Shown here: positions 1 to 32,000 of the stretch, piece by piece
Layout of the letters: each line of letters opens with the position of its first letter
Numbering within the stretch: position 1 is the first letter of the stretch
Source: Flavobacteriaceae bacterium
Lineage (GTDB): Bacteria; Bacteroidota; Bacteroidia; Flavobacteriales; Flavobacteriaceae
Assembly: GCA_965224465.1 (NCBI GenBank)
Contig: OZ245049.1
Coordinates: forward strand, 3,300,001-3,332,000
Length of the DNA: 32,000 nucleotides
Direction: 5' to 3'
Program-made: the position numbers and the translations under genes
Notes under the pieces: generated by a model
Seen by the model: the letters and a program-made list of their open reading frames with translations, nothing else
Database searches by the model: none
Told to the model about the DNA's origin: nothing

Positions 1-49
1 CAAACTGATTATGACAAAATTTTTATAACAACGCTAAATGCTAGTTGAG

Positions 50-182
50 CCACTATTTACAATCTAAAATAACGGATATAAATAGTTTATTTTACGTTTT
101 AGCGTTGTTAAAAAACAGAACGATAGCTATCCTTAGATTCTCCGTCTAGCTAAAACAAAAAATAGTTCCATTTCTAAACCGT
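50..182 (-). repeat. Left copy of a ~135-bp inverted repeat (partner at 12459..12595)
   Basis: The reverse complement of 50..182 (ggtttagaaatggaactattttttgttttagctagacgg...ctaaggatagc...gttctgttttttaacaacgctaaaacgtaaa...ctatttatatc...attttagattgtaa) aligns by eye to 12459..12595. There are only scattered mismatches and two small indels. It lies just 3' of the nuclease gene stop. One arm of a 12-nt inverted pair, aacaacgctaaa (28..39) / tttagcgttgtt (98..109), falls inside it. Confidence 0.8.
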
Positions 183-220
183 CACTTGAAATTGTACTTG
201 GTATTACCAGTCACCAAATA

Positions 221-1279
221 CTATTTCTTCTCTTTAATCACATAAATATACACGGGGAAATGGTCACTATAACCTCCTGTAAAGTTTCCATAGCTAAAAC
301 TTCTATATGGATATCCTTTATAGCGTCCTTTTTTATTGATAAGGTAGCGTGGATTGTAAATATTGGCTTTAAACATTTTATAATCCTCAAAATTTTTGTC
401 AGTATCTAATAAAGAGGATGAAATTATTATTTGGTCAAATAAGTTGATATTGTCTCTATATCCCAAAGTATTTAGCCCTCTTGCATGCATGTTCTCCATT
501 GGGTTATACATGTTTCCTGGTTTAACTTCCGATTTTTTGCCTTTTGCTTTTAGTATGTTTTTGATGCTTCTATTGGTGGGGTCATCATTAAAATCTCCCA
601 TGGTAATAATTTTTGCCTGTGGGTTTTCTTGCTGTAGTTCTTTGATTATTTTGACATTTAAAGCGGCTGCTTTTTCTCGTTTGTGACTGCTTTTTTTCTC
701 TCCTCCACGTCTGGATGGCCAGTGATTTACAATTATATGGATCAATTCGTCGTCCAGGTAACCAGAAACTAATAATTGATCTCTAGTGGTTTGTTTTTTA
801 CCTTCTTTGTTATTTGCTAATTTTAACACGTAGTTTTTACTGTGTACGGGTTTAAAGTAGCGTTTTTGATAGAGTAGTGCTACGTCAATACCTCTAAAAT
901 CTGGAGAGTCGTAATGTACAATTCCATAGTTGAATTTTTTAAGATGCGTATTGGCGACTAAATCTTCCAATACTCTTAAGTTCTCTACTTCCGAAACACC
1001 TATAATTGCAGGTGCTGTATTGGTTTTTTTGCTTCCTATTTGTGCAATTACCCGTGCCATATTATCCAGCTTTTGGATGTATATCTTGGCAGTATCTCCT
1101 TTGGACTCCATAATAGGACTTGCTTCATCGTATACATTTGGGTCGTTTACAGTGTCAAATAGATTTTCCAAATTGTAAAATGCAATGGTTCTAATTTGGT
1201 ATTCCTTGCTTGAATTTTGAGCATTGCTACTAAGTGTCAAGAAACAAAGTGTTGCTATTAATAGATTGATTTTATTCAT
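221..1279 (-). CDS. Secreted endonuclease/exonuclease/phosphatase (EEP) family nuclease
   Basis: 352-aa ORF with ATG at 1279. Signal peptide MNKINLLIATLCFLTLSSNAQ. EEP hallmarks are visible in the translation: FYNLENLFD near the N-terminus, NHWPSRRGG, MGDFND and C-terminal SDHFPV. Confidence 0.85.
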   Translation of the reverse strand: MNKINLLIATLCFLTLSSNAQNSSKEYQIRTIAFYNLENLFDTVNDPNVYDEASPIMESKGDTAKIYIQKLDNMARVIAQIGSKKTNTAPAIIGVSEVENLRVLEDLVANTHLKKFNYGIVHYDSPDFRGIDVALLYQKRYFKPVHSKNYVLKLANNKEGKKQTTRDQLLVSGYLDDELIHIIVNHWPSRRGGEKKSSHKREKAAALNVKIIKELQQENPQAKIITMGDFNDDPTNRSIKNILKAKGKKSEVKPGNMYNPMENMHARGLNTLGYRDNINLFDQIIISSSLLDTDKNFEDYKMFKANIYNPRYLINKKGRYKGYPYRSFSYGNFTGGYSDHFPVYIYVIKEKK

Positions 1280-1300
1280 CGTTGTAAAATATTAGGTCTA

Positions 1301-1308
1301 CAAAGTTA
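1301..1308 (-). promoter_or_regulatory. Candidate Bacteroidetes -7 box for the nuclease gene
   Basis: Plus-strand caaagtta is TAACTTTG on the minus strand and matches TAnnTTTG. It sits ~21 nt upstream of the ATG at 1279. I found no well-spaced -33 TTG. Confidence 0.3.
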
Positions 1309-1353
1309 TGAACAAAAGTCGAACTGTGATTGTTTTTTACTTCTAAATTACAA

Positions 1354-1381
1354 TTGAACATGTTAATAAGTTGTAAATTTG
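1354..1381 (+). promoter_or_regulatory. Candidate Bacteroidetes sigma-A promoter for module 1
   Basis: TTG at 1354..1356 and TAAATTTG at 1374..1381 with a 17-nt spacer match the TTG / TAnnTTTG consensus. It is 46 nt upstream of the ATG at 1427. Confidence 0.45.
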
Positions 1382-1426
1382 CAAAGCAATAAAAAGTTGC
1401 AATCAAACATTTTTATCAATTCAAAT

Positions 1427-4147
1427 ATGAGAAAAACAATCGTCTCACTATTCCTTAGTTTATTTGTCGTTTTGTCGATAGATGCGCAAAGTTTGAGTAG
1501 TGTTAAAGGTACTGTTTCTGATAGCGATACGGGTAAAACCATCGCTGGAGTTACAGTAAAGGTTTTAGGGACAACCTTTGTTCAAAAAACAGGTTCTGAA
1601 GGGAATTTTATTTTGAATCAACTCCCAAAAGGTCAACATGTAATACAGTTGATTTTTGACGGCTACGGCACACAAAATTATCCTGTTGTTGTGTTGGAAG
1701 GAAAACAAGTGGATTTAGGAGTATTACTTTTGTACAAAGAAATGGGCTCTAGCAGCGATTTAAGTGTAATTACACTTTCTAATGACGATCTTTTAGAAGA
1801 TGAAGGCGGAGGATCGGACAATGTTTCTGGTTTATTATCTTCGTCAAAAGATGCTTTTTCAAGGGCTGCTGCTTTTAATTTTGGAGCTGCTTGGTTTAGA
1901 GTTCGTGGTTTTGATTCACAAAATGGAACGGTGATGCTCAATGGTATTCCGATGAACAAAATGTATGCGGGTCGTCCACAGTGGAGCAACTGGGGAGGAT
2001 TAAATGATGCTACAAGAAATCAAGAAGTAACGTTGGGTTTAGCACCATCAAGCAAAGTGTTTGGAGGGGTGTTAGGAACTACTAATATTTCTACCAGAGC
2101 TTCTGAGTACCGCCCAGGAACTAAGGTTACAGCATCGGCTACTAATAAAAATTACAGTGGTCGTATTATGGCAACACATGCTTCTGGCTTGAAAAATAAA
2201 TGGGCTTATACCATTTCTGCTTCTCGAAGATTTGCCAATGAAGGGTATTTTGAAGGGTCTTCTTATGATGCAAACTCTGTTTTTGCAGCCATTGAGTATC
2301 AGCCAAATGATGCACATAGCATAAATTTTACGGCTATTTACGCGATCAATAAAAGAGGGAAAAATTCTGGGAATACTCAGGAGGTCTGGGATTTGATGGG
2401 AACTAAGTATAATTCGTACTGGGGAAATCAAGATGGACATAAGAGAAATGCACGTATAAAGGAAGTAGAGGAGCCAATTTTTATGTTGACTCATGAGTGG
2501 GATATCAATAAAAAAACACAGTTGAGTACGAGTGTTGGTTATCAATTTGGAAAAATAGGAAATAGTAGATTAGGTTATTTTAACGTAAGAAATCCAGATC
2601 CAATGTATTATAAAAATTTACCGAGTTACTTTGCGAATTCTTTGGATCCAAAGGATGCGATTAATGCCGCGTATAATTTGCAAAATGATGAAAGCAAAGG
2701 TCAGTTAAACTGGGAAGCTCTTTATGCAGCCAATATGATGGATTCTTCTAAGAGTGCACGTTTTTATTTGTATGAAGACCGTAATGATGATGATCAATTC
2801 AGTTTTAATACCGTACTGTCTTCAGATATTAGTGAGCATCTTGGGATTAATGTTGGATTGACTTACCGTAACTTACAGTCTAATAATTATGCAAATATGT
2901 TAGACTTATTAGGGGCTTCACATTTTTATGATGAAGGGCAATACACACTTAAAAGAAGTAACTTGTTAGGGGAACCTACTATTTTAGAAAATGATACTTT
3001 TAGCTATAATTATAATTTGGATGCGAGAATTTTAGATGTGTTTACACAATTGCAATTTAATTATAATAAAGTAGATTTTTATGTGGCAGGAAAAGTGTCT
3101 AATACAAAATACCAACGGGAAGGCTTGTTTAAAAATGAAGTTTATGAAAATTCTTCTTATGGAAAAGGAAGGGAATTAAACTTTGACGATTTTAGCGTGA
3201 AAGGTGGACTTACCTATAAAATTACAGGCCGTCACCTGATTGATTTTAATGCAGGATACTTAAGCAAGGCTCCTTTGTTAAAAAATGCCTATTCAAATGC
3301 CCGTGTAAATCAGGATGTGGTGTTGGGAATAGATAGCGAAACTATAAAAACCGCAGATTTAAGTTATATTTTTAGAGCGCCCGGAATCAAAGCGCGTTTA
3401 ACAGGGTATTATGCCAAATTTGAACATGGAACTGATATTTCTCGTTATTTTGACGAGAGTTTAGGAGAGTTTGTATCCGAAGTTTTAACAGGGGTTAATC
3501 GCAAACATTTTGGGGCTGAATTTGGTTTGGAATACAATGTAACTCAAACGGTAAAAGCGATTGCTGTTGCAGCCATTGGGCAATACACGTATGATAATAA
3601 TCCATTGACATATTATACTTCGGACGAATCATTTATAGAGACCGTTGAGCCAACAATATCTTATATTAAAGATTATAAAGTTGCAGGGACTCCTCAACAA
3701 GCGTATTCTTTAGGCTTGGAATACCGCGATCCAAAATACTGGTGGGTAGGTGTAAATGCAAACCAGATGTCACATACCTATGTAGATGTATCTTCGGGCT
3801 TAAGAACGAAGCGCTTTTATACAAACCCTGATACAAATCAACCATTTGTAGGTGTAAGTCAATCAGATGTTGATGAGGTATTAAAACAAGAACGTTTTGA
3901 CGATTATGTATTGGTAAATCTTACCGGTGGGAAATCTTGGAGGATAAATGGTAAATATGTTTCTCTTTTTGCAAGTGTAAATAATATTTTAAATACCGAA
4001 TATAAAACAGGAGGGTACGAACAAGGGAGAAAAGGAAATTACAAATTATTAAAAGAAGACCAATCTCGAAAAACACCCTTATTTGGGTCTAAATACTGGT
4101 ATGGGTACGGGACTTCTTTTTACATCAATTTCTCAGTTAGCTTTTAA
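1427..4147 (+). CDS. CarboxypepD_reg-domain TonB-dependent-receptor-like outer-membrane barrel (paralog 1)
   Basis: The track ORF starts at TTG 1379. ATG 1427 gives the signal peptide MRKTIVSLFLSLFVVLSIDAQ. It has a carboxypeptidase-regulatory-like N-domain (VKGTVSDSDTGKTIAGVTVKV) and a plug-like segment (AWFRVRGFDSQNGTVMLNGIPMNKMY). A long Tyr/Gly/Asn-rich barrel ends ...YINFSVSF with a terminal Phe. Confidence 0.8.
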   Translation: MRKTIVSLFLSLFVVLSIDAQSLSSVKGTVSDSDTGKTIAGVTVKVLGTTFVQKTGSEGNFILNQLPKGQHVIQLIFDGYGTQNYPVVVLEGKQVDLGVLLLYKEMGSSSDLSVITLSNDDLLEDEGGGSDNVSGLLSSSKDAFSRAAAFNFGAAWFRVRGFDSQNGTVMLNGIPMNKMYAGRPQWSNWGGLNDATRNQEVTLGLAPSSKVFGGVLGTTNISTRASEYRPGTKVTASATNKNYSGRIMATHASGLKNKWAYTISASRRFANEGYFEGSSYDANSVFAAIEYQPNDAHSINFTAIYAINKRGKNSGNTQEVWDLMGTKYNSYWGNQDGHKRNARIKEVEEPIFMLTHEWDINKKTQLSTSVGYQFGKIGNSRLGYFNVRNPDPMYYKNLPSYFANSLDPKDAINAAYNLQNDESKGQLNWEALYAANMMDSSKSARFYLYEDRNDDDQFSFNTVLSSDISEHLGINVGLTYRNLQSNNYANMLDLLGASHFYDEGQYTLKRSNLLGEPTILENDTFSYNYNLDARILDVFTQLQFNYNKVDFYVAGKVSNTKYQREGLFKNEVYENSSYGKGRELNFDDFSVKGGLTYKITGRHLIDFNAGYLSKAPLLKNAYSNARVNQDVVLGIDSETIKTADLSYIFRAPGIKARLTGYYAKFEHGTDISRYFDESLGEFVSEVLTGVNRKHFGAEFGLEYNVTQTVKAIAVAAIGQYTYDNNPLTYYTSDESFIETVEPTISYIKDYKVAGTPQQAYSLGLEYRDPKYWWVGVNANQMSHTYVDVSSGLRTKRFYTNPDTNQPFVGVSQSDVDEVLKQERFDDYVLVNLTGGKSWRINGKYVSLFASVNNILNTEYKTGGYEQGRKGNYKLLKEDQSRKTPLFGSKYWYGYGTSFYINFSVSF

Positions 4148-4174
4148 TAAAAAAATTAAATAAAATATTCAACA

Positions 4175-6868
4175 ATGAAAAATTTAACAATTTCAAAAAT
4201 CGCGGCTAGCTTGTTCCTTTTACTAGGGATATTAGTAGCATGTGTGCAGGATAATCAATACGATACACCACAAATTACGTGTAATGAACCAGCGGTTAAG
4301 GTAAACGCAACAATTGCAGAAGTAAAAGCATTGTACGCAGGTAGTGTAGTGCAAATTACAAGCGATATGATTATTGAAGGATATGTAGTGTCTAACGATG
4401 AAGCTGGAAATTTTTATGGGAGTTTACATTTTCAAGATGCCTTGGAAAATCCAACAATTGGATTTCAGTTAGATACCAATCTTCCTGATCTGTATACAAA
4501 ATATCCTGTTGGAAGTAAAATTATTATAAACCTTAACGGATTGTATTTAGGAGATTATAACGGATTGCTAAAAGTAGGGGGGCTCTTTGATTCTCACGGA
4601 ACGCTTAGAGTTGGACGTTTGAGTGCTGCTAAATCTGCAAAAGCTATCTATCTTGCATGTGACGAAAAAGGAAAGGTAATTCCTAAAGCAATGGCTATTT
4701 CTGCTATTGACGACTCCATGATTAATACCTTAATTAAACTCGAAAATGTAGAAATTGCTCCTGCTAGTTTATGTCAAGCGTACGCTATTGAAGGGCAATC
4801 TAAACCTACAAGTATCTTTTTAAAAGACTGTAATGGAGGTGAAATTATCTTAAGTAATAGTGGGTTCTCAGATTTTCAATCGGTAATAGTACCAAATGGA
4901 AACGGTACCTTAACAGCTGTTTTAAGTAAGTATAAAGGTACATATCAATTAAAAATTAGAGACACTAAAGATGTAGTGATGAATGATGCACGTTGTGATG
5001 GATCTACGTTCTCTTGTGATGCTCCAAAAGTGAATGCAACTATTAAAGATGTAAAAGATGTATATTCAGGTGATTTAGTTCAAGTTTCTGAGGATCTGAT
5101 TTTTGATGCGACCGTTACTGCAAATGATATTAGTGGAAATGCGTACAAATTTATCTATGTTCAAGATGAAACTGGAGGGTTGAAAATCAAAATCAATCAA
5201 AAAACACTTTACTTACGTGGATATGCAGTAGGGCAACAAGTGACTGTTAAAGCAAAAGACCTTTATTTAGGTGACTATGGTGGAGAAATTCAGTTAGGTG
5301 GATTGTATGAAGGTAAAATAGGAAACATGGATGAAAGTGATATTTACAAGCACTTATTTATTGGAGAAAAAAATGAGATTTTAACTCCTGCCACTGTAAC
5401 TATTCCTGAGTTGACAGCAGCGCATGTTGGTTTATTTGTTAAAATTGAAAATTTACAATTTACAGAAGAAGGAGTCACTTTTGCGGAACCTAAAAAAACA
5501 ACAAATAGAAGTTTGGTTGATTGTTCTGCCAATGGTTTGATTGTGAGAACTAGTGGCTATGCTAACTTTGCAAGTACAAAACTACCTACTGGAAATGGAA
5601 CCGTATATGGTATTGTAAATGTATTTAATGGTTCGTACCAATTGTTTTTGAGAGATTCAAAAGATTTTTCAGGAATGAATGCTGAAAAGTGTGATATTTT
5701 TGCAAGTGCCGTTCCTATAGATGTATCTGCAATTAGAGCGATGTTCTCTGGGAGTAAAATAACAATTGAAAAAAACATTAAAATTACTGCAGTGATCACT
5801 TCAAATGGAGCTGTTGGGAATATTTATAACTCAAATGCCTTTGCGCAAGATGCAACTGGAGCAATTGCTTTACGATTTAAAGGAGCTCATAAATTGGCTT
5901 TGGGGACTAAAGTAGAAATAGCTTTAAAAGGAATAGAGCTAGGAACCTATAAAGGATCGTTACAATTAAACAACATTCCAGTAGTAAATATTCGTAGCAC
6001 TGTCGCAGGGACATTGCCTTCTCCGACAGTAATTACTTTGGAGGAAGCATTGTCTGGAAATTTTCAAGCGATGTTAGTAACTATAAAAGGAGTAGAATTT
6101 AAGAACAATACAAAAAACTATAAAGGAGATAACGTATTGACAGATTGTACGAACCAATTATTAGTAAAAGTACGTTCGGATGCTACTTTTAACGATGTTG
6201 TTGTAAATGCTATGAAAGGTGCAATTACGGGAATAATGACGGAGTTTAATACTCCTCAATTGTATATTCGTGATGCTGCAGATGTATCGTTTGCTGATGC
6301 GTACGTAGCTTGTGGAACTACTGGTGGAGGTGGTTCTGATGGTGCTGCCTCAGGGTTGTATATTAGTGAATATTCAGAAGGCTCTAGTAGCAATAAATAC
6401 ATCGAAATTTACAATGGTACAGGTGCTGAAGTAAACCTGTCTGAATACAAAATTTTGGCCTCAAATAATGGAAAAGGGTGGCTAGCAGATAGAGAATTAG
6501 TATTGTCCGGAATGCTTGCTGATGGTGCATTTTATATTCTAGCAGCTGATACAGCAAATCAAGAAATATTAGACAAATCAAATTTAAAATTAGGATACCC
6601 AAGTCCTGTTCATTTTAATGGAGATGATGCGATTGCCTTGACAAAAATGAATGGTGCAGGTATTTTTGAAATTATTGATGTGATTGGTACTCCTGATACA
6701 GATCCAGGTAAAGGATGGGAAGTAGCAGGTGTTGCAAATGGAACTGTAAACCATACAATAATTAGAAAAGCAACGGTCACCAAAGGAAGTACTGATTGGG
6801 CAACCACAGCTGCTACTGAATGGGTGGTAAAAGCGGAAGATGATTGGACAAATTTAGGTGTTAGATAA
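4175..6868 (+). CDS. Lipoprotein with three DUF5689-type repeats and a C-terminal lamin-tail domain (paralog 1)
   Basis: Lipobox LLLGILVAC. Three internal ~230-aa repeats begin VNATIAEVKALY, VNATIKDVKDVY and IDVSAIRAMF; each carries a G(N)xY..Q(D)..G motif and a LQLGG/LKVGG motif. The C-terminus LYISEYSEGSSSNKYIEIYNGTGAEVNLSEYKI...FNGDDAIAL is LTD-like. Confidence 0.75.
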   Translation: MKNLTISKIAASLFLLLGILVACVQDNQYDTPQITCNEPAVKVNATIAEVKALYAGSVVQITSDMIIEGYVVSNDEAGNFYGSLHFQDALENPTIGFQLDTNLPDLYTKYPVGSKIIINLNGLYLGDYNGLLKVGGLFDSHGTLRVGRLSAAKSAKAIYLACDEKGKVIPKAMAISAIDDSMINTLIKLENVEIAPASLCQAYAIEGQSKPTSIFLKDCNGGEIILSNSGFSDFQSVIVPNGNGTLTAVLSKYKGTYQLKIRDTKDVVMNDARCDGSTFSCDAPKVNATIKDVKDVYSGDLVQVSEDLIFDATVTANDISGNAYKFIYVQDETGGLKIKINQKTLYLRGYAVGQQVTVKAKDLYLGDYGGEIQLGGLYEGKIGNMDESDIYKHLFIGEKNEILTPATVTIPELTAAHVGLFVKIENLQFTEEGVTFAEPKKTTNRSLVDCSANGLIVRTSGYANFASTKLPTGNGTVYGIVNVFNGSYQLFLRDSKDFSGMNAEKCDIFASAVPIDVSAIRAMFSGSKITIEKNIKITAVITSNGAVGNIYNSNAFAQDATGAIALRFKGAHKLALGTKVEIALKGIELGTYKGSLQLNNIPVVNIRSTVAGTLPSPTVITLEEALSGNFQAMLVTIKGVEFKNNTKNYKGDNVLTDCTNQLLVKVRSDATFNDVVVNAMKGAITGIMTEFNTPQLYIRDAADVSFADAYVACGTTGGGGSDGAASGLYISEYSEGSSSNKYIEIYNGTGAEVNLSEYKILASNNGKGWLADRELVLSGMLADGAFYILAADTANQEILDKSNLKLGYPSPVHFNGDDAIALTKMNGAGIFEIIDVIGTPDTDPGKGWEVAGVANGTVNHTIIRKATVTKGSTDWATTAATEWVVKAEDDWTNLGVR

Positions 6869-6896
6869 ATAGTTTTATTCATCTAAAAACAATGAT

Positions 6897-6923
6897 AAAA
6901 GGCGGCCAATTGGTCGCCTTTTT
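6897..6923 (+). terminator. Rho-independent terminator after module 1
   Basis: aaaaGGCGGCCaattGGTCGCCttttt. The GC-rich 7-8 bp stem has one G-U wobble and a 4-nt loop, and is followed by a T5 tract. It sits 29 nt after the stop at 6868. Confidence 0.7.
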
Positions 6924-7027
6924 ACGTGTTTAGGAAAGAGTAAAAAACAAACAAATATTTTTTAATTCGCTTCTTTTCTGTAACTTATAAAAAATTGCAA
7001 CCCCTTTTTAATTTTTAATTGCGAATT

Positions 7028-9751
7028 ATGAAAGAAATAATGAGTGTATTGCTCATCTGTTTGTGCGTGAATACATCTGTAAACGCACAGTCACGATGTA
7101 GTGTAAAAGGGATGGTGATTAGTGAGCGGTCAAATGCACCTTTATTGGGAGTGACAGTTCAAATCTTAGAAACATCTATATCGGACACTAGCAATGTGAA
7201 AGGGGAATTTAATCTCAAAAAATGTACCGCTGGAAAACAGGTGCTTAAGGTTCAATTACAAGGTTTTGAATCTTTAAAAGTTACGGTGTATTGCGTAGAA
7301 GGCAAAGAAATAGACCTTGGTTTTTTGGTCTTATCTAGAATGGTTGATGTATTGAACCAAGGAAGTGTTATTGCTATTTCAGAACTAGAGTTGTTAGATG
7401 ATGAAGGAACTGCTGATAATGTTTCTGGGGTGCTATCTGCTTCTAAAGATGCCTTTTCTAGAGCTGCCGCCTACAGTTTTGGTCAGGCGTGGTTTCGGGT
7501 TCGGGGTTATGACTCTAGATATGCGACAGTGATGATCAATGGTATTACAATGAATAAAATGTATGGTGGTCGTCCACAGTGGAGTAATTGGGGAGGTTTG
7601 AATGATGCGACCAGAAATCAAGAAGTTACTTTTGGATTGGCGCTCTCAGAGACTACTTTTGGAGATCTCGTAGGAACTACTAATATGATTACCACTGCCT
7701 CTCTGTATCGTCCTGGTACAAAAGTTACCGTTTCTGCGAGCAATAAAAGTTATAAAGGAAGGCTGATGGTGACATACGCTTCTGGCTTAAAAAACAAATG
7801 GGCCTATGTAGTTTCTGCCTCGAGACGATTTGCCAAAGAAGGCTATTTTCAAGGCTCGTATTATGATGCAAATTCCTTTTTTACATCCGTAGAATATCAA
7901 CCTAGCGCCAAACAGCATTTTAATTTAACGGCTATTTATGCTCAAAATAAACGAGGTAAAAATTCAGGACATACACAGGAAGTATGGGACTTGATGGGAA
8001 GAAAATACAATGCGTATTGGGGGCGTCAGGAAGGAAAAAAAAGAAATGCAAGAGTAAAGGAAGTAAGCGAACCTATAGTCATGTTGTCACATCAATTACA
8101 GTTCACAAATAAAACGGAGCTAAATACAAGTGTTGCATATCAATTTGGACATATAGGAAATAGCAGATTGGGCTATTATAAACAACAAAATCCAGACCCG
8201 ACGTATTATCGAAACCTACCGAGTTATTTTCAAGCAAACGACCCCCTAAATCCGGATATTGTCTCAGAAACAGTAAGCGCTTTTAAACAGGATGCTCATA
8301 GAAATCAGATTGATTGGCTAGACTTATATAAAACAAATAATGCCTTACAGAACCAAAATGCGGGGTATTATTTATATGAAGATAGAAATACGGATAGACA
8401 ATGGAGTGTACAAAGTGTTATGTCTACAGCATTGACCGAATATGCGAGTGTAAATTTAGGCTTGCGTTTTGTGAATTTTAAGAGTCAAAATTACGCAAAA
8501 ATGCTAGGTCTTTTAGGCGCTTCTTATTTTATGGATAGGGATGGTTTTAATAATACGTCCAATAACTTATTGTCAGATAATCCCATTTTAAAAGGGGATA
8601 AATTTAGGTATTACTATCTATTGTCAGTTCACAAAAATAGTATTTTTGGACAGTATCAATATCAAAAAAACAAGATAGATGCCTTTGCTTCTGCCCAATT
8701 CATAAATACTACCTATCAGCGAGAAGGACGGTTTCAAAACGAATTGTACAAGGAGAATTCATTGGGTTTGGGTAAAAAAACAACATTCGATACGCCACAG
8801 CTTAAAATGGGTATTACGTATAAAATTACTGGCCGTCATTTGTTAAGTCTAAATGCAGCAAGCATCTCTAAAGCGCCTACTTTACGGAATAGTTATTCCA
8901 ATGCTCGTGTGAATAATGATGTGGTTTTGAACCTAGAAAACGAGAAAATAAACACGGTAGATATTGGCTATATTCACAGGTCTCCTTTGATAAAATCCCG
9001 TATAACGGGCTATTATACGTCTTTTTCAAAAGGAAGCAAGATTTCAAGATATTACGACCAGAATTTAGGGGAGTTTGTAGCAGAAGTTTTGACGGATATA
9101 GAAAAAATTCATTGTGGTGTTGAAGTGAGTTTTGAATGCAAAATTAGCAGCGCGGTAAACGCTACTTTTGTAGCTGCTATTGGGAATTATACGTATGCTA
9201 ACAATCCTCAAAGTTATTATACTTCGGATCAGTCTTTGCTGGGGGCTGTAAATCCTGTTCCTACTTTTTTAAAGGGCTATCGTACTGCTGGTACGCCTCA
9301 ACAAGCTTTTTCTTTGGGAGTAGATTACCGTTCTCAAAATTATTGGTGGCTTGGAATAAATGCCAATCATTTATCACATACGTATGTAGATGTCGCTGCA
9401 GGCTTGCGAACGGAGCGTTTTTATACAAACCCTGTAACCAACCAATTGTATGCCAATGTGACAATGCAAGATGTGAAAGATATTTTAGTGCAAGAGCAGT
9501 TTGATAGCTATGTTCTTGTAAATATTATTGGTGGGAAATCTTGGAAGGTCAAAAAAAAGTATATCAGTTTGTTTATAAGTGCTAGTAATGTGCTGAATAC
9601 GAACTATAAAACGGGGGGTTATGAACAAGGAAGGTATGGGAATTATACATTATTAAAAAAAGATAAAGAAAGAGCAACTCCCATGTTTGGTGCTAAATAT
9701 TGGATGGGATATGGCTACTCGTATTACCTTAATCTATCGGTAAGTTTTTAG
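7028..9751 (+). CDS. CarboxypepD_reg-domain TonB-dependent-receptor-like outer-membrane barrel (paralog 2)
   Basis: The track ORF starts at TTG 7019; the first ATG is at 7028 (MKEIMSVLLICLCVNTSVNAQ). It is collinear with 1427..4147 and shares long identical runs such as GRPQWSNWGGLNDATRNQEVT, ITGRHL and TAGTPQQA. It ends ...YLNLSVSF. Confidence 0.8.
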   Translation: MKEIMSVLLICLCVNTSVNAQSRCSVKGMVISERSNAPLLGVTVQILETSISDTSNVKGEFNLKKCTAGKQVLKVQLQGFESLKVTVYCVEGKEIDLGFLVLSRMVDVLNQGSVIAISELELLDDEGTADNVSGVLSASKDAFSRAAAYSFGQAWFRVRGYDSRYATVMINGITMNKMYGGRPQWSNWGGLNDATRNQEVTFGLALSETTFGDLVGTTNMITTASLYRPGTKVTVSASNKSYKGRLMVTYASGLKNKWAYVVSASRRFAKEGYFQGSYYDANSFFTSVEYQPSAKQHFNLTAIYAQNKRGKNSGHTQEVWDLMGRKYNAYWGRQEGKKRNARVKEVSEPIVMLSHQLQFTNKTELNTSVAYQFGHIGNSRLGYYKQQNPDPTYYRNLPSYFQANDPLNPDIVSETVSAFKQDAHRNQIDWLDLYKTNNALQNQNAGYYLYEDRNTDRQWSVQSVMSTALTEYASVNLGLRFVNFKSQNYAKMLGLLGASYFMDRDGFNNTSNNLLSDNPILKGDKFRYYYLLSVHKNSIFGQYQYQKNKIDAFASAQFINTTYQREGRFQNELYKENSLGLGKKTTFDTPQLKMGITYKITGRHLLSLNAASISKAPTLRNSYSNARVNNDVVLNLENEKINTVDIGYIHRSPLIKSRITGYYTSFSKGSKISRYYDQNLGEFVAEVLTDIEKIHCGVEVSFECKISSAVNATFVAAIGNYTYANNPQSYYTSDQSLLGAVNPVPTFLKGYRTAGTPQQAFSLGVDYRSQNYWWLGINANHLSHTYVDVAAGLRTERFYTNPVTNQLYANVTMQDVKDILVQEQFDSYVLVNIIGGKSWKVKKKYISLFISASNVLNTNYKTGGYEQGRYGNYTLLKKDKERATPMFGAKYWMGYGYSYYLNLSVSF

Positions 9752-9768
9752 AATTTAAAGAAAATGTG

Positions 9769-12447
9769 ATGAAAAGATATAGAATGTTTTTTTTAGGCTT
9801 GATAATTTTATGTTTTTCTACATGTGTGGAGGATCAAAATTTTAAGACACCTGAAACTACGTGTATTCCACCAGTTTTGAAAGTAAATGCAACCATTGGA
9901 GAGGTGAAATCACTTTATAAAGGTACGGTAACACAAATTAAAGAAAAATTAATTATTGAAGGTTATGTGATTTCCTCAGATCTAAAAGGGAACTTTTATA
10001 GAACGTTGCACTTTCAAAATAGCCCAGATAATCCTACGGATGGTTTACAGTTAGATGTTGATATGCAACAGATGTACACAATGTATCCAGTAGGGAGTAA
10101 AATCATTATAAATACCCAAGGGTTGTATATTGATAATTACCATGGTGTACTAAAAATAGGAGGATTGTATCCGAAGTTTGGTGGTGGGGTTGGAGTTGGG
10201 CGCTTGTCTAGTGTATTGGCAAAAAAAGTAGTGCTTGTATCCTGTGATCCTCCAGTAAAAATAATTCCTAGACTTGTGAAAATTGAGGACTTAGATGATG
10301 CCATGATTCATACTCTTATTAAATTTGACAAGGTAGAAATTGCACCAGATTCACAGTGTCAGTCGTATGCTTTAGCTTCCAAAAACACCAGTGTTTTTGT
10401 ACGTGATTGTGAAGGGAATAGTATTGTTTTAAGAACTAGTGGCTATGCCGATTTTCAATCCGAATTGTTACCAGTGGGTAGTGGAGAATTACATGCAATT
10501 TTAGGAAAGTATAATGATAAGTTTCAAGTGACAATCCGTGATACCAAAGACCTAAACTTTGAGGGTGATCGATGTAATGGGGAGCATTTTACCTGTGTGG
10601 CTCCTACTGTGAATACTACAATACAGGATGTTAAAAACAAGTATCAAGGATCCTTATTACAGTTGAAAGAATCTCTTGTTTTTGAAGGGGTAGTAACGGC
10701 AAATGATAAAAGTGGGAATGCGTATAAGTACATATATGTACAGGATAAAACGGGAGGAATAAAAATTAAGATCAATCAAAAAGAATTGTATTTACGGGGG
10801 TTTAGTATCGGAAAAAAAATAGTAGTTGTATCTCAAGATTTGTACATCGATTCGCTTAGTGGAGAATTACAACTTGGCGGTTTATACGAAGGGAATTTAG
10901 GCAATATAGAGCGCTATGACATATTTAAACATTTTTTTGTAAGTGATAAAACAGTTGTTTTAATGCCTGAAAATTTAATGTTAAATGAGCTGTCAATGGA
11001 GGAAATTGGACGTTTTATACGGATTGATAAGGTACAGTTTATGGAGAAGGAATTGAATTTTGTAAGCGAAAAATCGAATGGATCTACACGTACCTTGGTG
11101 GATTGTATGGCAAATACGATTGATGTTCGAACCAGTAAATATGCTAATTTTGCAAAGGCGAAACTTCCATCAAAAATGGGAGCGGTGCAAGGGGTGCTCG
11201 GTTTTTATAATGGGAATTTTCAATTGTTTTTTCGAGATATTAATGATGTAAAATTGATGACAGAAGAACCCTGCAATGCCGTCGAAAATGGAAAATTTGT
11301 TACGGTGTCCGAAGTTCGGGATATGTTTTCAGGTTCGGTATTGAACAGCATTCAAAATATAAAAATAAAAGCTGTGATTACCTCGAATGCAGCTGAATTG
11401 AATATCACAGAAATTAGTGCTTTTATACAAGATAAAACAGCTGCTATTGCGCTTCGTTTTAGTAGTGCTCATGGCTTGAAATTCGGAGATGAAGTGGAAC
11501 TTTCTTTATTGGGTGCTAGTTTGGAAGAGTATAAAGGATTGTTACAGTTAAATCATATTCCAGTGGCGAATATTATCAGTACTCAGCCAGGTTTTTTACC
11601 GAGTCCGAAAACAATTACGCTGCCGCAAGCCTTGACTGGGGATTTCGAATCTATGTTGGTTAGGATCAAAAAAATTCAATTTAAAGATGTAGGAAAAACG
11701 TATAAAGGAGAGAATAAAATCACAGATTGTGTGAACGATTTAAATGTATATGTGCGTTATCAGTCCTTGTTTTCTGGGTTTAAAGTGAATGGGAAAAATG
11801 GTGATGTTACTGGGATTATGACGCAGTATGAAGTGCCACAACTCTATCTTAGAAAATCTTATGATGTTACTTTTTATGATGATTATATAGACTGTGCTTC
11901 GGTAGGAACTGTTGATTTTCCGCTTTTTATTTCAGAGATAGCAGACCCCAATAATAATTCTGGAGCGCGATTTATAGAACTGTACAATTCCTCCAGCGAT
12001 GTACAAAGTATGAATGGATGGCAGTTAAAACGGTATACAAATGCAAATACAACGAGTACAAAAAGCATTCAATTAGAAGGCTACACGATTCCTGCCAATA
12101 GTGCTTTTGTGATTTCTCCAAATGCATCAGAATTTTTGAAGATGTATGGATTTGAACCTGATTTAGGAGTTTCAAAAGGAGGTCCTGCAGATTCTAATGG
12201 AGACGATACCATTGTCTTATTAAATCCTACTGGTGAGGTGGTGGATATTTTTGGACGAATTGGGGAGGATGGTTCTGGAACCAATCACGAGTTTGAGGAT
12301 GGACGTGCTTTAAGAAATAAAAGTGTAGAGGTAGGAAATGCTGTTTTTAGCTTTTCAGAATGGACTGTTTGGAACGATACAGGTGCTGCGAATACAATAA
12401 AAGAACCACAAAATGCTCCCGATGATTTTAGCCCTGGAATTCGGTAA
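9769..12447 (+). CDS. Lipoprotein with three DUF5689-type repeats and a C-terminal lamin-tail domain (paralog 2)
   Basis: The track ORF starts at GTG 9766; ATG is at 9769. Lipobox ILCFSTC. It has the same three-repeat plus LTD layout as 4175..6868 (VNATIGEVKSLY, VNTTIQDVKNKY, VTVSEVRDMF; LFISEIADPNNNSGARFIELYNSS...NGDDTIVL). Confidence 0.75.
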   Translation: MKRYRMFFLGLIILCFSTCVEDQNFKTPETTCIPPVLKVNATIGEVKSLYKGTVTQIKEKLIIEGYVISSDLKGNFYRTLHFQNSPDNPTDGLQLDVDMQQMYTMYPVGSKIIINTQGLYIDNYHGVLKIGGLYPKFGGGVGVGRLSSVLAKKVVLVSCDPPVKIIPRLVKIEDLDDAMIHTLIKFDKVEIAPDSQCQSYALASKNTSVFVRDCEGNSIVLRTSGYADFQSELLPVGSGELHAILGKYNDKFQVTIRDTKDLNFEGDRCNGEHFTCVAPTVNTTIQDVKNKYQGSLLQLKESLVFEGVVTANDKSGNAYKYIYVQDKTGGIKIKINQKELYLRGFSIGKKIVVVSQDLYIDSLSGELQLGGLYEGNLGNIERYDIFKHFFVSDKTVVLMPENLMLNELSMEEIGRFIRIDKVQFMEKELNFVSEKSNGSTRTLVDCMANTIDVRTSKYANFAKAKLPSKMGAVQGVLGFYNGNFQLFFRDINDVKLMTEEPCNAVENGKFVTVSEVRDMFSGSVLNSIQNIKIKAVITSNAAELNITEISAFIQDKTAAIALRFSSAHGLKFGDEVELSLLGASLEEYKGLLQLNHIPVANIISTQPGFLPSPKTITLPQALTGDFESMLVRIKKIQFKDVGKTYKGENKITDCVNDLNVYVRYQSLFSGFKVNGKNGDVTGIMTQYEVPQLYLRKSYDVTFYDDYIDCASVGTVDFPLFISEIADPNNNSGARFIELYNSSSDVQSMNGWQLKRYTNANTTSTKSIQLEGYTIPANSAFVISPNASEFLKMYGFEPDLGVSKGGPADSNGDDTIVLLNPTGEVVDIFGRIGEDGSGTNHEFEDGRALRNKSVEVGNAVFSFSEWTVWNDTGAANTIKEPQNAPDDFSPGIR

Positions 12448-12458
12448 TTTCAAATGAT

Positions 12459-12595
12459 GGTTTAGAAATGGAATTATTTTTTGTTTTAACTAGACGAAAA
12501 CTCTAAGGATAGCCCTATCTATTGTTCTGTTTTTTAACAACGCTAGAACGTAAAACAACCTATTTATATCGATTATTTTGGATTGTAATTGGTAG
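12459..12595 (+). repeat. Right copy of the ~135-bp inverted repeat (partner at 50..182)
   Basis: ggtttagaaatggaattattttttgttttaactagacgaaaactctaaggatagccctatctattgttctgttttttaacaacgctagaacgtaaaacaacctatttatatcgattattttggattgtaa. It starts 12 nt after the stop at 12447. Relative to the flanking gene it has the same orientation as the left copy. Confidence 0.8.
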
Positions 12596-12619
12596 TAGTG
12601 ATTGTTCTGTTTTTAAGGA

Positions 12620-12792
12620 TCTGATTTAGAATTACACTTGTTATTTCTATCAAAAATAGAGATAGCTAAAAATATTAATTTTTCTGTGCGAGCGTACATT
12701 GTGGGGCATATTGTAGATTGTTTGTATAAGTGTCAATAAAAATTAAATAAAAACGATATGTATAAAAATAAAGAATTTATTTATCTGTTGTT
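12620..12792 (+). pseudogene. Decayed internal fragment of an I2-type immunity-like lipoprotein gene
   Basis: It aligns by eye to 17511..17690 inside the 17280..17837 gene (tctgatttagaatta...gagatagctaaaaa...gcgagcgtacattg.ggggcatattgtagattgtttgtataagtgtcaa.aaaaattaaataaaaacgata.gtataaaaa). It has a small deletion and an in-frame TAA where the intact gene has GAA. Both gene ends are missing. Confidence 0.85.
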
Positions 12793-13062
12793 TTAGATGA
12801 TTGATCACAGTTGTTGACTGGGAATGTTTTCAAGATATCATTGAGAACATTTACAAGAAAAAACGGTTAATTAAGAGCCATACGGTTACGAGTTTGTTTT
12901 ATGCTCCGTTAAATTAAACGGCACCGAAAAACCGTTAATTTGGTTTTAGTAAATAAAAAGACAGAAAAATCAACGATTTGACTTAGGCATAATTTAACGT
13001 TTATTCTATAAATGATATACGAAACAGCATGTTTGAACCGTTATATGTCTTTAAAATAAAAA

Positions 13063-13434
13063 ATGGGAAAAATTAAAATTAAGAGCTCGACTGTAGCAAA
13101 AATAATTATTGACAAAAAAGGATATGGAACAATAAAAAATGAAAATAAGGAATATGAGATAGAAAATGGACAACACGAAATTTATGCTAAATCTGCTTGG
13201 TGTGGTAGTCAAAAAATAACAGTAAATATTACAGATGATAAAATTATAACATTGACTCTAAATAGTTTTAAAAATGAAGGTATTGTTAAAGCTGTATTTA
13301 TGTTATTAGCTGGACTTCTTATATTTACTAAAAACGTAATCTTCGGGATAATTGCAGGGGTAGTGTTTTTGTATCCATTATATTATGTAACAATTGGAAA
13401 AGATAAATATTTAGAATTAGTTGAGATTACATAA
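13063..13434 (+). CDS. Hypothetical small membrane protein
   Basis: 123-aa ORF with ATG preceded by an A-rich leader. The soluble N-half is followed by two hydrophobic stretches (AVFMLLAGLLIF, IFGIIAGVVFLYPLYYV). I recognise no family. Confidence 0.5.
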   Translation: MGKIKIKSSTVAKIIIDKKGYGTIKNENKEYEIENGQHEIYAKSAWCGSQKITVNITDDKIITLTLNSFKNEGIVKAVFMLLAGLLIFTKNVIFGIIAGVVFLYPLYYVTIGKDKYLELVEIT

Positions 13435-13582
13435 TATAATTAAATATTGGGTAGTGTCAACCATGAACTCAAAATCCCTGCTCTCGATTGTTTCGTGTGG
13501 TTTTAGGAGCTTAAGAGTACTTAAAACGAATTCTTTTACTAAAAATAATTAAATTGGTAGTATGCAGATTGTATATCTTTTG

Positions 13583-13590
13583 TATATTTG
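13583..13590 (+). promoter_or_regulatory. Candidate -7 box upstream of the tssD-like gene
   Basis: TATATTTG is a perfect TAnnTTTG. The nearest upstream TTG (13554..13556) is 26 nt away, which is longer than usual. The box lies ~185 nt upstream of the ATG at 13774. Confidence 0.25.
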
Positions 13591-13773
13591 GAAAATGTTA
13601 TATAACGTATGCGTGTTACTGTATTAGAATTAAATACAGAATACACGGCATTAACGTAGTGTAGCTATCACGGATATACCTTAATTTTAGAGGGATTGTG
13701 GATGTATTTGGGTTGCAACAAGACTGCTAACACAAACGGCATAAAAAAACAAACAAACAAACAAAACAAAATA

Positions 13774-14460
13774 ATGAGTTTTAAACTTAAAGTATTTATT
13801 GATGGAGAAGAAAGTAATGTATTAAGATATAACTTAAATTTAAGTCAAAGTTCTGACATTACAGGAAGACCTACTCAAAAACCTGTCTTACAAAAACTTT
13901 TATTAGTGTTAGAATCTAACAATAAAATTGATTTGATGCAGTGGATGATTTCTCCAAATCAAACTAAACAAATAGAACTGCACATTCAAGAACGACAAGG
14001 AGAAAGAACAAGAATTCTTTACTTTTCGGATGTTAACTTAGTCGGTTTAGAAACCACATTTTCTGCTACAGGAAATATACCTATGACAGATAATTTACAG
14101 ATTACTGCTGCAGGGCTCAATACAAACAATTCTGCTGTTGAATATTCTGCATCTTGGAGAACTACTTTTCCTGAACAAGAAGCAGAAGTAACAACTATTG
14201 AGCAAGAAAGAAAAATAACTAGTTATTACTTAACGAATACAGAAAATAATAAGATAGAAGATTATAATATTGATGATATTATATTGTTGAATATTAAAAC
14301 TGAAAATCGAATAGGAGATGTAATGACCATCAACTTAAATGATAAAAAGCATGATTTTGAATATAACGGAATTATCTTAGAGAACGATACTCTTAAAAAC
14401 ATTAAAATTGAAAATAATTTAGAACAAATTGAGTTAAAAGTAGTAGCTCAAACAGTATAA
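13774..14460 (+). CDS. tssD: Type VI secretion tube protein TssD/Hcp-like with a ~100-aa C-terminal extension
   Basis: The track ORF starts at TTG 13696; ATG 13774 follows an A/C-rich leader. The N-terminal ~128 aa follow the Bacteroidetes TssD pattern as I recall it: MSFKLKVFIDGEESNVLRYNLNLSQSSDITGRPTQKP, LESNNKIDLMQWMISPNQTK, YFSDVNLVGLETTF, IPMTDNLQITAAGL, ...SASW. Residues ~129-228 (14158..14457) are extra. Confidence 0.65.
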   Translation: MSFKLKVFIDGEESNVLRYNLNLSQSSDITGRPTQKPVLQKLLLVLESNNKIDLMQWMISPNQTKQIELHIQERQGERTRILYFSDVNLVGLETTFSATGNIPMTDNLQITAAGLNTNNSAVEYSASWRTTFPEQEAEVTTIEQERKITSYYLTNTENNKIEDYNIDDIILLNIKTENRIGDVMTINLNDKKHDFEYNGIILENDTLKNIKIENNLEQIELKVVAQTV

Positions 14461-14464
14461 ACGT

Positions 14465-16078
14465 ATGAAAAAAACAGGATTTACCATCTCATTTGAAGAC
14501 GGAGAAACGTTAACAAGATATTTAACACCAGTATTACAAGCAGAATATATAGTTGCCATAAAACCAAAAGATTTTGATGGAAGTTATGGAATAGATTGGT
14601 GTGAAATGAGTACTGACCTTACAAAAATTGAAAAATTTCAAGAAACCAATGTAGCAGATATTAGCCACGTTCTAGATAAAGCTACAACACAATTTAAGGC
14701 TAGCCCAACAACTCAAGATAAACAAAATTATGTCCGAGACTTATATGTTTTTGAAAGTTATTACGGAAAAGAGATGCCTATTACTTGGGTAAACTTAGCC
14801 TACGATAAGGTAGCAACTTTAGAGATAACGCCTTTGTTAATAAATGGTAAAAGGAATAAAAAAACAGATTTTTTAACCATTGAGAAAAATGACAATTTTA
14901 AAATATCATACAAGGGGACTACTGATGAAGACAGTAATCCGAATATAAAAATAGAAAAACTGAAAGATGGCAAAGCTCAAGAAATTGAAATTACAGCGTT
15001 AAAAACTTTTTCTCAAGCGCAAGAAATAATTATAAAAGATTATTTAGGAAAAGAAGTCGGAAAAATAGAAATGGTAGCTAATGATGTGCTAGATTTAAAT
15101 GTGAAAATTATTCCAGTAGTACTCAATCATACTTCACAAGTAGCAGATGCTCAAAATATATATGCTGCTGCAATAAAAGCAGAAAACATTGATAAGGATA
15201 GTCTAAAAACAACATTACAAACTAAATCATTTAACCAAACAGGTGTAAACTGTATTATAGAACCCCTAAAAGCTATTCCAGAATGCATAGTAATAGATGT
15301 TACTAAAGACAATTGGAGTGAGTTTTATAAAGGAGGCATATTTCAAAATTGGGATTATTCCAGTACAACGGTAAAACCTATTGTTTCTAAAGATGAAGAT
15401 GGAGATAAACGCTATCATACTAGAGATATGGGGACGGAACGTTTTTTACTTGATAAATTAGAAGATCATTATTATAAAAAATACGGAAAAAATCATAAGG
15501 GAGCCTTGGTTTTTGTTACAGATAAAAATTATATAATTCCAAATTTACAAGGCTATTCGCAAACAGACCCTATACGAAGCCAAGGAACAGTTATATTTAA
15601 ACCTGGTTTAGGTGATGCTACTGTTTATGCGCACGAATTAGGGCATATGTTAGGACTTGAACATAACTTTGTTAATGATATTAATGAACTTACAAGCATA
15701 AATGATAACTTAAATAATTTAACACGCAACAAAAGTGTTGCCGATAAAAAACAAGAAATCGAAGAAGATATAGCTTTTAAAGAAAATTATATTAAAGTAG
15801 ATATAGAAAAAATAAACGATTTGAAAACGGTACGTGAACAATCACAATCTATAAAAAATAAAATTTTAGATATCCAAGAAGCAATTAAAAACACTCAAAA
15901 TTCTATCATCCAACTAAAGGATAAATTACAAAGAATAGATATTAAAACTACTACAGCTAATTTTAAAGTAACAAAAGGTAAATCTAAAAACTATATGGAT
16001 TATATAAATAACAGAACTTTTTTTAGTAAATATCAATCCCAAATAGTAAAAGAGGAGCTTATTAAATTTTATATATGA
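14465..16078 (+). CDS. Putative T6SS-associated polymorphic effector with a metzincin-type zinc metallopeptidase domain
   Basis: 537 aa with no signal peptide (MKKTGFTISFEDGETL). The ATG lies 5 nt after the tssD-like stop. The zinc motif HELGHMLGLEH (15632..15664) is HExxHxxGxxH. The Met-turn-like NYMDY (15989..16003) resembles the M43 ulilysin/pappalysin flavour. The stop overlaps the next ATG (ATGA at 16075..16078). Confidence 0.7.
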   Translation: MKKTGFTISFEDGETLTRYLTPVLQAEYIVAIKPKDFDGSYGIDWCEMSTDLTKIEKFQETNVADISHVLDKATTQFKASPTTQDKQNYVRDLYVFESYYGKEMPITWVNLAYDKVATLEITPLLINGKRNKKTDFLTIEKNDNFKISYKGTTDEDSNPNIKIEKLKDGKAQEIEITALKTFSQAQEIIIKDYLGKEVGKIEMVANDVLDLNVKIIPVVLNHTSQVADAQNIYAAAIKAENIDKDSLKTTLQTKSFNQTGVNCIIEPLKAIPECIVIDVTKDNWSEFYKGGIFQNWDYSSTTVKPIVSKDEDGDKRYHTRDMGTERFLLDKLEDHYYKKYGKNHKGALVFVTDKNYIIPNLQGYSQTDPIRSQGTVIFKPGLGDATVYAHELGHMLGLEHNFVNDINELTSINDNLNNLTRNKSVADKKQEIEEDIAFKENYIKVDIEKINDLKTVREQSQSIKNKILDIQEAIKNTQNSIIQLKDKLQRIDIKTTTANFKVTKGKSKNYMDYINNRTFFSKYQSQIVKEELIKFYI

Positions 16079-16094
16079 AAACAATAAGTATTTT
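15491..16094 (+). repeat. Exact 604-nt direct repeat, copy 1 (expressed effector 3' third plus first 20 nt of the downstream gene)
   Basis: Block-by-block comparison with 17861..18464 shows no mismatch, with an offset of exactly 2370 nt. Identity starts at aatcataagggagcc. It ends at 16095 (t) versus 18465 (a). Confidence 0.9.
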
Positions 16095-16656
16095 TAAAAA
16101 GATTAGTTTACTATATGTTTTTATAGTTTTTGTTTCTTGTAGTTCTTCTATGGTGCTTAAGTACAATACTATACCTGCTGGGGGGGTTGCTTACAAGCAA
16201 CTTGATGTTTTTGGAGGATATATATGGCACAGAGATAAAAAAGGAAAAATTAATATTAATAAAAAAAATCTTCAAAATATTTACATAATTACTAAAAATG
16301 GTAATGAAGACTATTTTGAATTTTTAGAGAGTTATTCTTTTTTTTTATGCAGTCATAGTGATAAACGTCGTATCGCTAAGAGTTTAAATTTTTCAGAAAG
16401 AACTTTGGTTGCAGCTTATTGTGTAGAGTATCTTTATAAATGTCAAAAAGAAATTAGTGAAAGTAATATGTATAAAAATTACAGGTTAGTTAGACTTTTT
16501 TTGAGAACAGATAACGGCGATAGTAACAAGTACAATCGAGAGTTCAAAAAACACGATTACTACGGTTTAAAATTATTAAAAAAACACCATTTAAAACATT
16601 ATAAATATTTCCCGGATTTAGATACAATACGCTATAAAAAAAGTATTAGTGATTAA
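16075..16656 (+). CDS. Lipoprotein, putative immunity protein I1
   Basis: 193 aa with lipoprotein signal MKTISIFKKISLLYVFIVFVSC. It is translationally coupled to the effector (ATGA). It shares the invariant C-terminal tail NKYNREFKKHDYYGLKLLKKHHLKHYKYFPDLDTIRYKKSISD with six downstream paralogs. Confidence 0.7.
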   Translation: MKTISIFKKISLLYVFIVFVSCSSSMVLKYNTIPAGGVAYKQLDVFGGYIWHRDKKGKININKKNLQNIYIITKNGNEDYFEFLESYSFFLCSHSDKRRIAKSLNFSERTLVAAYCVEYLYKCQKEISESNMYKNYRLVRLFLRTDNGDSNKYNREFKKHDYYGLKLLKKHHLKHYKYFPDLDTIRYKKSISD

Positions 16657-16679
16657 AGATGTAGGGTTAATGCTTCTCT

Positions 16680-17270
16680 AATCATAAGGGAGCCTTGGTT
16701 TTTGTTACAGATAAAAATTATATAATTCCAAATTTACAAGGCTATTCGCAAACAGACCCTATACGAAGCCAAGGAACAGTTATATTTAAACCTGGTTTAG
16801 GTGATGCTACTGTTTATGCGCACGAATTAGGGCATATGTTAGGACTTGAACATAACTTTGTTAAAGATTTTAAAGATCTTACAAGCATAAATGATGACTT
16901 AAATAATTTAACACGCAACAAAAGTGTTGCCGATAAAAAACAAGAAATCGAAGAAGATATAGCTTTTAAAGAAAACTATATAAATGATGATATAAAAAAA
17001 GTAGAAGAATTAAAAGTTAAAGATAAACTATCAGAAAAAGAAAAAAAAGAACTGCAGGGATTACAAGAAAATATTGATGAAACAGAAAAATCTATTCAGA
17101 AATTAAGAAATAGGTCACAAAAGATAGATGTACAAACCACTGTAGCTAATTTGAAAGTAGCTGAAGGAAAAACTAAAAACTATATGGACTATATAAGTAA
17201 TAGAATTTATTTTGCTAAATACCAAGCAGAAATAGTGAAGAAAGAAGTTGTCGATTTTTATCAAAAATAA
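16680..17270 (+). pseudogene. Start-less effector C-terminal cassette B (orphan/silent toxin module, divergent variant)
   Basis: It is homologous to effector codons ~343-537. The first ~184 nt are identical to 15491.., and it diverges after ~300 nt. It keeps HELGHMLGLEH and NYMDY. An in-frame TAA lies 4 codons upstream of the homology start and there is no ATG. The M at 16695 in the track is a TTG that encodes Leu in the full-length gene. Confidence 0.8.
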
Positions 17271-17279
17271 AATAAGATT

Positions 17280-17837
17280 ATGAATTTTATAAAAAGAAGT
17301 AGTTCTCTTCTTATTGTTTTATGTTTGTTTTTTTCATGCACTACATATAAAAAAATAACAGAAGAGAGTTTAATTGATGAAACATTTCCTGACATCAATG
17401 TTTATGGTGGGTTTTTATGGTCTAAGAAAAAAAATAAGACTATATTAATTCATTACAAAAATTTGAAACGAATAATTAAATTAACAAAAAAAAGTGATAA
17501 TATTTTTTTTTCTGATTTAGAATTATACCTGTTGTTTCTGTCAAAAAAGAGAAAAGAGATAGCTAAAAACATTAACTTTTCTGAGCGAGCGTACATTGCG
17601 GGGCATATTGTAGATTGTTTGTATAAGTGTCAAGAAAAATTAAATAAAAACGATAGGTATAAAAACAAGGAATTTATTTATCGATTATTGTCTCCGTGGG
17701 ATAGTAACAAGTACAATCGAGAGTTCAAAAAACACGATTACTACGGTTTAAAATTATTAAAAAAACACCATTTAAAACATTATAAATATTTCCCGGATTT
17801 AGATACAATACGCTATAAAAAAAGTATTAGTGATTAA
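17280..17837 (+). CDS. Lipoprotein, putative immunity protein I2 (most divergent N-terminal two thirds)
   Basis: 185 aa with lipobox LCLFFSC. The ATG lies 9 nt after the cassette B stop. It has the same invariant C-terminal tail as I1. Confidence 0.7.
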   Translation: MNFIKRSSSLLIVLCLFFSCTTYKKITEESLIDETFPDINVYGGFLWSKKKNKTILIHYKNLKRIIKLTKKSDNIFFSDLELYLLFLSKKRKEIAKNINFSERAYIAGHIVDCLYKCQEKLNKNDRYKNKEFIYRLLSPWDSNKYNREFKKHDYYGLKLLKKHHLKHYKYFPDLDTIRYKKSISD

Positions 17838-17860
17838 AGGTGTAGGGTTAATGCTTCTCT

Positions 17861-18448
17861 AATCATAAGGGAGCCTTGGTTTTTGTTACAGATAAAAATT
17901 ATATAATTCCAAATTTACAAGGCTATTCGCAAACAGACCCTATACGAAGCCAAGGAACAGTTATATTTAAACCTGGTTTAGGTGATGCTACTGTTTATGC
18001 GCACGAATTAGGGCATATGTTAGGACTTGAACATAACTTTGTTAATGATATTAATGAACTTACAAGCATAAATGATAACTTAAATAATTTAACACGCAAC
18101 AAAAGTGTTGCCGATAAAAAACAAGAAATCGAAGAAGATATAGCTTTTAAAGAAAATTATATTAAAGTAGATATAGAAAAAATAAACGATTTGAAAACGG
18201 TACGTGAACAATCACAATCTATAAAAAATAAAATTTTAGATATCCAAGAAGCAATTAAAAACACTCAAAATTCTATCATCCAACTAAAGGATAAATTACA
18301 AAGAATAGATATTAAAACTACTACAGCTAATTTTAAAGTAACAAAAGGTAAATCTAAAAACTATATGGATTATATAAATAACAGAACTTTTTTTAGTAAA
18401 TATCAATCCCAAATAGTAAAAGAGGAGCTTATTAAATTTTATATATGA
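17861..18448 (+). pseudogene. Start-less effector C-terminal cassette A' (identical to the expressed effector 3' third)
   Basis: It is 100% identical to 15491..16078 and is preceded by the unit-end motif ...gttaatgcttctct. There is no ATG; the track start at 17876 is the same internal TTG (Leu). Its stop overlaps the next ATG at 18445..18448. Confidence 0.8.
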
Positions 18449-18464
18449 AAACAATAAGTATTTT
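17861..18464 (+). repeat. Exact 604-nt direct repeat, copy 2
   Basis: See 15491..16094. Confidence 0.9.
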
Positions 18465-19020
18465 AAAAAAGATTAGTGTATTCTTTATTTTTGTTTTGGT
18501 TGTTTCTTGTAAACCTACAAAAACACTAAAATCTAACACGATAATAAAAGGTGCCTCTACCTATGAACAACTTAATAAGTTTGGAGAATATATATGGTTC
18601 AAGGATTCAAAAGGAAAAGTTAATATTAATAAAAAAAATCTTCAAAACATTTATACAATTACTAAAAATGGTAATGAAGAATATTTTTATTTTTTAACAT
18701 CCTACTCTTATCTTTTAGTTGTTGATAAATCAAATATTGCTAAGAGTTTAAATTTTTCAGAAAGAACTTTGCTTGCAGCTTATTGTGTAGAAAACCTCTA
18801 TAAATGTCAAAAAGAAATTAGTGAAAACAATATGTATAAAAATTACAGGTTTGTTAGACTTTTTTTGAGAACAGATAACGGCGATAGTAACAAGTACAAT
18901 CGAGAGTTCAAAAAACACGATTACTACGGTTTAAAATTATTAAAAAAACACCATTTAAAACATTATAAATATTTCCCGGATTTAGATACAATACGCTATA
19001 AAAAAAGTATTAGTGATTAA
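18445..19020 (+). CDS. Lipoprotein, putative immunity protein I3
   Basis: 191 aa with lipobox FVLVVSC. ATGA overlap with cassette A'. Invariant C-terminal tail. Confidence 0.7.
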   Translation: MKTISILKKISVFFIFVLVVSCKPTKTLKSNTIIKGASTYEQLNKFGEYIWFKDSKGKVNINKKNLQNIYTITKNGNEEYFYFLTSYSYLLVVDKSNIAKSLNFSERTLLAAYCVENLYKCQKEISENNMYKNYRFVRLFLRTDNGDSNKYNREFKKHDYYGLKLLKKHHLKHYKYFPDLDTIRYKKSISD

Positions 19021-19175
19021 AGGTGTAGGGTTAATGCTTCTCTAATCAAATGTGTAGTGTGATTTATGTTAGTTTAAGTAATACTAAAGCTAGTTCTAGA
19101 AATGTAATCCACTTAGAATAAGAAAGTTTACTTTAGAATCAATTATTATAAGTTACCTGAAATTAAATGGGGACT

Positions 19176-19228
19176 GTAAATATCAATCCCAAATTGTAAA
19201 AGAGGAGGTCATTAAATTTTATAAATGA
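19176..19228 (+). pseudogene. 53-nt vestige of the effector 3' end (unit 1)
   Basis: gtaaatatcaatcccaaattgtaaaagaggaggtcattaaattttataaatga matches effector 16026..16078 (gtaaatatcaatcccaaatagtaaaagaggagcttattaaattttatatatga). The ATGA overlap with the next gene is retained. An in-frame stop lies upstream. Confidence 0.8.
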
Positions 19229-19800
19229 AAACAGTAAATAATTTAAAAAAGATAGGTGTATTCTTTATTTTTGGTTTGGTTGTTTCTTGTAAAACTACAA
19301 AAACACTAAAATATAGTACTTTGATAAAAGGAGAGTCAGTTTACAAGAGATTTGATGTTTTTGGAGGATATATATGGCACAGAGATAAAACAGGGAAAAT
19401 TAATATTAACAAAAAAAATCTTCAAAATATTTACATAATTACTAAAGGAGGAAATGACGCGTTTTTTGAATATCTAGATCTTTATACACGACATTTATGT
19501 GGGCATAAACGGCGTGTTTCTAATAGTTTAAATTTTCCAGAAAGAACCTTAGTTGTTGCTTATTGCGTTGAGTATCTTTATAAATGTCAAAAAGAAATTA
19601 GTAAAAATAATATGTATAAAAATTATAAGTTTGTTTATCGTTTTTTGAGAACAGATAACGGCGATAGTAACAAGTACAATAGAGAATTAAAAAAACACGA
19701 TTACTACGGTTTAAAATTATTAAAAAAACACCATTTAAAACATTATAAATATTTCCCGGATTTAGATACAATACGCTATAAAAAAAGTATTAGTGATTAA
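19225..19800 (+). CDS. Lipoprotein, putative orphan immunity protein I4
   Basis: 191 aa with lipobox FGLVVSC and the invariant tail (REL instead of REF at its start). Confidence 0.7.
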   Translation: MKTVNNLKKIGVFFIFGLVVSCKTTKTLKYSTLIKGESVYKRFDVFGGYIWHRDKTGKININKKNLQNIYIITKGGNDAFFEYLDLYTRHLCGHKRRVSNSLNFPERTLVVAYCVEYLYKCQKEISKNNMYKNYKFVYRFLRTDNGDSNKYNRELKKHDYYGLKLLKKHHLKHYKYFPDLDTIRYKKSISD

Positions 19801-19955
19801 AGGTGTAGGGTTAATGCTTCTCTAATCAAATGTGTAGTGTGATTTATGTTAGTTTAAGTAATACTAAAGCTAGTTCTAGAAATCTAATCCCCTTAGAGTA
19901 AGAAAGTTTACTTTAGAATCAATTATTATAAGTTGCCTGAAATTAAATGGGGATT

Positions 19956-20008
19956 GTAAATATCAAGCCCAAATTGTAAAAGAGGAGTTAATTAAATTTT
20001 ATAGATGA
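19956..20008 (+). pseudogene. 53-nt vestige of the effector 3' end (unit 2)
   Basis: It occupies the same position and has near-identical sequence to 19176..19228. Confidence 0.8.
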
Positions 20009-20580
20009 AAACAATAAATAATTTAAAAAAGATAGGTGTATTCTTTATTTTTGGTTTGGTTGTTTCTTGTAAAACTACAAAAACACTAAAATCTGCTACC
20101 ATAATAACAGGGGAATCTATTTACGACCAATTTGACAATTTTGGAGAATATATATGGTACAGAGATAAAAAAGGAAAAATTAATATTAACAAAAAAAATC
20201 TTAAAGAAATTTATAATATCACTAAAAAAGGAAATGAAGAATCTTTTGAATTTTTACAGAGTTACACCTTGCATTTAAGTAGTGATAAACGTCGTGTCGC
20301 TAAAGGTTTAAACTTTTCAGAAAGAACCTTGGTTGCTGCTTATTGCGTAGAGTACCTCTACAAGTGTGAAAAAGAAATTAGCAAAGAAAATATGTATAAA
20401 AATTATAGGTTTGTTAGACGCTTTTTGAGACCATATGGTAGCGATATAAATAACTACAATCGAGAATTAAAAAAACACGATTACTACGGTTTAAAATTAT
20501 TAAAAAAACACCATTTAAAACATTATAAATATTTCCCGGATTTAGATACAATACGCTATAAAAAAAGTATTAGTGATTAA
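20005..20580 (+). CDS. Lipoprotein, putative orphan immunity protein I5
   Basis: 191 aa with lipobox FGLVVSC. The middle is variable (…RFLRPYGSDINNYNREL…) and the tail is invariant. Confidence 0.7.
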   Translation: MKTINNLKKIGVFFIFGLVVSCKTTKTLKSATIITGESIYDQFDNFGEYIWYRDKKGKININKKNLKEIYNITKKGNEESFEFLQSYTLHLSSDKRRVAKGLNFSERTLVAAYCVEYLYKCEKEISKENMYKNYRFVRRFLRPYGSDINNYNRELKKHDYYGLKLLKKHHLKHYKYFPDLDTIRYKKSISD

Positions 20581-20735
20581 AGGTGTAGGGTTAATGCTTC
20601 TCTAATTAAATGTGTAGTGTGATTTATGTTAGTTTACGTAATACTAAAGCTAGTTCTAGAAATTTAATCCCCTTAGAATAAGAAAGTTTATTTTAGAATC
20701 AATTATTATAAGTTGCCTGAAATTAAATGGGGACT

Positions 20736-20788
20736 GTAAATATCAATCTCAAATAGTAAAAGAGGAGTTAATTAAATTTTATAAATGA
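20736..20788 (+). pseudogene. 53-nt vestige of the effector 3' end (unit 3)
   Basis: It occupies the same position and has near-identical sequence to 19176..19228. Confidence 0.8.
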
Positions 20789-21351
20789 AAACAATAAATA
20801 ATTTTAAAAAGATAAGTGTATTCTTTATTTTTGTTTTGGTTGTTTCTTGTAAACCTACAAAAACACTAAAATCTAATACCGAAATTATAGGGAGATCTGC
20901 TTATGACGAGTATAATGCTTTTGGAGAATATATATGGTATAGAGATAGTAAAGGGGGAATTAGTATTAATAAAAAAAATCTCAAAAAAATTTATGCAATG
21001 ACTAAAAAAGGAAATATAGAATATTTTGAATTTTTAGAGGGTTATACTGCACATTTAAGTAGGGATAAACGGCGTGTTGCTAAAAGTTTGAATTTTTCAG
21101 AAATAACTTTTGTTACAGCTTATTGTGTAGAGAACCTCTATAAGTGTCAAAAAGTAATTAGCAAAAATAATTTCTTTAAAAAGTATAAATTTGTTAATCG
21201 TTTTTTAGGAGTAAATATTAACAAGTACAATCGAGAGTTCAAAAAACACGATTACTACGGTTTAAAATTATTAAAAAAACACCATTTAAAACATTATAAA
21301 TATTTCCCGGATTTAGATACAATACGCTATAAAAAAAGTATTAGTGATTAA
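20785..21351 (+). CDS. Lipoprotein, putative orphan immunity protein I6
   Basis: 188 aa with lipobox FVLVVSC. It has a 3-codon deletion relative to its paralogs just before the invariant tail. Confidence 0.7.
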   Translation: MKTINNFKKISVFFIFVLVVSCKPTKTLKSNTEIIGRSAYDEYNAFGEYIWYRDSKGGISINKKNLKKIYAMTKKGNIEYFEFLEGYTAHLSRDKRRVAKSLNFSEITFVTAYCVENLYKCQKVISKNNFFKKYKFVNRFLGVNINKYNREFKKHDYYGLKLLKKHHLKHYKYFPDLDTIRYKKSISD

Positions 21352-21506
21352 AGGTTTAGGGTTAATGCTTCTCTAATCAAATGTGTAGTGTGATTTATGT
21401 TAGTTTACGTAATACTAAAGCTAGTTCTAGAAATCTAATCCCTTTAGAATAAGAAAGTTTATTTTAGAATCAATTATTATAAGTTGCCTGAAATTAAATG
21501 GGGACT

Positions 21507-21559
21507 GTAAATATCAATCCCAAATTGTAAAAGAGGAGGTCATTAAATTTTATATATGA
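21507..21559 (+). pseudogene. 53-nt vestige of the effector 3' end (unit 4)
   Basis: It occupies the same position and has near-identical sequence to 19176..19228. Confidence 0.8.
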
Positions 21560-22131
21560 AAACAATAAATAATTTTATAAAGATAAGTGTATTCTTTGTT
21601 TTTGTTTTGGTTGTTTCTTGTAAACCTACAAAAACACTAAAATCTAACACGATAATAAAAGGTGCCTCTACCTATGAACAACTTAATAAGTTTGGAGAAT
21701 ATATATGGTTCAAGGATTCAAAAGGAAAAGTTAATATTAATAAGAAAAATCTCGAAAAAATTCATATAATCTCGAAAAAAGGGAATATAGAATATTTTAA
21801 TCTTTTAACATCTTACTCTTATCTTTTAGATGTTGATAAATCAAATATTGCTAAAAGTTTAAATTTTTCAGAAAGAACTTTGGTTGTAGCTTATTGTGTA
21901 GAATGCCTCTATAAATGTCAAAAAGAAATTAGTAAAAACAATATGTATAAAAATTATAAGTTTGTTTATCGTTTTTTGAGAACAGATAACGGCGATAGTA
22001 ACAAGTACAATCGAGAGTTCAAAAAACACGATTACTACGGTTTAAAATTATTAAAAAAACACCATTTAAAACATTATAAATATTTCCCGGATTTAGATAC
22101 AATACGCTATAAAAAAAGTATTAGTGATTAA
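21556..22131 (+). CDS. Lipoprotein, putative orphan immunity protein I7 (mosaic of I3-, I6- and I4-like segments)
   Basis: 191 aa with lipobox FVLVVSC. 21621..21750 is nucleotide-identical to the matching part of I3 (18511..18640). The C-terminal half matches I4 (SKNNMYKNYKFVYRFLRTDNGDSNKYNRE). Confidence 0.7.
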   Translation: MKTINNFIKISVFFVFVLVVSCKPTKTLKSNTIIKGASTYEQLNKFGEYIWFKDSKGKVNINKKNLEKIHIISKKGNIEYFNLLTSYSYLLDVDKSNIAKSLNFSERTLVVAYCVECLYKCQKEISKNNMYKNYKFVYRFLRTDNGDSNKYNREFKKHDYYGLKLLKKHHLKHYKYFPDLDTIRYKKSISD

Positions 22132-22197
22132 AGGTGTAGGGTTAATGTCTCGTAGTTAGATAGTTGTCTAAGTGTTGTGTTTGTGCTTTTTAATTTG

Positions 22198-22234
22198 GTA
22201 AGTTATAAAAAACCTAGTGTAACTTACTTGTTTT
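22198..22234 (+). terminator. Weak terminator-like hairpin after the array
   Basis: gtaagtta (22198..22205) pairs with taacttac (22220..22227) in a perfect 8-bp AT-rich stem with a 14-nt loop. It is followed by ttgtttt. The stem is weak, so confidence is low. Confidence 0.3.
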
Positions 22235-22417
22235 GTGTTTATTACAGGAGTTTCTGATAAATAGGTGGTATGGTTTTCGGTTAACATATACACACTCATC
22301 CTTTATGGATTTAAAAAAGCAGTCTTAATTTTCTCTGTTCAAAGTTAAGAAGCTTAAAATTAAGAAGTTATTTTGTTTTGAGTATAGTAAACAAGAGGTG
22401 TTTCTGTAAAAAGAGCA

Positions 22418-23767
22418 TTAGAAACCTAAAATTAATTTAGCGATGTAAAAGAAAATAAAAATCCCAAAAATATCATTACTAGTGGTGATAAACGGACCAG
22501 TTGCCAGTGCAGGGTCTATCCCTTTTTTGTGTAAAATTAAGGGGACAAATGTTCCTATGAGTGCTGCAAAAGTCATTACAATTAATAGCGATAGTGAAAT
22601 GGTGATGCTCGTAAGGATATCCATGTGAAAGAATCTTCCATAGATCACAACCATAATAGATAATATAGAGCCGTTTACTAAGCTCAAACCAATTTCTTTT
22701 AGCAAGCGATGCCAAAGGCTTCCTTTGATATTATTGTTTGCAAGTCCTTGCACCATAATAGCAGAGGATTGTACACCTACATTTCCTGCCATGGCTGCAA
22801 TTAGAGGGATAAACATAAATAAAATTTTATGATCCTTCAACGCTTCGTCAAAACCTGTTAAGATAGAAGCGGCCGTTAATCCCCCAAAAAGTCCTAAGAC
22901 CAACCATGGTAGGCGACCTTTTACCAATTCAAAAATGGTGTCATCAGCCTCAACATCCTCCACCAAACCAGCTGCCATTTGGTAGTCTTTTTCAGCTTCG
23001 TCTTTGATAATGTCTACGATATCATCAATGGTTATTTGTCCTGTTAAGCGTCCCATTTCGTCAATTACAGGGATTACAAATAAATCGTATTTTTGCATTA
23101 TTCGCGCTACTTCTTCTCCGCTTTCTGTAACACCAACAGAGGTGATTTGATGGTTGTAAATTTCTTTTACAGGTGTTTTAGCAGGGGTAGTTAATAGGCT
23201 TTTTAAGGACAAGCGTCCCTTTAGAATCTCGTTGTCGTCTATGACGTATATAGTGTGTACTTTGTCTACGTTAGCAGCTTGTCTACGCATTTCTTTTACA
23301 CAAGTGATGTTGGTCCAATTTTCGTTTACTTGCACCATTTCTTTTCCCATCAGCCCTCCGGCTGTATCTTCTTCATATCGCAGTAATTCTACAATGTCTT
23401 TTGCGTGTTCAATATCTTCAAGATGTGCTATTACCTCTTCCTTTTGATCTTCAGGTAATTCAGAAATAATATCTGCTGCATCATCGGTATTTAATTCGTC
23501 TATCTCTTCTGCAATCTCCTTAGAAGAAAGTCCGTTTAATACCTTTTCTCGTGTGTCATCATCCAGTTCAGCTAAGATACCTGCTGTTTTTTCACTGTCT
23601 AATAATTTGATGATGTAAATGGCATCATGGAAGCTTATTTCTTCAAGGATTTCTGCAATATCAGCAAAGTGAACATTTTCTAAGAGCTCAATTAGCTGTA
23701 GGTTTTCTCCATTAGCAATCCATGTTTTTATGTTTTTTAGAATTTGTTTTGTGAGTTCAAATTGCAT
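22418..23767 (-). CDS. mgtE: Magnesium transporter MgtE
   Basis: 449 aa. It has an acidic N-domain, tandem CBS-like segments ([37 protein letters not shown]), and a C-terminal membrane domain with [11 protein letters not shown] and [11 protein letters not shown]. Confidence 0.9.
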
Positions 23768-24533
23768 CGTTTTGAATTTTTGAAGTTAAATCAATAAACG
23801 CTTGTACGCTGAGTTGCTCTGGGCGTTTAGAAAAAACCTCTTCTGCCCGTAGCTCATCCGATAAGTTAAGTGTTTTTAGGCTATTTCTAAGTGTTTTTCT
23901 TCGTTGATTGAATCCTGTTTTTACGACACGATAAAATAATTTTTCATCCACAGGTAATGAATAGTCTTTTTTGCGAATCAATCGTATAACACCAGAATCT
24001 ACCTTGGGCGGTGGGTTAAATACATTTGGTGGTACGGTGAATAAATATTCGATATCATAAAATGCTTGAGCAATTACGGAAAGAATCCCGTATTTTTTAC
24101 TGCCTTCTTTTTCTGCGATGCGCTCCGCTACCTCTTTTTGAAACATTCCTGTTAATTCAGGGATAGAGTCTCTGTAGTCTAGTGTTTTAAATACGATTTG
24201 AGTGGAGATATTATAAGGGAAATTTCCTATGATAGCAAATTGATTTCCCTGAAAAATTTCTGATAAATCCGTTTTTAAAAAATCTTTTGAGTGGATGCGA
24301 TTCGCTAAATTCAAATAATGAGTCTCTAAATATGCTACGGATGCAGTGTCAATTTCTATGACGGATGTCGTGTATTTTTTTTGTAATAAATACTTGGTAA
24401 GTACGCCCATTCCTGGACCAATTTCCAAGACATTATCATAGCCGTTCTCGGTCAATGTATCTGCAATTTTTTTTGCGATGGTTTCATCGGTTAAAAAATG
24501 TTGTCCTAGGTGTTTTTTTGCTCTTACTGACAT
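23757..24533 (-). CDS. rsmA: 16S rRNA (adenine1518/1519-N6)-dimethyltransferase RsmA/KsgA
   Basis: 258 aa. N-terminal KKHLGQHFL and the SAM motif [11 protein letters not shown] are present, along with GNFPYNIST. There is an 11-nt overlap with the mgtE start. Confidence 0.9.
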
Positions 24534-24848
24534 CTATATAAATTCTTGGATTACTTGAAGTTCTGTTCTGAAAATTACGTATTTACCTGCAAATTTTCGA
24601 TCTGTTTCTTGGCGCAATGCAGCTGCGTTTTCTTGATAGTAGGCTTGGAGTGTTTCTTTACTGTCACAGGTGTATTGTACCGAGTAGGTGACACCTCCCA
24701 TTTCTTCTTCAATTAATACGTGACTCATAAGAGCCTTGCTAAATTTTTTTGTATTTAAAACAGCTGGAATATGGGTGTTACGCATCCAGTCTAGCCATTC
24801 CTTTTCTACATTTTTCTCAATATTTACTGTAACGCTATAAATATACAT
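24534..24848 (-). CDS. DUF4286 family protein
   Basis: The track ORF begins at TTG 24869, with ATGs at 24854 and 24848. MYIYSVTVNIEKNVEKEWLDWMRNTHIPAVL matches the usual DUF4286 N-terminus as I recall it. Start choice is uncertain by 2-7 codons. It abuts the rsmA start with no gap. Confidence 0.7.
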   Translation of the reverse strand: MYIYSVTVNIEKNVEKEWLDWMRNTHIPAVLNTKKFSKALMSHVLIEEEMGGVTYSVQYTCDSKETLQAYYQENAAALRQETDRKFAGKYVIFRTELQVIQEFI

Positions 24849-24937
24849 GGGCATTTGTTTAAAATGCAAAGGTAGCTGTTTTTATTGACTGTGTAAGGAA
24901 TGTTGAACCTCTCTTTTAAGGGGGCTTTATTTCTTGT

Positions 24938-26716
24938 TTACTGAACCGTGTCTCCTCTTATTTTTCTGTATTTTTTTCTTGCTTCTACAAGGAAAATACT
25001 GGAGGGATAATTAAAAATAATAGATTCAAAATACTTGGAAGCTTCTGCTGGATTGTCAAGGTTGTCAAGGTAAATATTCCCAATTTTATACACCGCATCG
25101 TCCACTAGAATATCGGTTTTATTAATGGAAATAAGCTTGGAATAATAGGTGATGGCTTGTTTGAATTTTTTTTCTTGAACTTTTAAATCACCTAATTTAA
25201 ACAGCGCCTCGTCCTCTATAGAGTTTCCTTTGTGGTCTCTTAATAATTGCTCTAATAATTGAATAGATTCAGTGTTTTTATTTTGAAAACTAAGCAGTTC
25301 TGCTTTGGCAAACATTTTTAGTGCAGTATGTACACTGTCTTTCGCTGTATTGTCCAAGATAAGAAGGTTTAGGTCTAAGGCATCATTTGAAATTAGTTGA
25401 GAAGTGGATTTCTTCAGGACTTTGAGTTGAGATTGCGCCCATTTAAAATCACCTTTATAATATGACGTGCGGGCTATTTTAAACCGTGCGTACTGTGCCA
25501 ATACATGATTTTTTAAGTTGCTTTGTACTTGGGTATAATAAATCAATGCCTTATTGTAATTTCCTGTAAAAACATAAATGTCTGCCAAACTCAGTTTTAT
25601 GTTTGCTGCTTGGAATTTATTGAGTCGCAGGTGGATTGTTTGTTGTAGGGTCTCTTGCGCTTTTTCCGGATTGTTTTTTACATACGTTAAATAATGGGCA
25701 TAGGCCATTTGTACATCTAGCGTACTTATTGTTTTTCCGTAGGTGTCAAAAATTTCTTGAAATTTAGTTTCAATTGTTGCTGCATTTGGATCAATGGCAA
25801 TAGCTATTTGTAGTAAAAATAATTTTGAACTCAATTGGTCTATCGTTGACTTACTGTGCTCTAAAATATAAATAAAACATTGTTTCGATGCATCATAACT
25901 TTTGGCATTAAAAGCTGTTTTTCCTATTTCTAGGATGGGATGTAGGTTTCCGTTGTTTCTTTTATATAATGCTTTTTCTTGGGTAAGTGCCTTGGTGTAA
26001 TCGGTTTGTTGCATAAAAAGCCAACTCAATAACTGGTTCCAAACATTTTTAGGATTGCTTTGTAGGCGTTTTAAAACCGTTTTTTTAAACAATGTGTTGG
26101 AGGTGTTGTAAGCATCCTTTGTAATGTATTTACCAATATAACTTTTAACGAGTTTTATGTTTTTATTGTTTTTTTCTAAGTAGTCTAGATAGGTGTTAAA
26201 CATCAATTCTAAATCTCCTTTTTCACCATATATCCTGGCGATTTGGAGGTTGTAATTGGCGTTAGAATTTACTTGCATCGTTTTTTTATAGGCTTTTAAC
26301 GCAAAATCTAACAGGAGGCAGTCTTGAAAAGTGCGTGCAATCATATAGCCTTGATTGGATCTTTTTTTAATGGATGCAATCGCTTTTTCGTAGTATGTAT
26401 TTGCTTTTTCTTGTTGATGTTGTAATTGATAGTTATAGCCTAAATGAATTTCTAGATAGCTTTTACTCCGAGAAGTTTTTATGTTTTTTTCTATAATGGC
26501 GGTCGCCTTATCGTATTGCTCACTTTGTTGGTAAGACTGAATCAAGTATTTTAAATAAGAATAATTGTGTTTGTTTTTTTTGAGCAAGGTTTCAAAAACG
26601 GCTGCAGATTTTTCGTATGCTCCTGCTCTGAAATATTGATAAGCCAATTGTTGATCTTGGCTAAACAACAAAGATGTTTGGATGAGTACAAAAAATAGGA
26701 CAAGGATCTTACGCAT
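24938..26716 (-). CDS. Tetratricopeptide-repeat protein with signal peptide
   Basis: The track ORF starts at 26755. The ATG at 26716 gives MRKILVLFFVLIQTSLLFSQ. Repeated A/Y/L-patterned ~34-aa helical units run throughout (YQYFRAGAYEKSAAVFETLL, YYEKAIA, YYTQVQ, YYSKLI). Confidence 0.75.
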   Translation of the reverse strand: MRKILVLFFVLIQTSLLFSQDQQLAYQYFRAGAYEKSAAVFETLLKKNKHNYSYLKYLIQSYQQSEQYDKATAIIEKNIKTSRSKSYLEIHLGYNYQLQHQQEKANTYYEKAIASIKKRSNQGYMIARTFQDCLLLDFALKAYKKTMQVNSNANYNLQIARIYGEKGDLELMFNTYLDYLEKNNKNIKLVKSYIGKYITKDAYNTSNTLFKKTVLKRLQSNPKNVWNQLLSWLFMQQTDYTKALTQEKALYKRNNGNLHPILEIGKTAFNAKSYDASKQCFIYILEHSKSTIDQLSSKLFLLQIAIAIDPNAATIETKFQEIFDTYGKTISTLDVQMAYAHYLTYVKNNPEKAQETLQQTIHLRLNKFQAANIKLSLADIYVFTGNYNKALIYYTQVQSNLKNHVLAQYARFKIARTSYYKGDFKWAQSQLKVLKKSTSQLISNDALDLNLLILDNTAKDSVHTALKMFAKAELLSFQNKNTESIQLLEQLLRDHKGNSIEDEALFKLGDLKVQEKKFKQAITYYSKLISINKTDILVDDAVYKIGNIYLDNLDNPAEASKYFESIIFNYPSSIFLVEARKKYRKIRGDTVQ

Positions 26717-26929
26717 TTCTTTTTCTTTTGAAACGAATATACAGAAACTGTACATGCTATCAAAGAGAAATCAAACAACTGTGTTTTTAAGGTTTATTTA
26801 AAAACGTTATCTAGGGCGTGTATTTTAGTAAATAAGACCCCTTTTATTTATACAAAGTGGTATCATGATATAGTTAAAGGTAGATGCTTCCCAAAAACAC
26901 GGATACACAAGATGCGTCAGGTCAATTAA

Positions 26930-26965
26930 TTCCCCTGTAGATTCTAAGAAGAATTTACAGGGGAA
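26930..26965 (-). terminator. Hairpin downstream of serS
   Basis: ttcccctgta (26930..26939) and tacaggggaa (26956..26965) form a perfect 10-bp inverted repeat with a 16-nt loop. It is ~58 nt after the serS stop on the minus strand. The trailing T-tract is weak (ttaatt). Confidence 0.55.
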
Positions 26966-27022
26966 CTGTATTTATACGGACTGTTTTGTAGTGTGTTAAG
27001 GTCTTAGATTGGCCAGTACTCG

Positions 27023-28297
27023 TTAGTCAATAATATCAAATCCACAATAAGGAATCAATACTTTGGGTATCTTAATTCCTTCTGGGGTTTGGTAGTTTTC
27101 TAAAATCCCTGCCAAAACACGTGGCAATGCCAAGCTACTTCCGTTTAGTGTATGTGCCAATTGACTTTTTCCATCAGAATCTTTAAAACGCAATTTTAAA
27201 CGATTTGCTTGGAAGGTCTCAAAATTAGAAACAGAACTAATTTCTAACCACCTGTCTTGGGCTGTTGAGAATACCTCAAAATCATAGGTCATAACAGCGG
27301 TAAATCCTAAATCTCCTCCGCAGAGTCTCAAAATGCGATATGGCAACTCAAGTTCTTGTAAAATATGTTTAACATGGTCAACCATTCCGTCCAAAGCAGC
27401 AGCAGATTTTGAGGGGTGTTCTACACGCACAATCTCTACTTTATCAAATTGGTGTAATCTGTTTAGACCACGTACATGGGCTCCGTAAGATCCTGCTTCA
27501 CGTCTAAAACAAGGTGTGTAAGAGGTTTTTAATACAGGGAAGTCTTCTTCCTTCAACAGTACGTCTCTAAAAATATTAGTTACAGGTACTTCTGCTGTTG
27601 GGATTAAATATAAATTATCGATACCACAGTGGTACATCTGACCTTCTTTGTCAGGCAATTGTCCTGTGCCTATTCCAGAAGCTTCATTTACAAGATAGGG
27701 CACTTGTGTTTCTTCGTAGCCAGCATCACAGTTTTTATCTAAGAAATAGGCGATTAAAGCACGTTGCAATCGCGCTCCTTTTCCTTTGTAAACAGGAAAT
27801 CCTGCGCCCGTAATTTTTACGCCCAATTCAAAATCAATGATGTCGTATTTTTTTGCCAATTCCCAGTGTGGCATTGCGCCTTCATGTAATGTAGGAATGT
27901 CTCCTTCTCTAAAAATTGTTTCATTATCATCTTCCGAATTCCCTGAAGGAACAAGTACATTTGGTATGTTCGGAATTAGGTATAGCAATTCGGTGAGTTT
28001 TTCAGTTGCTTGTTGTAGTTTTTCTGCCAATTGCTTGGATTCTTCTTTTAACAAGACCGTTTTTTGCTTTAAAATTTCTGCTTTTTTGCGTTCCCCTGAT
28101 TTGAATAGCATTCCAATATCCTTGGATAGTTTATTAGATGTAGCCAATACATTGTCCATTAACGCCTGTGAGGAACGTCTTGTCTCATCGGTATCAATAA
28201 CTTCATCAATAATCGCCTCGGCGTTTTTAAAATTACGCTTTGCCAAACCGTCCAATACGGTTTTTTTGTTTTCTCTAATAAATGCTACTTGTAACAT
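27023..28297 (-). CDS. serS: Serine--tRNA ligase
   Basis: 424 aa. It has an N-terminal coiled-coil arm and class II motifs (PTAEVPVTN, CFRREAGSYG, LNGSSLALPR). Confidence 0.95.
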   Translation of the reverse strand: MLQVAFIRENKKTVLDGLAKRNFKNAEAIIDEVIDTDETRRSSQALMDNVLATSNKLSKDIGMLFKSGERKKAEILKQKTVLLKEESKQLAEKLQQATEKLTELLYLIPNIPNVLVPSGNSEDDNETIFREGDIPTLHEGAMPHWELAKKYDIIDFELGVKITGAGFPVYKGKGARLQRALIAYFLDKNCDAGYEETQVPYLVNEASGIGTGQLPDKEGQMYHCGIDNLYLIPTAEVPVTNIFRDVLLKEEDFPVLKTSYTPCFRREAGSYGAHVRGLNRLHQFDKVEIVRVEHPSKSAAALDGMVDHVKHILQELELPYRILRLCGGDLGFTAVMTYDFEVFSTAQDRWLEISSVSNFETFQANRLKLRFKDSDGKSQLAHTLNGSSLALPRVLAGILENYQTPEGIKIPKVLIPYCGFDIID

Positions 28298-28320
28298 GGT
28301 TTTTTTCTTTGTATAAGCGA

Positions 28321-28328
28321 CAAATTTA
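28321..28328 (-). promoter_or_regulatory. Candidate -7 box for serS
   Basis: Plus-strand caaattta is TAAATTTG on the minus strand. It sits 23 nt upstream of the serS ATG at 28297. There is no convincingly spaced -33 TTG. Confidence 0.3.
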
Positions 28329-28364
28329 AGAAAAGTAACAACATAAAAGCTATTTGTTTTTGGC

Positions 28365-28916
28365 TTATTTTAAATCGATGCTTTCTTGGAGCCTAGAAAT
28401 AAGATGTGGAACCTGTTTGATGCTAAAATTAAGTGCAAAGTTCAGCTTGTTTTTGGATTCCATTTTTGCAGTGAATGTTCCTTTCTCTACACTGTAATAC
28501 CCTGCTTGTCCTTTGCAGTAACATAAACGACCGAAAAGGATTTTAGCCTGCTTAAATGTTGTTGTATTTGATTTGATTTCAGAGAAGTTTTTTGGTACGT
28601 GTATATAAATAATTTCAGAATAATGAGCATCCGAAATATTTTGTAAGCCTGATTTTTTATATTCAAATTTCACTAGATTCCCTTCACTTTCCTCTAGTTT
28701 GACATAACCAATTCCAAAGGAGTCTTTTTTTAAAACAGCTTTTTTATGAGGGATTATAGTAATAGTGCTATTTCCATTTTCTATTTGTGTGTCACTTAAA
28801 ACGTGGACTGTATCTTTAATATTTAAGAGGTGTTTTTGTGGGGTACAGGCACAAGTTAAACATAAAAAAATGGCTGTAATAATACTATTTAGGGATGTTA
28901 TTTTATAAGAGTTCAT
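28365..28916 (-). CDS. Hypothetical lipoprotein
   Basis: 183 aa with signal/lipobox AIFLCLTCAC. I recognise no family. Confidence 0.6.
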   Translation of the reverse strand: MNSYKITSLNSIITAIFLCLTCACTPQKHLLNIKDTVHVLSDTQIENGNSTITIIPHKKAVLKKDSFGIGYVKLEESEGNLVKFEYKKSGLQNISDAHYSEIIYIHVPKNFSEIKSNTTTFKQAKILFGRLCYCKGQAGYYSVEKGTFTAKMESKNKLNFALNFSIKQVPHLISRLQESIDLK

Positions 28917-28921
28917 GCTTG

Positions 28922-29857
28922 TTAGTTGGTTTGTTTTTTTATGATTTTTAAGGCAGTTTCTTTATCGTTAAGAAGTTGTTCTTTAAGTAGGGGGATTGAA
29001 GCGAATTTTTGTTCGTCCCTTAAATAAGCAAGAAGGTGGATGCGAATTTTTTGATCGTATAAATCATCATTGAAATCAAAAAAATGTGTTTCTATAGTTT
29101 GATGTTTGCCATCTAAGGTAGGTCTGTATCCTATGTTTGTCATTCCGTATACCCATCGTTTATTTAGAAATGCTTTGGAAACATATGCGCCTGTTTTTGG
29201 GATTAATTTATACGTTTCTTTGACGTGTAAGTTTGCCGTAGGATATCCTATTTTTTCTCCTAAATTATTCCCTTGTACCACTGTTCCACTTATCATGTAT
29301 TCATAGCCTAAATACGTGTTTGCTGTTTCTATATTACCTGTTTCTAGTGCTTTGCGTATTTTGGTAGAGCTGATAGCGATACTGTCAATGTCTAATGCGG
29401 CAATTTTATCTACTTTAAAACCGTAGGTGTGTCCGTATTCGCTAAGCTGTTCAAAGTTTCCTTCTCTATTTTTACCGAATTGATGATCATAGCCAATAAG
29501 AAGCCGAGAAACATTGAGTGTATTAACTAAAATCTCTCTGACAAATTCAAGAGCAGTAAGTCTTGAAAATGCCCTGTTAAAAGGGAGAATCACCAAATTT
29601 TCTAAGCCTGTTTTAGCAAGCAACTCTTCGCGTTCTTCTATGGTATTAAGTAGTTTGATACCTGTTTCTTTTTGCAGCACCATTCGTGGATGTGGAAAAA
29701 AAGATAATAATACCGATGGCTGTTCTTTTTTACGAGCGCATTTTAATAATTTTTTAATTACTTTCTGATGTCCTATATGTACTCCGTCAAAAGTACCTAT
29801 CGTAATGATAGTTTTGCTGTTAGGGTTGAATTGGTTTAATCCGTGAAATGTTTTCAA
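28922..29857 (-). CDS. ribF: Bifunctional riboflavin kinase / FMN adenylyltransferase
   Basis: 311 aa. GTFDGVHIGHQ is the nucleotidyltransferase motif. The C-terminal kinase part carries GYPTANL and ETHFFDF. Confidence 0.9.
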   Translation of the reverse strand: MKTFHGLNQFNPNSKTIITIGTFDGVHIGHQKVIKKLLKCARKKEQPSVLLSFFPHPRMVLQKETGIKLLNTIEEREELLAKTGLENLVILPFNRAFSRLTALEFVREILVNTLNVSRLLIGYDHQFGKNREGNFEQLSEYGHTYGFKVDKIAALDIDSIAISSTKIRKALETGNIETANTYLGYEYMISGTVVQGNNLGEKIGYPTANLHVKETYKLIPKTGAYVSKAFLNKRWVYGMTNIGYRPTLDGKHQTIETHFFDFNDDLYDQKIRIHLLAYLRDEQKFASIPLLKEQLLNDKETALKIIKKQTN

Positions 29858-29976
29858 GGTAGAAATCTAAATATTTTTACAAAAATAGGCATTGTTTTTA
29901 ACTGTCCAAATGAAATTAATAACAATTATTTCACAGAACATTTTTATGATTAGCTAGATTAAACAATTTTTTTTCA

Positions 29977-29984
29977 TATTTTTG
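29977..29984 (+). promoter_or_regulatory. Candidate -7 box for the metalloprotease gene
   Basis: TATTTTTG matches TAnnTTTG and lies 22 nt upstream of the ATG at 30007. I saw no -33 TTG at the usual spacing. Confidence 0.3.
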
Positions 29985-30006
29985 TTGCTACCCTAACGTT
30001 CAGTTT

Positions 30007-32000
30007 ATGAAATTTATATACCCCCGAATCATAGGTCTGTGCATATTCAATATGTTGGTCTTTAATGGATTAACAGCTCAGAATAGCTCAAATTTATGGA
30101 CGAAAATTCAGTTATCTGAAAGAGCATCTTTGAATAGTACATCTAAAACGAGTGCTATATATGAATTAAACATAAAGGTGTTTTCCAATTATTTATCAAA
30201 AAAAATTCTTAAAAGAGAATCGACAGAGAGGTCAAATCTTCGTATTTCTTTTCCAAATACTACGGGTGGCTTTGAAATATTCAGCATAAAAGAAGCGTCT
30301 ATAATGCATCCAGATTTGCAAAAGAAATTTCCAAATATTCGTTCGTTTATTGGAGAGAGTGTTTCTGTAAAAGGGAATAGTATTCGATTTAGTTTTTCTA
30401 AAATCGGAATGCATGCAATGATTTTTAGAGCAAATAAGAATATTGAATTAATCAATCCTATTCCTAAAAGCAATCGCTATGAAGTGTTGTCCAAAGCACA
30501 GGCTACTTCTTCTAGTAGTTTTGAATGTTTTGTAGAGGATCGTCTTGTGAAACAAAGCAAGCAAGATGCCATTTCATATAGTCCTAATTTTGTGAACGAT
30601 GCTGCTCTTAGGACATTTAGGTTGGCATTGGCTTGTACTCAGGAATATGCGAATTTTCATTTAACAAATCAGAGCATTCCGATTACTGCAACGGATGCTG
30701 TGAAAAAAGAGGCTGTATTGGCAGCTATGAATAAAACAATGACACGTGTAAACGGGGTTTTTGAACGTGACGTTGCGTTGACCATGCAGCTGGTACCTAC
30801 AGAAACAGCGCTTATTTTCTTAAAAGAAGACGATGGTTTTTCAAATAATAATGCCAGTAGTTTGGTCGAAGAGAGTCAAACGATTATTGATAATATAATA
30901 GGTGTTGAAAATTACGATATTGGACATACATTAAGTACTGGAGGAGGTGGATTGGCATGGTTAAATTCTCCTTGTACTACAGCAAAAGCAAAGGGAATTA
31001 CCGGTAGTCCTTCTCCTATAGGTGATGCTTTTGATATTGATTATGTAGCGCACGAAATGGGACATCAATTTGGTGCAACCCATACTTTTAATGGAGAAGG
31101 TTTAGATTGCAATTCAGGAAATCGATCAATTGCTACTGCTGTAGAACCTGGTAGTGGTACTACTATTATGTCTTATGCTGGGATTTGTAGTCCTGTAAAT
31201 ACACAAATTCATGTAGATGCTTATTTTCATGCGGTGAGCATAGAACAGATGTATAAAAATATAACGGCTGGAAATAGTTCATGTGCCAATATAACTCAGA
31301 TAAACAATGCGGCTCCAGTGGTAGAGGCTGGTTTAAATTATACAATTCCTATAGGAACTCCATTTGCGTTGGAAGCGGTGGCTAGTGATGCTAATTCTGA
31401 TGTGCTAACCTATGCGTGGGCTCAACTGGATACGGGGTTGGTGAGTGATTTTCCTACTCCGTCTACAACGGTAGATGGTCCGCTGTTTCGCTCGTTTCCT
31501 CCCTCAGGAAATCCCATTCGGTATTTTCCTAAATTGGAAACTATTATAGCTGGGAATACGTCTTCTAAATGGGAAGTCTTGCCTACTGTTACACGTGATA
31601 TGAGTTTTGGTGTACTGGTGCGTGATAATAATATCTTGGGCGGTCAAACGGGTTATGATGCAACTACGATATCTGTATCAGCTACTTCAGGTCCTTTTAA
31701 AATAACGTCTCAAAACATATCGGAAACCTGGCAAGAAGGGGAATCAAAAACCATTATTTGGGATGTTGCAAAGACTACAGAAGCACCTGTGAGTTGTAGT
31801 CAAGTACATATATTACTGTCTTTGGATGGGGGGCATACTTTTCCGATTAGTCTGGCGCGAAATGTTCCAAACAACGGGTCTTATAATATTGTAGTTCCTA
31901 AAGAATCTACGTTCAATGCTCGTATAAAAATTGTAGCTGCAAACGGTATTTTTTATACTATGAATAGTGCTGATATCAGTATTCAAGCATCTGAATTTGT
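30007..32000 (+). CDS. Secreted reprolysin-like (M12B-like) zinc metalloprotease, 3'-truncated by the window end
   Basis: It is absent from the ORF track because it runs off the window. I translated from ATG 30007 to 32000 and found no stop. The signal-like N-terminus is MKFIYPRIIGLCIFNMLVFNGLTAQ. The zinc site is VAHEMGHQFGATHTFNG, followed by GSGTTIMSYAG, which is typical of flavobacterial reprolysin-like peptidases. Confidence 0.8.
   Translation, partial: MKFIYPRIIGLCIFNMLVFNGLTAQNSSNLWTKIQLSERASLNSTSKTSAIYELNIKVFSNYLSKKILKRESTERSNLRISFPNTTGGFEIFSIKEASIMHPDLQKKFPNIRSFIGESVSVKGNSIRFSFSKIGMHAMIFRANKNIELINPIPKSNRYEVLSKAQATSSSSFECFVEDRLVKQSKQDAISYSPNFVNDAALRTFRLALACTQEYANFHLTNQSIPITATDAVKKEAVLAAMNKTMTRVNGVFERDVALTMQLVPTETALIFLKEDDGFSNNNASSLVEESQTIIDNIIGVENYDIGHTLSTGGGGLAWLNSPCTTAKAKGITGSPSPIGDAFDIDYVAHEMGHQFGATHTFNGEGLDCNSGNRSIATAVEPGSGTTIMSYAGICSPVNTQIHVDAYFHAVSIEQMYKNITAGNSSCANITQINNAAPVVEAGLNYTIPIGTPFALEAVASDANSDVLTYAWAQLDTGLVSDFPTPSTTVDGPLFRSFPPSGNPIRYFPKLETIIAGNTSSKWEVLPTVTRDMSFGVLVRDNNILGGQTGYDATTISVSATSGPFKITSQNISETWQEGESKTIIWDVAKTTEAPVSCSQVHILLSLDGGHTFPISLARNVPNNGSYNIVVPKESTFNARIKIVAANGIFYTMNSADISIQASEF

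Follow-up and report, generated by a model that had tools for sequence, protein, structure and literature searches.

Organization of the locus

The source organism is a marine flavobacterium. Positions 13774–22131 of the window, by which we mean the whole 32,000-nt stretch of DNA analysed, hold on the forward strand a TssD/Hcp gene, an effector gene, seven paralogous lipoprotein genes (L1–L7), two silent effector cassettes (C1 and C2) and four effector vestiges (Table 1). A preliminary description had reported a same-strand run of genes with tiny or overlapping junctions, and all its coordinates and features were reproduced. The tssD-like stop lies at 14460 and the effector ATG at 14465, while ATGA overlaps join the effector to L1 (16075..16078) and the C2 ORF (end 18448) to L3 (18445..18448).

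The G+C content is 0.24–0.30 over 13–22 kb, compared with 0.32–0.40 in the flanks. At the left edge of this low-GC island, upstream of tssD, lies the remnant of an eighth lipoprotein gene, which is 85% identical to L2 residues 78–136 (tblastn) and contains an in-frame stop in its translation. A motif scan returned TATATTTG as the sole intergenic TAnnTTTG in the locus, with the tssD ATG 191 nt downstream. No T6SS structural gene was found elsewhere in the 32-kb window, in agreement with the caveat expressed earlier.

Table 1 Features of the locus in window coordinates.
Feature	Coordinates	Strand	Basis
L2-type lipoprotein gene remnant (pseudogene, in-frame stop)	12620..12790	+	tblastn, translation
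Candidate Bacteroidota-type -7 promoter box TATATTTG	13583..13590	+	Motif scan; putative function
tssD/hcp with C-terminal extension, 228 aa	13774..14460	+	Pfam PF17642, PDB match, homologs
Full-length effector, 537 aa, 61 kDa	14465..16078	+	ORF, family alignment, AF2 model, Foldseek
Upstream homology arm A, codons 343–442 including zinc-binding motif, 300 nt	15491..15790	+	Repeat search, position-by-position match
Expressed variable tip V0 (residues ~443–537)	15791..16078	+	Comparison with C1 and C2; model
Lipoprotein L1, 193 aa, candidate cognate immunity protein	16075..16656	+	ORF, alignment, lipobox ...VSC; ATGA overlap with effector
Silent cassette C1: arm A and alternative tip V1	16680..17270	+	tblastn, alignment
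Lipoprotein L2, 185 aa, divergent paralog paired with divergent tip V1	17280..17837	+	Identity matrix
Silent cassette C2: arm A and tip identical to V0	17861..18448	+	Position-by-position comparison
Lipoprotein L3, 191 aa, ATGA overlap with C2	18445..19020	+	ORF
204-nt spacers	19021..19224, 19801–20004, 20581–20784, 21352–21555	+	Sequence comparison
Effector 3'-end vestiges, ~50 nt, before L4–L7	19172–19224, 19952–20004, 20732–20784, 21503–21555	+	Comparison with effector 3' end
Orphan lipoprotein L4, 191 aa	19225..19800	+	ORF
Orphan lipoprotein L5, 191 aa	20005..20580	+	ORF
Orphan lipoprotein L6, 188 aa	20785..21351	+	ORF
Orphan lipoprotein L7, 191 aa	21556..22131	+	ORF

An extended TssD and a metzincin-like effector

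The assignment of the N-terminal ~128 aa of the first gene product to TssD/Hcp was confirmed: PF17642 matched over profile positions 1–127 of 128 with an E-value of 4.4e-25 and 88.5 bits (cutoff 25.8 bits), and the solved Hcp1 structure 6bdc_A was matched with an E-value of 2.6e-7. The TssD domain comprises residues 1–128 (nt 13774–14157) and is followed by an extension of ~100 aa (nt 14158–14457), which is peculiar to this TssD clade and present in all full-length members among the 18 TssD homologs found. This extension probably answers the concern, raised in the preliminary description, over loading a 61-kDa cargo into the Hcp lumen. The source genome encodes a second extended TssD, which looks truncated (P0075).

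The effector consists of Ig-like beta domains (residues 1–205) and a metzincin-like catalytic domain (residues 209–537). Its zinc site HELGHMLGLEH occupies residues 390–400 (nt 15632–15664) and its Met-turn NYMDY residues 509–513 (nt 15989–16003), with a helical hairpin at residues 425–496. HExxHxxGxxH and NxMDY are invariant across the effector family alignment. The confident AF2 model (pLDDT 85, pTM 0.80) retrieved the catalytic domains of ADAMTS-5/4/1 in Foldseek with probabilities of 0.99–1.0 at modest TM-scores (0.42 on the target), and an HMM search against PDB sequences also matched ADAMTS-5 (E = 1e-3). The earlier assignment as a metzincin thus stands for the zinc site, the Met-turn and the modelled fold but not at the level of a family, as Pfam matches to M43/M10 metzincins fell below the curated cutoffs and none of the Tox-MPTase Pfam models matched. 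Judged from sequence and model, the effector is metzincin-like and belongs to no named family, with a predicted fold remotely resembling ADAMTS metzincins. It carries no signal peptide and has no Pfam match to a T9SS C-terminal domain.

Silent cassettes and vestiges

Homology of both cassettes to the effector begins exactly at nt 15491 (codon 343), that is, inside the catalytic domain and at the start of arm A. C2 is perfectly identical to effector nt 15491–16094 (604 nt), whereas C1 shares 72% identity with effector residues 343–536 (tblastn). In the alignment, its identity is 93% in the initial 100 aa and 48% in the final 97. Of the two cassettes, only C1 offers a truly alternative tip, C2 repeating the expressed one without a difference. 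In the model, the variable segment V0 takes in the hairpin's second half, the Met-turn and the C-terminal helix. The 196-codon reading frame of C1 is intact and keeps every catalytic and Met-turn motif (NYMDY), and the C1 tip has a dN/dS of 0.42. The two copies had been called start-less; both are indeed 5'-truncated and followed by their own lipoprotein genes, but an in-frame TTG gives mechanical ORFs of 190–191 aa, one of which is called as a protein in public annotation (P0092).

The ~50-nt vestiges of the effector 3' end that had been noted ahead of four further lipoprotein paralogs were recovered before each of L4–L7. They form the last part of 204-nt spacers, each composed of a shared 28-nt post-stop sequence, ~125 unassigned nt and the vestige. 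The spacers are mutually 96–97% identical and, like the 604-nt repeat at 100%, far beyond chance. A motif scan of the four spacers revealed no promoter motif of the Bacteroidota type, and we assume on this ground that expression of L4–L7 depends on read-through.

Lipoproteins as candidate immunity proteins

In line with the ~190-aa lipoprotein gene and paralogs described before, the seven products measure 185–193 aa and each carries a signal peptide with a lipobox ending in (V/F)SC. The residues following the lipobox Cys are basic or neutral, which, given the export signals of Bacteroidota lipoproteins, we take to be consistent with periplasmic retention. L2 shares 48–51% identity with the other paralogs, while L1 and L3 are 79% and L7 and L3 88% identical; L3 has an exact copy in the public database (P0034). 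Based on their position, export signal and co-divergence with the tip, the lipoproteins are candidate immunity proteins. Within the window, the distances for arm, tip and lipoprotein are 0.05, 0.52 and 0.63, respectively. Across genomes, lipoprotein divergence correlates just as well with the conserved arm (rho 0.86) as with the tip (rho 0.87), so that the case for tip–lipoprotein co-evolution comes solely from the in-window comparison.

Alternatively, the lipoproteins could be a variable family that travels with the effector and has a role of its own, for example in the envelope, under diversifying selection, or as accessory or maturation factors of the protease. Comparison with solved structures gave no fold match, and neither fold nor family matched known immunity proteins or protease inhibitors. 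In the family alignment, the C-terminal motif YNREFKKHDYYGLKLLKKHH stands out by its very strong conservation and is invariant across genera, which is unusual for immunity proteins, and in some triads the gene downstream of the effector belongs to another family (relative locus L009; Chryseobacterium loci). Polymorphic toxins, however, typically exchange immunity families between subtypes. Furthermore, the lipoprotein gene overlaps or directly follows the effector gene across genera, every tip or vestige comes with one lipoprotein gene, the divergent tip V1 is paired with the divergent L2, and a domain of this family also occurs inside a Chryseobacterium T6SS cluster. We therefore regard a function other than immunity as very improbable.

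Homology arms and probable gene conversion

Each module of tip and lipoprotein core is flanked by two homogenised arms. Arm A recurs at 16680–16979 and 17861–18160 with 98–100% identity, and between the expressed gene and C1 its dS is 0.017, compared with 0.86 in the tip. Arm B combines the 3'-terminal 111 nt of each lipoprotein gene with the shared spacer; these 111 nt are the same in all seven genes, with dS about 0 (0–0.1) versus 0.45–1.3 in the cores. Since the lipoprotein C-terminus is invariant across genera, protein constraint partly explains arm B, but it does not account for the dS of about 0 within the array, for which homogenisation is needed. Arms with such values beside diverged cores point to ongoing gene conversion, and the array is a recombination mosaic. 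The expressed tip and C2 match without a difference across 604 nt, yet the lipoprotein genes next to them share only 79% identity, from which we infer at least one recent conversion between the two.

These values also bear on whether the array is only a fossil record. In this reading, new effector–immunity modules arriving one after another by horizontal insertion, or tandem duplications, displaced older immunity genes to downstream positions, the truncated cassettes are decaying and never re-activated, and the extra genes serve solely as defensive orphan immunity genes. Displacement of effectors, with immunity arrays and 3' remnants left behind, has been put forward for the T6SS of V. cholerae (PMC5361080), and this model would suit the four vestiges, which are too short to restore a toxin, the L2-like pseudogene fragment upstream of tssD, and the related arrays (relative loci L008, L010, L011 and L012), which follow the same logic but are older and more diverged (74–87% identity). 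It does not account for the intact frame, retained motifs and tip dN/dS of C1 or for conversion at both arms, and neither plain duplication nor decay explains the 604-nt identity of V0 and C2 beside their less similar lipoprotein genes. A purely historical array is hence unlikely. The displaced-cassette logic put forward in the preliminary description holds at the nucleotide level and recurs in related genomes. Orphan C-terminal fragments in other genomes start at the same profile region (~320–365).

Connection to the T6SS in related genomes

The proposed role as T6SS cargo is strengthened by relatives of the effector. Its body is fused to VgrG in four proteins (P0024, P0086, P0093 and P0119) and to DUF4280/PAAR-like domains in three (P0106, P0114 and P0201), and a VgrG gene lies directly upstream of an effector homolog at relative loci L016 and L026. 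In Chryseobacterium salviniae, a homolog belongs to a T6SS-iii cluster with the order TssF-TssC-3xTssD-VgrG-effector. The triad of extended TssD, effector and lipoprotein is kept in at least eight loci from Aquimarina, Cellulophaga, Tenacibaculum, Algibacter and Hyunsoonleella, and in Aquimarina sp. RZ0 it adjoins clpV-like, tssB-like and tssC genes.

It is conceivable, though improbable, that the locus does not function as a T6SS module in this organism, the source genome being devoid of a T6SS and the island an inactive remnant or its TssD-like protein a chaperone for another export or intracellular role. The window contains no T6SS core gene, the triad is far from any T6SS gene in several relatives (L001/L006), and the second extended TssD of the source genome seems truncated. 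According to a review, T. maritimum and F. psychrophilum have no T6SS, and some homolog-bearing Flavobacteriaceae species are T9SS-only (PMC8714846), yet a homolog is present in an F. psychrophilum assembly. Against this, the reading frames are intact, the arms are actively homogenised, relatives attach the effector body to VgrG, PAAR-like carriers and T6SS-iii clusters, and the effector lacks both a signal peptide and a T9SS C-terminal domain match. Orphan hcp-effector islands distant from the main cluster are, moreover, normal for the T6SS.

A probable cargo island with exchangeable modules

With a probability of roughly 75%, the locus constitutes a cargo island, complete in itself, that belongs to a Bacteroidota-type T6SS (T6SS-iii) and has exchangeable silent toxin-tip/immunity modules. 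The extended TssD would carry the effector and possibly recognise its first ~20 residues; on firing, the T6SS would deliver this complex to Gram-negative neighbours, in whose periplasm the protease would act, while the periplasmic lipoproteins encoded just downstream would protect the producer and its kin. Residues ~443–537, located after the zinc motif and containing hairpin, Met-turn and last helix, would form the polymorphic, immunity-specifying surface. Through homologous recombination, the expressed gene could acquire a copy of a silent module (C1-L2 or C2-L3), or the DNA up to that module could be deleted. L4–L7 with their effector stubs may be leftovers of earlier displacement events, retained for defence as a stock of immunity genes against related toxins of neighbours.

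The claim that this combination had not been described has to be softened, as displacement arrays (PMC5361080) and, in T6SS-iii, cognate minor Hcps that mediate effector secretion within cognate Hcp-effector modules (PMC13213661) are already established. The new elements are the uncharacterised effector family, the location of the breakpoint within the catalytic domain and the extended TssD, which may recognise an N-terminal tag. The locus encodes a putative zinc-protease toxin with its own tube-protein carrier, followed by spare tips and seven candidate antidote genes in an order that suits swapping by recombination. It clearly adds a new example to a known design of bacterial warfare and does not introduce a new principle. 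Its array logic matches the displacement arrays of Vibrio cholerae and the orphans of Rhs/CdiA systems; in Salmonella Rhs orphans, a silent tip was reportedly activated by experimental selection.

Architecture of the locus

Positions 13774-22131 (+) hold an unbroken run of same-strand genes whose junctions, according to ORF calling, are tiny or overlapping. The run opens with a tssD-like gene and its neighboring effector gene and continues with seven paralogous lipoprotein genes (L1-L7), the second and third of which are preceded by silent, 5'-truncated copies of the effector (cassettes C1 and C2). The sequence features listed in the preliminary description were borne out in full, small corrections aside, and their coordinates were reproduced: tssD ends 4 nt upstream of the effector, ATGA overlaps join genes at 16075-16078 and 18445-18448, the two 5'-truncated effector copies each come with a lipoprotein gene (C1-L2, C2-L3), and a vestige of the 3' end of the effector gene stands before each of L4-L7.

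Coordinates of the features of the locus and of T6SS core genes in a related locus (L007).
Sequence	Feature	Position	Strand	Remark
Window	L2-type lipoprotein gene fragment, upstream of tssD, outside the array	12620-12790	+	85% identity to L2 residues 78-136
Window	123-aa ORF with hydrophobic C-terminal segment, between lipoprotein fragment and tssD	13063-13434	+	
Window	tssD-like gene	13774-14460	+	
Window	Effector	14465-16078	+	537 aa
Window	Lipoprotein L1	16075-16656	+	
Window	Silent cassette C1, 5'-truncated effector copy between L1 and L2	16680-17270	+	
Window	Lipoprotein L2	17280-17837	+	
Window	Silent cassette C2, 5'-truncated effector copy between L2 and L3	17861-18448	+	
Window	Lipoprotein L3	18445-19020	+	
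Window	Lipoprotein L4	19225-19800	+	
Window	Lipoprotein L5	20005-20580	+	
Window	Lipoprotein L6	20785-21351	+	
Window	Lipoprotein L7	21556-22131	+	
L007	ClpV-like AAA+ gene	13060-15564		
L007	tssB-like gene	15627-16076		
L007	tssC	16088-17440		Pfam, 804 bits

A 204-nt spacer precedes each of L4-L7, and its final ~50 nt constitute the vestige. Between a post-stop 28-mer shared by the units and this vestige lies a segment of ~125 nt (19049-19171 and its equivalents in the three other spacers; 96-97% identity between copies), for which no Rfam family, promoter motif or effector homology was found. Tandem Repeats Finder did not detect the array because its period exceeds 500 nt.

The effector resembles metzincin proteases

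The effector has 33 close relatives, all from Flavobacteriaceae. An exhaustive profile search extended the family to 258 cluster representatives (132 at E ≤ 1e-10), which occur on Hcp, VgrG or PAAR-like carriers. The zinc motif HELGHMLGLEH, already recognized in the preliminary description, occupies residues 390-400 and fits the metzincin signature HExxHxxGxxH; H390, E391, H394, G397 and H400 are invariant in a 21-sequence alignment. The downstream NxMDY is nearly invariant, with M511 conserved in at least 90% of sequences and placed behind a short strand in the structural model, which makes it a candidate Met-turn. A hypervariable stretch of ~100 residues separates the two motifs in the family alignment.

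The AlphaFold model computed from this alignment (pLDDT 85, pTM 0.80) comprises all-beta domains (residues 1-205), an alpha/beta domain from residue 209 onward and a long antiparallel helical hairpin at residues 425-496. With this model, Foldseek retrieved the catalytic domains of ADAMTS-5, ADAMTS-4 and ADAMTS-1 (probability 0.99-1.0, E 5e-4), although target TM-scores of 0.31-0.42 over ~215 aligned columns mark the similarity as remote; the N-terminus matched Ig-like domains. ADAMTS-5 also ranked first in a profile search of PDB sequences. Metallopeptidase HMMs did not place the effector in an established family: M43 scored 20.6 against a cutoff of 23 bits, M10 19.3 against 24, and reprolysin remained below its cutoff. 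The Tox-MPTase profiles that had also been suggested (Tox-MPTase2-5, Pfam) gave no match at E ≤ 1, an NCBIfam search returned none either, and a full-text literature search yielded no description of this effector family.

On motif, profile and model evidence, the effector is thus predicted to be a metzincin-like protease of an unnamed family. With adamalysins/ADAMTS (M12B), matrixins (M10) and pappalysins (M43) it has in common HExxHxxGxxH, the downstream methionine of NxMDY and the predicted alpha/beta fold. It differs from them in the ~70-residue antiparallel helical hairpin between the third zinc ligand and the putative Met-turn and in having neither a pro-domain nor a signal peptide, and the N-terminal Ig-like domains are unique to this family.

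Linkage of the effector family to the T6SS

Pfam and further domain searches agreed with the earlier statement that the window holds no other T6SS genes (tssB/C/E/F/G/K/N/O/P/R, vgrG, clpV). Across genomes, four independent lines of linkage or fusion mark the effector family as predicted T6SS cargo. The triad of extended TssD, effector and lipoprotein recurs in at least eight loci from five marine genera. The effector body is fused to complete VgrG proteins in four homologs (P0024, P0086, P0093, P0119) and to a PAAR-like DUF4280 domain in three (P0106, P0114, P0201); a possible fusion to TssD (P0096) scores 25.6 bits, just short of the 25.8 cutoff. In Chryseobacterium salviniae, a homolog lies within a T6SS-iii cluster whose gene order is TssF, TssC, three TssD genes, VgrG and the effector. 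Among the loci in which VgrG adjoins the effector homolog (L016, L024 and L026), two Flavobacterium loci have it immediately upstream. Finally, in Aquimarina sp. RZ0 (L007) the triad is followed within 1 kb by T6SS core genes (Table), with triad and core genes together spanning 9321-17440, and this is the only marine locus found in which the triad touches such genes. Some Tenacibaculum genomes have been reported to encode T6SS parts (PMC9302122, PMC10013915).

An effector homolog was also found in Flavobacterium psychrophilum (L030, GCA_033880405.1, 1351-3665), preceded by a gene for a 169-aa protein. We rejected this protein as a TssD; its similarity is to the C-terminal part of VgrG (residues 457-630, 38% identity). 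In one review, F. psychrophilum is credited with a T9SS only (PMC8714846), and the locus may be an island of this strain or may stem from misassembly or contamination.

An extended TssD and a possible docking tag

Residues 1-128 of the TssD-like protein match positions 1-127/128 of Pfam PF17642 (88.5 bits against a cutoff of 25.8), in agreement with the preliminary assignment, and residues 1-118 match the solved structure of Hcp1 (PDB 6bdc_A, E 2.6e-7). The remaining ~100 residues (129-228) form an extension without any family match. A word-indexed search retrieved 18 relatives, all of the extended type and ~228-239 aa long when complete; one of them, from Labilibaculum, lies outside Flavobacteriales. 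The source genome encodes a second extended TssD outside the window but on the same 5,241,564-bp contig (P0075, 64% identical), which as called lacks ~60 N-terminal residues and has an aberrant C-terminus. Its presence implies at least one further locus of this kind in the genome, which may have decayed.

Extended TssD genes also precede at least two other, unrelated cargo families (L031, 10703-12037; L033, 6691-8063; L032, 6698-8086). The N-termini of these cargos (MGKNTFTISFDDGTT; ...GNTMTIEFPEVTE) resemble that of the effector, MKKTGFTISFEDGET; the cargo gene of L033 is apparently split by a frameshift or stop. The first ~20 effector residues are common to the 444-aa Labilibaculum cargo (52% identity over 21 residues), which was ruled out as an effector homolog beyond this stretch, and they resemble the N-terminus of a third cargo family as well. 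Speculatively, these residues may act as a docking tag, and the extended TssD clade may be a portable cargo adaptor that reads a short N-terminal beta-strand. The putative tag, with a consensus of roughly x-T-x-[FT]-[TI]-I-x-F-x-[DE] (MKKTGFTISFED in the window effector), recurs in three or more cargo families that are otherwise unrelated and whose genes directly follow those of extended TssDs. If this reading is true, T6SS-iii would have a transferable secretion signal for proteins that the Hcp lumen cannot accommodate.

Lipoproteins as candidate immunity proteins

The lipoproteins have 29 relatives, none of them named. L1-L7 and their homologs carry a signal peptide with an invariant lipobox cysteine at about residue 22. 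In the alignment, a helical core of variable sequence follows, and the C-terminal motif YNREFKKHDYYGLKLLKKHH does not vary between genera. In the structural model the core (residues 40-140) is confident (pLDDT about 90) and the C-terminus is of low confidence; searches of the PDB by sequence and by fold returned no similar solved structure. Since the residues behind the lipobox cysteine are basic, the proteins are presumably retained in the periplasm. L1, predicted to be exported and encoded directly downstream of the effector with an ATGA overlap, fits the position of a periplasmic T6SS immunity protein and is a candidate for this role.

At the edge of the T6SS-iii cluster of C. salviniae, beside TssF, a 350-aa protein (L024, 27-1079) without a Pfam match contains a domain of the lipoprotein family (hhalign probability 97.5%, E 7e-12). 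A different family of ~210-220 aa, with a weak MORN_2 match and often in tandem pairs, is encoded downstream of the VgrG-linked effector homologs in L018, L019, L025, L026 and L024. The downstream gene of the Tenacibaculum triad L009 (12166-12477) weakly matches this second family and not the lipoproteins. These substitutions indicate that immunity-candidate families are exchanged within the effector family.

The array is a recombination mosaic

The homology of C1 and C2 to the effector begins exactly at nt 15491 (codon 343), and the cassette junction falls on the pentanucleotide AATCA, the end of a 28-nt spacer common to all units. The first 300 nt of the shared stretch (arm A, 15491-15790), which include the zinc-site codons, are 98-100% identical in the three copies. 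Between the expressed gene and C1, dS rises from 0.017 in arm A to 0.86 in the following tip. A second homogenized segment, the last 111 nt of the lipoprotein genes (arm B), is identical in all seven (dS 0-0.1), whereas the lipoprotein cores have diverged (dS 0.45-1.3, dN/dS 0.34-0.60). Two homogenized arms around divergent parts define the exchange module as the variable tip together with the variable lipoprotein core.

Between the expressed gene and C2, 604 nt (15491-16094) match perfectly, up to 20 nt into the lipoprotein genes, and the adjoining lipoproteins L1 and L3 are 79% identical at the protein level. Had the segment simply been duplicated, the lipoprotein gene would have been copied along with it, and decay would not have preserved 604 perfect bases. 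A recent gene conversion confined to arm A and the tip is the simplest reading of the sequences.

The C1 tip, in turn, is truly different: its last 97 residues are 48% identical to the expressed ones, while the reading frame is intact and the motifs are conserved. It is paired with the only strongly divergent lipoprotein, L2 (48-51% to the others). Across genomes, lipoprotein divergence followed tip and arm about equally in a Mantel test (rho 0.87 and 0.86), and we discarded this correlation as evidence of co-evolution. Because these values do not discriminate, the tip-lipoprotein pairing rests on the contrast within the window, where the distances are 0.05 for the arm, 0.52 for the tip and 0.63 for the lipoprotein.

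Related arrays in other genomes

Gene arrangements in relatives show that the array architecture is general beyond the window. Orphan lipoprotein genes preceded by vestiges also occur in four other loci: Cellulophaga L008 has five lipoprotein genes and three vestiges, the Algibacter loci L010 and L012 have one vestige each, and L011 additionally holds a second, 5'-truncated effector copy with a 498-nt block 96% identical to the first. The loci L001/L006 contain an effector fragment covering residues 326-407. In the global search, many short 'proteins' of other genomes begin at profile positions ~320-365, the same breakpoint region, which points to the most conserved stretch (KGALxFVTD...GYSQ...RSQGT...HELGHMLGLEH) as a repeatedly used recombination site. 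Among the examples found, the window's array is the youngest and cleanest.

Proposed function and expression

The interpretation put forward in the preliminary description, an Hcp-linked metzincin with displaced cassettes, is supported by the T6SS linkage and the arm/core mosaic. With gene identities assigned at the family or fold level, we estimate a probability of roughly 75% that the locus is a T6SS-iii effector-immunity cassette system.

The operon would be transcribed from a candidate promoter near 13583, with read-through across the array. A motif scan found TAnnTTTG there as its only intergenic occurrence in the locus, and no plus-strand terminators were found between the genes. A sigma-70 promoter scan, a model unsuited to Bacteroidota, performed at chance level, and the Bacteroidota -7 motif was not found in the 204-nt spacers.

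The extended TssD would carry the 61-kDa cargo outside the ring lumen, and the protease would act in the recipient's periplasm, where the lipoproteins would neutralize it. The hairpin, Met-turn and last helix would form the immunity-specifying surface, and L4-L7 would be retained orphan immunity genes. Within the one catalytic domain, the cassette system may exchange no more than the half that recognizes immunity proteins, with the invariant zinc-site half doubling as a recombination arm. More speculatively, the invariant C-terminal lipoprotein motif (YNREFKKHDYYGLKLLKKHH) could plug or occlude the invariant active site while the variable lipoprotein body reads the variable helical hairpin. 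If true, this would be a two-point lock, in which specificity changes without touching catalysis. Taken jointly, the extended TssD as cargo adaptor and an immunity-half-only cassette swap with a two-point lock strike us as a rather improbable combination.

Comparison with known systems

In the auxiliary and main-cluster T6SS arrays of Vibrio cholerae, 3'-end fragments of displaced effectors persist. Homologous recombination in conserved regions has been invoked for these arrays, and their old immunity genes are believed to be retained because they protect against kin (Kirchberger et al. 2017, PMC5361080). The window likewise has orphan lipoprotein genes downstream of the full-length effector and its lipoprotein gene, together with effector 3' remnants. 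However, the V. cholerae arrays are heterogeneous, with horizontally acquired, unrelated immunity families, whereas the window holds seven paralogs of one family. V. cholerae displaces whole effector genes, while two long silent toxin cassettes are kept here, and the exchange unit lies between two perfectly homogenized arms. The system is also of the T6SS-iii type, with an extended TssD as carrier and no vgrG or adaptor gene.

With Rhs, CdiA-CT and MafB loci, the window has in common a full-length expressed gene followed by promoter-less, 5'-truncated copies, each with an immunity gene, which open with a shared stretch and turn divergent in the C-terminal toxin part. In Rhs, CdiA and MafB loci such copies can be activated through recombination in that stretch; PMC5361080 cites orphan activation for Salmonella Rhs. 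In those systems the breakpoint coincides with a demarcation motif (PxxxxDPxGL, VENN) ahead of a self-contained toxin domain, and whole toxin folds are swapped. No breakpoint of this kind was found in the window, where it lies inside a single catalytic domain: the zinc-binding half (HExxH) is constant and serves as a homology arm, only the post-HExxH hairpin, the putative Met-turn and the last helix change, and a second homology arm lies in the 3' end of the candidate immunity gene.

In Bacteroidales T6SS-iii (Hcp1-Hcp2-Bte1), recognition of a downstream-encoded effector by a dedicated Hcp is established; the gene for the minor Hcp lies just ahead of the cargo gene and co-segregates with it, and the protein is thought to be the recognition particle for secretion (PMC13213661). 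With a size of ~15-16 kDa, these minor Hcps assemble into heterohexamers whose ring appears to enclose a 34-kDa effector (PMC13213661). The TssD paralog of the window is also encoded directly upstream of its predicted cargo. In contrast to the minor Hcps, it is a single TssD with a ~100-aa C-terminal extension, its putative 61-kDa cargo is too large for the lumen, and the island lies outside any cluster.

An array of orphan immunity-like genes in Bacteroidota also recalls the rAID arrays of gut Bacteroidales, which have diverged from their cognate genes and protect against T6SS effectors; an associated recombinase is their defining feature, and they stand apart from any effector gene (PMC12247911). 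By comparison, no window ORF of 100 aa or more contained a recombinase domain, and the array here directly continues an intact tssD-effector operon.

The logic of the locus is that of V. cholerae displacement arrays and of Rhs/CdiA/MafB orphans, both established principles. It differs in the unnamed and uncharacterized effector family, the swap point inside the catalytic domain, the second arm in the candidate immunity gene, the homogeneous paralog array and the C-terminally extended TssD.

To our knowledge, T6SS-iii biology comes almost entirely from gut Bacteroidales and Flavobacterium johnsoniae, and we know of essentially no characterization of effectors from marine Flavobacteriaceae, including relatives of the fish pathogens in Tenacibaculum. 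The locus offers a compact, experimentally tractable module of one carrier Hcp, one metalloprotease effector family and one immunity-candidate family, and an unusually clean natural case of toxin-tip exchange with perfectly homogenized arms and a datable recent conversion. It addresses how Hcp loads cargo exceeding its lumen, how immunity specificity is re-coded within a single enzyme domain, and whether silent T6SS cassettes are re-activated or are fossils merely supplying orphan immunity.

Genomic surroundings of the island

The locus is a low-GC island, with a G+C content of 0.24-0.30 as opposed to 0.32-0.40 in the flanks. tRNA and Rfam scans of the window gave no match, so that the island has no tRNA at its boundary and the 204-nt spacers contain no known RNA. 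PADLOC defence models returned no meaningful match in the window, and a phage, plasmid or defence-system origin was dropped for want of any supporting match. Upstream of tssD, the L2-type lipoprotein gene fragment (Table) carries an in-frame stop and suggests that the island has been rearranged or formerly extended further leftward. The 123-aa ORF that follows it also lies inside the low-GC island and matches no Pfam, NCBIfam or PADLOC family.

One flank carries housekeeping genes (mgtE, a 16S rRNA methyltransferase-like gene, serS, ribF). The opposite flank (221-12447) is a duplicated TonB-receptor/DUF5689 uptake locus, in which two successive pairs come after an Exo_endo_phos_3 nuclease gene, each pair consisting of a TonB-dependent receptor (CarboxypepD_reg) and a ~900-aa DUF5689/lamin-tail-domain protein.

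Follow-up and report, generated by a model that had tools for sequence, protein, structure and literature searches.

A recent cassette transfer as the probable origin of identical effector tips beside two candidate immunity genes in a flavobacterial locus

How does one effector end come to stand in front of two different lipoprotein genes? In the 32-kb stretch of flavobacterial DNA analysed here (the window, to which all positions refer; every feature lies on the + strand), positions 15491–16094 and 17861–18464 agree at 604/604 positions, at an offset of 2370. The first-pass annotation had reported this identity with its offset and both edges, and direct comparison confirmed it. The edges are sharp: 15490 differs from 17860 and 16095 from 18465, neither side extends by even 1 base, and 100-nt windows flanking the repeat at the same offset show ~30% identity on the left and 58–85% on the right. 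Within 12.4–22.5 kb this is the longest exact repeat, the runner-up measuring 205 nt, and chance is not an issue as its source. The repeat starts within the open reading frame 14465–16078 (537 codons), at codon 343 (position 15491), and copy 1 comprises, as originally annotated, codons 343–537 of the effector gene E1 with its stop and the opening 20 nt of the lipoprotein gene I1 (16075–16094). Copy 2 comprises an orphan effector tip, A′ (17861–18448), and the first 20 nt of a second lipoprotein gene, I3. The tips are identical and the lipoprotein genes behind them are different paralogues, which bears out the earlier description of one tip beside two different candidate immunity genes.

The repeat lies in an AT-rich region (13.7–22.1 kb) containing a TssD/Hcp gene, E1, the lipoprotein genes I1–I7, the truncated tips B and A′ and four 53-nt scars. 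The TssD/Hcp-family gene (13771–14460) matches Pfam TssD (PF17642, E=4.4e-25, residues 2–129), has a C-terminal extension of ~100 aa and presumably encodes the carrier of E1. Upstream of the module, at 12620–12785, there is an I2-like pseudogene fragment with an in-frame stop, a 6-nt deletion and 89% identity to the interior of I2 (17511–17682). The host is a marine-type flavobacterium. A Pfam search found no T6SS core genes in the 32-kb window, whose flanks consist of SusC/DUF5689 pairs and housekeeping genes, and this counts against a secretion module. The link of the family to type VI secretion comes from related loci. In L001–L007 the effector homologue is directly preceded by a TssD homologue, and the order TssD–effector–lipoprotein is kept in six related loci from Aquimarina, Cellulophaga, Algibacter and other Flavobacteriaceae, the contig of a seventh ending within the effector gene; in Tenacibaculum (L003), TssD and the effector are kept and the downstream gene is different. 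In Aquimarina (L001) ClpV and TssC (E=2.9e-242) come next after the trio, and four E1 homologues are fused to VgrG domains. The TssD match, the synteny, the ClpV/TssC neighbourhood and the VgrG fusions support the effector/immunity reading, and the region is probably an auxiliary type VI secretion effector module of the Bacteroidota type, in which a cassette has recently been transferred.

In the AF2 model of the full-length E1 (537 aa; pLDDT 78.8), N-terminal beta-sandwiches are followed by a metzincin-like domain with HELGHMLGLEH, a long helical hairpin, the motif NYMDY and a C-terminal helix. Metzincin Pfam matches are weak and lie under the gathering thresholds; a fold search returned ADAMTS, ADAM and archaemetzincin with probabilities of 0.97–1.0 and low TM-scores, and a profile search with E1 hit the catalytic domain of ADAMTS-5 (E=6e-4). 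The 27 homologues share HExxHxxGxxH without exception and N[YF]MDY almost without exception, while the hypervariable segment between them is the hairpin (residues 425–489) of the E1 model. We infer that the C-terminal half of E1 is a metzincin-like zinc peptidase, which would act on a periplasmic target with the hairpin as specificity determinant. In Pseudomonas aeruginosa, the T6SS delivers VgrG2b, whose C-terminal zinc metallopeptidase exerts its toxicity in the periplasm and has a cognate immunity protein that counteracts it (Wood et al. 2019, PMC6899460). Some E1 homologues are likewise VgrG fusions, but VgrG2b has no cassette array, is absent from the PDB fold and profile matches of E1 and has no detectable sequence relationship to it.

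Tip B (16680–17270) and A′ both correspond to the last 195 codons of the effector and begin at one microhomology junction, AATCA. B is identical to A over 185 nt and near-identical to about nt 300, after which its hairpin region diverges (dS 0.73, dN 0.46). Both orphans lack an ATG or GTG start, the sole in-frame candidate being a TTG 5 codons in, as well as the N-terminal half of the catalytic domain; alone, neither can be a deliverable toxin, and A′ is probably silent. In the AF2 model the cassettes start at residue 343, ahead of the catalytic-domain strand 347–351. What had been called a toxin tip is therefore real as an identical tip but is not an autonomous domain, since it starts mid catalytic domain and its zinc motif sits in the part common to all three copies; cassette exchange varies only the hypervariable hairpin and not a whole toxin domain. 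That common part forms a 185-nt handle (15491–15675, identical at 16680–16864 and 17861–18045) encoding beta-strands and the zinc-binding helix. A second handle (16519–16679) consists of the 3′ end of the lipoprotein gene, whose last ~111 nt are identical in every I gene, and a spacer of 22–26 nt. Both handles are continuous at 16519–16864 and 17700–18045, where 346 nt differ by one base. Further on, the 204-nt spacer before I4 ends in an A-like 53-nt scar of the effector 3′ end (19176–19228), with equivalents at 19956–20008, 20736–20788 and 21507–21559; the four are 90.6–94.3% identical to the 3′ end of tip A, and the one preceding I7 is the most A-like (94%). Arrays of short tip scars and I genes also occur in five related loci.

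Among the lipoprotein genes, I1 (16075–16656; 193 aa, signal peptide and Cys22) adjoins the expressed effector, I2 (17280–17837), an outlier with ~50% amino acid identity to the others, is paired with tip B, and I3 (18445–19020) follows A′. I4, I5, I6 and I7 (19225–19800, 20005–20580, 20785–21351 and 21556–22131) form an orphan paralogue array of 771–780-nt units (19225–22131). I1 and I3 had been described as strongly divergent through their first two thirds, with peptide strings that agree with the translations. Identity in that part is indeed 68%, but the two are mosaic paralogues that agree at 77.7% of amino acids overall and 95.7% over residues 101–193, their differences being concentrated in two blocks, residues 23–60 and 81–100 (50% identity each). 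The informative sites of I3 are I7-type at 53/53 in columns 34–177 and 25/26 in columns 239–302, and I1-type or mixed in the remainder, with I1-type segments (columns 1–30, 191–235 and 308–424) interleaved with the I7-type blocks; the N-terminal blocks of I3 and I7 are identical. A close relative (L011) carries the same I genes in another order, I7′-I6′-I5′-I6-IS21-I7, including an IS21 insertion. The mosaic genes and this reordering suggest that recombination in the array is ongoing.

Within the region matching the repeat, tips A and B differ at dS 0.7–1.4 (0.73–1.41 in the variable part, 0 in the handle); synonymous sites are saturated between allelic tips at this locus. Against this background, zero differences between the A copies, synonymous sites included, indicate recency and not constraint. 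Orthologous I genes of this strain and L011 differ by 0–0.9%, which makes the event at least as recent as the divergence of the strains. An intact expressed effector gene and a promoter-less, 5′-truncated cassette with perfectly identical tips bear out the core of the earlier proposal of a very recent gene conversion or duplication; most probably, a very recent event of non-reciprocal recombination made cassette A′ and the expressed gene identical. The left end at 15491 is uninformative on the crossover because it coincides with the truncation point common to both cassettes, B included. As for the proposed 3′ crossover at the start of the immunity gene, the right end does fall at nt 21–33 of the lipoprotein gene, but with I3 being a patchwork of I1-type and I7-type segments, it is one junction among many.

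In the mechanism proposed here, the 185-nt tip handle with its zinc site and the I-gene 3′ end with its spacer would serve as handles for RecA-type recombination, flanking the parts that vary, namely the helical hairpin of the effector and the two N-terminal blocks of the lipoprotein. The newest event would be the one recorded in the 604-nt identity, a transfer whose tract would run from some point in the common handle to nt 21–33 of the lipoprotein gene. The homology at this right-hand junction, 20–33 nt, is short for RecA and counts against the proposal. Cassette A′ would have been copied into the expressed gene in place of an older tip. I1 would then be a holdover, the immunity gene that belonged to this older tip, and protection against tip A would come from I3 and I7. 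The evidence leans slightly towards this direction: in the independent strain L008 an A-like tip end lies upstream of a lipoprotein with an I3-like mature N-terminus, and the most A-like scar is the one preceding I7. A database search found no close strain that carries the effector region and would allow main and orphan tips to be compared between strains.

A copy in the opposite direction, of the expressed tip A into the array over an older orphan tip upstream of I3, is somewhat less likely. On this reading A and I1 would be the original cognate pair, and the tip once matched by I3 and I7 would have been lost, making these two orphan immunity genes. Within its first 30 nt, I3 has variants that elsewhere accompany I1-type genes: nt 14 and 17 are G and T as in I1, where I4–I7 have A and A, and T17 is also found in the gene with an I1-like signal peptide in L008. 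Moreover, the single AATCA junction of both orphan tips resembles copy-in by homology-facilitated illegitimate recombination, the mechanism proposed for the arrays of Vibrio cholerae (PMC5361080). However, these variants amount to two informative sites, a silent overwrite without phenotype would receive no selective push to fixation, and both the L008 pairing and the A-like scars upstream of the I3-like genes I4–I7 fit poorly.

Tandem duplication of a whole unit (tip A, I gene and spacer, ~1.18 kb), followed by patching of one I gene with I7-like conversion tracts, is improbable. Three tip–lipoprotein units do recur with a period of 1181–1189 nt, and I3 retains I1-type segments between its I7-type blocks. 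Yet these segments are only ~91–93% identical to I1, compared with 100% over the adjacent 604 nt, and must therefore be older than the event that equalised the tips; in addition, the unit B–I2 sits between the two copies, and the step in identity at nt 21–33 of the I gene already disfavours such an origin.

The proposed transfer would carry a different meaning if the lipoproteins were not immunity proteins, for example if they formed a variable family at the surface or in the periplasm or served the peptidase as substrates, the repeat then reflecting ordinary concerted evolution in a gene family. The family has no relative in Pfam, NCBIfam or PDB, which leaves some room for this view, itself similarly improbable. 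Against it, the next gene after the effector homologue is an I homologue across genera, effector 3′ scars occur within the I arrays, and tip and lipoprotein diverge jointly, B and I2 both being outliers. The I lipoproteins have no acidic residues after the Cys, which, in view of the known lipoprotein export signal of Bacteroidota, suggests retention facing the periplasm. Synteny and the signal peptide thus point to I1–I7 as periplasm-directed immunity candidates.

Least probable is an assembly artefact, in which a wrong path through exact repeats (185 nt; 346 nt with one mismatch) created the E1 tip or the second copy: the repeat is bounded by sequences common to all units, short reads could not phase across 185–346 nt, and a database search found no independent assembly of the region, but the source genome is one 5,241,564-bp contig, as closed assemblies from long-read or hybrid data typically are, which argues against a draft artefact, the junctions from tip A to I1 and to I3 share only 20 nt downstream, so that both need read support, and a wrong path could assign the wrong tip to expression, whereas two A copies would exist in any case.

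The proposed cassette transfer has parallels in known systems. In the cdiA-CT/cdiI and rhs-CT/rhsI orphans, a full-length gene is followed by 5′-truncated C-terminal fragments, each with an immunity gene (Poole et al. 2011, PMC3150448; Koskiniemi et al. 2014, PMC3967940). As in the present locus, each truncated tip comes with an immunity gene, recombination through a block homologous to the main gene can bring an orphan to expression, and a tip that is an orphan at one place can be the main tip elsewhere. Those cassettes, however, are complete autonomous toxin domains after VENN or PxxxxDPxGL, with unrelated activities and unrelated immunity proteins, whereas the present cassettes begin partway through the catalytic domain and have the catalytic motif in their handle, only the hairpin varies and the immunity candidates are all paralogues. 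Delivery relies on CdiB or an Rhs shell there and, as predicted, on a Bacteroidota T6SS/Hcp here; the Salmonella event fused the main rhs with an orphan fragment (PMC3967940), whereas the present one would be a non-reciprocal copy with both sites retained. The available part of the account of Neisseria MafB (Jamet et al. 2015, PMC4287609) likewise describes silent mafB-CT/mafI cassettes without start codons, an immunity gene after each, and recombination with the full-length gene inferred from genome comparison; there, the secretion route is another and the cassettes are whole toxin domains, and that part describes no 100% in-genome duplicate of main gene and cassette beside a different immunity gene.

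In the T6SS clusters of V. cholerae, orphan immunity arrays lie downstream of the effector–immunity pair, and earlier replacements have left behind pieces of effector 3′ ends (Kirchberger et al. 2017, PMC5361080). The I4–I7 units with their 53-nt scars fit this pattern of sequential displacement, but the V. cholerae arrays hold unrelated immunity families gained by transfer, whereas here all seven genes are mosaic paralogues that end in the same 3′ sequence, and the long tips preserved in two units could still recombine back. Gut Bacteroidales carry minor Hcp–effector modules, whose dedicated Hcp genes co-segregate with effectors, and rAID arrays, whose divergent orphan immunity proteins can retain high-affinity binding to the effector and neutralise it (PMC13213661; PMC12247911). 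The host group and the effector and immunity families differ from ours, and no recombinase adjoins the I array, unlike in rAID arrays; such neutralisation nevertheless bears directly on the possibility that I1, too, protects against tip A. The orphan-cassette theme is already known. Here it is found in an unstudied toxin/antidote family, and the 604-nt identity would be a recent mark left by cassette swapping, by which bacteria diversify their toxins.

The effector gene E1 (14465–16078, plus strand), encoding a 537-residue type VI secretion system (T6SS) effector, lies between a TssD/Hcp-family gene (13771–14460, plus strand; Pfam TssD) and I1 (16075–16656, plus strand), the first of seven paralogous lipoprotein genes, I1–I7, that are candidate immunity genes. 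Two orphan, 5′-truncated effector tips follow on the same strand, each with a lipoprotein gene behind it: tip B (16680–17270) with I2 (17280–17837), and tip A′ (17861–18448) with I3 (18445–19020). I4–I7 form four further plus-strand units of 771–780 nt, the last ending at 22131, and each consists of a 204-nt spacer and a lipoprotein gene. The last 53 nt of each spacer reproduce, at 90.6–94.3% identity, the 3′ end of tip A, the part of E1 from codon 343 to codon 537; these scars read KYQSQIVKEE[LV]IKFY*, with an ATGA overlap at the next start codon. The G+C content of the locus is 24–30%, against 33–39% in the flanks. No recombinase gene was found among the ORFs of at least 60 aa between 12.4 and 22.4 kb, where every ORF is accounted for, and the flanks hold housekeeping genes; this sets the array apart from the rAID orphan immunity arrays of gut Bacteroidales.

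Exchange is evidenced by the identity between the main gene and A′. Positions 15491–16094 and 17861–18464 are identical at 604 of 604 positions with an offset of 2370 nt, and the edges fall exactly where the first-pass annotation had placed them. This is the longest exact repeat between 12.4 and 22.5 kb, the second longest being 205 nt. It starts at codon 343 of the 537-codon ORF and spans the stop codon and 20 nt of the next gene. Since the alleles are otherwise saturated at synonymous sites, the absence of any difference marks the copy as very recent, and the earlier proposal that the tip was lately copied between the expressed gene and A′ is borne out. The event is no older than strain-level divergence, as orthologous I genes differ by 0–0.9% between the window and L011, the single close relative that the searches turned up. 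The left edge of the identity is merely the start of cassette homology and holds no crossover information, because both long orphan tips begin at this same base, where they join the spacer through a 5-nt microhomology, AATCA. On the right side, the two copies first disagree at nt 21 of the lipoprotein gene and then again at about nt 34, which leaves nt 21–33 as the probable end of the conversion tract and agrees with the 3′ junction previously suggested at the very start of the immunity gene.

The direction of transfer can be argued both ways. The A′ tip may have moved into the expression site, a change that alters the phenotype and is hence selectable; selection after an orphan cassette was brought into expression is documented for Salmonella Rhs orphans (PMC3967940). 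The same direction is favored by an independent strain (L008), in which an A-like tip end stands before a lipoprotein with an I3-like mature N-terminus, and by the A-like scars that stand before the I3-like genes I4–I7. Conversely, the expressed tip may have been copied into the cassette: within its first 20 nt, I3 has two sites of the I1 type and not the I4–I7 type, and the AATCA junction resembles a copy-in from the expressed gene. Whichever the direction, the cell holds I1, I3, and I7. In Bacteroidales, divergent orphan immunity proteins still bind the effector with nanomolar affinity (PMC12247911); by analogy, protection may also come from I1, with its 78% identity to I3.

An assembly artifact is less likely. 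The blocks common to the copies (handles), one of 185 nt in the tips and one of 346 nt when the tip handle is counted with the I-gene 3′ end and spacer, could mislead a short-read assembler as to which tip follows the E1 N-terminus, and the two copies of the 346-nt handle differ at only one base. Against this, the junctions from A into I1 and from A into I3 share only 20 nt downstream, so that two A copies are needed in any path, and the source is a single 5.24-Mb contig. A recent duplication of the whole unit, later patched, is ruled out by the I1-type parts of I3, whose identity to I1 is only ~92% (range ~91–93%). Positive selection as the source of the variability was likewise rejected, with pairwise dN/dS mostly below 1 and dS saturated.

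The part of E1 that is exchanged can be placed on a predicted fold. The motif HELGHMLGLEH occupies residues 390–400, of which H390, E391, H394, G397, and H400 do not vary among the 27 homologues aligned. A candidate Met-turn, N[YF]MDY (N509/M511/D512/Y513), lies ~110 residues after the zinc motif and is nearly invariant in the same homologues, while the segment between the two motifs is hypervariable across the whole family. Pfam matches around the zinc motif (M43/M10/Reprolysin) stay below their cut-offs. Foldseek returns ADAMTS4, ADAM22, a snake-venom metalloproteinase, and archaemetzincin with probabilities of 0.97–1.0, with TM-scores that are low (0.2–0.46), and the family profile matches the ADAMTS-5 catalytic domain at E=6e-4. 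The AlphaFold model of E1 (mean pLDDT 78.8) comprises beta-sandwiches (residues 1–205), an alpha/beta catalytic subdomain whose active-site helix spans 385–395, a long helical hairpin (425–454, 461–489), and a C-terminal helix. Altogether, this supports the prediction of a metzincin-like peptidase.

In this model the cassette opens at residue 343, just ahead of one of the core beta-strands in the catalytic domain. As the cassette start lies inside that domain, an orphan tip alone, so predicted, cannot be a working or deliverable toxin. The first 185 nt, which encode the zinc site, are identical in all three tips. Tips A and B remain nearly identical to about nt 300, beyond which the hairpin shows a dS of 0.73 and a dN of 0.46, and the end a dS of 1.41. 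HExxHxxGxxH thus sits in the invariant part and the A/B difference is mainly one helical hairpin, so that the exchanged part would be essentially the hairpin.

The lipoproteins carry a signal peptide ending at Cys22. They have no match in Pfam or NCBIfam, and a fold search of the PDB with a helical AF2 model (pLDDT 80.5) gave no neighbor, the best hit having E=2.8. The seven genes are paralogues with 48–88% amino acid identity, their last ~111 nt are identical in all copies, and this identity runs on into the spacer. The interiors are mosaics with a dS of 0.4–1.4. The variable blocks are thus, on the sequence evidence, old alleles rather than products of recent hypermutation, and the handles have a dS of zero. 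I3 illustrates the patchwork: it is I1-type in columns 1–30 and 191–235, I7-type at 53/53 informative sites in columns 34–177 and at 25/26 sites in columns 239–302, and mixed thereafter. I3 and I7 are identical in residues 22–60; I1 and I3 differ in two short blocks, and I7 equals I3 in the first of these and nearly so in the second. Tip B is an outlier and so is I2, in keeping with a tip and a lipoprotein that diverged together. An immunity role of the I proteins is indirectly indicated by synteny, the lipoprotein signal peptide, and the B/I2 co-divergence. A PADLOC scan returned nothing meaningful.

A separate feature of these proteins is their C-terminus. At the 3′ ends of the I genes (e.g., 18883–19020), a His/Lys-rich C-terminal part of ~45 residues, beginning NKYNREFKKHDYYGLKLLKKHHLKHY, is kept even in genera where the rest is ~40% identical. 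The segment NKYNREFKKHDYYGLKLLKKHH within the C-terminal region is kept across genera, and the part coding for the ~45 residues is nucleotide-identical in seven of the seven window copies. The C-terminus is a candidate constant inhibitory module, possibly touching the zinc site.

In silico, the effector family is firmly linked to the T6SS. Upstream of E1, the TssD/Hcp-family gene has a Pfam TssD (PF17642) match at E=4.4e-25 and 88 bits (cut-off 25.8) and ~100 extra C-terminal residues. TssD also adjoins the effector homologue in seven related loci (L001–L007), and the TssD–effector–lipoprotein trio is kept in Aquimarina, Cellulophaga, Algibacter, and other Flavobacteriaceae at ~50% identity. 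In Aquimarina (L001), genes for a ClpV-like AAA+ protein and TssC (E=2.9e-242) come after the trio, and four effector homologues (P0024, P0082, P0088, P0108) are fused to VgrG (Phage_GPD/Phage_base_V). Across the 32 kb of the window, the flanks consist of SusC/DUF5689 pairs and housekeeping genes. The family is small: at E≤0.001 it comprises 275 of 1.84 billion cluster representatives, and at E≤1e-30 it comprises 42. The L007 contig ends inside the effector gene. In Tenacibaculum (L003), TssD and the effector are retained and the downstream gene encodes a MORN-repeat protein, not an I-family member. Such a MORN-repeat-like protein follows the effector homologue at 11659–12741 of L003 and at 941–1570 of the Logan contig L022; the effector family thus seems to have two or more unrelated families of candidate immunity proteins as partners. 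Tandem effectors occur at 7005–13500 of an uncultured Flavobacteriaceae contig (L005), where TssD–E–I is followed by a second effector, shorter at its N-terminus, that has I genes and tip scars of its own.

L011, a 6.2-kb metagenome contig (ENA ERZ25073217 ctg7664l), covers the I array only. Its order is I7′–I6′ (13-nt gap)–I5′–I6–IS21–I7; with the same genes differently ordered, the array, as read from these two sequences, is expanded and reshuffled relative to the window and is rearranging between strains. The IS21-family element (Mu-transposase_C_2 and IstB; 3150–5820 of L011) lies within the spacer that separates I7 from a copy of I6. Effector-tip scars are also present in L002, L004, L005, L006, and L013. 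Short scars were common across the ten related loci surveyed, and long recombination-competent orphans were seen in the window only. Elsewhere, L022 carries a single truncated tip ORF that stands alone and has a different gene behind it. Close strains were sought for the tip in their expression site, and the best effector homologue was 57% identical; a metagenome scan gave relatives at ≤53% identity only. The exact-sequence clusters of E1, I1, and I2 hold this genome alone, P0063 in the E1 cluster having proved spurious.

Several other features of the region deserve mention. A decayed I2-like fragment (12620–12785) lies upstream of the module, just after a DUF5689/LTD gene; it is 89% identical to 17511–17682, contains an in-frame stop and a 6-nt deletion, and suggests a trace of an earlier array or a rearranged island boundary. 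Between this fragment and TssD is an ORF (13063–13434) for a 123-aa protein with a hydrophobic C-terminal half and no family match. The upstream flank (1379–12447) contains, twice in tandem, genes for a SusC-like TonB-dependent receptor paired with a DUF5689/lamin-tail-domain (LTD) lipoprotein (1379–4147/4175–6868 and 7019–9751/9766–12447), preceded by an Exo_endo_phos_3 nuclease gene on the opposite strand (221–1279); these genes look like a duplicated locus for extracellular nucleic-acid uptake. MgtE, KsgA, SerRS, and RibF are encoded downstream. A scan of the window for sigma-70 promoters and terminators gave counts no higher than in shuffles, and this consensus is the wrong one for Bacteroidota. 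For the Bacteroidota −7 motif TAnnTTTG, one site upstream of TssD (13583) is plausible, and the 204-nt spacers have none. This single site is weak evidence because the motif is only marginally in excess (67 in the window vs. 54.2 in shuffles, with 1 of 100 shuffles reaching 67). A promoter-like form of the −7 motif, TAACTTTG, is present in the handle of every tip, in the HNFV codons (15664–15671, 16853–16860, 18034–18041); it could drive the downstream lipoprotein genes, or may be a chance match.

For CDI, Rhs, and Maf toxins, recombination with orphan cassettes is well established (PMC3150448, PMC3967940, PMC4287609). The present locus resembles those systems in having a full-length gene, downstream 5′-truncated fragments (B, A′) each followed by an immunity candidate (I2, I3), and a shared block that permits recombination, here the 185 nt identical in three tips. 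The main departure is that the cassette lacks a whole toxin domain: in those systems, cassettes are complete toxin domains of unrelated activities after a demarcating motif, whereas here the cassette starts in the middle of the catalytic domain. I4–I7, in turn, resemble the sequential-displacement arrays of Vibrio cholerae, orphan immunity genes with effector 3′ remnants (here 53 nt and A-like; PMC5361080). Unlike those arrays, which comprise different, horizontally acquired immunity families (PMC5361080), the seven genes here are paralogues with identical 3′ ends and mosaic interiors. The system therefore fails one defining feature of each type.

A tentative reading, which we regard as more doubtful than probable, is that some Flavobacteriaceae operate a pilE/pilS-like cassette system on a T6SS effector. 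Only the immunity-recognition hairpin between the metzincin zinc motif and the Met-turn would change, with the toxic activity kept; the long orphans and homogenized handles would be maintained for this purpose, and a co-evolving mosaic array, made up of a single lipoprotein immunity family, would combine a constant C-terminal inhibition module with swappable N-terminal specificity blocks. If this is true, the 604-nt identity is a switch caught just after it happened. To our knowledge, in-genome snapshots of a just-finished exchange are uncommon, and a search for a comparable recent exchange in Bacteroidota-type T6SS effectors outside the gut Bacteroidales found none. The locus also defines an uncharacterized effector family, several of whose 275 cluster representatives are fused to VgrG, and an uncharacterized candidate lipoprotein immunity family with no relative of solved structure. 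With one toxin tip beside two immunity paralogues that differ in two short blocks, it provides a natural experiment: the search for specificity determinants is narrowed to ~60 residues, and the choice between one-to-one and broad immunity becomes directly testable at this locus.

Follow-up and report, generated by a model that had tools for sequence, protein, structure and literature searches.

Does the long helical insert that separates the zinc site from the Met-turn in a predicted T6SS protease carry the surface that is read by its immunity protein? The question is raised by a gene in the window, the whole 32,000-nucleotide stretch of Flavobacteriaceae DNA analyzed here. The initial annotation had pictured a constant catalytic core onto which a variable insert was grafted. 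The features that define the effector gene and its neighbor are as follows.

13696..14460, forward strand: Hcp (TssD, Bacteroidota type; PF17642) with a C-terminal extension of about 100 residues; the true start is probably near 13774.
14465..16078, forward strand: predicted T6SS cargo effector of 537 residues, an N-terminal beta-sandwich region followed by a predicted metzincin domain (open reading frame, homologs).
14465..15076, forward strand: all-beta region at the N-terminus, aa 1-204, presumed to serve in loading or trafficking (AF2; Foldseek Ig-like and beta-sandwich matches).
15077..15631, forward strand: predicted catalytic N-terminal subdomain, aa 205-389, beta-sheet and backing helix (AF2 pLDDT 86-98; Foldseek matches to ADAMTS-4, -5 and -1, probability 1.00).
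15491..15793, forward strand: 5' homology arm common to the orphan tips, aa 343-443 (blastn, DNA alignment, dS).
15632..15664, forward strand: zinc-binding motif HELGHMLGLEH, aa 390-400 (sequence, conservation).
15680..15961, forward strand: helical insert, aa 406-499 (AF2, heptad test).
15794..16075, forward strand: polymorphic part of the tip, aa 444-537, comprising the distal hairpin, Met-turn and C-terminal helix (segment identities, dN/dS).
15989..16003, forward strand: NYMDY, aa 509-513, with Met511 and Tyr513 (conservation, in silico M511A).
16028..16072, forward strand: C-terminal helix, aa 522-536 (AF2).

The effector gene lies directly 3' of the gene for a Bacteroidota-type Hcp (Pfam PF17642, E = 2.9e-25 over residues 27-154). 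An Hcp gene also precedes the effector gene in six related loci (L001-L006), and the gene order is kept in Aquimarina, Tenacibaculum and Algibacter. Fusions to VgrG, Hcp or PAAR-like domains occur among relatives: P0024 carries VgrG (PF04717) and P0066 carries TssD, and the long N-terminal extensions of P0035 and P0043 were read as putatively VgrG-like. The N-terminus, MKKTGFTISFEDGE, is not hydrophobic and the effector has no signal peptide. As judged from the Hcp linkage, the fusions and the lack of a Sec signal, the product is predicted to be an effector carried as cargo by a Bacteroidota-type T6SS-iii. Secretion as a T9SS or Sec-dependent protease was considered and rejected, since the protein has neither a signal peptide nor a C-terminal sorting domain and its gene is linked to Hcp.

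The effector has 33 homologs in Flavobacteriaceae, and a separate search gave 234 representative clusters. The family is represented among marine and fish-associated Flavobacteriaceae such as Tenacibaculum, Aquimarina and Flavobacterium psychrophilum, and no curated model covers it. To our knowledge, the T6SS-iii effectors of these bacteria are almost uncharacterized. Rfam detected no RNA family in the window.

The third zinc-ligand histidine, His400, is encoded at 15662-15664 and Met511 at 15995-15997, both where the initial annotation had placed them. Between H400 and N509 lie 108 residues with no Cys, no Pro and one Gly (G505), in keeping with the composition first described; K, I, N, D and E are abundant. 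The insert had been suggested to be a coiled coil or helical hairpin, and AF2 modeled it with confidence as three helices (406-420, 425-454 and 461-499), the first short and the last two packed as a long antiparallel hairpin with pLDDT 90-98. The same helices recur in the model of the full-length protein. The heptad character that had been ascribed to the whole segment is more local. The hydrophobic a/d pattern is significant in helix 461-496 (p = 0.0025 for tip A and 0.0015 for tip B) and marginal in helix 425-454 (p = 0.085 and 0.037, respectively), and is not significant when the whole insert is placed in a single register.

The insert is present in 24/24 close homologs. Of 134 family representatives, 129 have the third His and Met 61-202 residues apart, and the other five 19-28 residues apart. 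Such retention argues that the insert is not a chance feature. Its conservation across orthologs is 0.47-0.50, compared with 0.62 for the core. As modeled, the connector would be expanded by about 90 residues, with the hairpin arising from the C-terminal subdomain and the zinc site, Met-turn, Tyr513 and C-terminal helix left intact. The spacing in known metzincins is 8-60 residues, or 8-63 over all the values that we know of or found, so that the connector of these 129 representatives exceeds any that we know of or found in a partial check of the literature. The 40-60 residues or so given for astacin and the pappalysin ulilysin in the initial annotation agree with cytophagalysin, in which H241 and M284 are 43 residues apart (PMC11674741).

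Downstream of the effector gene lies an array of partial copies of its 3' end, the orphan tips, and of lipoprotein genes.

16075..16656, forward strand: immunity-like lipoprotein A1, its start overlapping the effector stop (open reading frame, signal peptide, lipobox Cys).
16680..17270, forward strand: orphan tip B (open reading frame 16695-17270), lacking the N-terminal half (homology to the effector tip).
17280..17837, forward strand: immunity-like lipoprotein B (33% identity to the other six).
17861..18448, forward strand: orphan tip A2 (17876-18448 as tip), identical in protein sequence to the expressed tip (homology to the effector tip).
18445..19020, forward strand: immunity-like lipoprotein A2 (comparison with the other lipoproteins).
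19225..22131, forward strand: four orphan immunity-like genes, at 19225-19800, 20005-20580, 20785-21351 and 21556-22131.

Comparison of the expressed tip A with tip B locates the variable part. The two had been said to diverge almost entirely inside the insert and to converge again at K.YMDY. Divergence of the distal half and identity of NYMDY (100%) were both recovered. The first half of the insert behaves otherwise and the C-terminal helix has not converged: identity is 100% over residues 348-403, 88% over 404-443 (the first insert half), 33% over 444-494, 64% over 495-508 and 57% over 514-536. The variable part comprises the distal insert half and the C-terminal helix rather than the whole insert. 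At the DNA level, the 5' arm is 100% identical to tip B as far as about 15684, with 7 differences in codons 404-443 (15674-15793).

Synonymous divergence between the tips is 0 and 0.11 in the 5' homology arm and 0.81 in the polymorphic part, where dN is 0.37. This mid-insert jump in dS, from roughly 0.1 to roughly 0.8, indicates a recombination breakpoint and not a domain boundary. A sharp boundary set by a recombination site in turn weakens any functional reading of where it falls. The picture of a constant core with a grafted variable insert is thus too tidy, as the boundary of the variable part falls within the insert. Insert and variable part overlap only partly. An orphan tip in L001 was considered as a second case of a mid-insert breakpoint and set aside: it is a decayed fragment without insert and Met-turn, and provides no replication.

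Within the polymorphic part, dN/dS is 0.67 in the distal hairpin (444-496) and 0.15 in the C-terminal helix (514-536). A ratio of 0.67 is as compatible with relaxed constraint as with diversifying selection. Heptad a/d positions are identical between the tips in 8 of 13 cases and the remaining positions in 10 of 34, a preference of substitutions for exposed heptad positions at p = 0.054.

Seven paralogous lipoprotein genes follow the effector gene, and their products are putative immunity proteins. In the mature variable part, lipoprotein B, beside tip B, has 33% identity to the other six; these A-type lipoproteins are mutually 57-87% identical. Each of the four orphan genes has a 204-nt spacer upstream that retains the last ~48 nt of a tip gene. 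Lipoprotein homologs were found downstream of the effector in eight related loci (L001-L008); in clades that differ in insert length, the downstream genes are unrelated. The locus combines an immunity-like gene downstream of the toxin, orphan tips sharing 5' homology, and co-variation of tip and immunity-like gene, as in polymorphic-toxin cassettes.

The reading that we prefer, in which our confidence is evenly balanced, is that of a T6SS-iii zinc metzincin effector with an expanded helical hairpin, whose distal hairpin and C-terminal helix are read by the immunity protein and exchanged with it. The effector would be delivered into the periplasm of neighboring cells; this site of action is suggested because the partner genes encode lipoproteins. 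In kin cells it would be neutralized by the lipoprotein encoded directly downstream, the cognate immunity protein reading a polymorphic surface made up of the exposed face of the distal hairpin and the C-terminal helix. A single unit, running from the distal hairpin through the Met-turn and C-terminal helix to the variable part of the immunity gene, would be swapped by homologous recombination between a 5' arm of about 300 bp that ends in mid-insert and a 3' arm provided by the invariant end of the immunity genes. By such a swap, immunity specificity could change with the catalytic machinery untouched.

It is plausible that the hairpin has a role in specificity for immunity or target. Several observations weigh against the hairpin as the determinant. 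The expressed tip A and orphan tip A2 have one and the same protein sequence, but the variable parts of their lipoproteins share only 74% identity. Between tips A and B, divergence largely spares the first half of the insert and extends to residues 495-508 and the C-terminal helix. In a Mantel-type test, immunity divergence correlated with the distal hairpin (r = 0.88) only modestly better than with the core (r = 0.73), and phylogeny confounds the correlation, which stems largely from the tip A/tip B pair. The immunity protein could instead block the active-site cleft and leave the hairpin untouched.

A different account takes the insert as a tolerated, largely neutral expansion, for instance an element that aids stability or solubility, or a handle used in loading or oligomerization, with specificity residing in the C-terminal helix or the cleft; its apparent variability would result from weak constraint and a position 3' of the recombination breakpoint. 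The near-constant first half, the diverged C-terminal helix and the dS pattern of a breakpoint are all consistent with this account, as are a conservation only moderately below that of the core and a low-complexity, helix-prone composition. Nevertheless, the insert has been kept in nearly all representatives, and this retention, taken with the conserved hydrophobic a/d core and the very high model confidence, indicates a folded and selected element. We consider neutral expansion unlikely, though a serious contender.

The hairpin might also be an exosite for substrate or target, binding a periplasmic or envelope protein or acting as a spacer to the substrate, in which case its variation would track targets and immunity would act elsewhere. 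In metzincins the substrate cleft is bounded below by the C-terminal subdomain, and it is from this subdomain that the insert springs. The subdomain architecture of metzincins has been described (PMC11674741). A range of insert lengths across clades might be expected for adaptation to differing targets, and the heptad pattern would permit protein-protein docking. Against this, tips A and B are found together in a single genome and each has a lipoprotein gene to itself, which is the signature of toxin-immunity pairing and not of target diversity, and no candidate target is known. An exosite function of this kind appears doubtful.

The preferred reading, with a zinc metzincin whose hairpin and C-terminal helix are read by immunity, presupposes that the domain is a metzincin. 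Across 83 diverse relatives, H390, E391, H394, G397, H400 and D512 do not vary, N509, M511 and Y513 are at least 90% conserved, and Q524 in the C-terminal helix is near-invariant. In 24/24 close homologs, N, M, D and Y of the NYMDY motif are all invariant. Tyr513, two residues after Met511, is a feature common to astacins, pappalysins and serralysins. Replacing M511 by Ala in silico cost two metzincin profiles 3.4 bits (Reprolysin_4) and 3.9 bits (DUF4953, 'Met-zincin'), and truncating or scrambling the C-terminal 42 residues cost 8-9 bits.

Against Pfam and NCBIfam, every score of the native protein was below its cut-off, and NCBIfam gave no useful match. The best native Pfam match was Peptidase_M43 (E = 4.5e-4; 20.6 bits against a cut-off of 23), in an alignment spanning only residues 385-442. 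Reprolysin_4 scored 17.1 bits in this native scan, against a cut-off of 22, and deleting the insert in silico raised its score from 18.2 to 26.1 bits, over that cut-off. With an insert-deleted family profile, 60/60 of the best matches in the PDB were metzincins. Single-sequence and profile searches of the PDB returned metzincins only, in alignments that end near the zinc motif without placing the Met-turn.

Foldseek matches to the full-length model were dominated by Ig-like and beta-sandwich folds aligned to the N-terminal region, and the catalytic domain was therefore remodeled alone (AF2, 83-sequence alignment). For this domain model (pLDDT 91), the best 27 matches were all ADAMTS-4, -5 and -1 catalytic domains, at probabilities of 0.96-1.00, followed by archaemetzincin; TM-scores were low (0.23-0.41) because of the inserts. 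The modeled order of beta-sheet, backing helix and active-site helix, with a C-terminal helix after the Met-turn, is that of the metzincin fold. Around the Met-turn, pLDDT was below 50 at about 502-516 in the full-length model and about 90 at 504-514 in the domain model.

The structural matches and profile searches bear out the metzincin fold that had been proposed from the letters of the DNA, and the domain is predicted to be a metzincin, with putative protease activity. Identification of NYMDY as the Met-turn motif likewise held at the level of sequences and profiles, from its conservation, the 19-28-residue spacers of some relatives and the bits lost with M511A; M511 behaves as the methionine of a predicted Met-turn. 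That NYMDY is no Met-turn and the domain another zincin or an inactive scaffold is highly improbable: the sub-threshold native scores, the PDB alignments that stop near the zinc motif, the low TM-scores and the weak full-length model at this point would fit such a view, but structure and profile matches are exclusively to metzincins, M511 contributes to two of their profiles, the motif is (near-)invariant with Tyr at Met+2 as in astacins and pappalysins, short-spacer relatives place it close to the third His, and the domain model is confident there.

We tentatively propose an undescribed family of Bacteroidota T6SS metzincins in which the coiled-coil hairpin would be a modular immunity-specificity exosite, rewritten together with the paired immunity gene from silent cassettes with the enzyme kept constant. 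If true, contact-dependent toxins can diversify immunity specificity within one catalytic domain, a mode that differs from the usual exchange of entire toxin domains. The well-studied metzincin clan would gain a new family, and a folded module of 90-180 residues would prove to be tolerated in the connector from the third zinc ligand to the Met-turn. Because two tips (A and B) and seven immunity paralogs occur naturally at one locus, the part of the toxin that is read by immunity is directly testable.

Among known metzincins, the adamalysin/ADAMTS group (reprolysins, M12B) provides the closest structural matches, shares HEXXHXXGXXH and gives the best profile after removal of the insert. In M12B, Met follows the third His by about 14 residues, compared with 111 in the effector. 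The effector also differs in having Asn401 in place of Asp after the third His (N, T, V or S among relatives, followed by a family-specific Phe402), no Cys in the tip and no disulfide-stabilized C-terminal subdomain, no CIM-type Met-turn but a Tyr at Met+2, and a native score under the Reprolysin_4 cut-off.

That Tyr is shared with the pappalysins (M43: ulilysin, mirolysin and cytophagalysin, the last also from Bacteroidota) and the astacins (M12A). A 'tyrosine switch' two residues after the Met-turn Met is described for SIMHY in astacin and for M284/Y286 in cytophagalysin (PMC9848320, PMC11674741). These proteases differ in a spacer of about 43-52 residues without a helical hairpin and are Sec-secreted zymogens with prosegments. 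The astacin signature EXXRXDRD is absent from the effector, which has NFVNDINE after H400 and NYMDY instead of SIMHY, and Astacin was not among its Pfam matches.

As regards toxins, the C-terminal domain of Pseudomonas aeruginosa VgrG2b is a T6SS-delivered periplasmic zinc metallopeptidase with a periplasmic immunity protein. It differs in being fused to VgrG and belonging to a proteobacterial T6SS-i, we know of no report of a long helical insert or cassette array in it, and it was not among the best 50 Foldseek matches to the catalytic-domain model. In the colicin DNases E2, E7, E8 and E9 and their Im proteins, a variable exosite beside a conserved catalytic center sets cognate immunity. The effector may resemble them in concept; fold and enzyme are unrelated, their immunity is cytoplasmic and they have no helical insertion.

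The polymorphic toxins (Rhs, CDI and T6SS; Zhang et al. 2012, PMC3482391) are similar in their constant N-terminal delivery part, variable C-terminal toxin end and adjacent immunity gene, and in their silent tip cassettes with homology arms and additional orphan immunity genes. The metallopeptidase toxins named there (Tox-MPTase1-5, HopH1, ALF and PVC-MPTase) are not described with an extended HExxHxxGxxH/Met-turn signature. At the present locus, by comparison with the polymorphic toxins, recombination has its junction within the catalytic domain, midway along the helical insert, so that both tips encode the same predicted enzyme.

The effector carries both catalytic motifs where the initial annotation placed them, and re-reading the ORF translation confirmed its coordinates for the zinc site and NYMDY as well as the composition of the insert between them.

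14465-16078, plus strand: effector ORF, 537 aa
15632-15664, plus strand: zinc motif HELGHMLGLEH, with His400 at 15662-15664
15989-16003, plus strand: NYMDY, with Met511 at 15995-15997

Between H400 and N509 lie 108 residues with no Cys or Pro and a single Gly, in which K, I, N, D and E are abundant. As modeled by AlphaFold2 (residues 205-537 with an 83-sequence alignment; pLDDT 91.2, pTM 0.89), the domain is predicted with high confidence. In both AlphaFold2 models the insert forms a short helix (406-420) and then two long helices (425-454 and 461-496/499); a six-residue loop joins the long pair as an antiparallel hairpin (pLDDT 90-98 in the better of the two models). Hydrophobic residues follow a heptad a/d pattern significantly in the second long helix (p = 0.0025 for tip A, the C-terminal end of the expressed gene, and 0.0015 for tip B, an orphan) and marginally in the first (425-454). 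The coiled-coil or helical hairpin proposed initially was to this extent supported.

Homology of the expressed gene with both orphan tips, which lack the N-terminal half, starts at 15491, near aa 343. At the protein level the orphan tip at 17876-18448 (tip A2) matches the expressed one exactly, and tip B differs from the expressed one as follows.

Identity of tip A and tip B (16695-17270)
aa 348-403: 100%
aa 404-443: 88%
aa 444-494: 33%
aa 495-508: 64%
NYMDY, aa 509-513: 100%
aa 514-536: 57%

Values of dS between the two tips are 0 (348-403), 0.11 (404-443), 0.78 (444-496) and 1.65 (514-536); the distal hairpin has a dN/dS of 0.67 and the C-terminal helix one of 0.15. The dS step marks the switch near residue 444 as a recombination breakpoint, which parts a homogenised 5' arm from an anciently diverged 3' part. 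The insert had been described as the variable part, which holds for its distal half (444-494) but not for the first half (404-443). The tips are identical up to the zinc site and at NYMDY as was claimed, but their convergence at K.YMDY does not continue into the diverged residues 514-536.

The effector gene is followed by seven lipoprotein paralogues whose last 43 aa are invariant. Over the variable part of the mature protein, the partner of tip B shares 33% identity with the other six, and these A-type proteins share 57-87% with one another. When the tip-lipoprotein pair at 17861-19020 is compared with that at 15491-16656, the tips are identical but the lipoprotein after tip A2 is only 74% identical to that after the expressed gene; its identity to the final orphan (21556) is 87%. 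Either a single tip is covered by more than one immunity variant, or gene conversion copied the tip recently. A 204-nt spacer stands before each of four trailing orphan immunity-like genes.

19021-19224: first spacer
19801-20004: second spacer
20581-20784: third spacer
21352-21555: fourth spacer

The spacers are near-identical. Each comprises about 23-25 nt matching the junction upstream of the orphan tips, some 125 nt of filler unrelated to it and the final ~48 nt of a tip gene, and the four spacer-gene units look like tip-deleted cassettes. In a related locus (L001), an orphan tip fragment (11149-11616) downstream of an effector-immunity pair is a decayed cassette: it retains the zinc motif and C-terminal helix and has lost NxMDY and the entire insert.

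Directly upstream of the effector is a Bacteroidota-type Hcp (TssD) gene (13696-14460; PF17642, E 2.9e-25 in Pfam). Its C-terminal extension of about 100 aa gave no family match and may be an adaptor loading the effector. The order Hcp-extension, effector, lipoprotein recurs in Aquimarina, Tenacibaculum, Algibacter and uncultured Flavobacteriaceae, with downstream genes homologous to the lipoproteins described here. In those Chryseobacterium and Flavobacterium clades whose spacers span 164-210 residues, the downstream genes are unrelated to them. Effector relatives are fused to VgrG (PF04717) or to Hcp, and two (P0081 and P0104) have N-termini judged PAAR-like by eye. The Hcp-effector-immunity island has a GC content of 25-30% (0.24-0.30 over 13000-22200), versus 33-39% in the flanking housekeeping genes; a DUF5689/LTD gene lies on one side and mgtE, ksgA and serS-type genes on the other. 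The island is far from any core T6SS genes of the window. Just upstream of the Hcp gene, a 123-aa ORF (13063-13434) with a hydrophobic C-terminal half had no family match. The region 221-12447 contains an Exo_endo_phos_3 gene on the minus strand and then four ~900-aa ORFs on the plus strand. The domain scan covered the first of these, which is TonB-dependent-receptor-like (CarboxypepD_reg and Plug), and the fourth (DUF5689 and lamin-tail domain). The region may serve in the uptake of nucleic acids or of a polymer.

A signal peptide is absent from the effector. On circumstantial evidence, the most likely reading is a metzincin toxin that would act in the periplasm via the T6SS and be neutralised by its cognate lipoprotein. 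Immunity would read a polymorphic surface made up of the face of the distal hairpin plus the C-terminal helix. Recombination would swap this surface jointly with the variable stretch of the immunity gene, with the segment from 15491 to ~15793 as the 5' arm and the invariant terminal segment of the immunity genes as the 3' arm. Circumstantial support for this reading comes from the tip/immunity pairing, the elevated dN/dS, substitutions enriched at exposed positions (a/d positions identical at 8/13 versus 10/34 elsewhere, tips A/B; p = 0.054) and immunity divergence that correlates slightly better with residues 444-537 (r = 0.88) than with the core (r = 0.73), a comparison confounded by phylogeny. 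Alternatively, the insert could be a substrate exosite, or a structural expansion under weak constraint that happens to lie 3' of the breakpoint. Tandem effectors of the superfamily in Chryseobacterium jejuense (locus L014; 485-2509 and 3290-4585), with zinc site-to-Met-turn spacers of 164 and 19 residues, offer a natural comparison for insert function.

A non-metzincin domain is the least likely alternative. On the native effector all curated Pfam models stayed under cut-off (M43, 20.6 bits versus 23; likewise M10, DUF4953 'Met-zincin' and reprolysin models), and an NCBIfam search gave no useful match. Homologue searching returned 33 Flavobacteriaceae proteins, the top one at 57% identity, and a representative search 234 clusters. 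H390, E391, H394, G397, H400, N509, M511, D512 and Y513 are invariant in 24 close homologues. Across 83 diverse members, D512 and the zinc-motif residues show no variation, and conservation is 90% or higher at N509, M511, Y513, F402 and Q524. With the insert removed in silico, the Pfam Reprolysin_4 score rose from 18.2 to 26.1 bits (cut-off 22), with an alignment extending through NYMDY into the C-terminal helix, and truncating or scrambling the last 42 residues returned it to ~17-18 bits. In-silico M511A cost 3.4 bits with Reprolysin_4 and 3.9 bits with DUF4953, and therefore both profiles align their own conserved Met with M511. Against PDB sequences, 60/60 best matches of the insert-deleted family profile were metzincins (ADAMTS-5, serralysins, karilysin, fragilysin, mirolysin, adamalysin, astacin, pappalysin, archaemetzincin, MMPs), with modest E-values (3.6e-4 and above) and alignments centred on the zinc motif. 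A Foldseek search of the PDB with the 205-537 model gave ADAMTS-4, -5 and -1 catalytic domains as the top 27 matches (probability 0.96-1.00), then archaemetzincin and Bacteroides M64-like peptidases. Conservation, insert deletion, C-terminal contribution, PDB profile and predicted structure thus agree on the metzincin fold proposed initially. NYMDY as the Met-turn motif was likewise borne out at the sequence and profile level by conservation and the M511A score loss, and M511 is presumably the Met-turn in the structural sense of its position relative to zinc.

The residue after the third His is a defining Asp, Glu or Pro in adamalysins, astacins or serralysins. The effector has none of these there, and the next position holds a family-specific Phe. 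The metzincin family is distinct, lying outside M12B, M12A and M10 and probably outside M43. The Tyr two residues past Met in NYMDY stands where astacins (SIMHY) and pappalysins have their 'tyrosine switch' (PMC9848320, PMC11674741).

In 134 representatives with both motifs, the third His-to-Met distance is bimodal: 19-28 residues in five, 61-202 (median ~113) in 129, and 30 to 60 in none. Their spacers contain 4.0% Pro+Gly versus 9.2% in the rest of the proteins. Connectors of known metzincins are far shorter, at about 45 residues in astacin and about 52 in ulilysin. That of archaemetzincin is 7 (HEXXHXXGXXHCX4CXM, PMC3427221) and that of cytophagalysin 43 (H241 to M284, PMC11674741). Given this bimodality and these shorter connectors, the insert is a true, unusually large insertion, characteristic of most of the family.

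Polymorphic toxins that have orphan cassettes are already known, as are metallopeptidase toxins (PMC3482391). On a partial check of the literature, where the family may already have a name, the effector appears from sequence and models to differ from these in belonging to a metzincin family outside all curated models, in its very long helical connector from zinc site to Met-turn, and in a cassette junction placed inside the catalytic domain.

Follow-up and report, generated by a model that had tools for sequence, protein, structure and literature searches.

Homogenised ends and divergent cores in a predicted type VI secretion toxin–immunity array of a Flavobacteriaceae bacterium

A 32,000-nt stretch of DNA from a marine member of the Flavobacteriaceae (hereafter the window) carries one apparently complete effector gene, two 5′-truncated copies of its 3′ part and seven related lipoprotein genes whose ends are identical at the nucleotide level. 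[quoted passage not shown] The reading is carried by the anatomy of the locus, the pattern at synonymous sites, mosaic tracts among the immunity genes and polymorphism between two assemblies.

Under this reading, the horizontally acquired island would have brought in an Hcp and a metzincin-like effector together with a lipoprotein immunity protein that faces the periplasm. The specificity module would consist of the variable helical hairpin of the effector together with the variable N-terminal two-thirds of the immunity protein, and would be bracketed by the effector's zinc-binding core on one side and the immunity protein's C-terminal helices on the other, both of which are strongly constrained at the protein level. 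Because these bracketing segments stay similar, ordinary homologous recombination would keep acting there, as tandem units cross over unequally or convert one another and as DNA of related strains replaces resident alleles. As an outcome, the ends would be homogenised to nucleotide identity while the cores persist as old, distinct alleles, and the same recombination would duplicate, delete and re-pair units.

Anatomy of the island and its predicted products

The island has a GC content of 0.24–0.30, as against 0.33–0.40 in the flanks. Its genes are arranged in the order Hcp (TssD), effector, I1, tip B with I2, tip A′ with I3, and I4–I7, the last four being orphan immunity genes spaced at a period of about 780 nt (Table 1). 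A pseudogene fragment upstream of Hcp, which carries an in-frame stop and a 6-nt indel relative to its counterpart in the array, marks an earlier rearrangement of the island. A sigma-70 promoter scan of the locus did no better than chance, and few terminator-like sites were seen. The Bacteroidetes −7 motif TAnnTTTG occurs once upstream of Hcp (13583) and is absent from the spacers, a distribution that hints at read-through transcription of the array.

Table 1. Features of the island, in window coordinates.
Feature	Position	Strand	Basis or remark
I2-type immunity pseudogene fragment, upstream of Hcp	12620..12785	+	89% identical to 17511-17682
Hcp/TssD-like gene	13774..14460	+	Pfam PF17642 TssD, E = 4.4e-25, above curated cutoff
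Full-length effector, 537 aa, expression site	14465..16078	+	ORF and homologue alignment
5′ homology arm, expression-site copy, starting with AATCA	15491..15675	+	exact 185-nt repeat
Immunity gene I1, predicted lipoprotein	16075..16656	+	ORF; signal peptide then Cys22
3′ arm: last 111 nt of I1 and 28-nt post-stop block ending in AATCA	16546..16684	+	
Orphan effector tip B	16680..17270	+	5′-truncated at effector codon 343
Immunity gene I2, partner of tip B	17280..17837	+	50% aa identity to I1
3′ arm and post-stop block, cassette B	17727..17865	+	
Orphan effector tip A′	17861..18448	+	perfect copy of 15491-16078
Immunity gene I3, A-type	18445..19020	+	79% aa identity to I1
Inter-unit spacer	19021..19224	+	repeated at 19801-20004, 20581-20784 and 21352-21555
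Orphan immunity gene I4	19225..19800	+	ORF and alignment
Orphan immunity gene I5	20005..20580	+	ORF and alignment
Orphan immunity gene I6	20785..21351	+	ORF and alignment
Orphan immunity gene I7 (21556-22131) and 16 nt post-stop	21556..22147	+	right edge of array

In the Hcp/TssD-like protein, the TssD domain covers the N-terminal 128 aa, and the C-terminal extension of about 100 aa has no family match. The Hcp gene also precedes the effector in six related loci (L001, L002, L009, L010, L012 and L013), and in six loci outside the window the Hcp–effector–immunity module lies in unrelated genomic contexts.

The effector comprises an N-terminal beta-rich domain followed by a metzincin-like domain with the sequence HELGHMLGLEH, a variable helical hairpin and an invariant NYMDY. 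Residues H390, E391, H394, G397 and H400, which form the zinc motif HExxHxxGxxH, are invariant in 19 homologues, as are N509, M511, D512 and Y513, so that N509-x-M511-D512-Y513 is a candidate Met-turn. The variable region of the family corresponds to residues 401–500, with the hairpin at about 405–500, and the AF2 model (pLDDT 78) contains helices at 425–454 and 461–498. The effector is designated metzincin-like on the strength of these motifs; Pfam matches it weakly, under the cutoff, to the M10, M43 and reprolysin families, and detects no Rhs or haemagglutinin domains in it. The best PDB sequence match has an E value of 0.039, which makes that search uninformative, and a Foldseek search with the whole model mostly picked up the N-terminal beta domain and was equally uninformative. 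One effector homologue (P0024) is fused to a VgrG domain (PF04717). As profile searches detected no T6SS structural genes within the 32-kb window, it is the linkage to Hcp and this VgrG-fused homologue that point to secretion by a T6SS.

The start of I1 overlaps the stop of the effector gene (ATGA). No match to I1 was found in Pfam, NCBIfam or the PDB, and neither a PDB search with the immunity profile nor Foldseek with the immunity model was informative. The AF2 model of I1 is all-alpha (pLDDT 81.5), with confident helices at residues 152–175 and a disordered tail at 176–193. The effector is presumably toxic and the lipoproteins presumably confer immunity to it. Averaged over the immunity cores, dN/dS is about 0.4, which for these seven sequences gives no overall sign of positive selection.

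Each orphan tip is followed by an immunity gene of its own, I2 after B and I3 after A′. The reading frame of tip B is closed by a stop four codons upstream and has no ATG before the HELGHM motif, and in the orphan tips (16680–17270 and 17861–18448) no ATG occurs before residue 53. Since they possess neither a start codon nor a delivery domain, both tips are expected to be silent.

Arms, spacers and the AATCA join

The last 111 nt of the lipoprotein genes, beginning at AAAAAACACGATTACTACGG, are 100% identical in all seven copies. The initial annotation had described this 3′ arm as invariant even at third codon positions, and indeed no synonymous difference is present in any of the 21 pairs, each with about 17.3 synonymous sites. 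The divergence that it had seen in the gene middles was also recovered, with synonymous divergence (pS) of 0.34–0.78 and the pair I3/I7 (0.11) as the exception; synonymous divergence is thus lower in the arm than in the middles (0 vs 0.34–0.78). In a sliding-window alignment, identity ranges from 0.50 to 0.87 over the gene body; beginning at alignment nt 481 it is 1.00. The I2 core differs from those of the other six genes with a pS of 0.62–0.78, and the I3 core shares mosaic tracts with those of I7 and I6. Within the immunity family, no motif is better conserved than the one that the arm encodes.

About 27 nt after the stop had been described as equally invariant. A conserved 28-nt block is indeed present there, but it contains three variable positions among six copies, namely AGA for AGG in I1, GTT for GTG in I6 and AATTA for AATCA in I5. 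The copy after I7 diverges 16 nt past the stop, because the array ends there. Similarly, the statement that each cassette is flanked by both arms applies to B (16680–17865) and A′ (17861–19048) but not to the four later units, which are immunity-only. In these units the conserved block is much longer than the arm and post-stop block that had been noted: the gene 3′ end (about 135 nt) is 97% identical, mean pairwise identity is 95.4% for the 204-nt spacer, and the next immunity gene starts with 90 nt that are 94.8% identical, compared with 75.6% for the core. The spacer is made up of the 28-nt post-stop block, about 125 nt of other sequence and a remnant of about 50 nt from the effector 3′ end (the last 16 codons), which matches 16027–16078.

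The 5′ arm is an exact run of 185 nt shared by 15491–15675, 16680–16864 and 17861–18045, in agreement with the roughly 184 nt of identity reported earlier for cassette B. The sporadic mismatches to about 300 nt and the subsequent divergence are likewise seen, identity being 98% over 300 nt and 53–68% thereafter. Between the resident tip (A) and tip B, pS is 0 of 40.3 synonymous sites for effector residues 343–404, and then rises to 0.05 (residues 405–442), 0.46 (443–502) and 0.62 (503–537). The identity of A′ to the resident tip, which the initial annotation had not mentioned, runs on to 18464, giving a 604-nt exact repeat (15491–16094 and 17861–18464) that stops 20 nt into immunity genes otherwise diverged (pS 0.37).

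The pentanucleotide AATCA is found at 15491–15495 in the effector gene and at 16680–16684 and 17861–17865, where the post-stop blocks end, and the base preceding it differs (A vs T). In immunity-only units the post-stop block runs on as CTCTAATCA followed directly by AATGTG, which identifies AATCA as a 5-nt overlap of two parental contexts; sequence comparison therefore confirmed the earlier remark that these 5 nt are common to both sides of the join. A random junction in the region would show an overlap of at least 5 nt with P = 0.015. The further suggestion that AATCA is the site at which each cassette is joined did not hold, as the join is not recurrent and represents a one-off scar of illegitimate joining. 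Both junction copies lie inside one near-perfect repeat, about 345 nt long, in which a single mismatch separates exact runs of 140 and 205 nt; this argues for a single illegitimate event that was later propagated. The tip cassettes would then have been created once, when the sequence following an immunity gene was joined at AATCA to effector codon 343, and the junction would afterwards have been copied through homologous recombination. In a related locus (L001) the orphan is joined at a different effector position and has its own 5′ arm, and effector 3′ remnants precede orphan immunity genes across the family.

Evidence for recombination and competing explanations

Recombination at the conserved blocks is strongly supported by mosaic tracts, the 604-nt tract and re-pairing in a related assembly. 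Mosaic tracts were identified by a permutation test on runs of matching polymorphic sites, used in place of RDP and GENECONV, and reached p <= 0.0005 for the pairs I3-I6, I3-I7, I4-I5, I4-I7 and I6-I7. Conspecific variation was judged from one ENA contig of a close relative (L014), which was found via a truncated I6 homologue and covers the immunity-only part of the array. Its unit order is I7′-I6(deleted)-I5′-I6-IS21-I7. One of its units combines the flank of the window's I6 unit with an I7 core, and another shows the reverse pairing. The I5 copy is 99.3% identical to that in the window, and of the two I6 copies in L014 one is 100% identical and the other carries a 13-nt deletion. The structure of the locus is thus not the same in the two, since order, copy number and flank-core pairing all differ. 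Exact look-ups of the effector, I1 and I2 returned no contig on record, and a 24-nt core of the arm had no exact match in metagenome contigs.

Comparison between genomes indicates at which level the arms are kept alike. Over the 26-aa immunity motif NKYNREFKKHDYYGLKLLKKHHLKHY, pN is 0.02–0.10 and pS is 0.7–1.0 between genomes, compared with a pS of 0 within this genome. Because synonymous sites of the motif are saturated between genomes, the arms appear to be homogenised within a genome and not to represent a conserved DNA site. Within two other genomes, pS is also lower in the arm than in the core (0.10 vs 0.49 and 0.23 vs 0.55). The initial annotation had attributed the arms to concerted evolution or to selection on the DNA as a recombination substrate, and not to protein selection alone. 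Concerted evolution and the insufficiency of protein selection are both upheld, but selection on the DNA is not required, since, next to the arm, the non-coding spacer and the post-stop block have been homogenised about as far. At the density of segregating sites in the spacer and post-stop block, 1.4–1.9 variable synonymous sites would be expected in the arm, and the probability of finding none is 0.16–0.26; once protein constraint is added, the arm is no more invariant than the non-coding spacer. Furthermore, the arms coincide with the strongest protein constraint, i.e., the effector's catalytic core and, in the immunity protein, the C-terminal helices, segments at which homologous recombination is expected to persist anyway.

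These observations bear on several other explanations. If purifying selection on the protein, or a constraint at the codon or RNA level, held the arms identical without any recombination, it would be natural that the arm encodes the most conserved motif of the family, modelled as the confident helices at 152–175. However, the same motif has saturated synonymous sites between genomes and none that differ within this one, the disordered tail (176–193) varies between genomes and is nucleotide-identical across the copies here, the non-coding spacer is also 95% identical, and an Rfam search of the window found no family and no RNA structure was detected; this account is hardly credible. Equally hard to credit is that an integron-like or rAID-like tyrosine recombinase uses the conserved block as its attachment site for inserting and excising effector–immunity cassettes. 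Such cassettes would fit the regular layout, in which the inter-unit block ends at a fixed CTCTAATCA in five of seven units, but no recombinase or integrase gene lies within the 32-kb window, and the block contains no inverted repeat or stable hairpin, arm and spacer DNA folding less stably than shuffles on both strands (z-scores of +0.9 to +1.4). In addition, the block DNA is not conserved in other genomes, and the positions of orphan junctions differ between genomes. A shufflon-like reading was considered as well and rejected. An assembly artefact, in which collapsed or mis-joined repeats created artificial identity or a wrong order of units, is very improbable. Perfect repeats of 140–604 nt exceed short-read k-mers, so that a unit order derived from short reads could be wrong, but the source contig is 5.24 Mb long, each unit is anchored by the unique sequence of its divergent core, and in L014, which was assembled independently, the arms, the spacers and the cores of I5, I6 and I7 recur at 99–100% identity.

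A further possibility, a stronger form of what the initial annotation had proposed, is programmed switching. Here the arms would be selected as recombination substrates, and RecA-mediated, non-reciprocal gene conversion would carry the silent B and A′ into the single expression site with appreciable frequency, much as at pilE/pilS or vlsE. It would account for a single expression site accompanied by silent, 5′-truncated tips with perfect arms on both sides, for the zero variation of the 111-nt arm across seven copies, and for the 604-nt perfect tract with A′, which looks like a recent conversion tract. It is nevertheless unlikely, although less so than the preceding explanations. The invariance of the arm falls within what non-coding DNA and protein constraint lead one to expect, the arm DNA is not conserved between genomes, and the arms fall on the most protein-constrained segments. 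There are just two tip cassettes, one of them identical to the resident tip, and no relevant inverted repeat, hairpin or G4 motif in the arms and no accessory gene was found. Moreover, a crossover at the 5′ arm alone is sufficient in a comparable system (PMC3967940), and by analogy with such Rhs orphans a single 5′-arm crossover would suffice for switching here without the 3′ arm.

Ordinary homologous recombination, the preferred reading, would also permit exchange at the expression site, and switching there is plausible. A crossover between 15491–15675 and 16680–16864 would delete 1189 bp, so that effector B and I2 are expressed and the A-type I3–I7 are retained. The exchange would presumably depend on RecA. 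The protein collection contained no chimera of the effector N-terminus with tip B, but as it did not contain the source genome's own effector either, the lack of a chimera is uninformative. It is doubtful that this amounts to a functional switch, i.e., that RecA-mediated exchange at two perfect arms brings tip B and I2 into the expression site within a clonal population at a rate that matters biologically. If it did, subpopulations would kill their siblings, and A′/I3 together with the A-type I3–I7 would protect switched cells and allow them to switch back. The swapped part would then be the hairpin that separates the zinc site from the Met-turn, in the role of an exosite for immunity recognition, and a swap of this kind would be new for a T6SS metallopeptidase.

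Comparison with known systems

In both partners, the limits of the exchangeable module lie in the segments under the strongest protein constraint, which would explain how homology arms can appear without dedicated machinery. The locus offers a compact and quantitatively clean example of how interbacterial weapons diversify. It also defines two uncharacterised families, an effector with a metzincin-like domain and a hypervariable hairpin, and a lipoprotein immunity family, both of which can be used for testing how immunity specificity is encoded. In the literature searched, no description was found of such arrays in Flavobacteriaceae with the Bacteroidota-type T6SS, nor any paper joining gene conversion with tandem T6SS immunity genes.

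Neisseria pilE/pilS and Borrelia vlsE, which produce antigenic variation by gene conversion, likewise combine a single expression site with silent partial cassettes that conserved sequence delimits. There the silent cassettes are numerous, transfer is frequent and non-reciprocal, and specific cis elements and factors are devoted to it. The present locus has two silent tips only, and no G4 motif or hairpin was found in its arms.

In Vibrio cholerae, T6SS immunity arrays have been explained by sequential displacement of effectors, for which homologous recombination together with homology-facilitated illegitimate recombination was proposed (PMC5361080). As in those arrays, orphan immunity genes lie downstream of a live pair with partial effector genes and 3′ remnants of effectors between them, and the content varies between close strains. 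On the other hand, the Vibrio arrays contain unrelated immunity types, whereas seven paralogues of one family are present here. With all seven paralogous and their ends and spacers homogenised, units could also cross over unequally or convert one another. The present locus moreover comes from another phylum (Bacteroidota) and has another type of Hcp (TssD).

The tandem immunity genes esaG and tipC of type VII secretion systems (T7SS) contain homology blocks, show significant recombination between paralogues and gain or lose copies (PMC9484751). Similar features here are non-identical tandem paralogues with blocks of similarity at the gene 3′ end and in the intergenic region, significant recombination between paralogues, and variation in copy number or order (L014 vs the window). 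The differences are that esaG and tipC belong to Firmicutes, the T7SS and a nuclease toxin, and that orphan toxin tips with a matching arm are not part of those arrays as described.

In layout the array resembles Rhs and CDI loci, in which a main gene with a delivery region and its immunity gene are followed by 5′-truncated, start-less tips, each with an immunity gene (PMC3150448, PMC3967940). In Salmonella, an orphan Rhs tip becomes fused to the main gene when the two recombine through 522 bp that are 95% identical (PMC3967940). The present array likewise has a main gene with an immunity gene, and start-less tips that share homology upstream of the variable tip. However, its effector, which is linked to Hcp, is not an Rhs/YD-repeat protein or CdiA. 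With 185 nt the arm is shorter, yet it is perfect, and a second arm is present in the 3′ end of the immunity gene. What would be swapped here is a helical hairpin within one catalytic domain whose zinc site stays unchanged, in place of the unrelated toxin domain exchanged in Rhs and CDI systems. By analogy, the locus would work like Rhs and CDI systems without belonging to their protein families. The mechanism is not new, and the locus is a clear new example of a known route by which bacterial weapons are reshuffled.

Organisation of the low-GC island

The array under study lies within a low-GC island at ~12.6-22.15 kb of the window (GC fraction 0.24-0.30 vs 0.33-0.40 in the flanks), in which all genes are on the + strand. 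The island is flanked on one side by gene pairs encoding a TonB-dependent receptor and a DUF5689/LTD protein, and on the other by the housekeeping genes mgtE, ksgA, serS, and ribF.

Features of the island and of the adjoining gene block (window coordinates; I1-I7, paralogous lipoprotein immunity genes in array order)
Feature	Coordinates	Strand	Remarks
Intergenic element, ~140 nt, first copy	57-191	-	
TonB-dependent receptor then DUF5689/lamin-tail-domain gene, first tandem pair	1379-6868		
Same, second tandem pair	7019-12447		
Intergenic element, second copy	12448-12588	+	
Immunity pseudogene fragment, I2-type	12620-12785		Upstream of Hcp, outside array
ORF of 123 aa	13063-13434		Between pseudogene fragment and Hcp
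Bacteroidetes-type -7 motif, TATATTTG	13583-13590	+	Sole + strand copy between upstream gene and Hcp
Hcp, Bacteroidota type	13774-14460	+	TssD (PF17642), E = 4.4e-25, above cutoff
Effector, 537 aa (expression site)	14465-16078	+	
I1		+	Start overlaps effector stop (ATGA)
Tip B (orphan effector fragment)	16680-17270	+	From effector codon 343; downstream of I1; partner I2
Tip A' (orphan effector fragment)	17861-18448	+	Second fragment; partner I3
I4-I7		+	Four immunity-only units; period ~780 nt (780, 780, 771 nt)

Each of I4-I7 is preceded by a 204-nt spacer, the last ~50 nt of which are a remnant of the effector 3' end (last 16 codons). Since the -7 motif is present upstream of Hcp and in none of the four spacers, the motif match suggests that a single promoter may drive transcription of the entire array. 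The two orphan tips, which have an in-frame stop four codons upstream, contain no ATG ahead of HELGHM, and lack the N-terminal 342 residues, are predicted to be silent.

The pseudogene fragment shows 89% identity to 17511-17682, with an in-frame stop and a 6-nt indel, and suggests an earlier arrangement of the island. The neighbouring 123-aa ORF has a hydrophobic C-terminal half and no family match. The two copies of the intergenic element, inverted relative to each other (86% identity), lie on either side of the TonB-dependent receptor and DUF5689/LTD genes, whose two pairs represent an old duplication (stretches offset by 5.6 kb with 73-76% nucleotide identity).

Hcp, effector, and immunity families

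Residues ~130-228 of Hcp form a ~100-aa C-terminal extension without a Pfam family, which is kept in the Hcp genes of related loci (tblastn matches span the whole protein) and may act as an adaptor to the effector encoded downstream. A small family of 33 homologues (best 57% identity) was identified for the effector, all in marine Flavobacteriaceae, such as Tenacibaculum, Cellulophaga, Algibacter, Aquimarina, and Flavobacterium psychrophilum; one of the 33 is fused to a VgrG domain. In a 19-member alignment, HExxHxxGxxH (H390, E391, H394, G397, and H400) is invariant, as is N509-x-M511-D512-Y513, a candidate Met-turn. The least conserved stretch, residues 401-500, is modelled by AlphaFold (pLDDT 78) as a long helical hairpin (helices 425-454 and 461-498), an insertion that separates the zinc site from the candidate Met-turn, with a beta-rich N-terminal domain preceding. 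Pfam metallopeptidase matches were below cutoff, and the PDB sequence search and fold search gave no decisive match; judging from its motifs, the effector appears to be metzincin-like. Membership in the Rhs or CdiA families was rejected because those domains are absent from it.

The products of I1-I7 (185-193 aa), each with a signal peptide ending in cysteine, are predicted by inspection to be lipoproteins. No relative of this family was found in Pfam, NCBIfam, or PDB, by sequence or fold. The model is all-alpha (pLDDT 81.5), and the 3' arm, i.e., the last 111 nt of the gene, encodes the confident helices 152-175 (carrying the most conserved motif of the family) and a disordered tail (176-193).

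The Hcp-effector-immunity module was found again in unrelated genomic contexts, with a single immunity gene in two loci (L012 and L013) and arrays plus orphan effector pieces in four (L001, L002, L009, and L010). In L003 (348-6526 and 10001-10216), from the uncultured Flavobacteriaceae genome to which L001 and L010 also belong, a further, unrelated toxin locus has a truncated 3' piece of a toxin gene together with mosaic duplicates of immunity-like lipoprotein genes (94-96% repeats); a fragment of the window's immunity family adjoins a transposase remnant. More distant family members (66-68% identity) occur in L016 (774-1583) and L015 (1043-2548), next to a SUKH/SMI1_KNR4 immunity-type gene and a DDE transposase, respectively, surroundings that suggest mixed immunity islands.

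Homology arms and the AATCA join

The 5' arm, the effector block at 15491-15675, is exactly repeated at 16680 and 17861 (a run of 185 nt). Tip B is near-identical to the effector up to ~300 nt (98%) and then falls to 53-68%, in agreement with the initial annotation, which had described ~184 nt of identity, sporadic mismatches to ~300 nt, and divergence beyond. Between the two, residues 343-404 show no synonymous differences in 40.3 synonymous sites, and synonymous differences per site (pS) amount to 0.05 in residues 405-442, 0.46 in 443-502, and 0.62 in 503-537.

The nucleotide invariance claimed for the 3' arm, third codon positions included, was likewise borne out. The last 111 nt are identical in all seven immunity genes, with zero synonymous differences in 21 of 21 gene pairs (Nei-Gojobori count), vs pS of 0.34-0.78 in the variable gene middles (cores), where I3/I7 (0.11) is the single exception; windowed identity is 0.50-0.87 in the gene body and 1.00 from alignment nucleotide 481. 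Across six copies, the 28-nt post-stop block has 3 variable positions, and that of I7 stops after 16 nt, at the array end. Flanking by both arms, proposed for every cassette, holds for the two effector-tip units but not for the four immunity-only units, in which conservation extends well beyond the arm (gene 3' end 97%, spacer 95.4%, and initial 90 nt of the following gene 94.8%, vs core 75.6%).

With regard to the join, the post-stop block in immunity-only units runs ...CTCTAATCA/AATGTG (slash, breakpoint), the effector ...AAAAATCA/TAAGGG, and the cassette junction ...CTCTAATCA/TAAGGG, so that AATCA is indeed common to both sides; an overlap of at least 5 nt at a random junction in the surrounding AT-rich region has P = 0.015. 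The overlap is real. It does not record a separate join for each cassette: both junction copies lie inside one ~345-nt near-perfect repeat (exact runs of 140 and 205 nt with a single mismatch between), so that the join is the scar of one event later copied, not of two independent ones. L001 has an orphan effector fragment whose join lies 14 nt past an immunity stop, at about residue 60 of the effector, and which carries its own 5' arm (pS 0-0.15 over ~140 codons, 0.56-0.87 beyond). In other genomes, effector 3' remnants of 30-46 codons precede orphan immunity genes. Since junction positions differ across genomes, the breakpoints are idiosyncratic; they agree with the illegitimate joining assisted by microhomology that has been invoked for Vibrio arrays (PMC5361080), and speak against a recombination site. 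An integron-like or recombinase-associated array was rejected, as there was no recombinase gene in the 32-kb window and no hairpin or inverted repeat at the arms; G4 motifs at the arms and Rfam families were also absent.

What keeps the arms identical was addressed through the 26-aa immunity motif NKYNREFKKHDYYGLKLLKKHHLKHY. Between genomes, its non-synonymous differences per site (pN) are 0.02-0.10 and its synonymous sites are saturated (pS 0.70-1.0 and above), vs pS 0 within the window genome. The arm DNA is therefore homogenised in each genome, with no conserved DNA site, which is the concerted evolution put forward initially. The same tendency, weaker than in the window, is seen in L002 (paralogues b/c, arm pS 0.10 vs core 0.49) and L001 (a/b, 0.23 vs 0.55). 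Selection for the DNA to act as a recombination substrate, the other explanation offered for invariant arms, is not needed. At the segregating-site densities of the non-coding spacer (7.8%) and post-stop block (3/28), 1.4-1.9 variable synonymous sites are expected in the arm, so that finding none has P = 0.16-0.26, and protein constraint by itself rules out non-synonymous change there. Both arms correspond to the most constrained protein segments, the effector catalytic core and the immunity C-terminal helices, and it is in these segments that identity suffices for homologous recombination to keep acting.

Recombination footprints and related systems

Recombination at the conserved blocks has left several traces. 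When the longest stretches over which two paralogues agree at polymorphic sites were tested by permutation in a GENECONV-like way (2000 permutations), significance reached the floor of the test (p <= 0.0005) for I3-I6, I3-I7, I4-I5, I4-I7, and I6-I7. A 604-nt perfect tract links the expression site (15491-16094) with orphan A' (17861-18464) and ends 20 nt into I1/I3, which are otherwise diverged (pS 0.37, 79% amino acid identity); this sharp drop points to a recent conversion or duplication involving the expression site. In addition, identical locus structure in related strains, which the initial annotation had named as part of what would refute its interpretation, does not hold. In L014 (6.2 kb), an ENA contig assembled independently from a close relative, the same units occur in a different order: I7' (99.1%), a copy of I6 lacking 13 nt, I5' (99.3%), I6 (100%), an IS21 element, and I7 (99.7%). 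The IS21-family element (istA/istB, 3283-5817) lies in the I6-I7 spacer with a 7-bp target duplication, ATCAATT. Painting each unit against the window revealed that unit a joins the I6-unit spacer and 5' block to the I7 core (0 mismatches in either part), and unit d the I7-unit spacer to the I6 core; crossovers inside the conserved block have thus re-paired cores with flanks.

Ordinary homologous recombination at constrained segments is most likely the working mode of the array. Using the two constrained segments as anchors, recombination would swap, duplicate, or delete a specificity module that consists of the effector hairpin and the immunity core. If 15491-15675 crossed over with 16680-16864, 1189 bp would be lost and tip B, together with I2, would come to lie at the expression site, leaving I3-I7, all A-type, and the spare tip A' in place; a double crossover via the 3' arm could switch without deletion. 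We infer these steps. No recombinant was seen among the collected proteins, where the native effector is missing too, so that this absence is uninformative. Frequent, functional switching at this site is improbable.

The crossover that places an orphan tip at the main gene has been demonstrated experimentally for Rhs orphans (PMC3967940), and the arrangement in the window functions in the same way as Rhs/CDI main-plus-orphan loci (PMC3150448, PMC3967940). The array also resembles the T6SS immunity arrays of Vibrio cholerae, built by sequential displacement (PMC5361080), and shares with T7SS esaG/tipC (Garrett et al., PMC9484751) homogenised blocks and recombination among tandem immunity paralogues. 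The locus therefore belongs to an already known type of array; its own features are the host group, the Hcp-linked, uncharacterised effector and immunity families, a swapped element that is a hairpin within one catalytic domain, and a signal of unusual clarity, the arms on either side being perfect.
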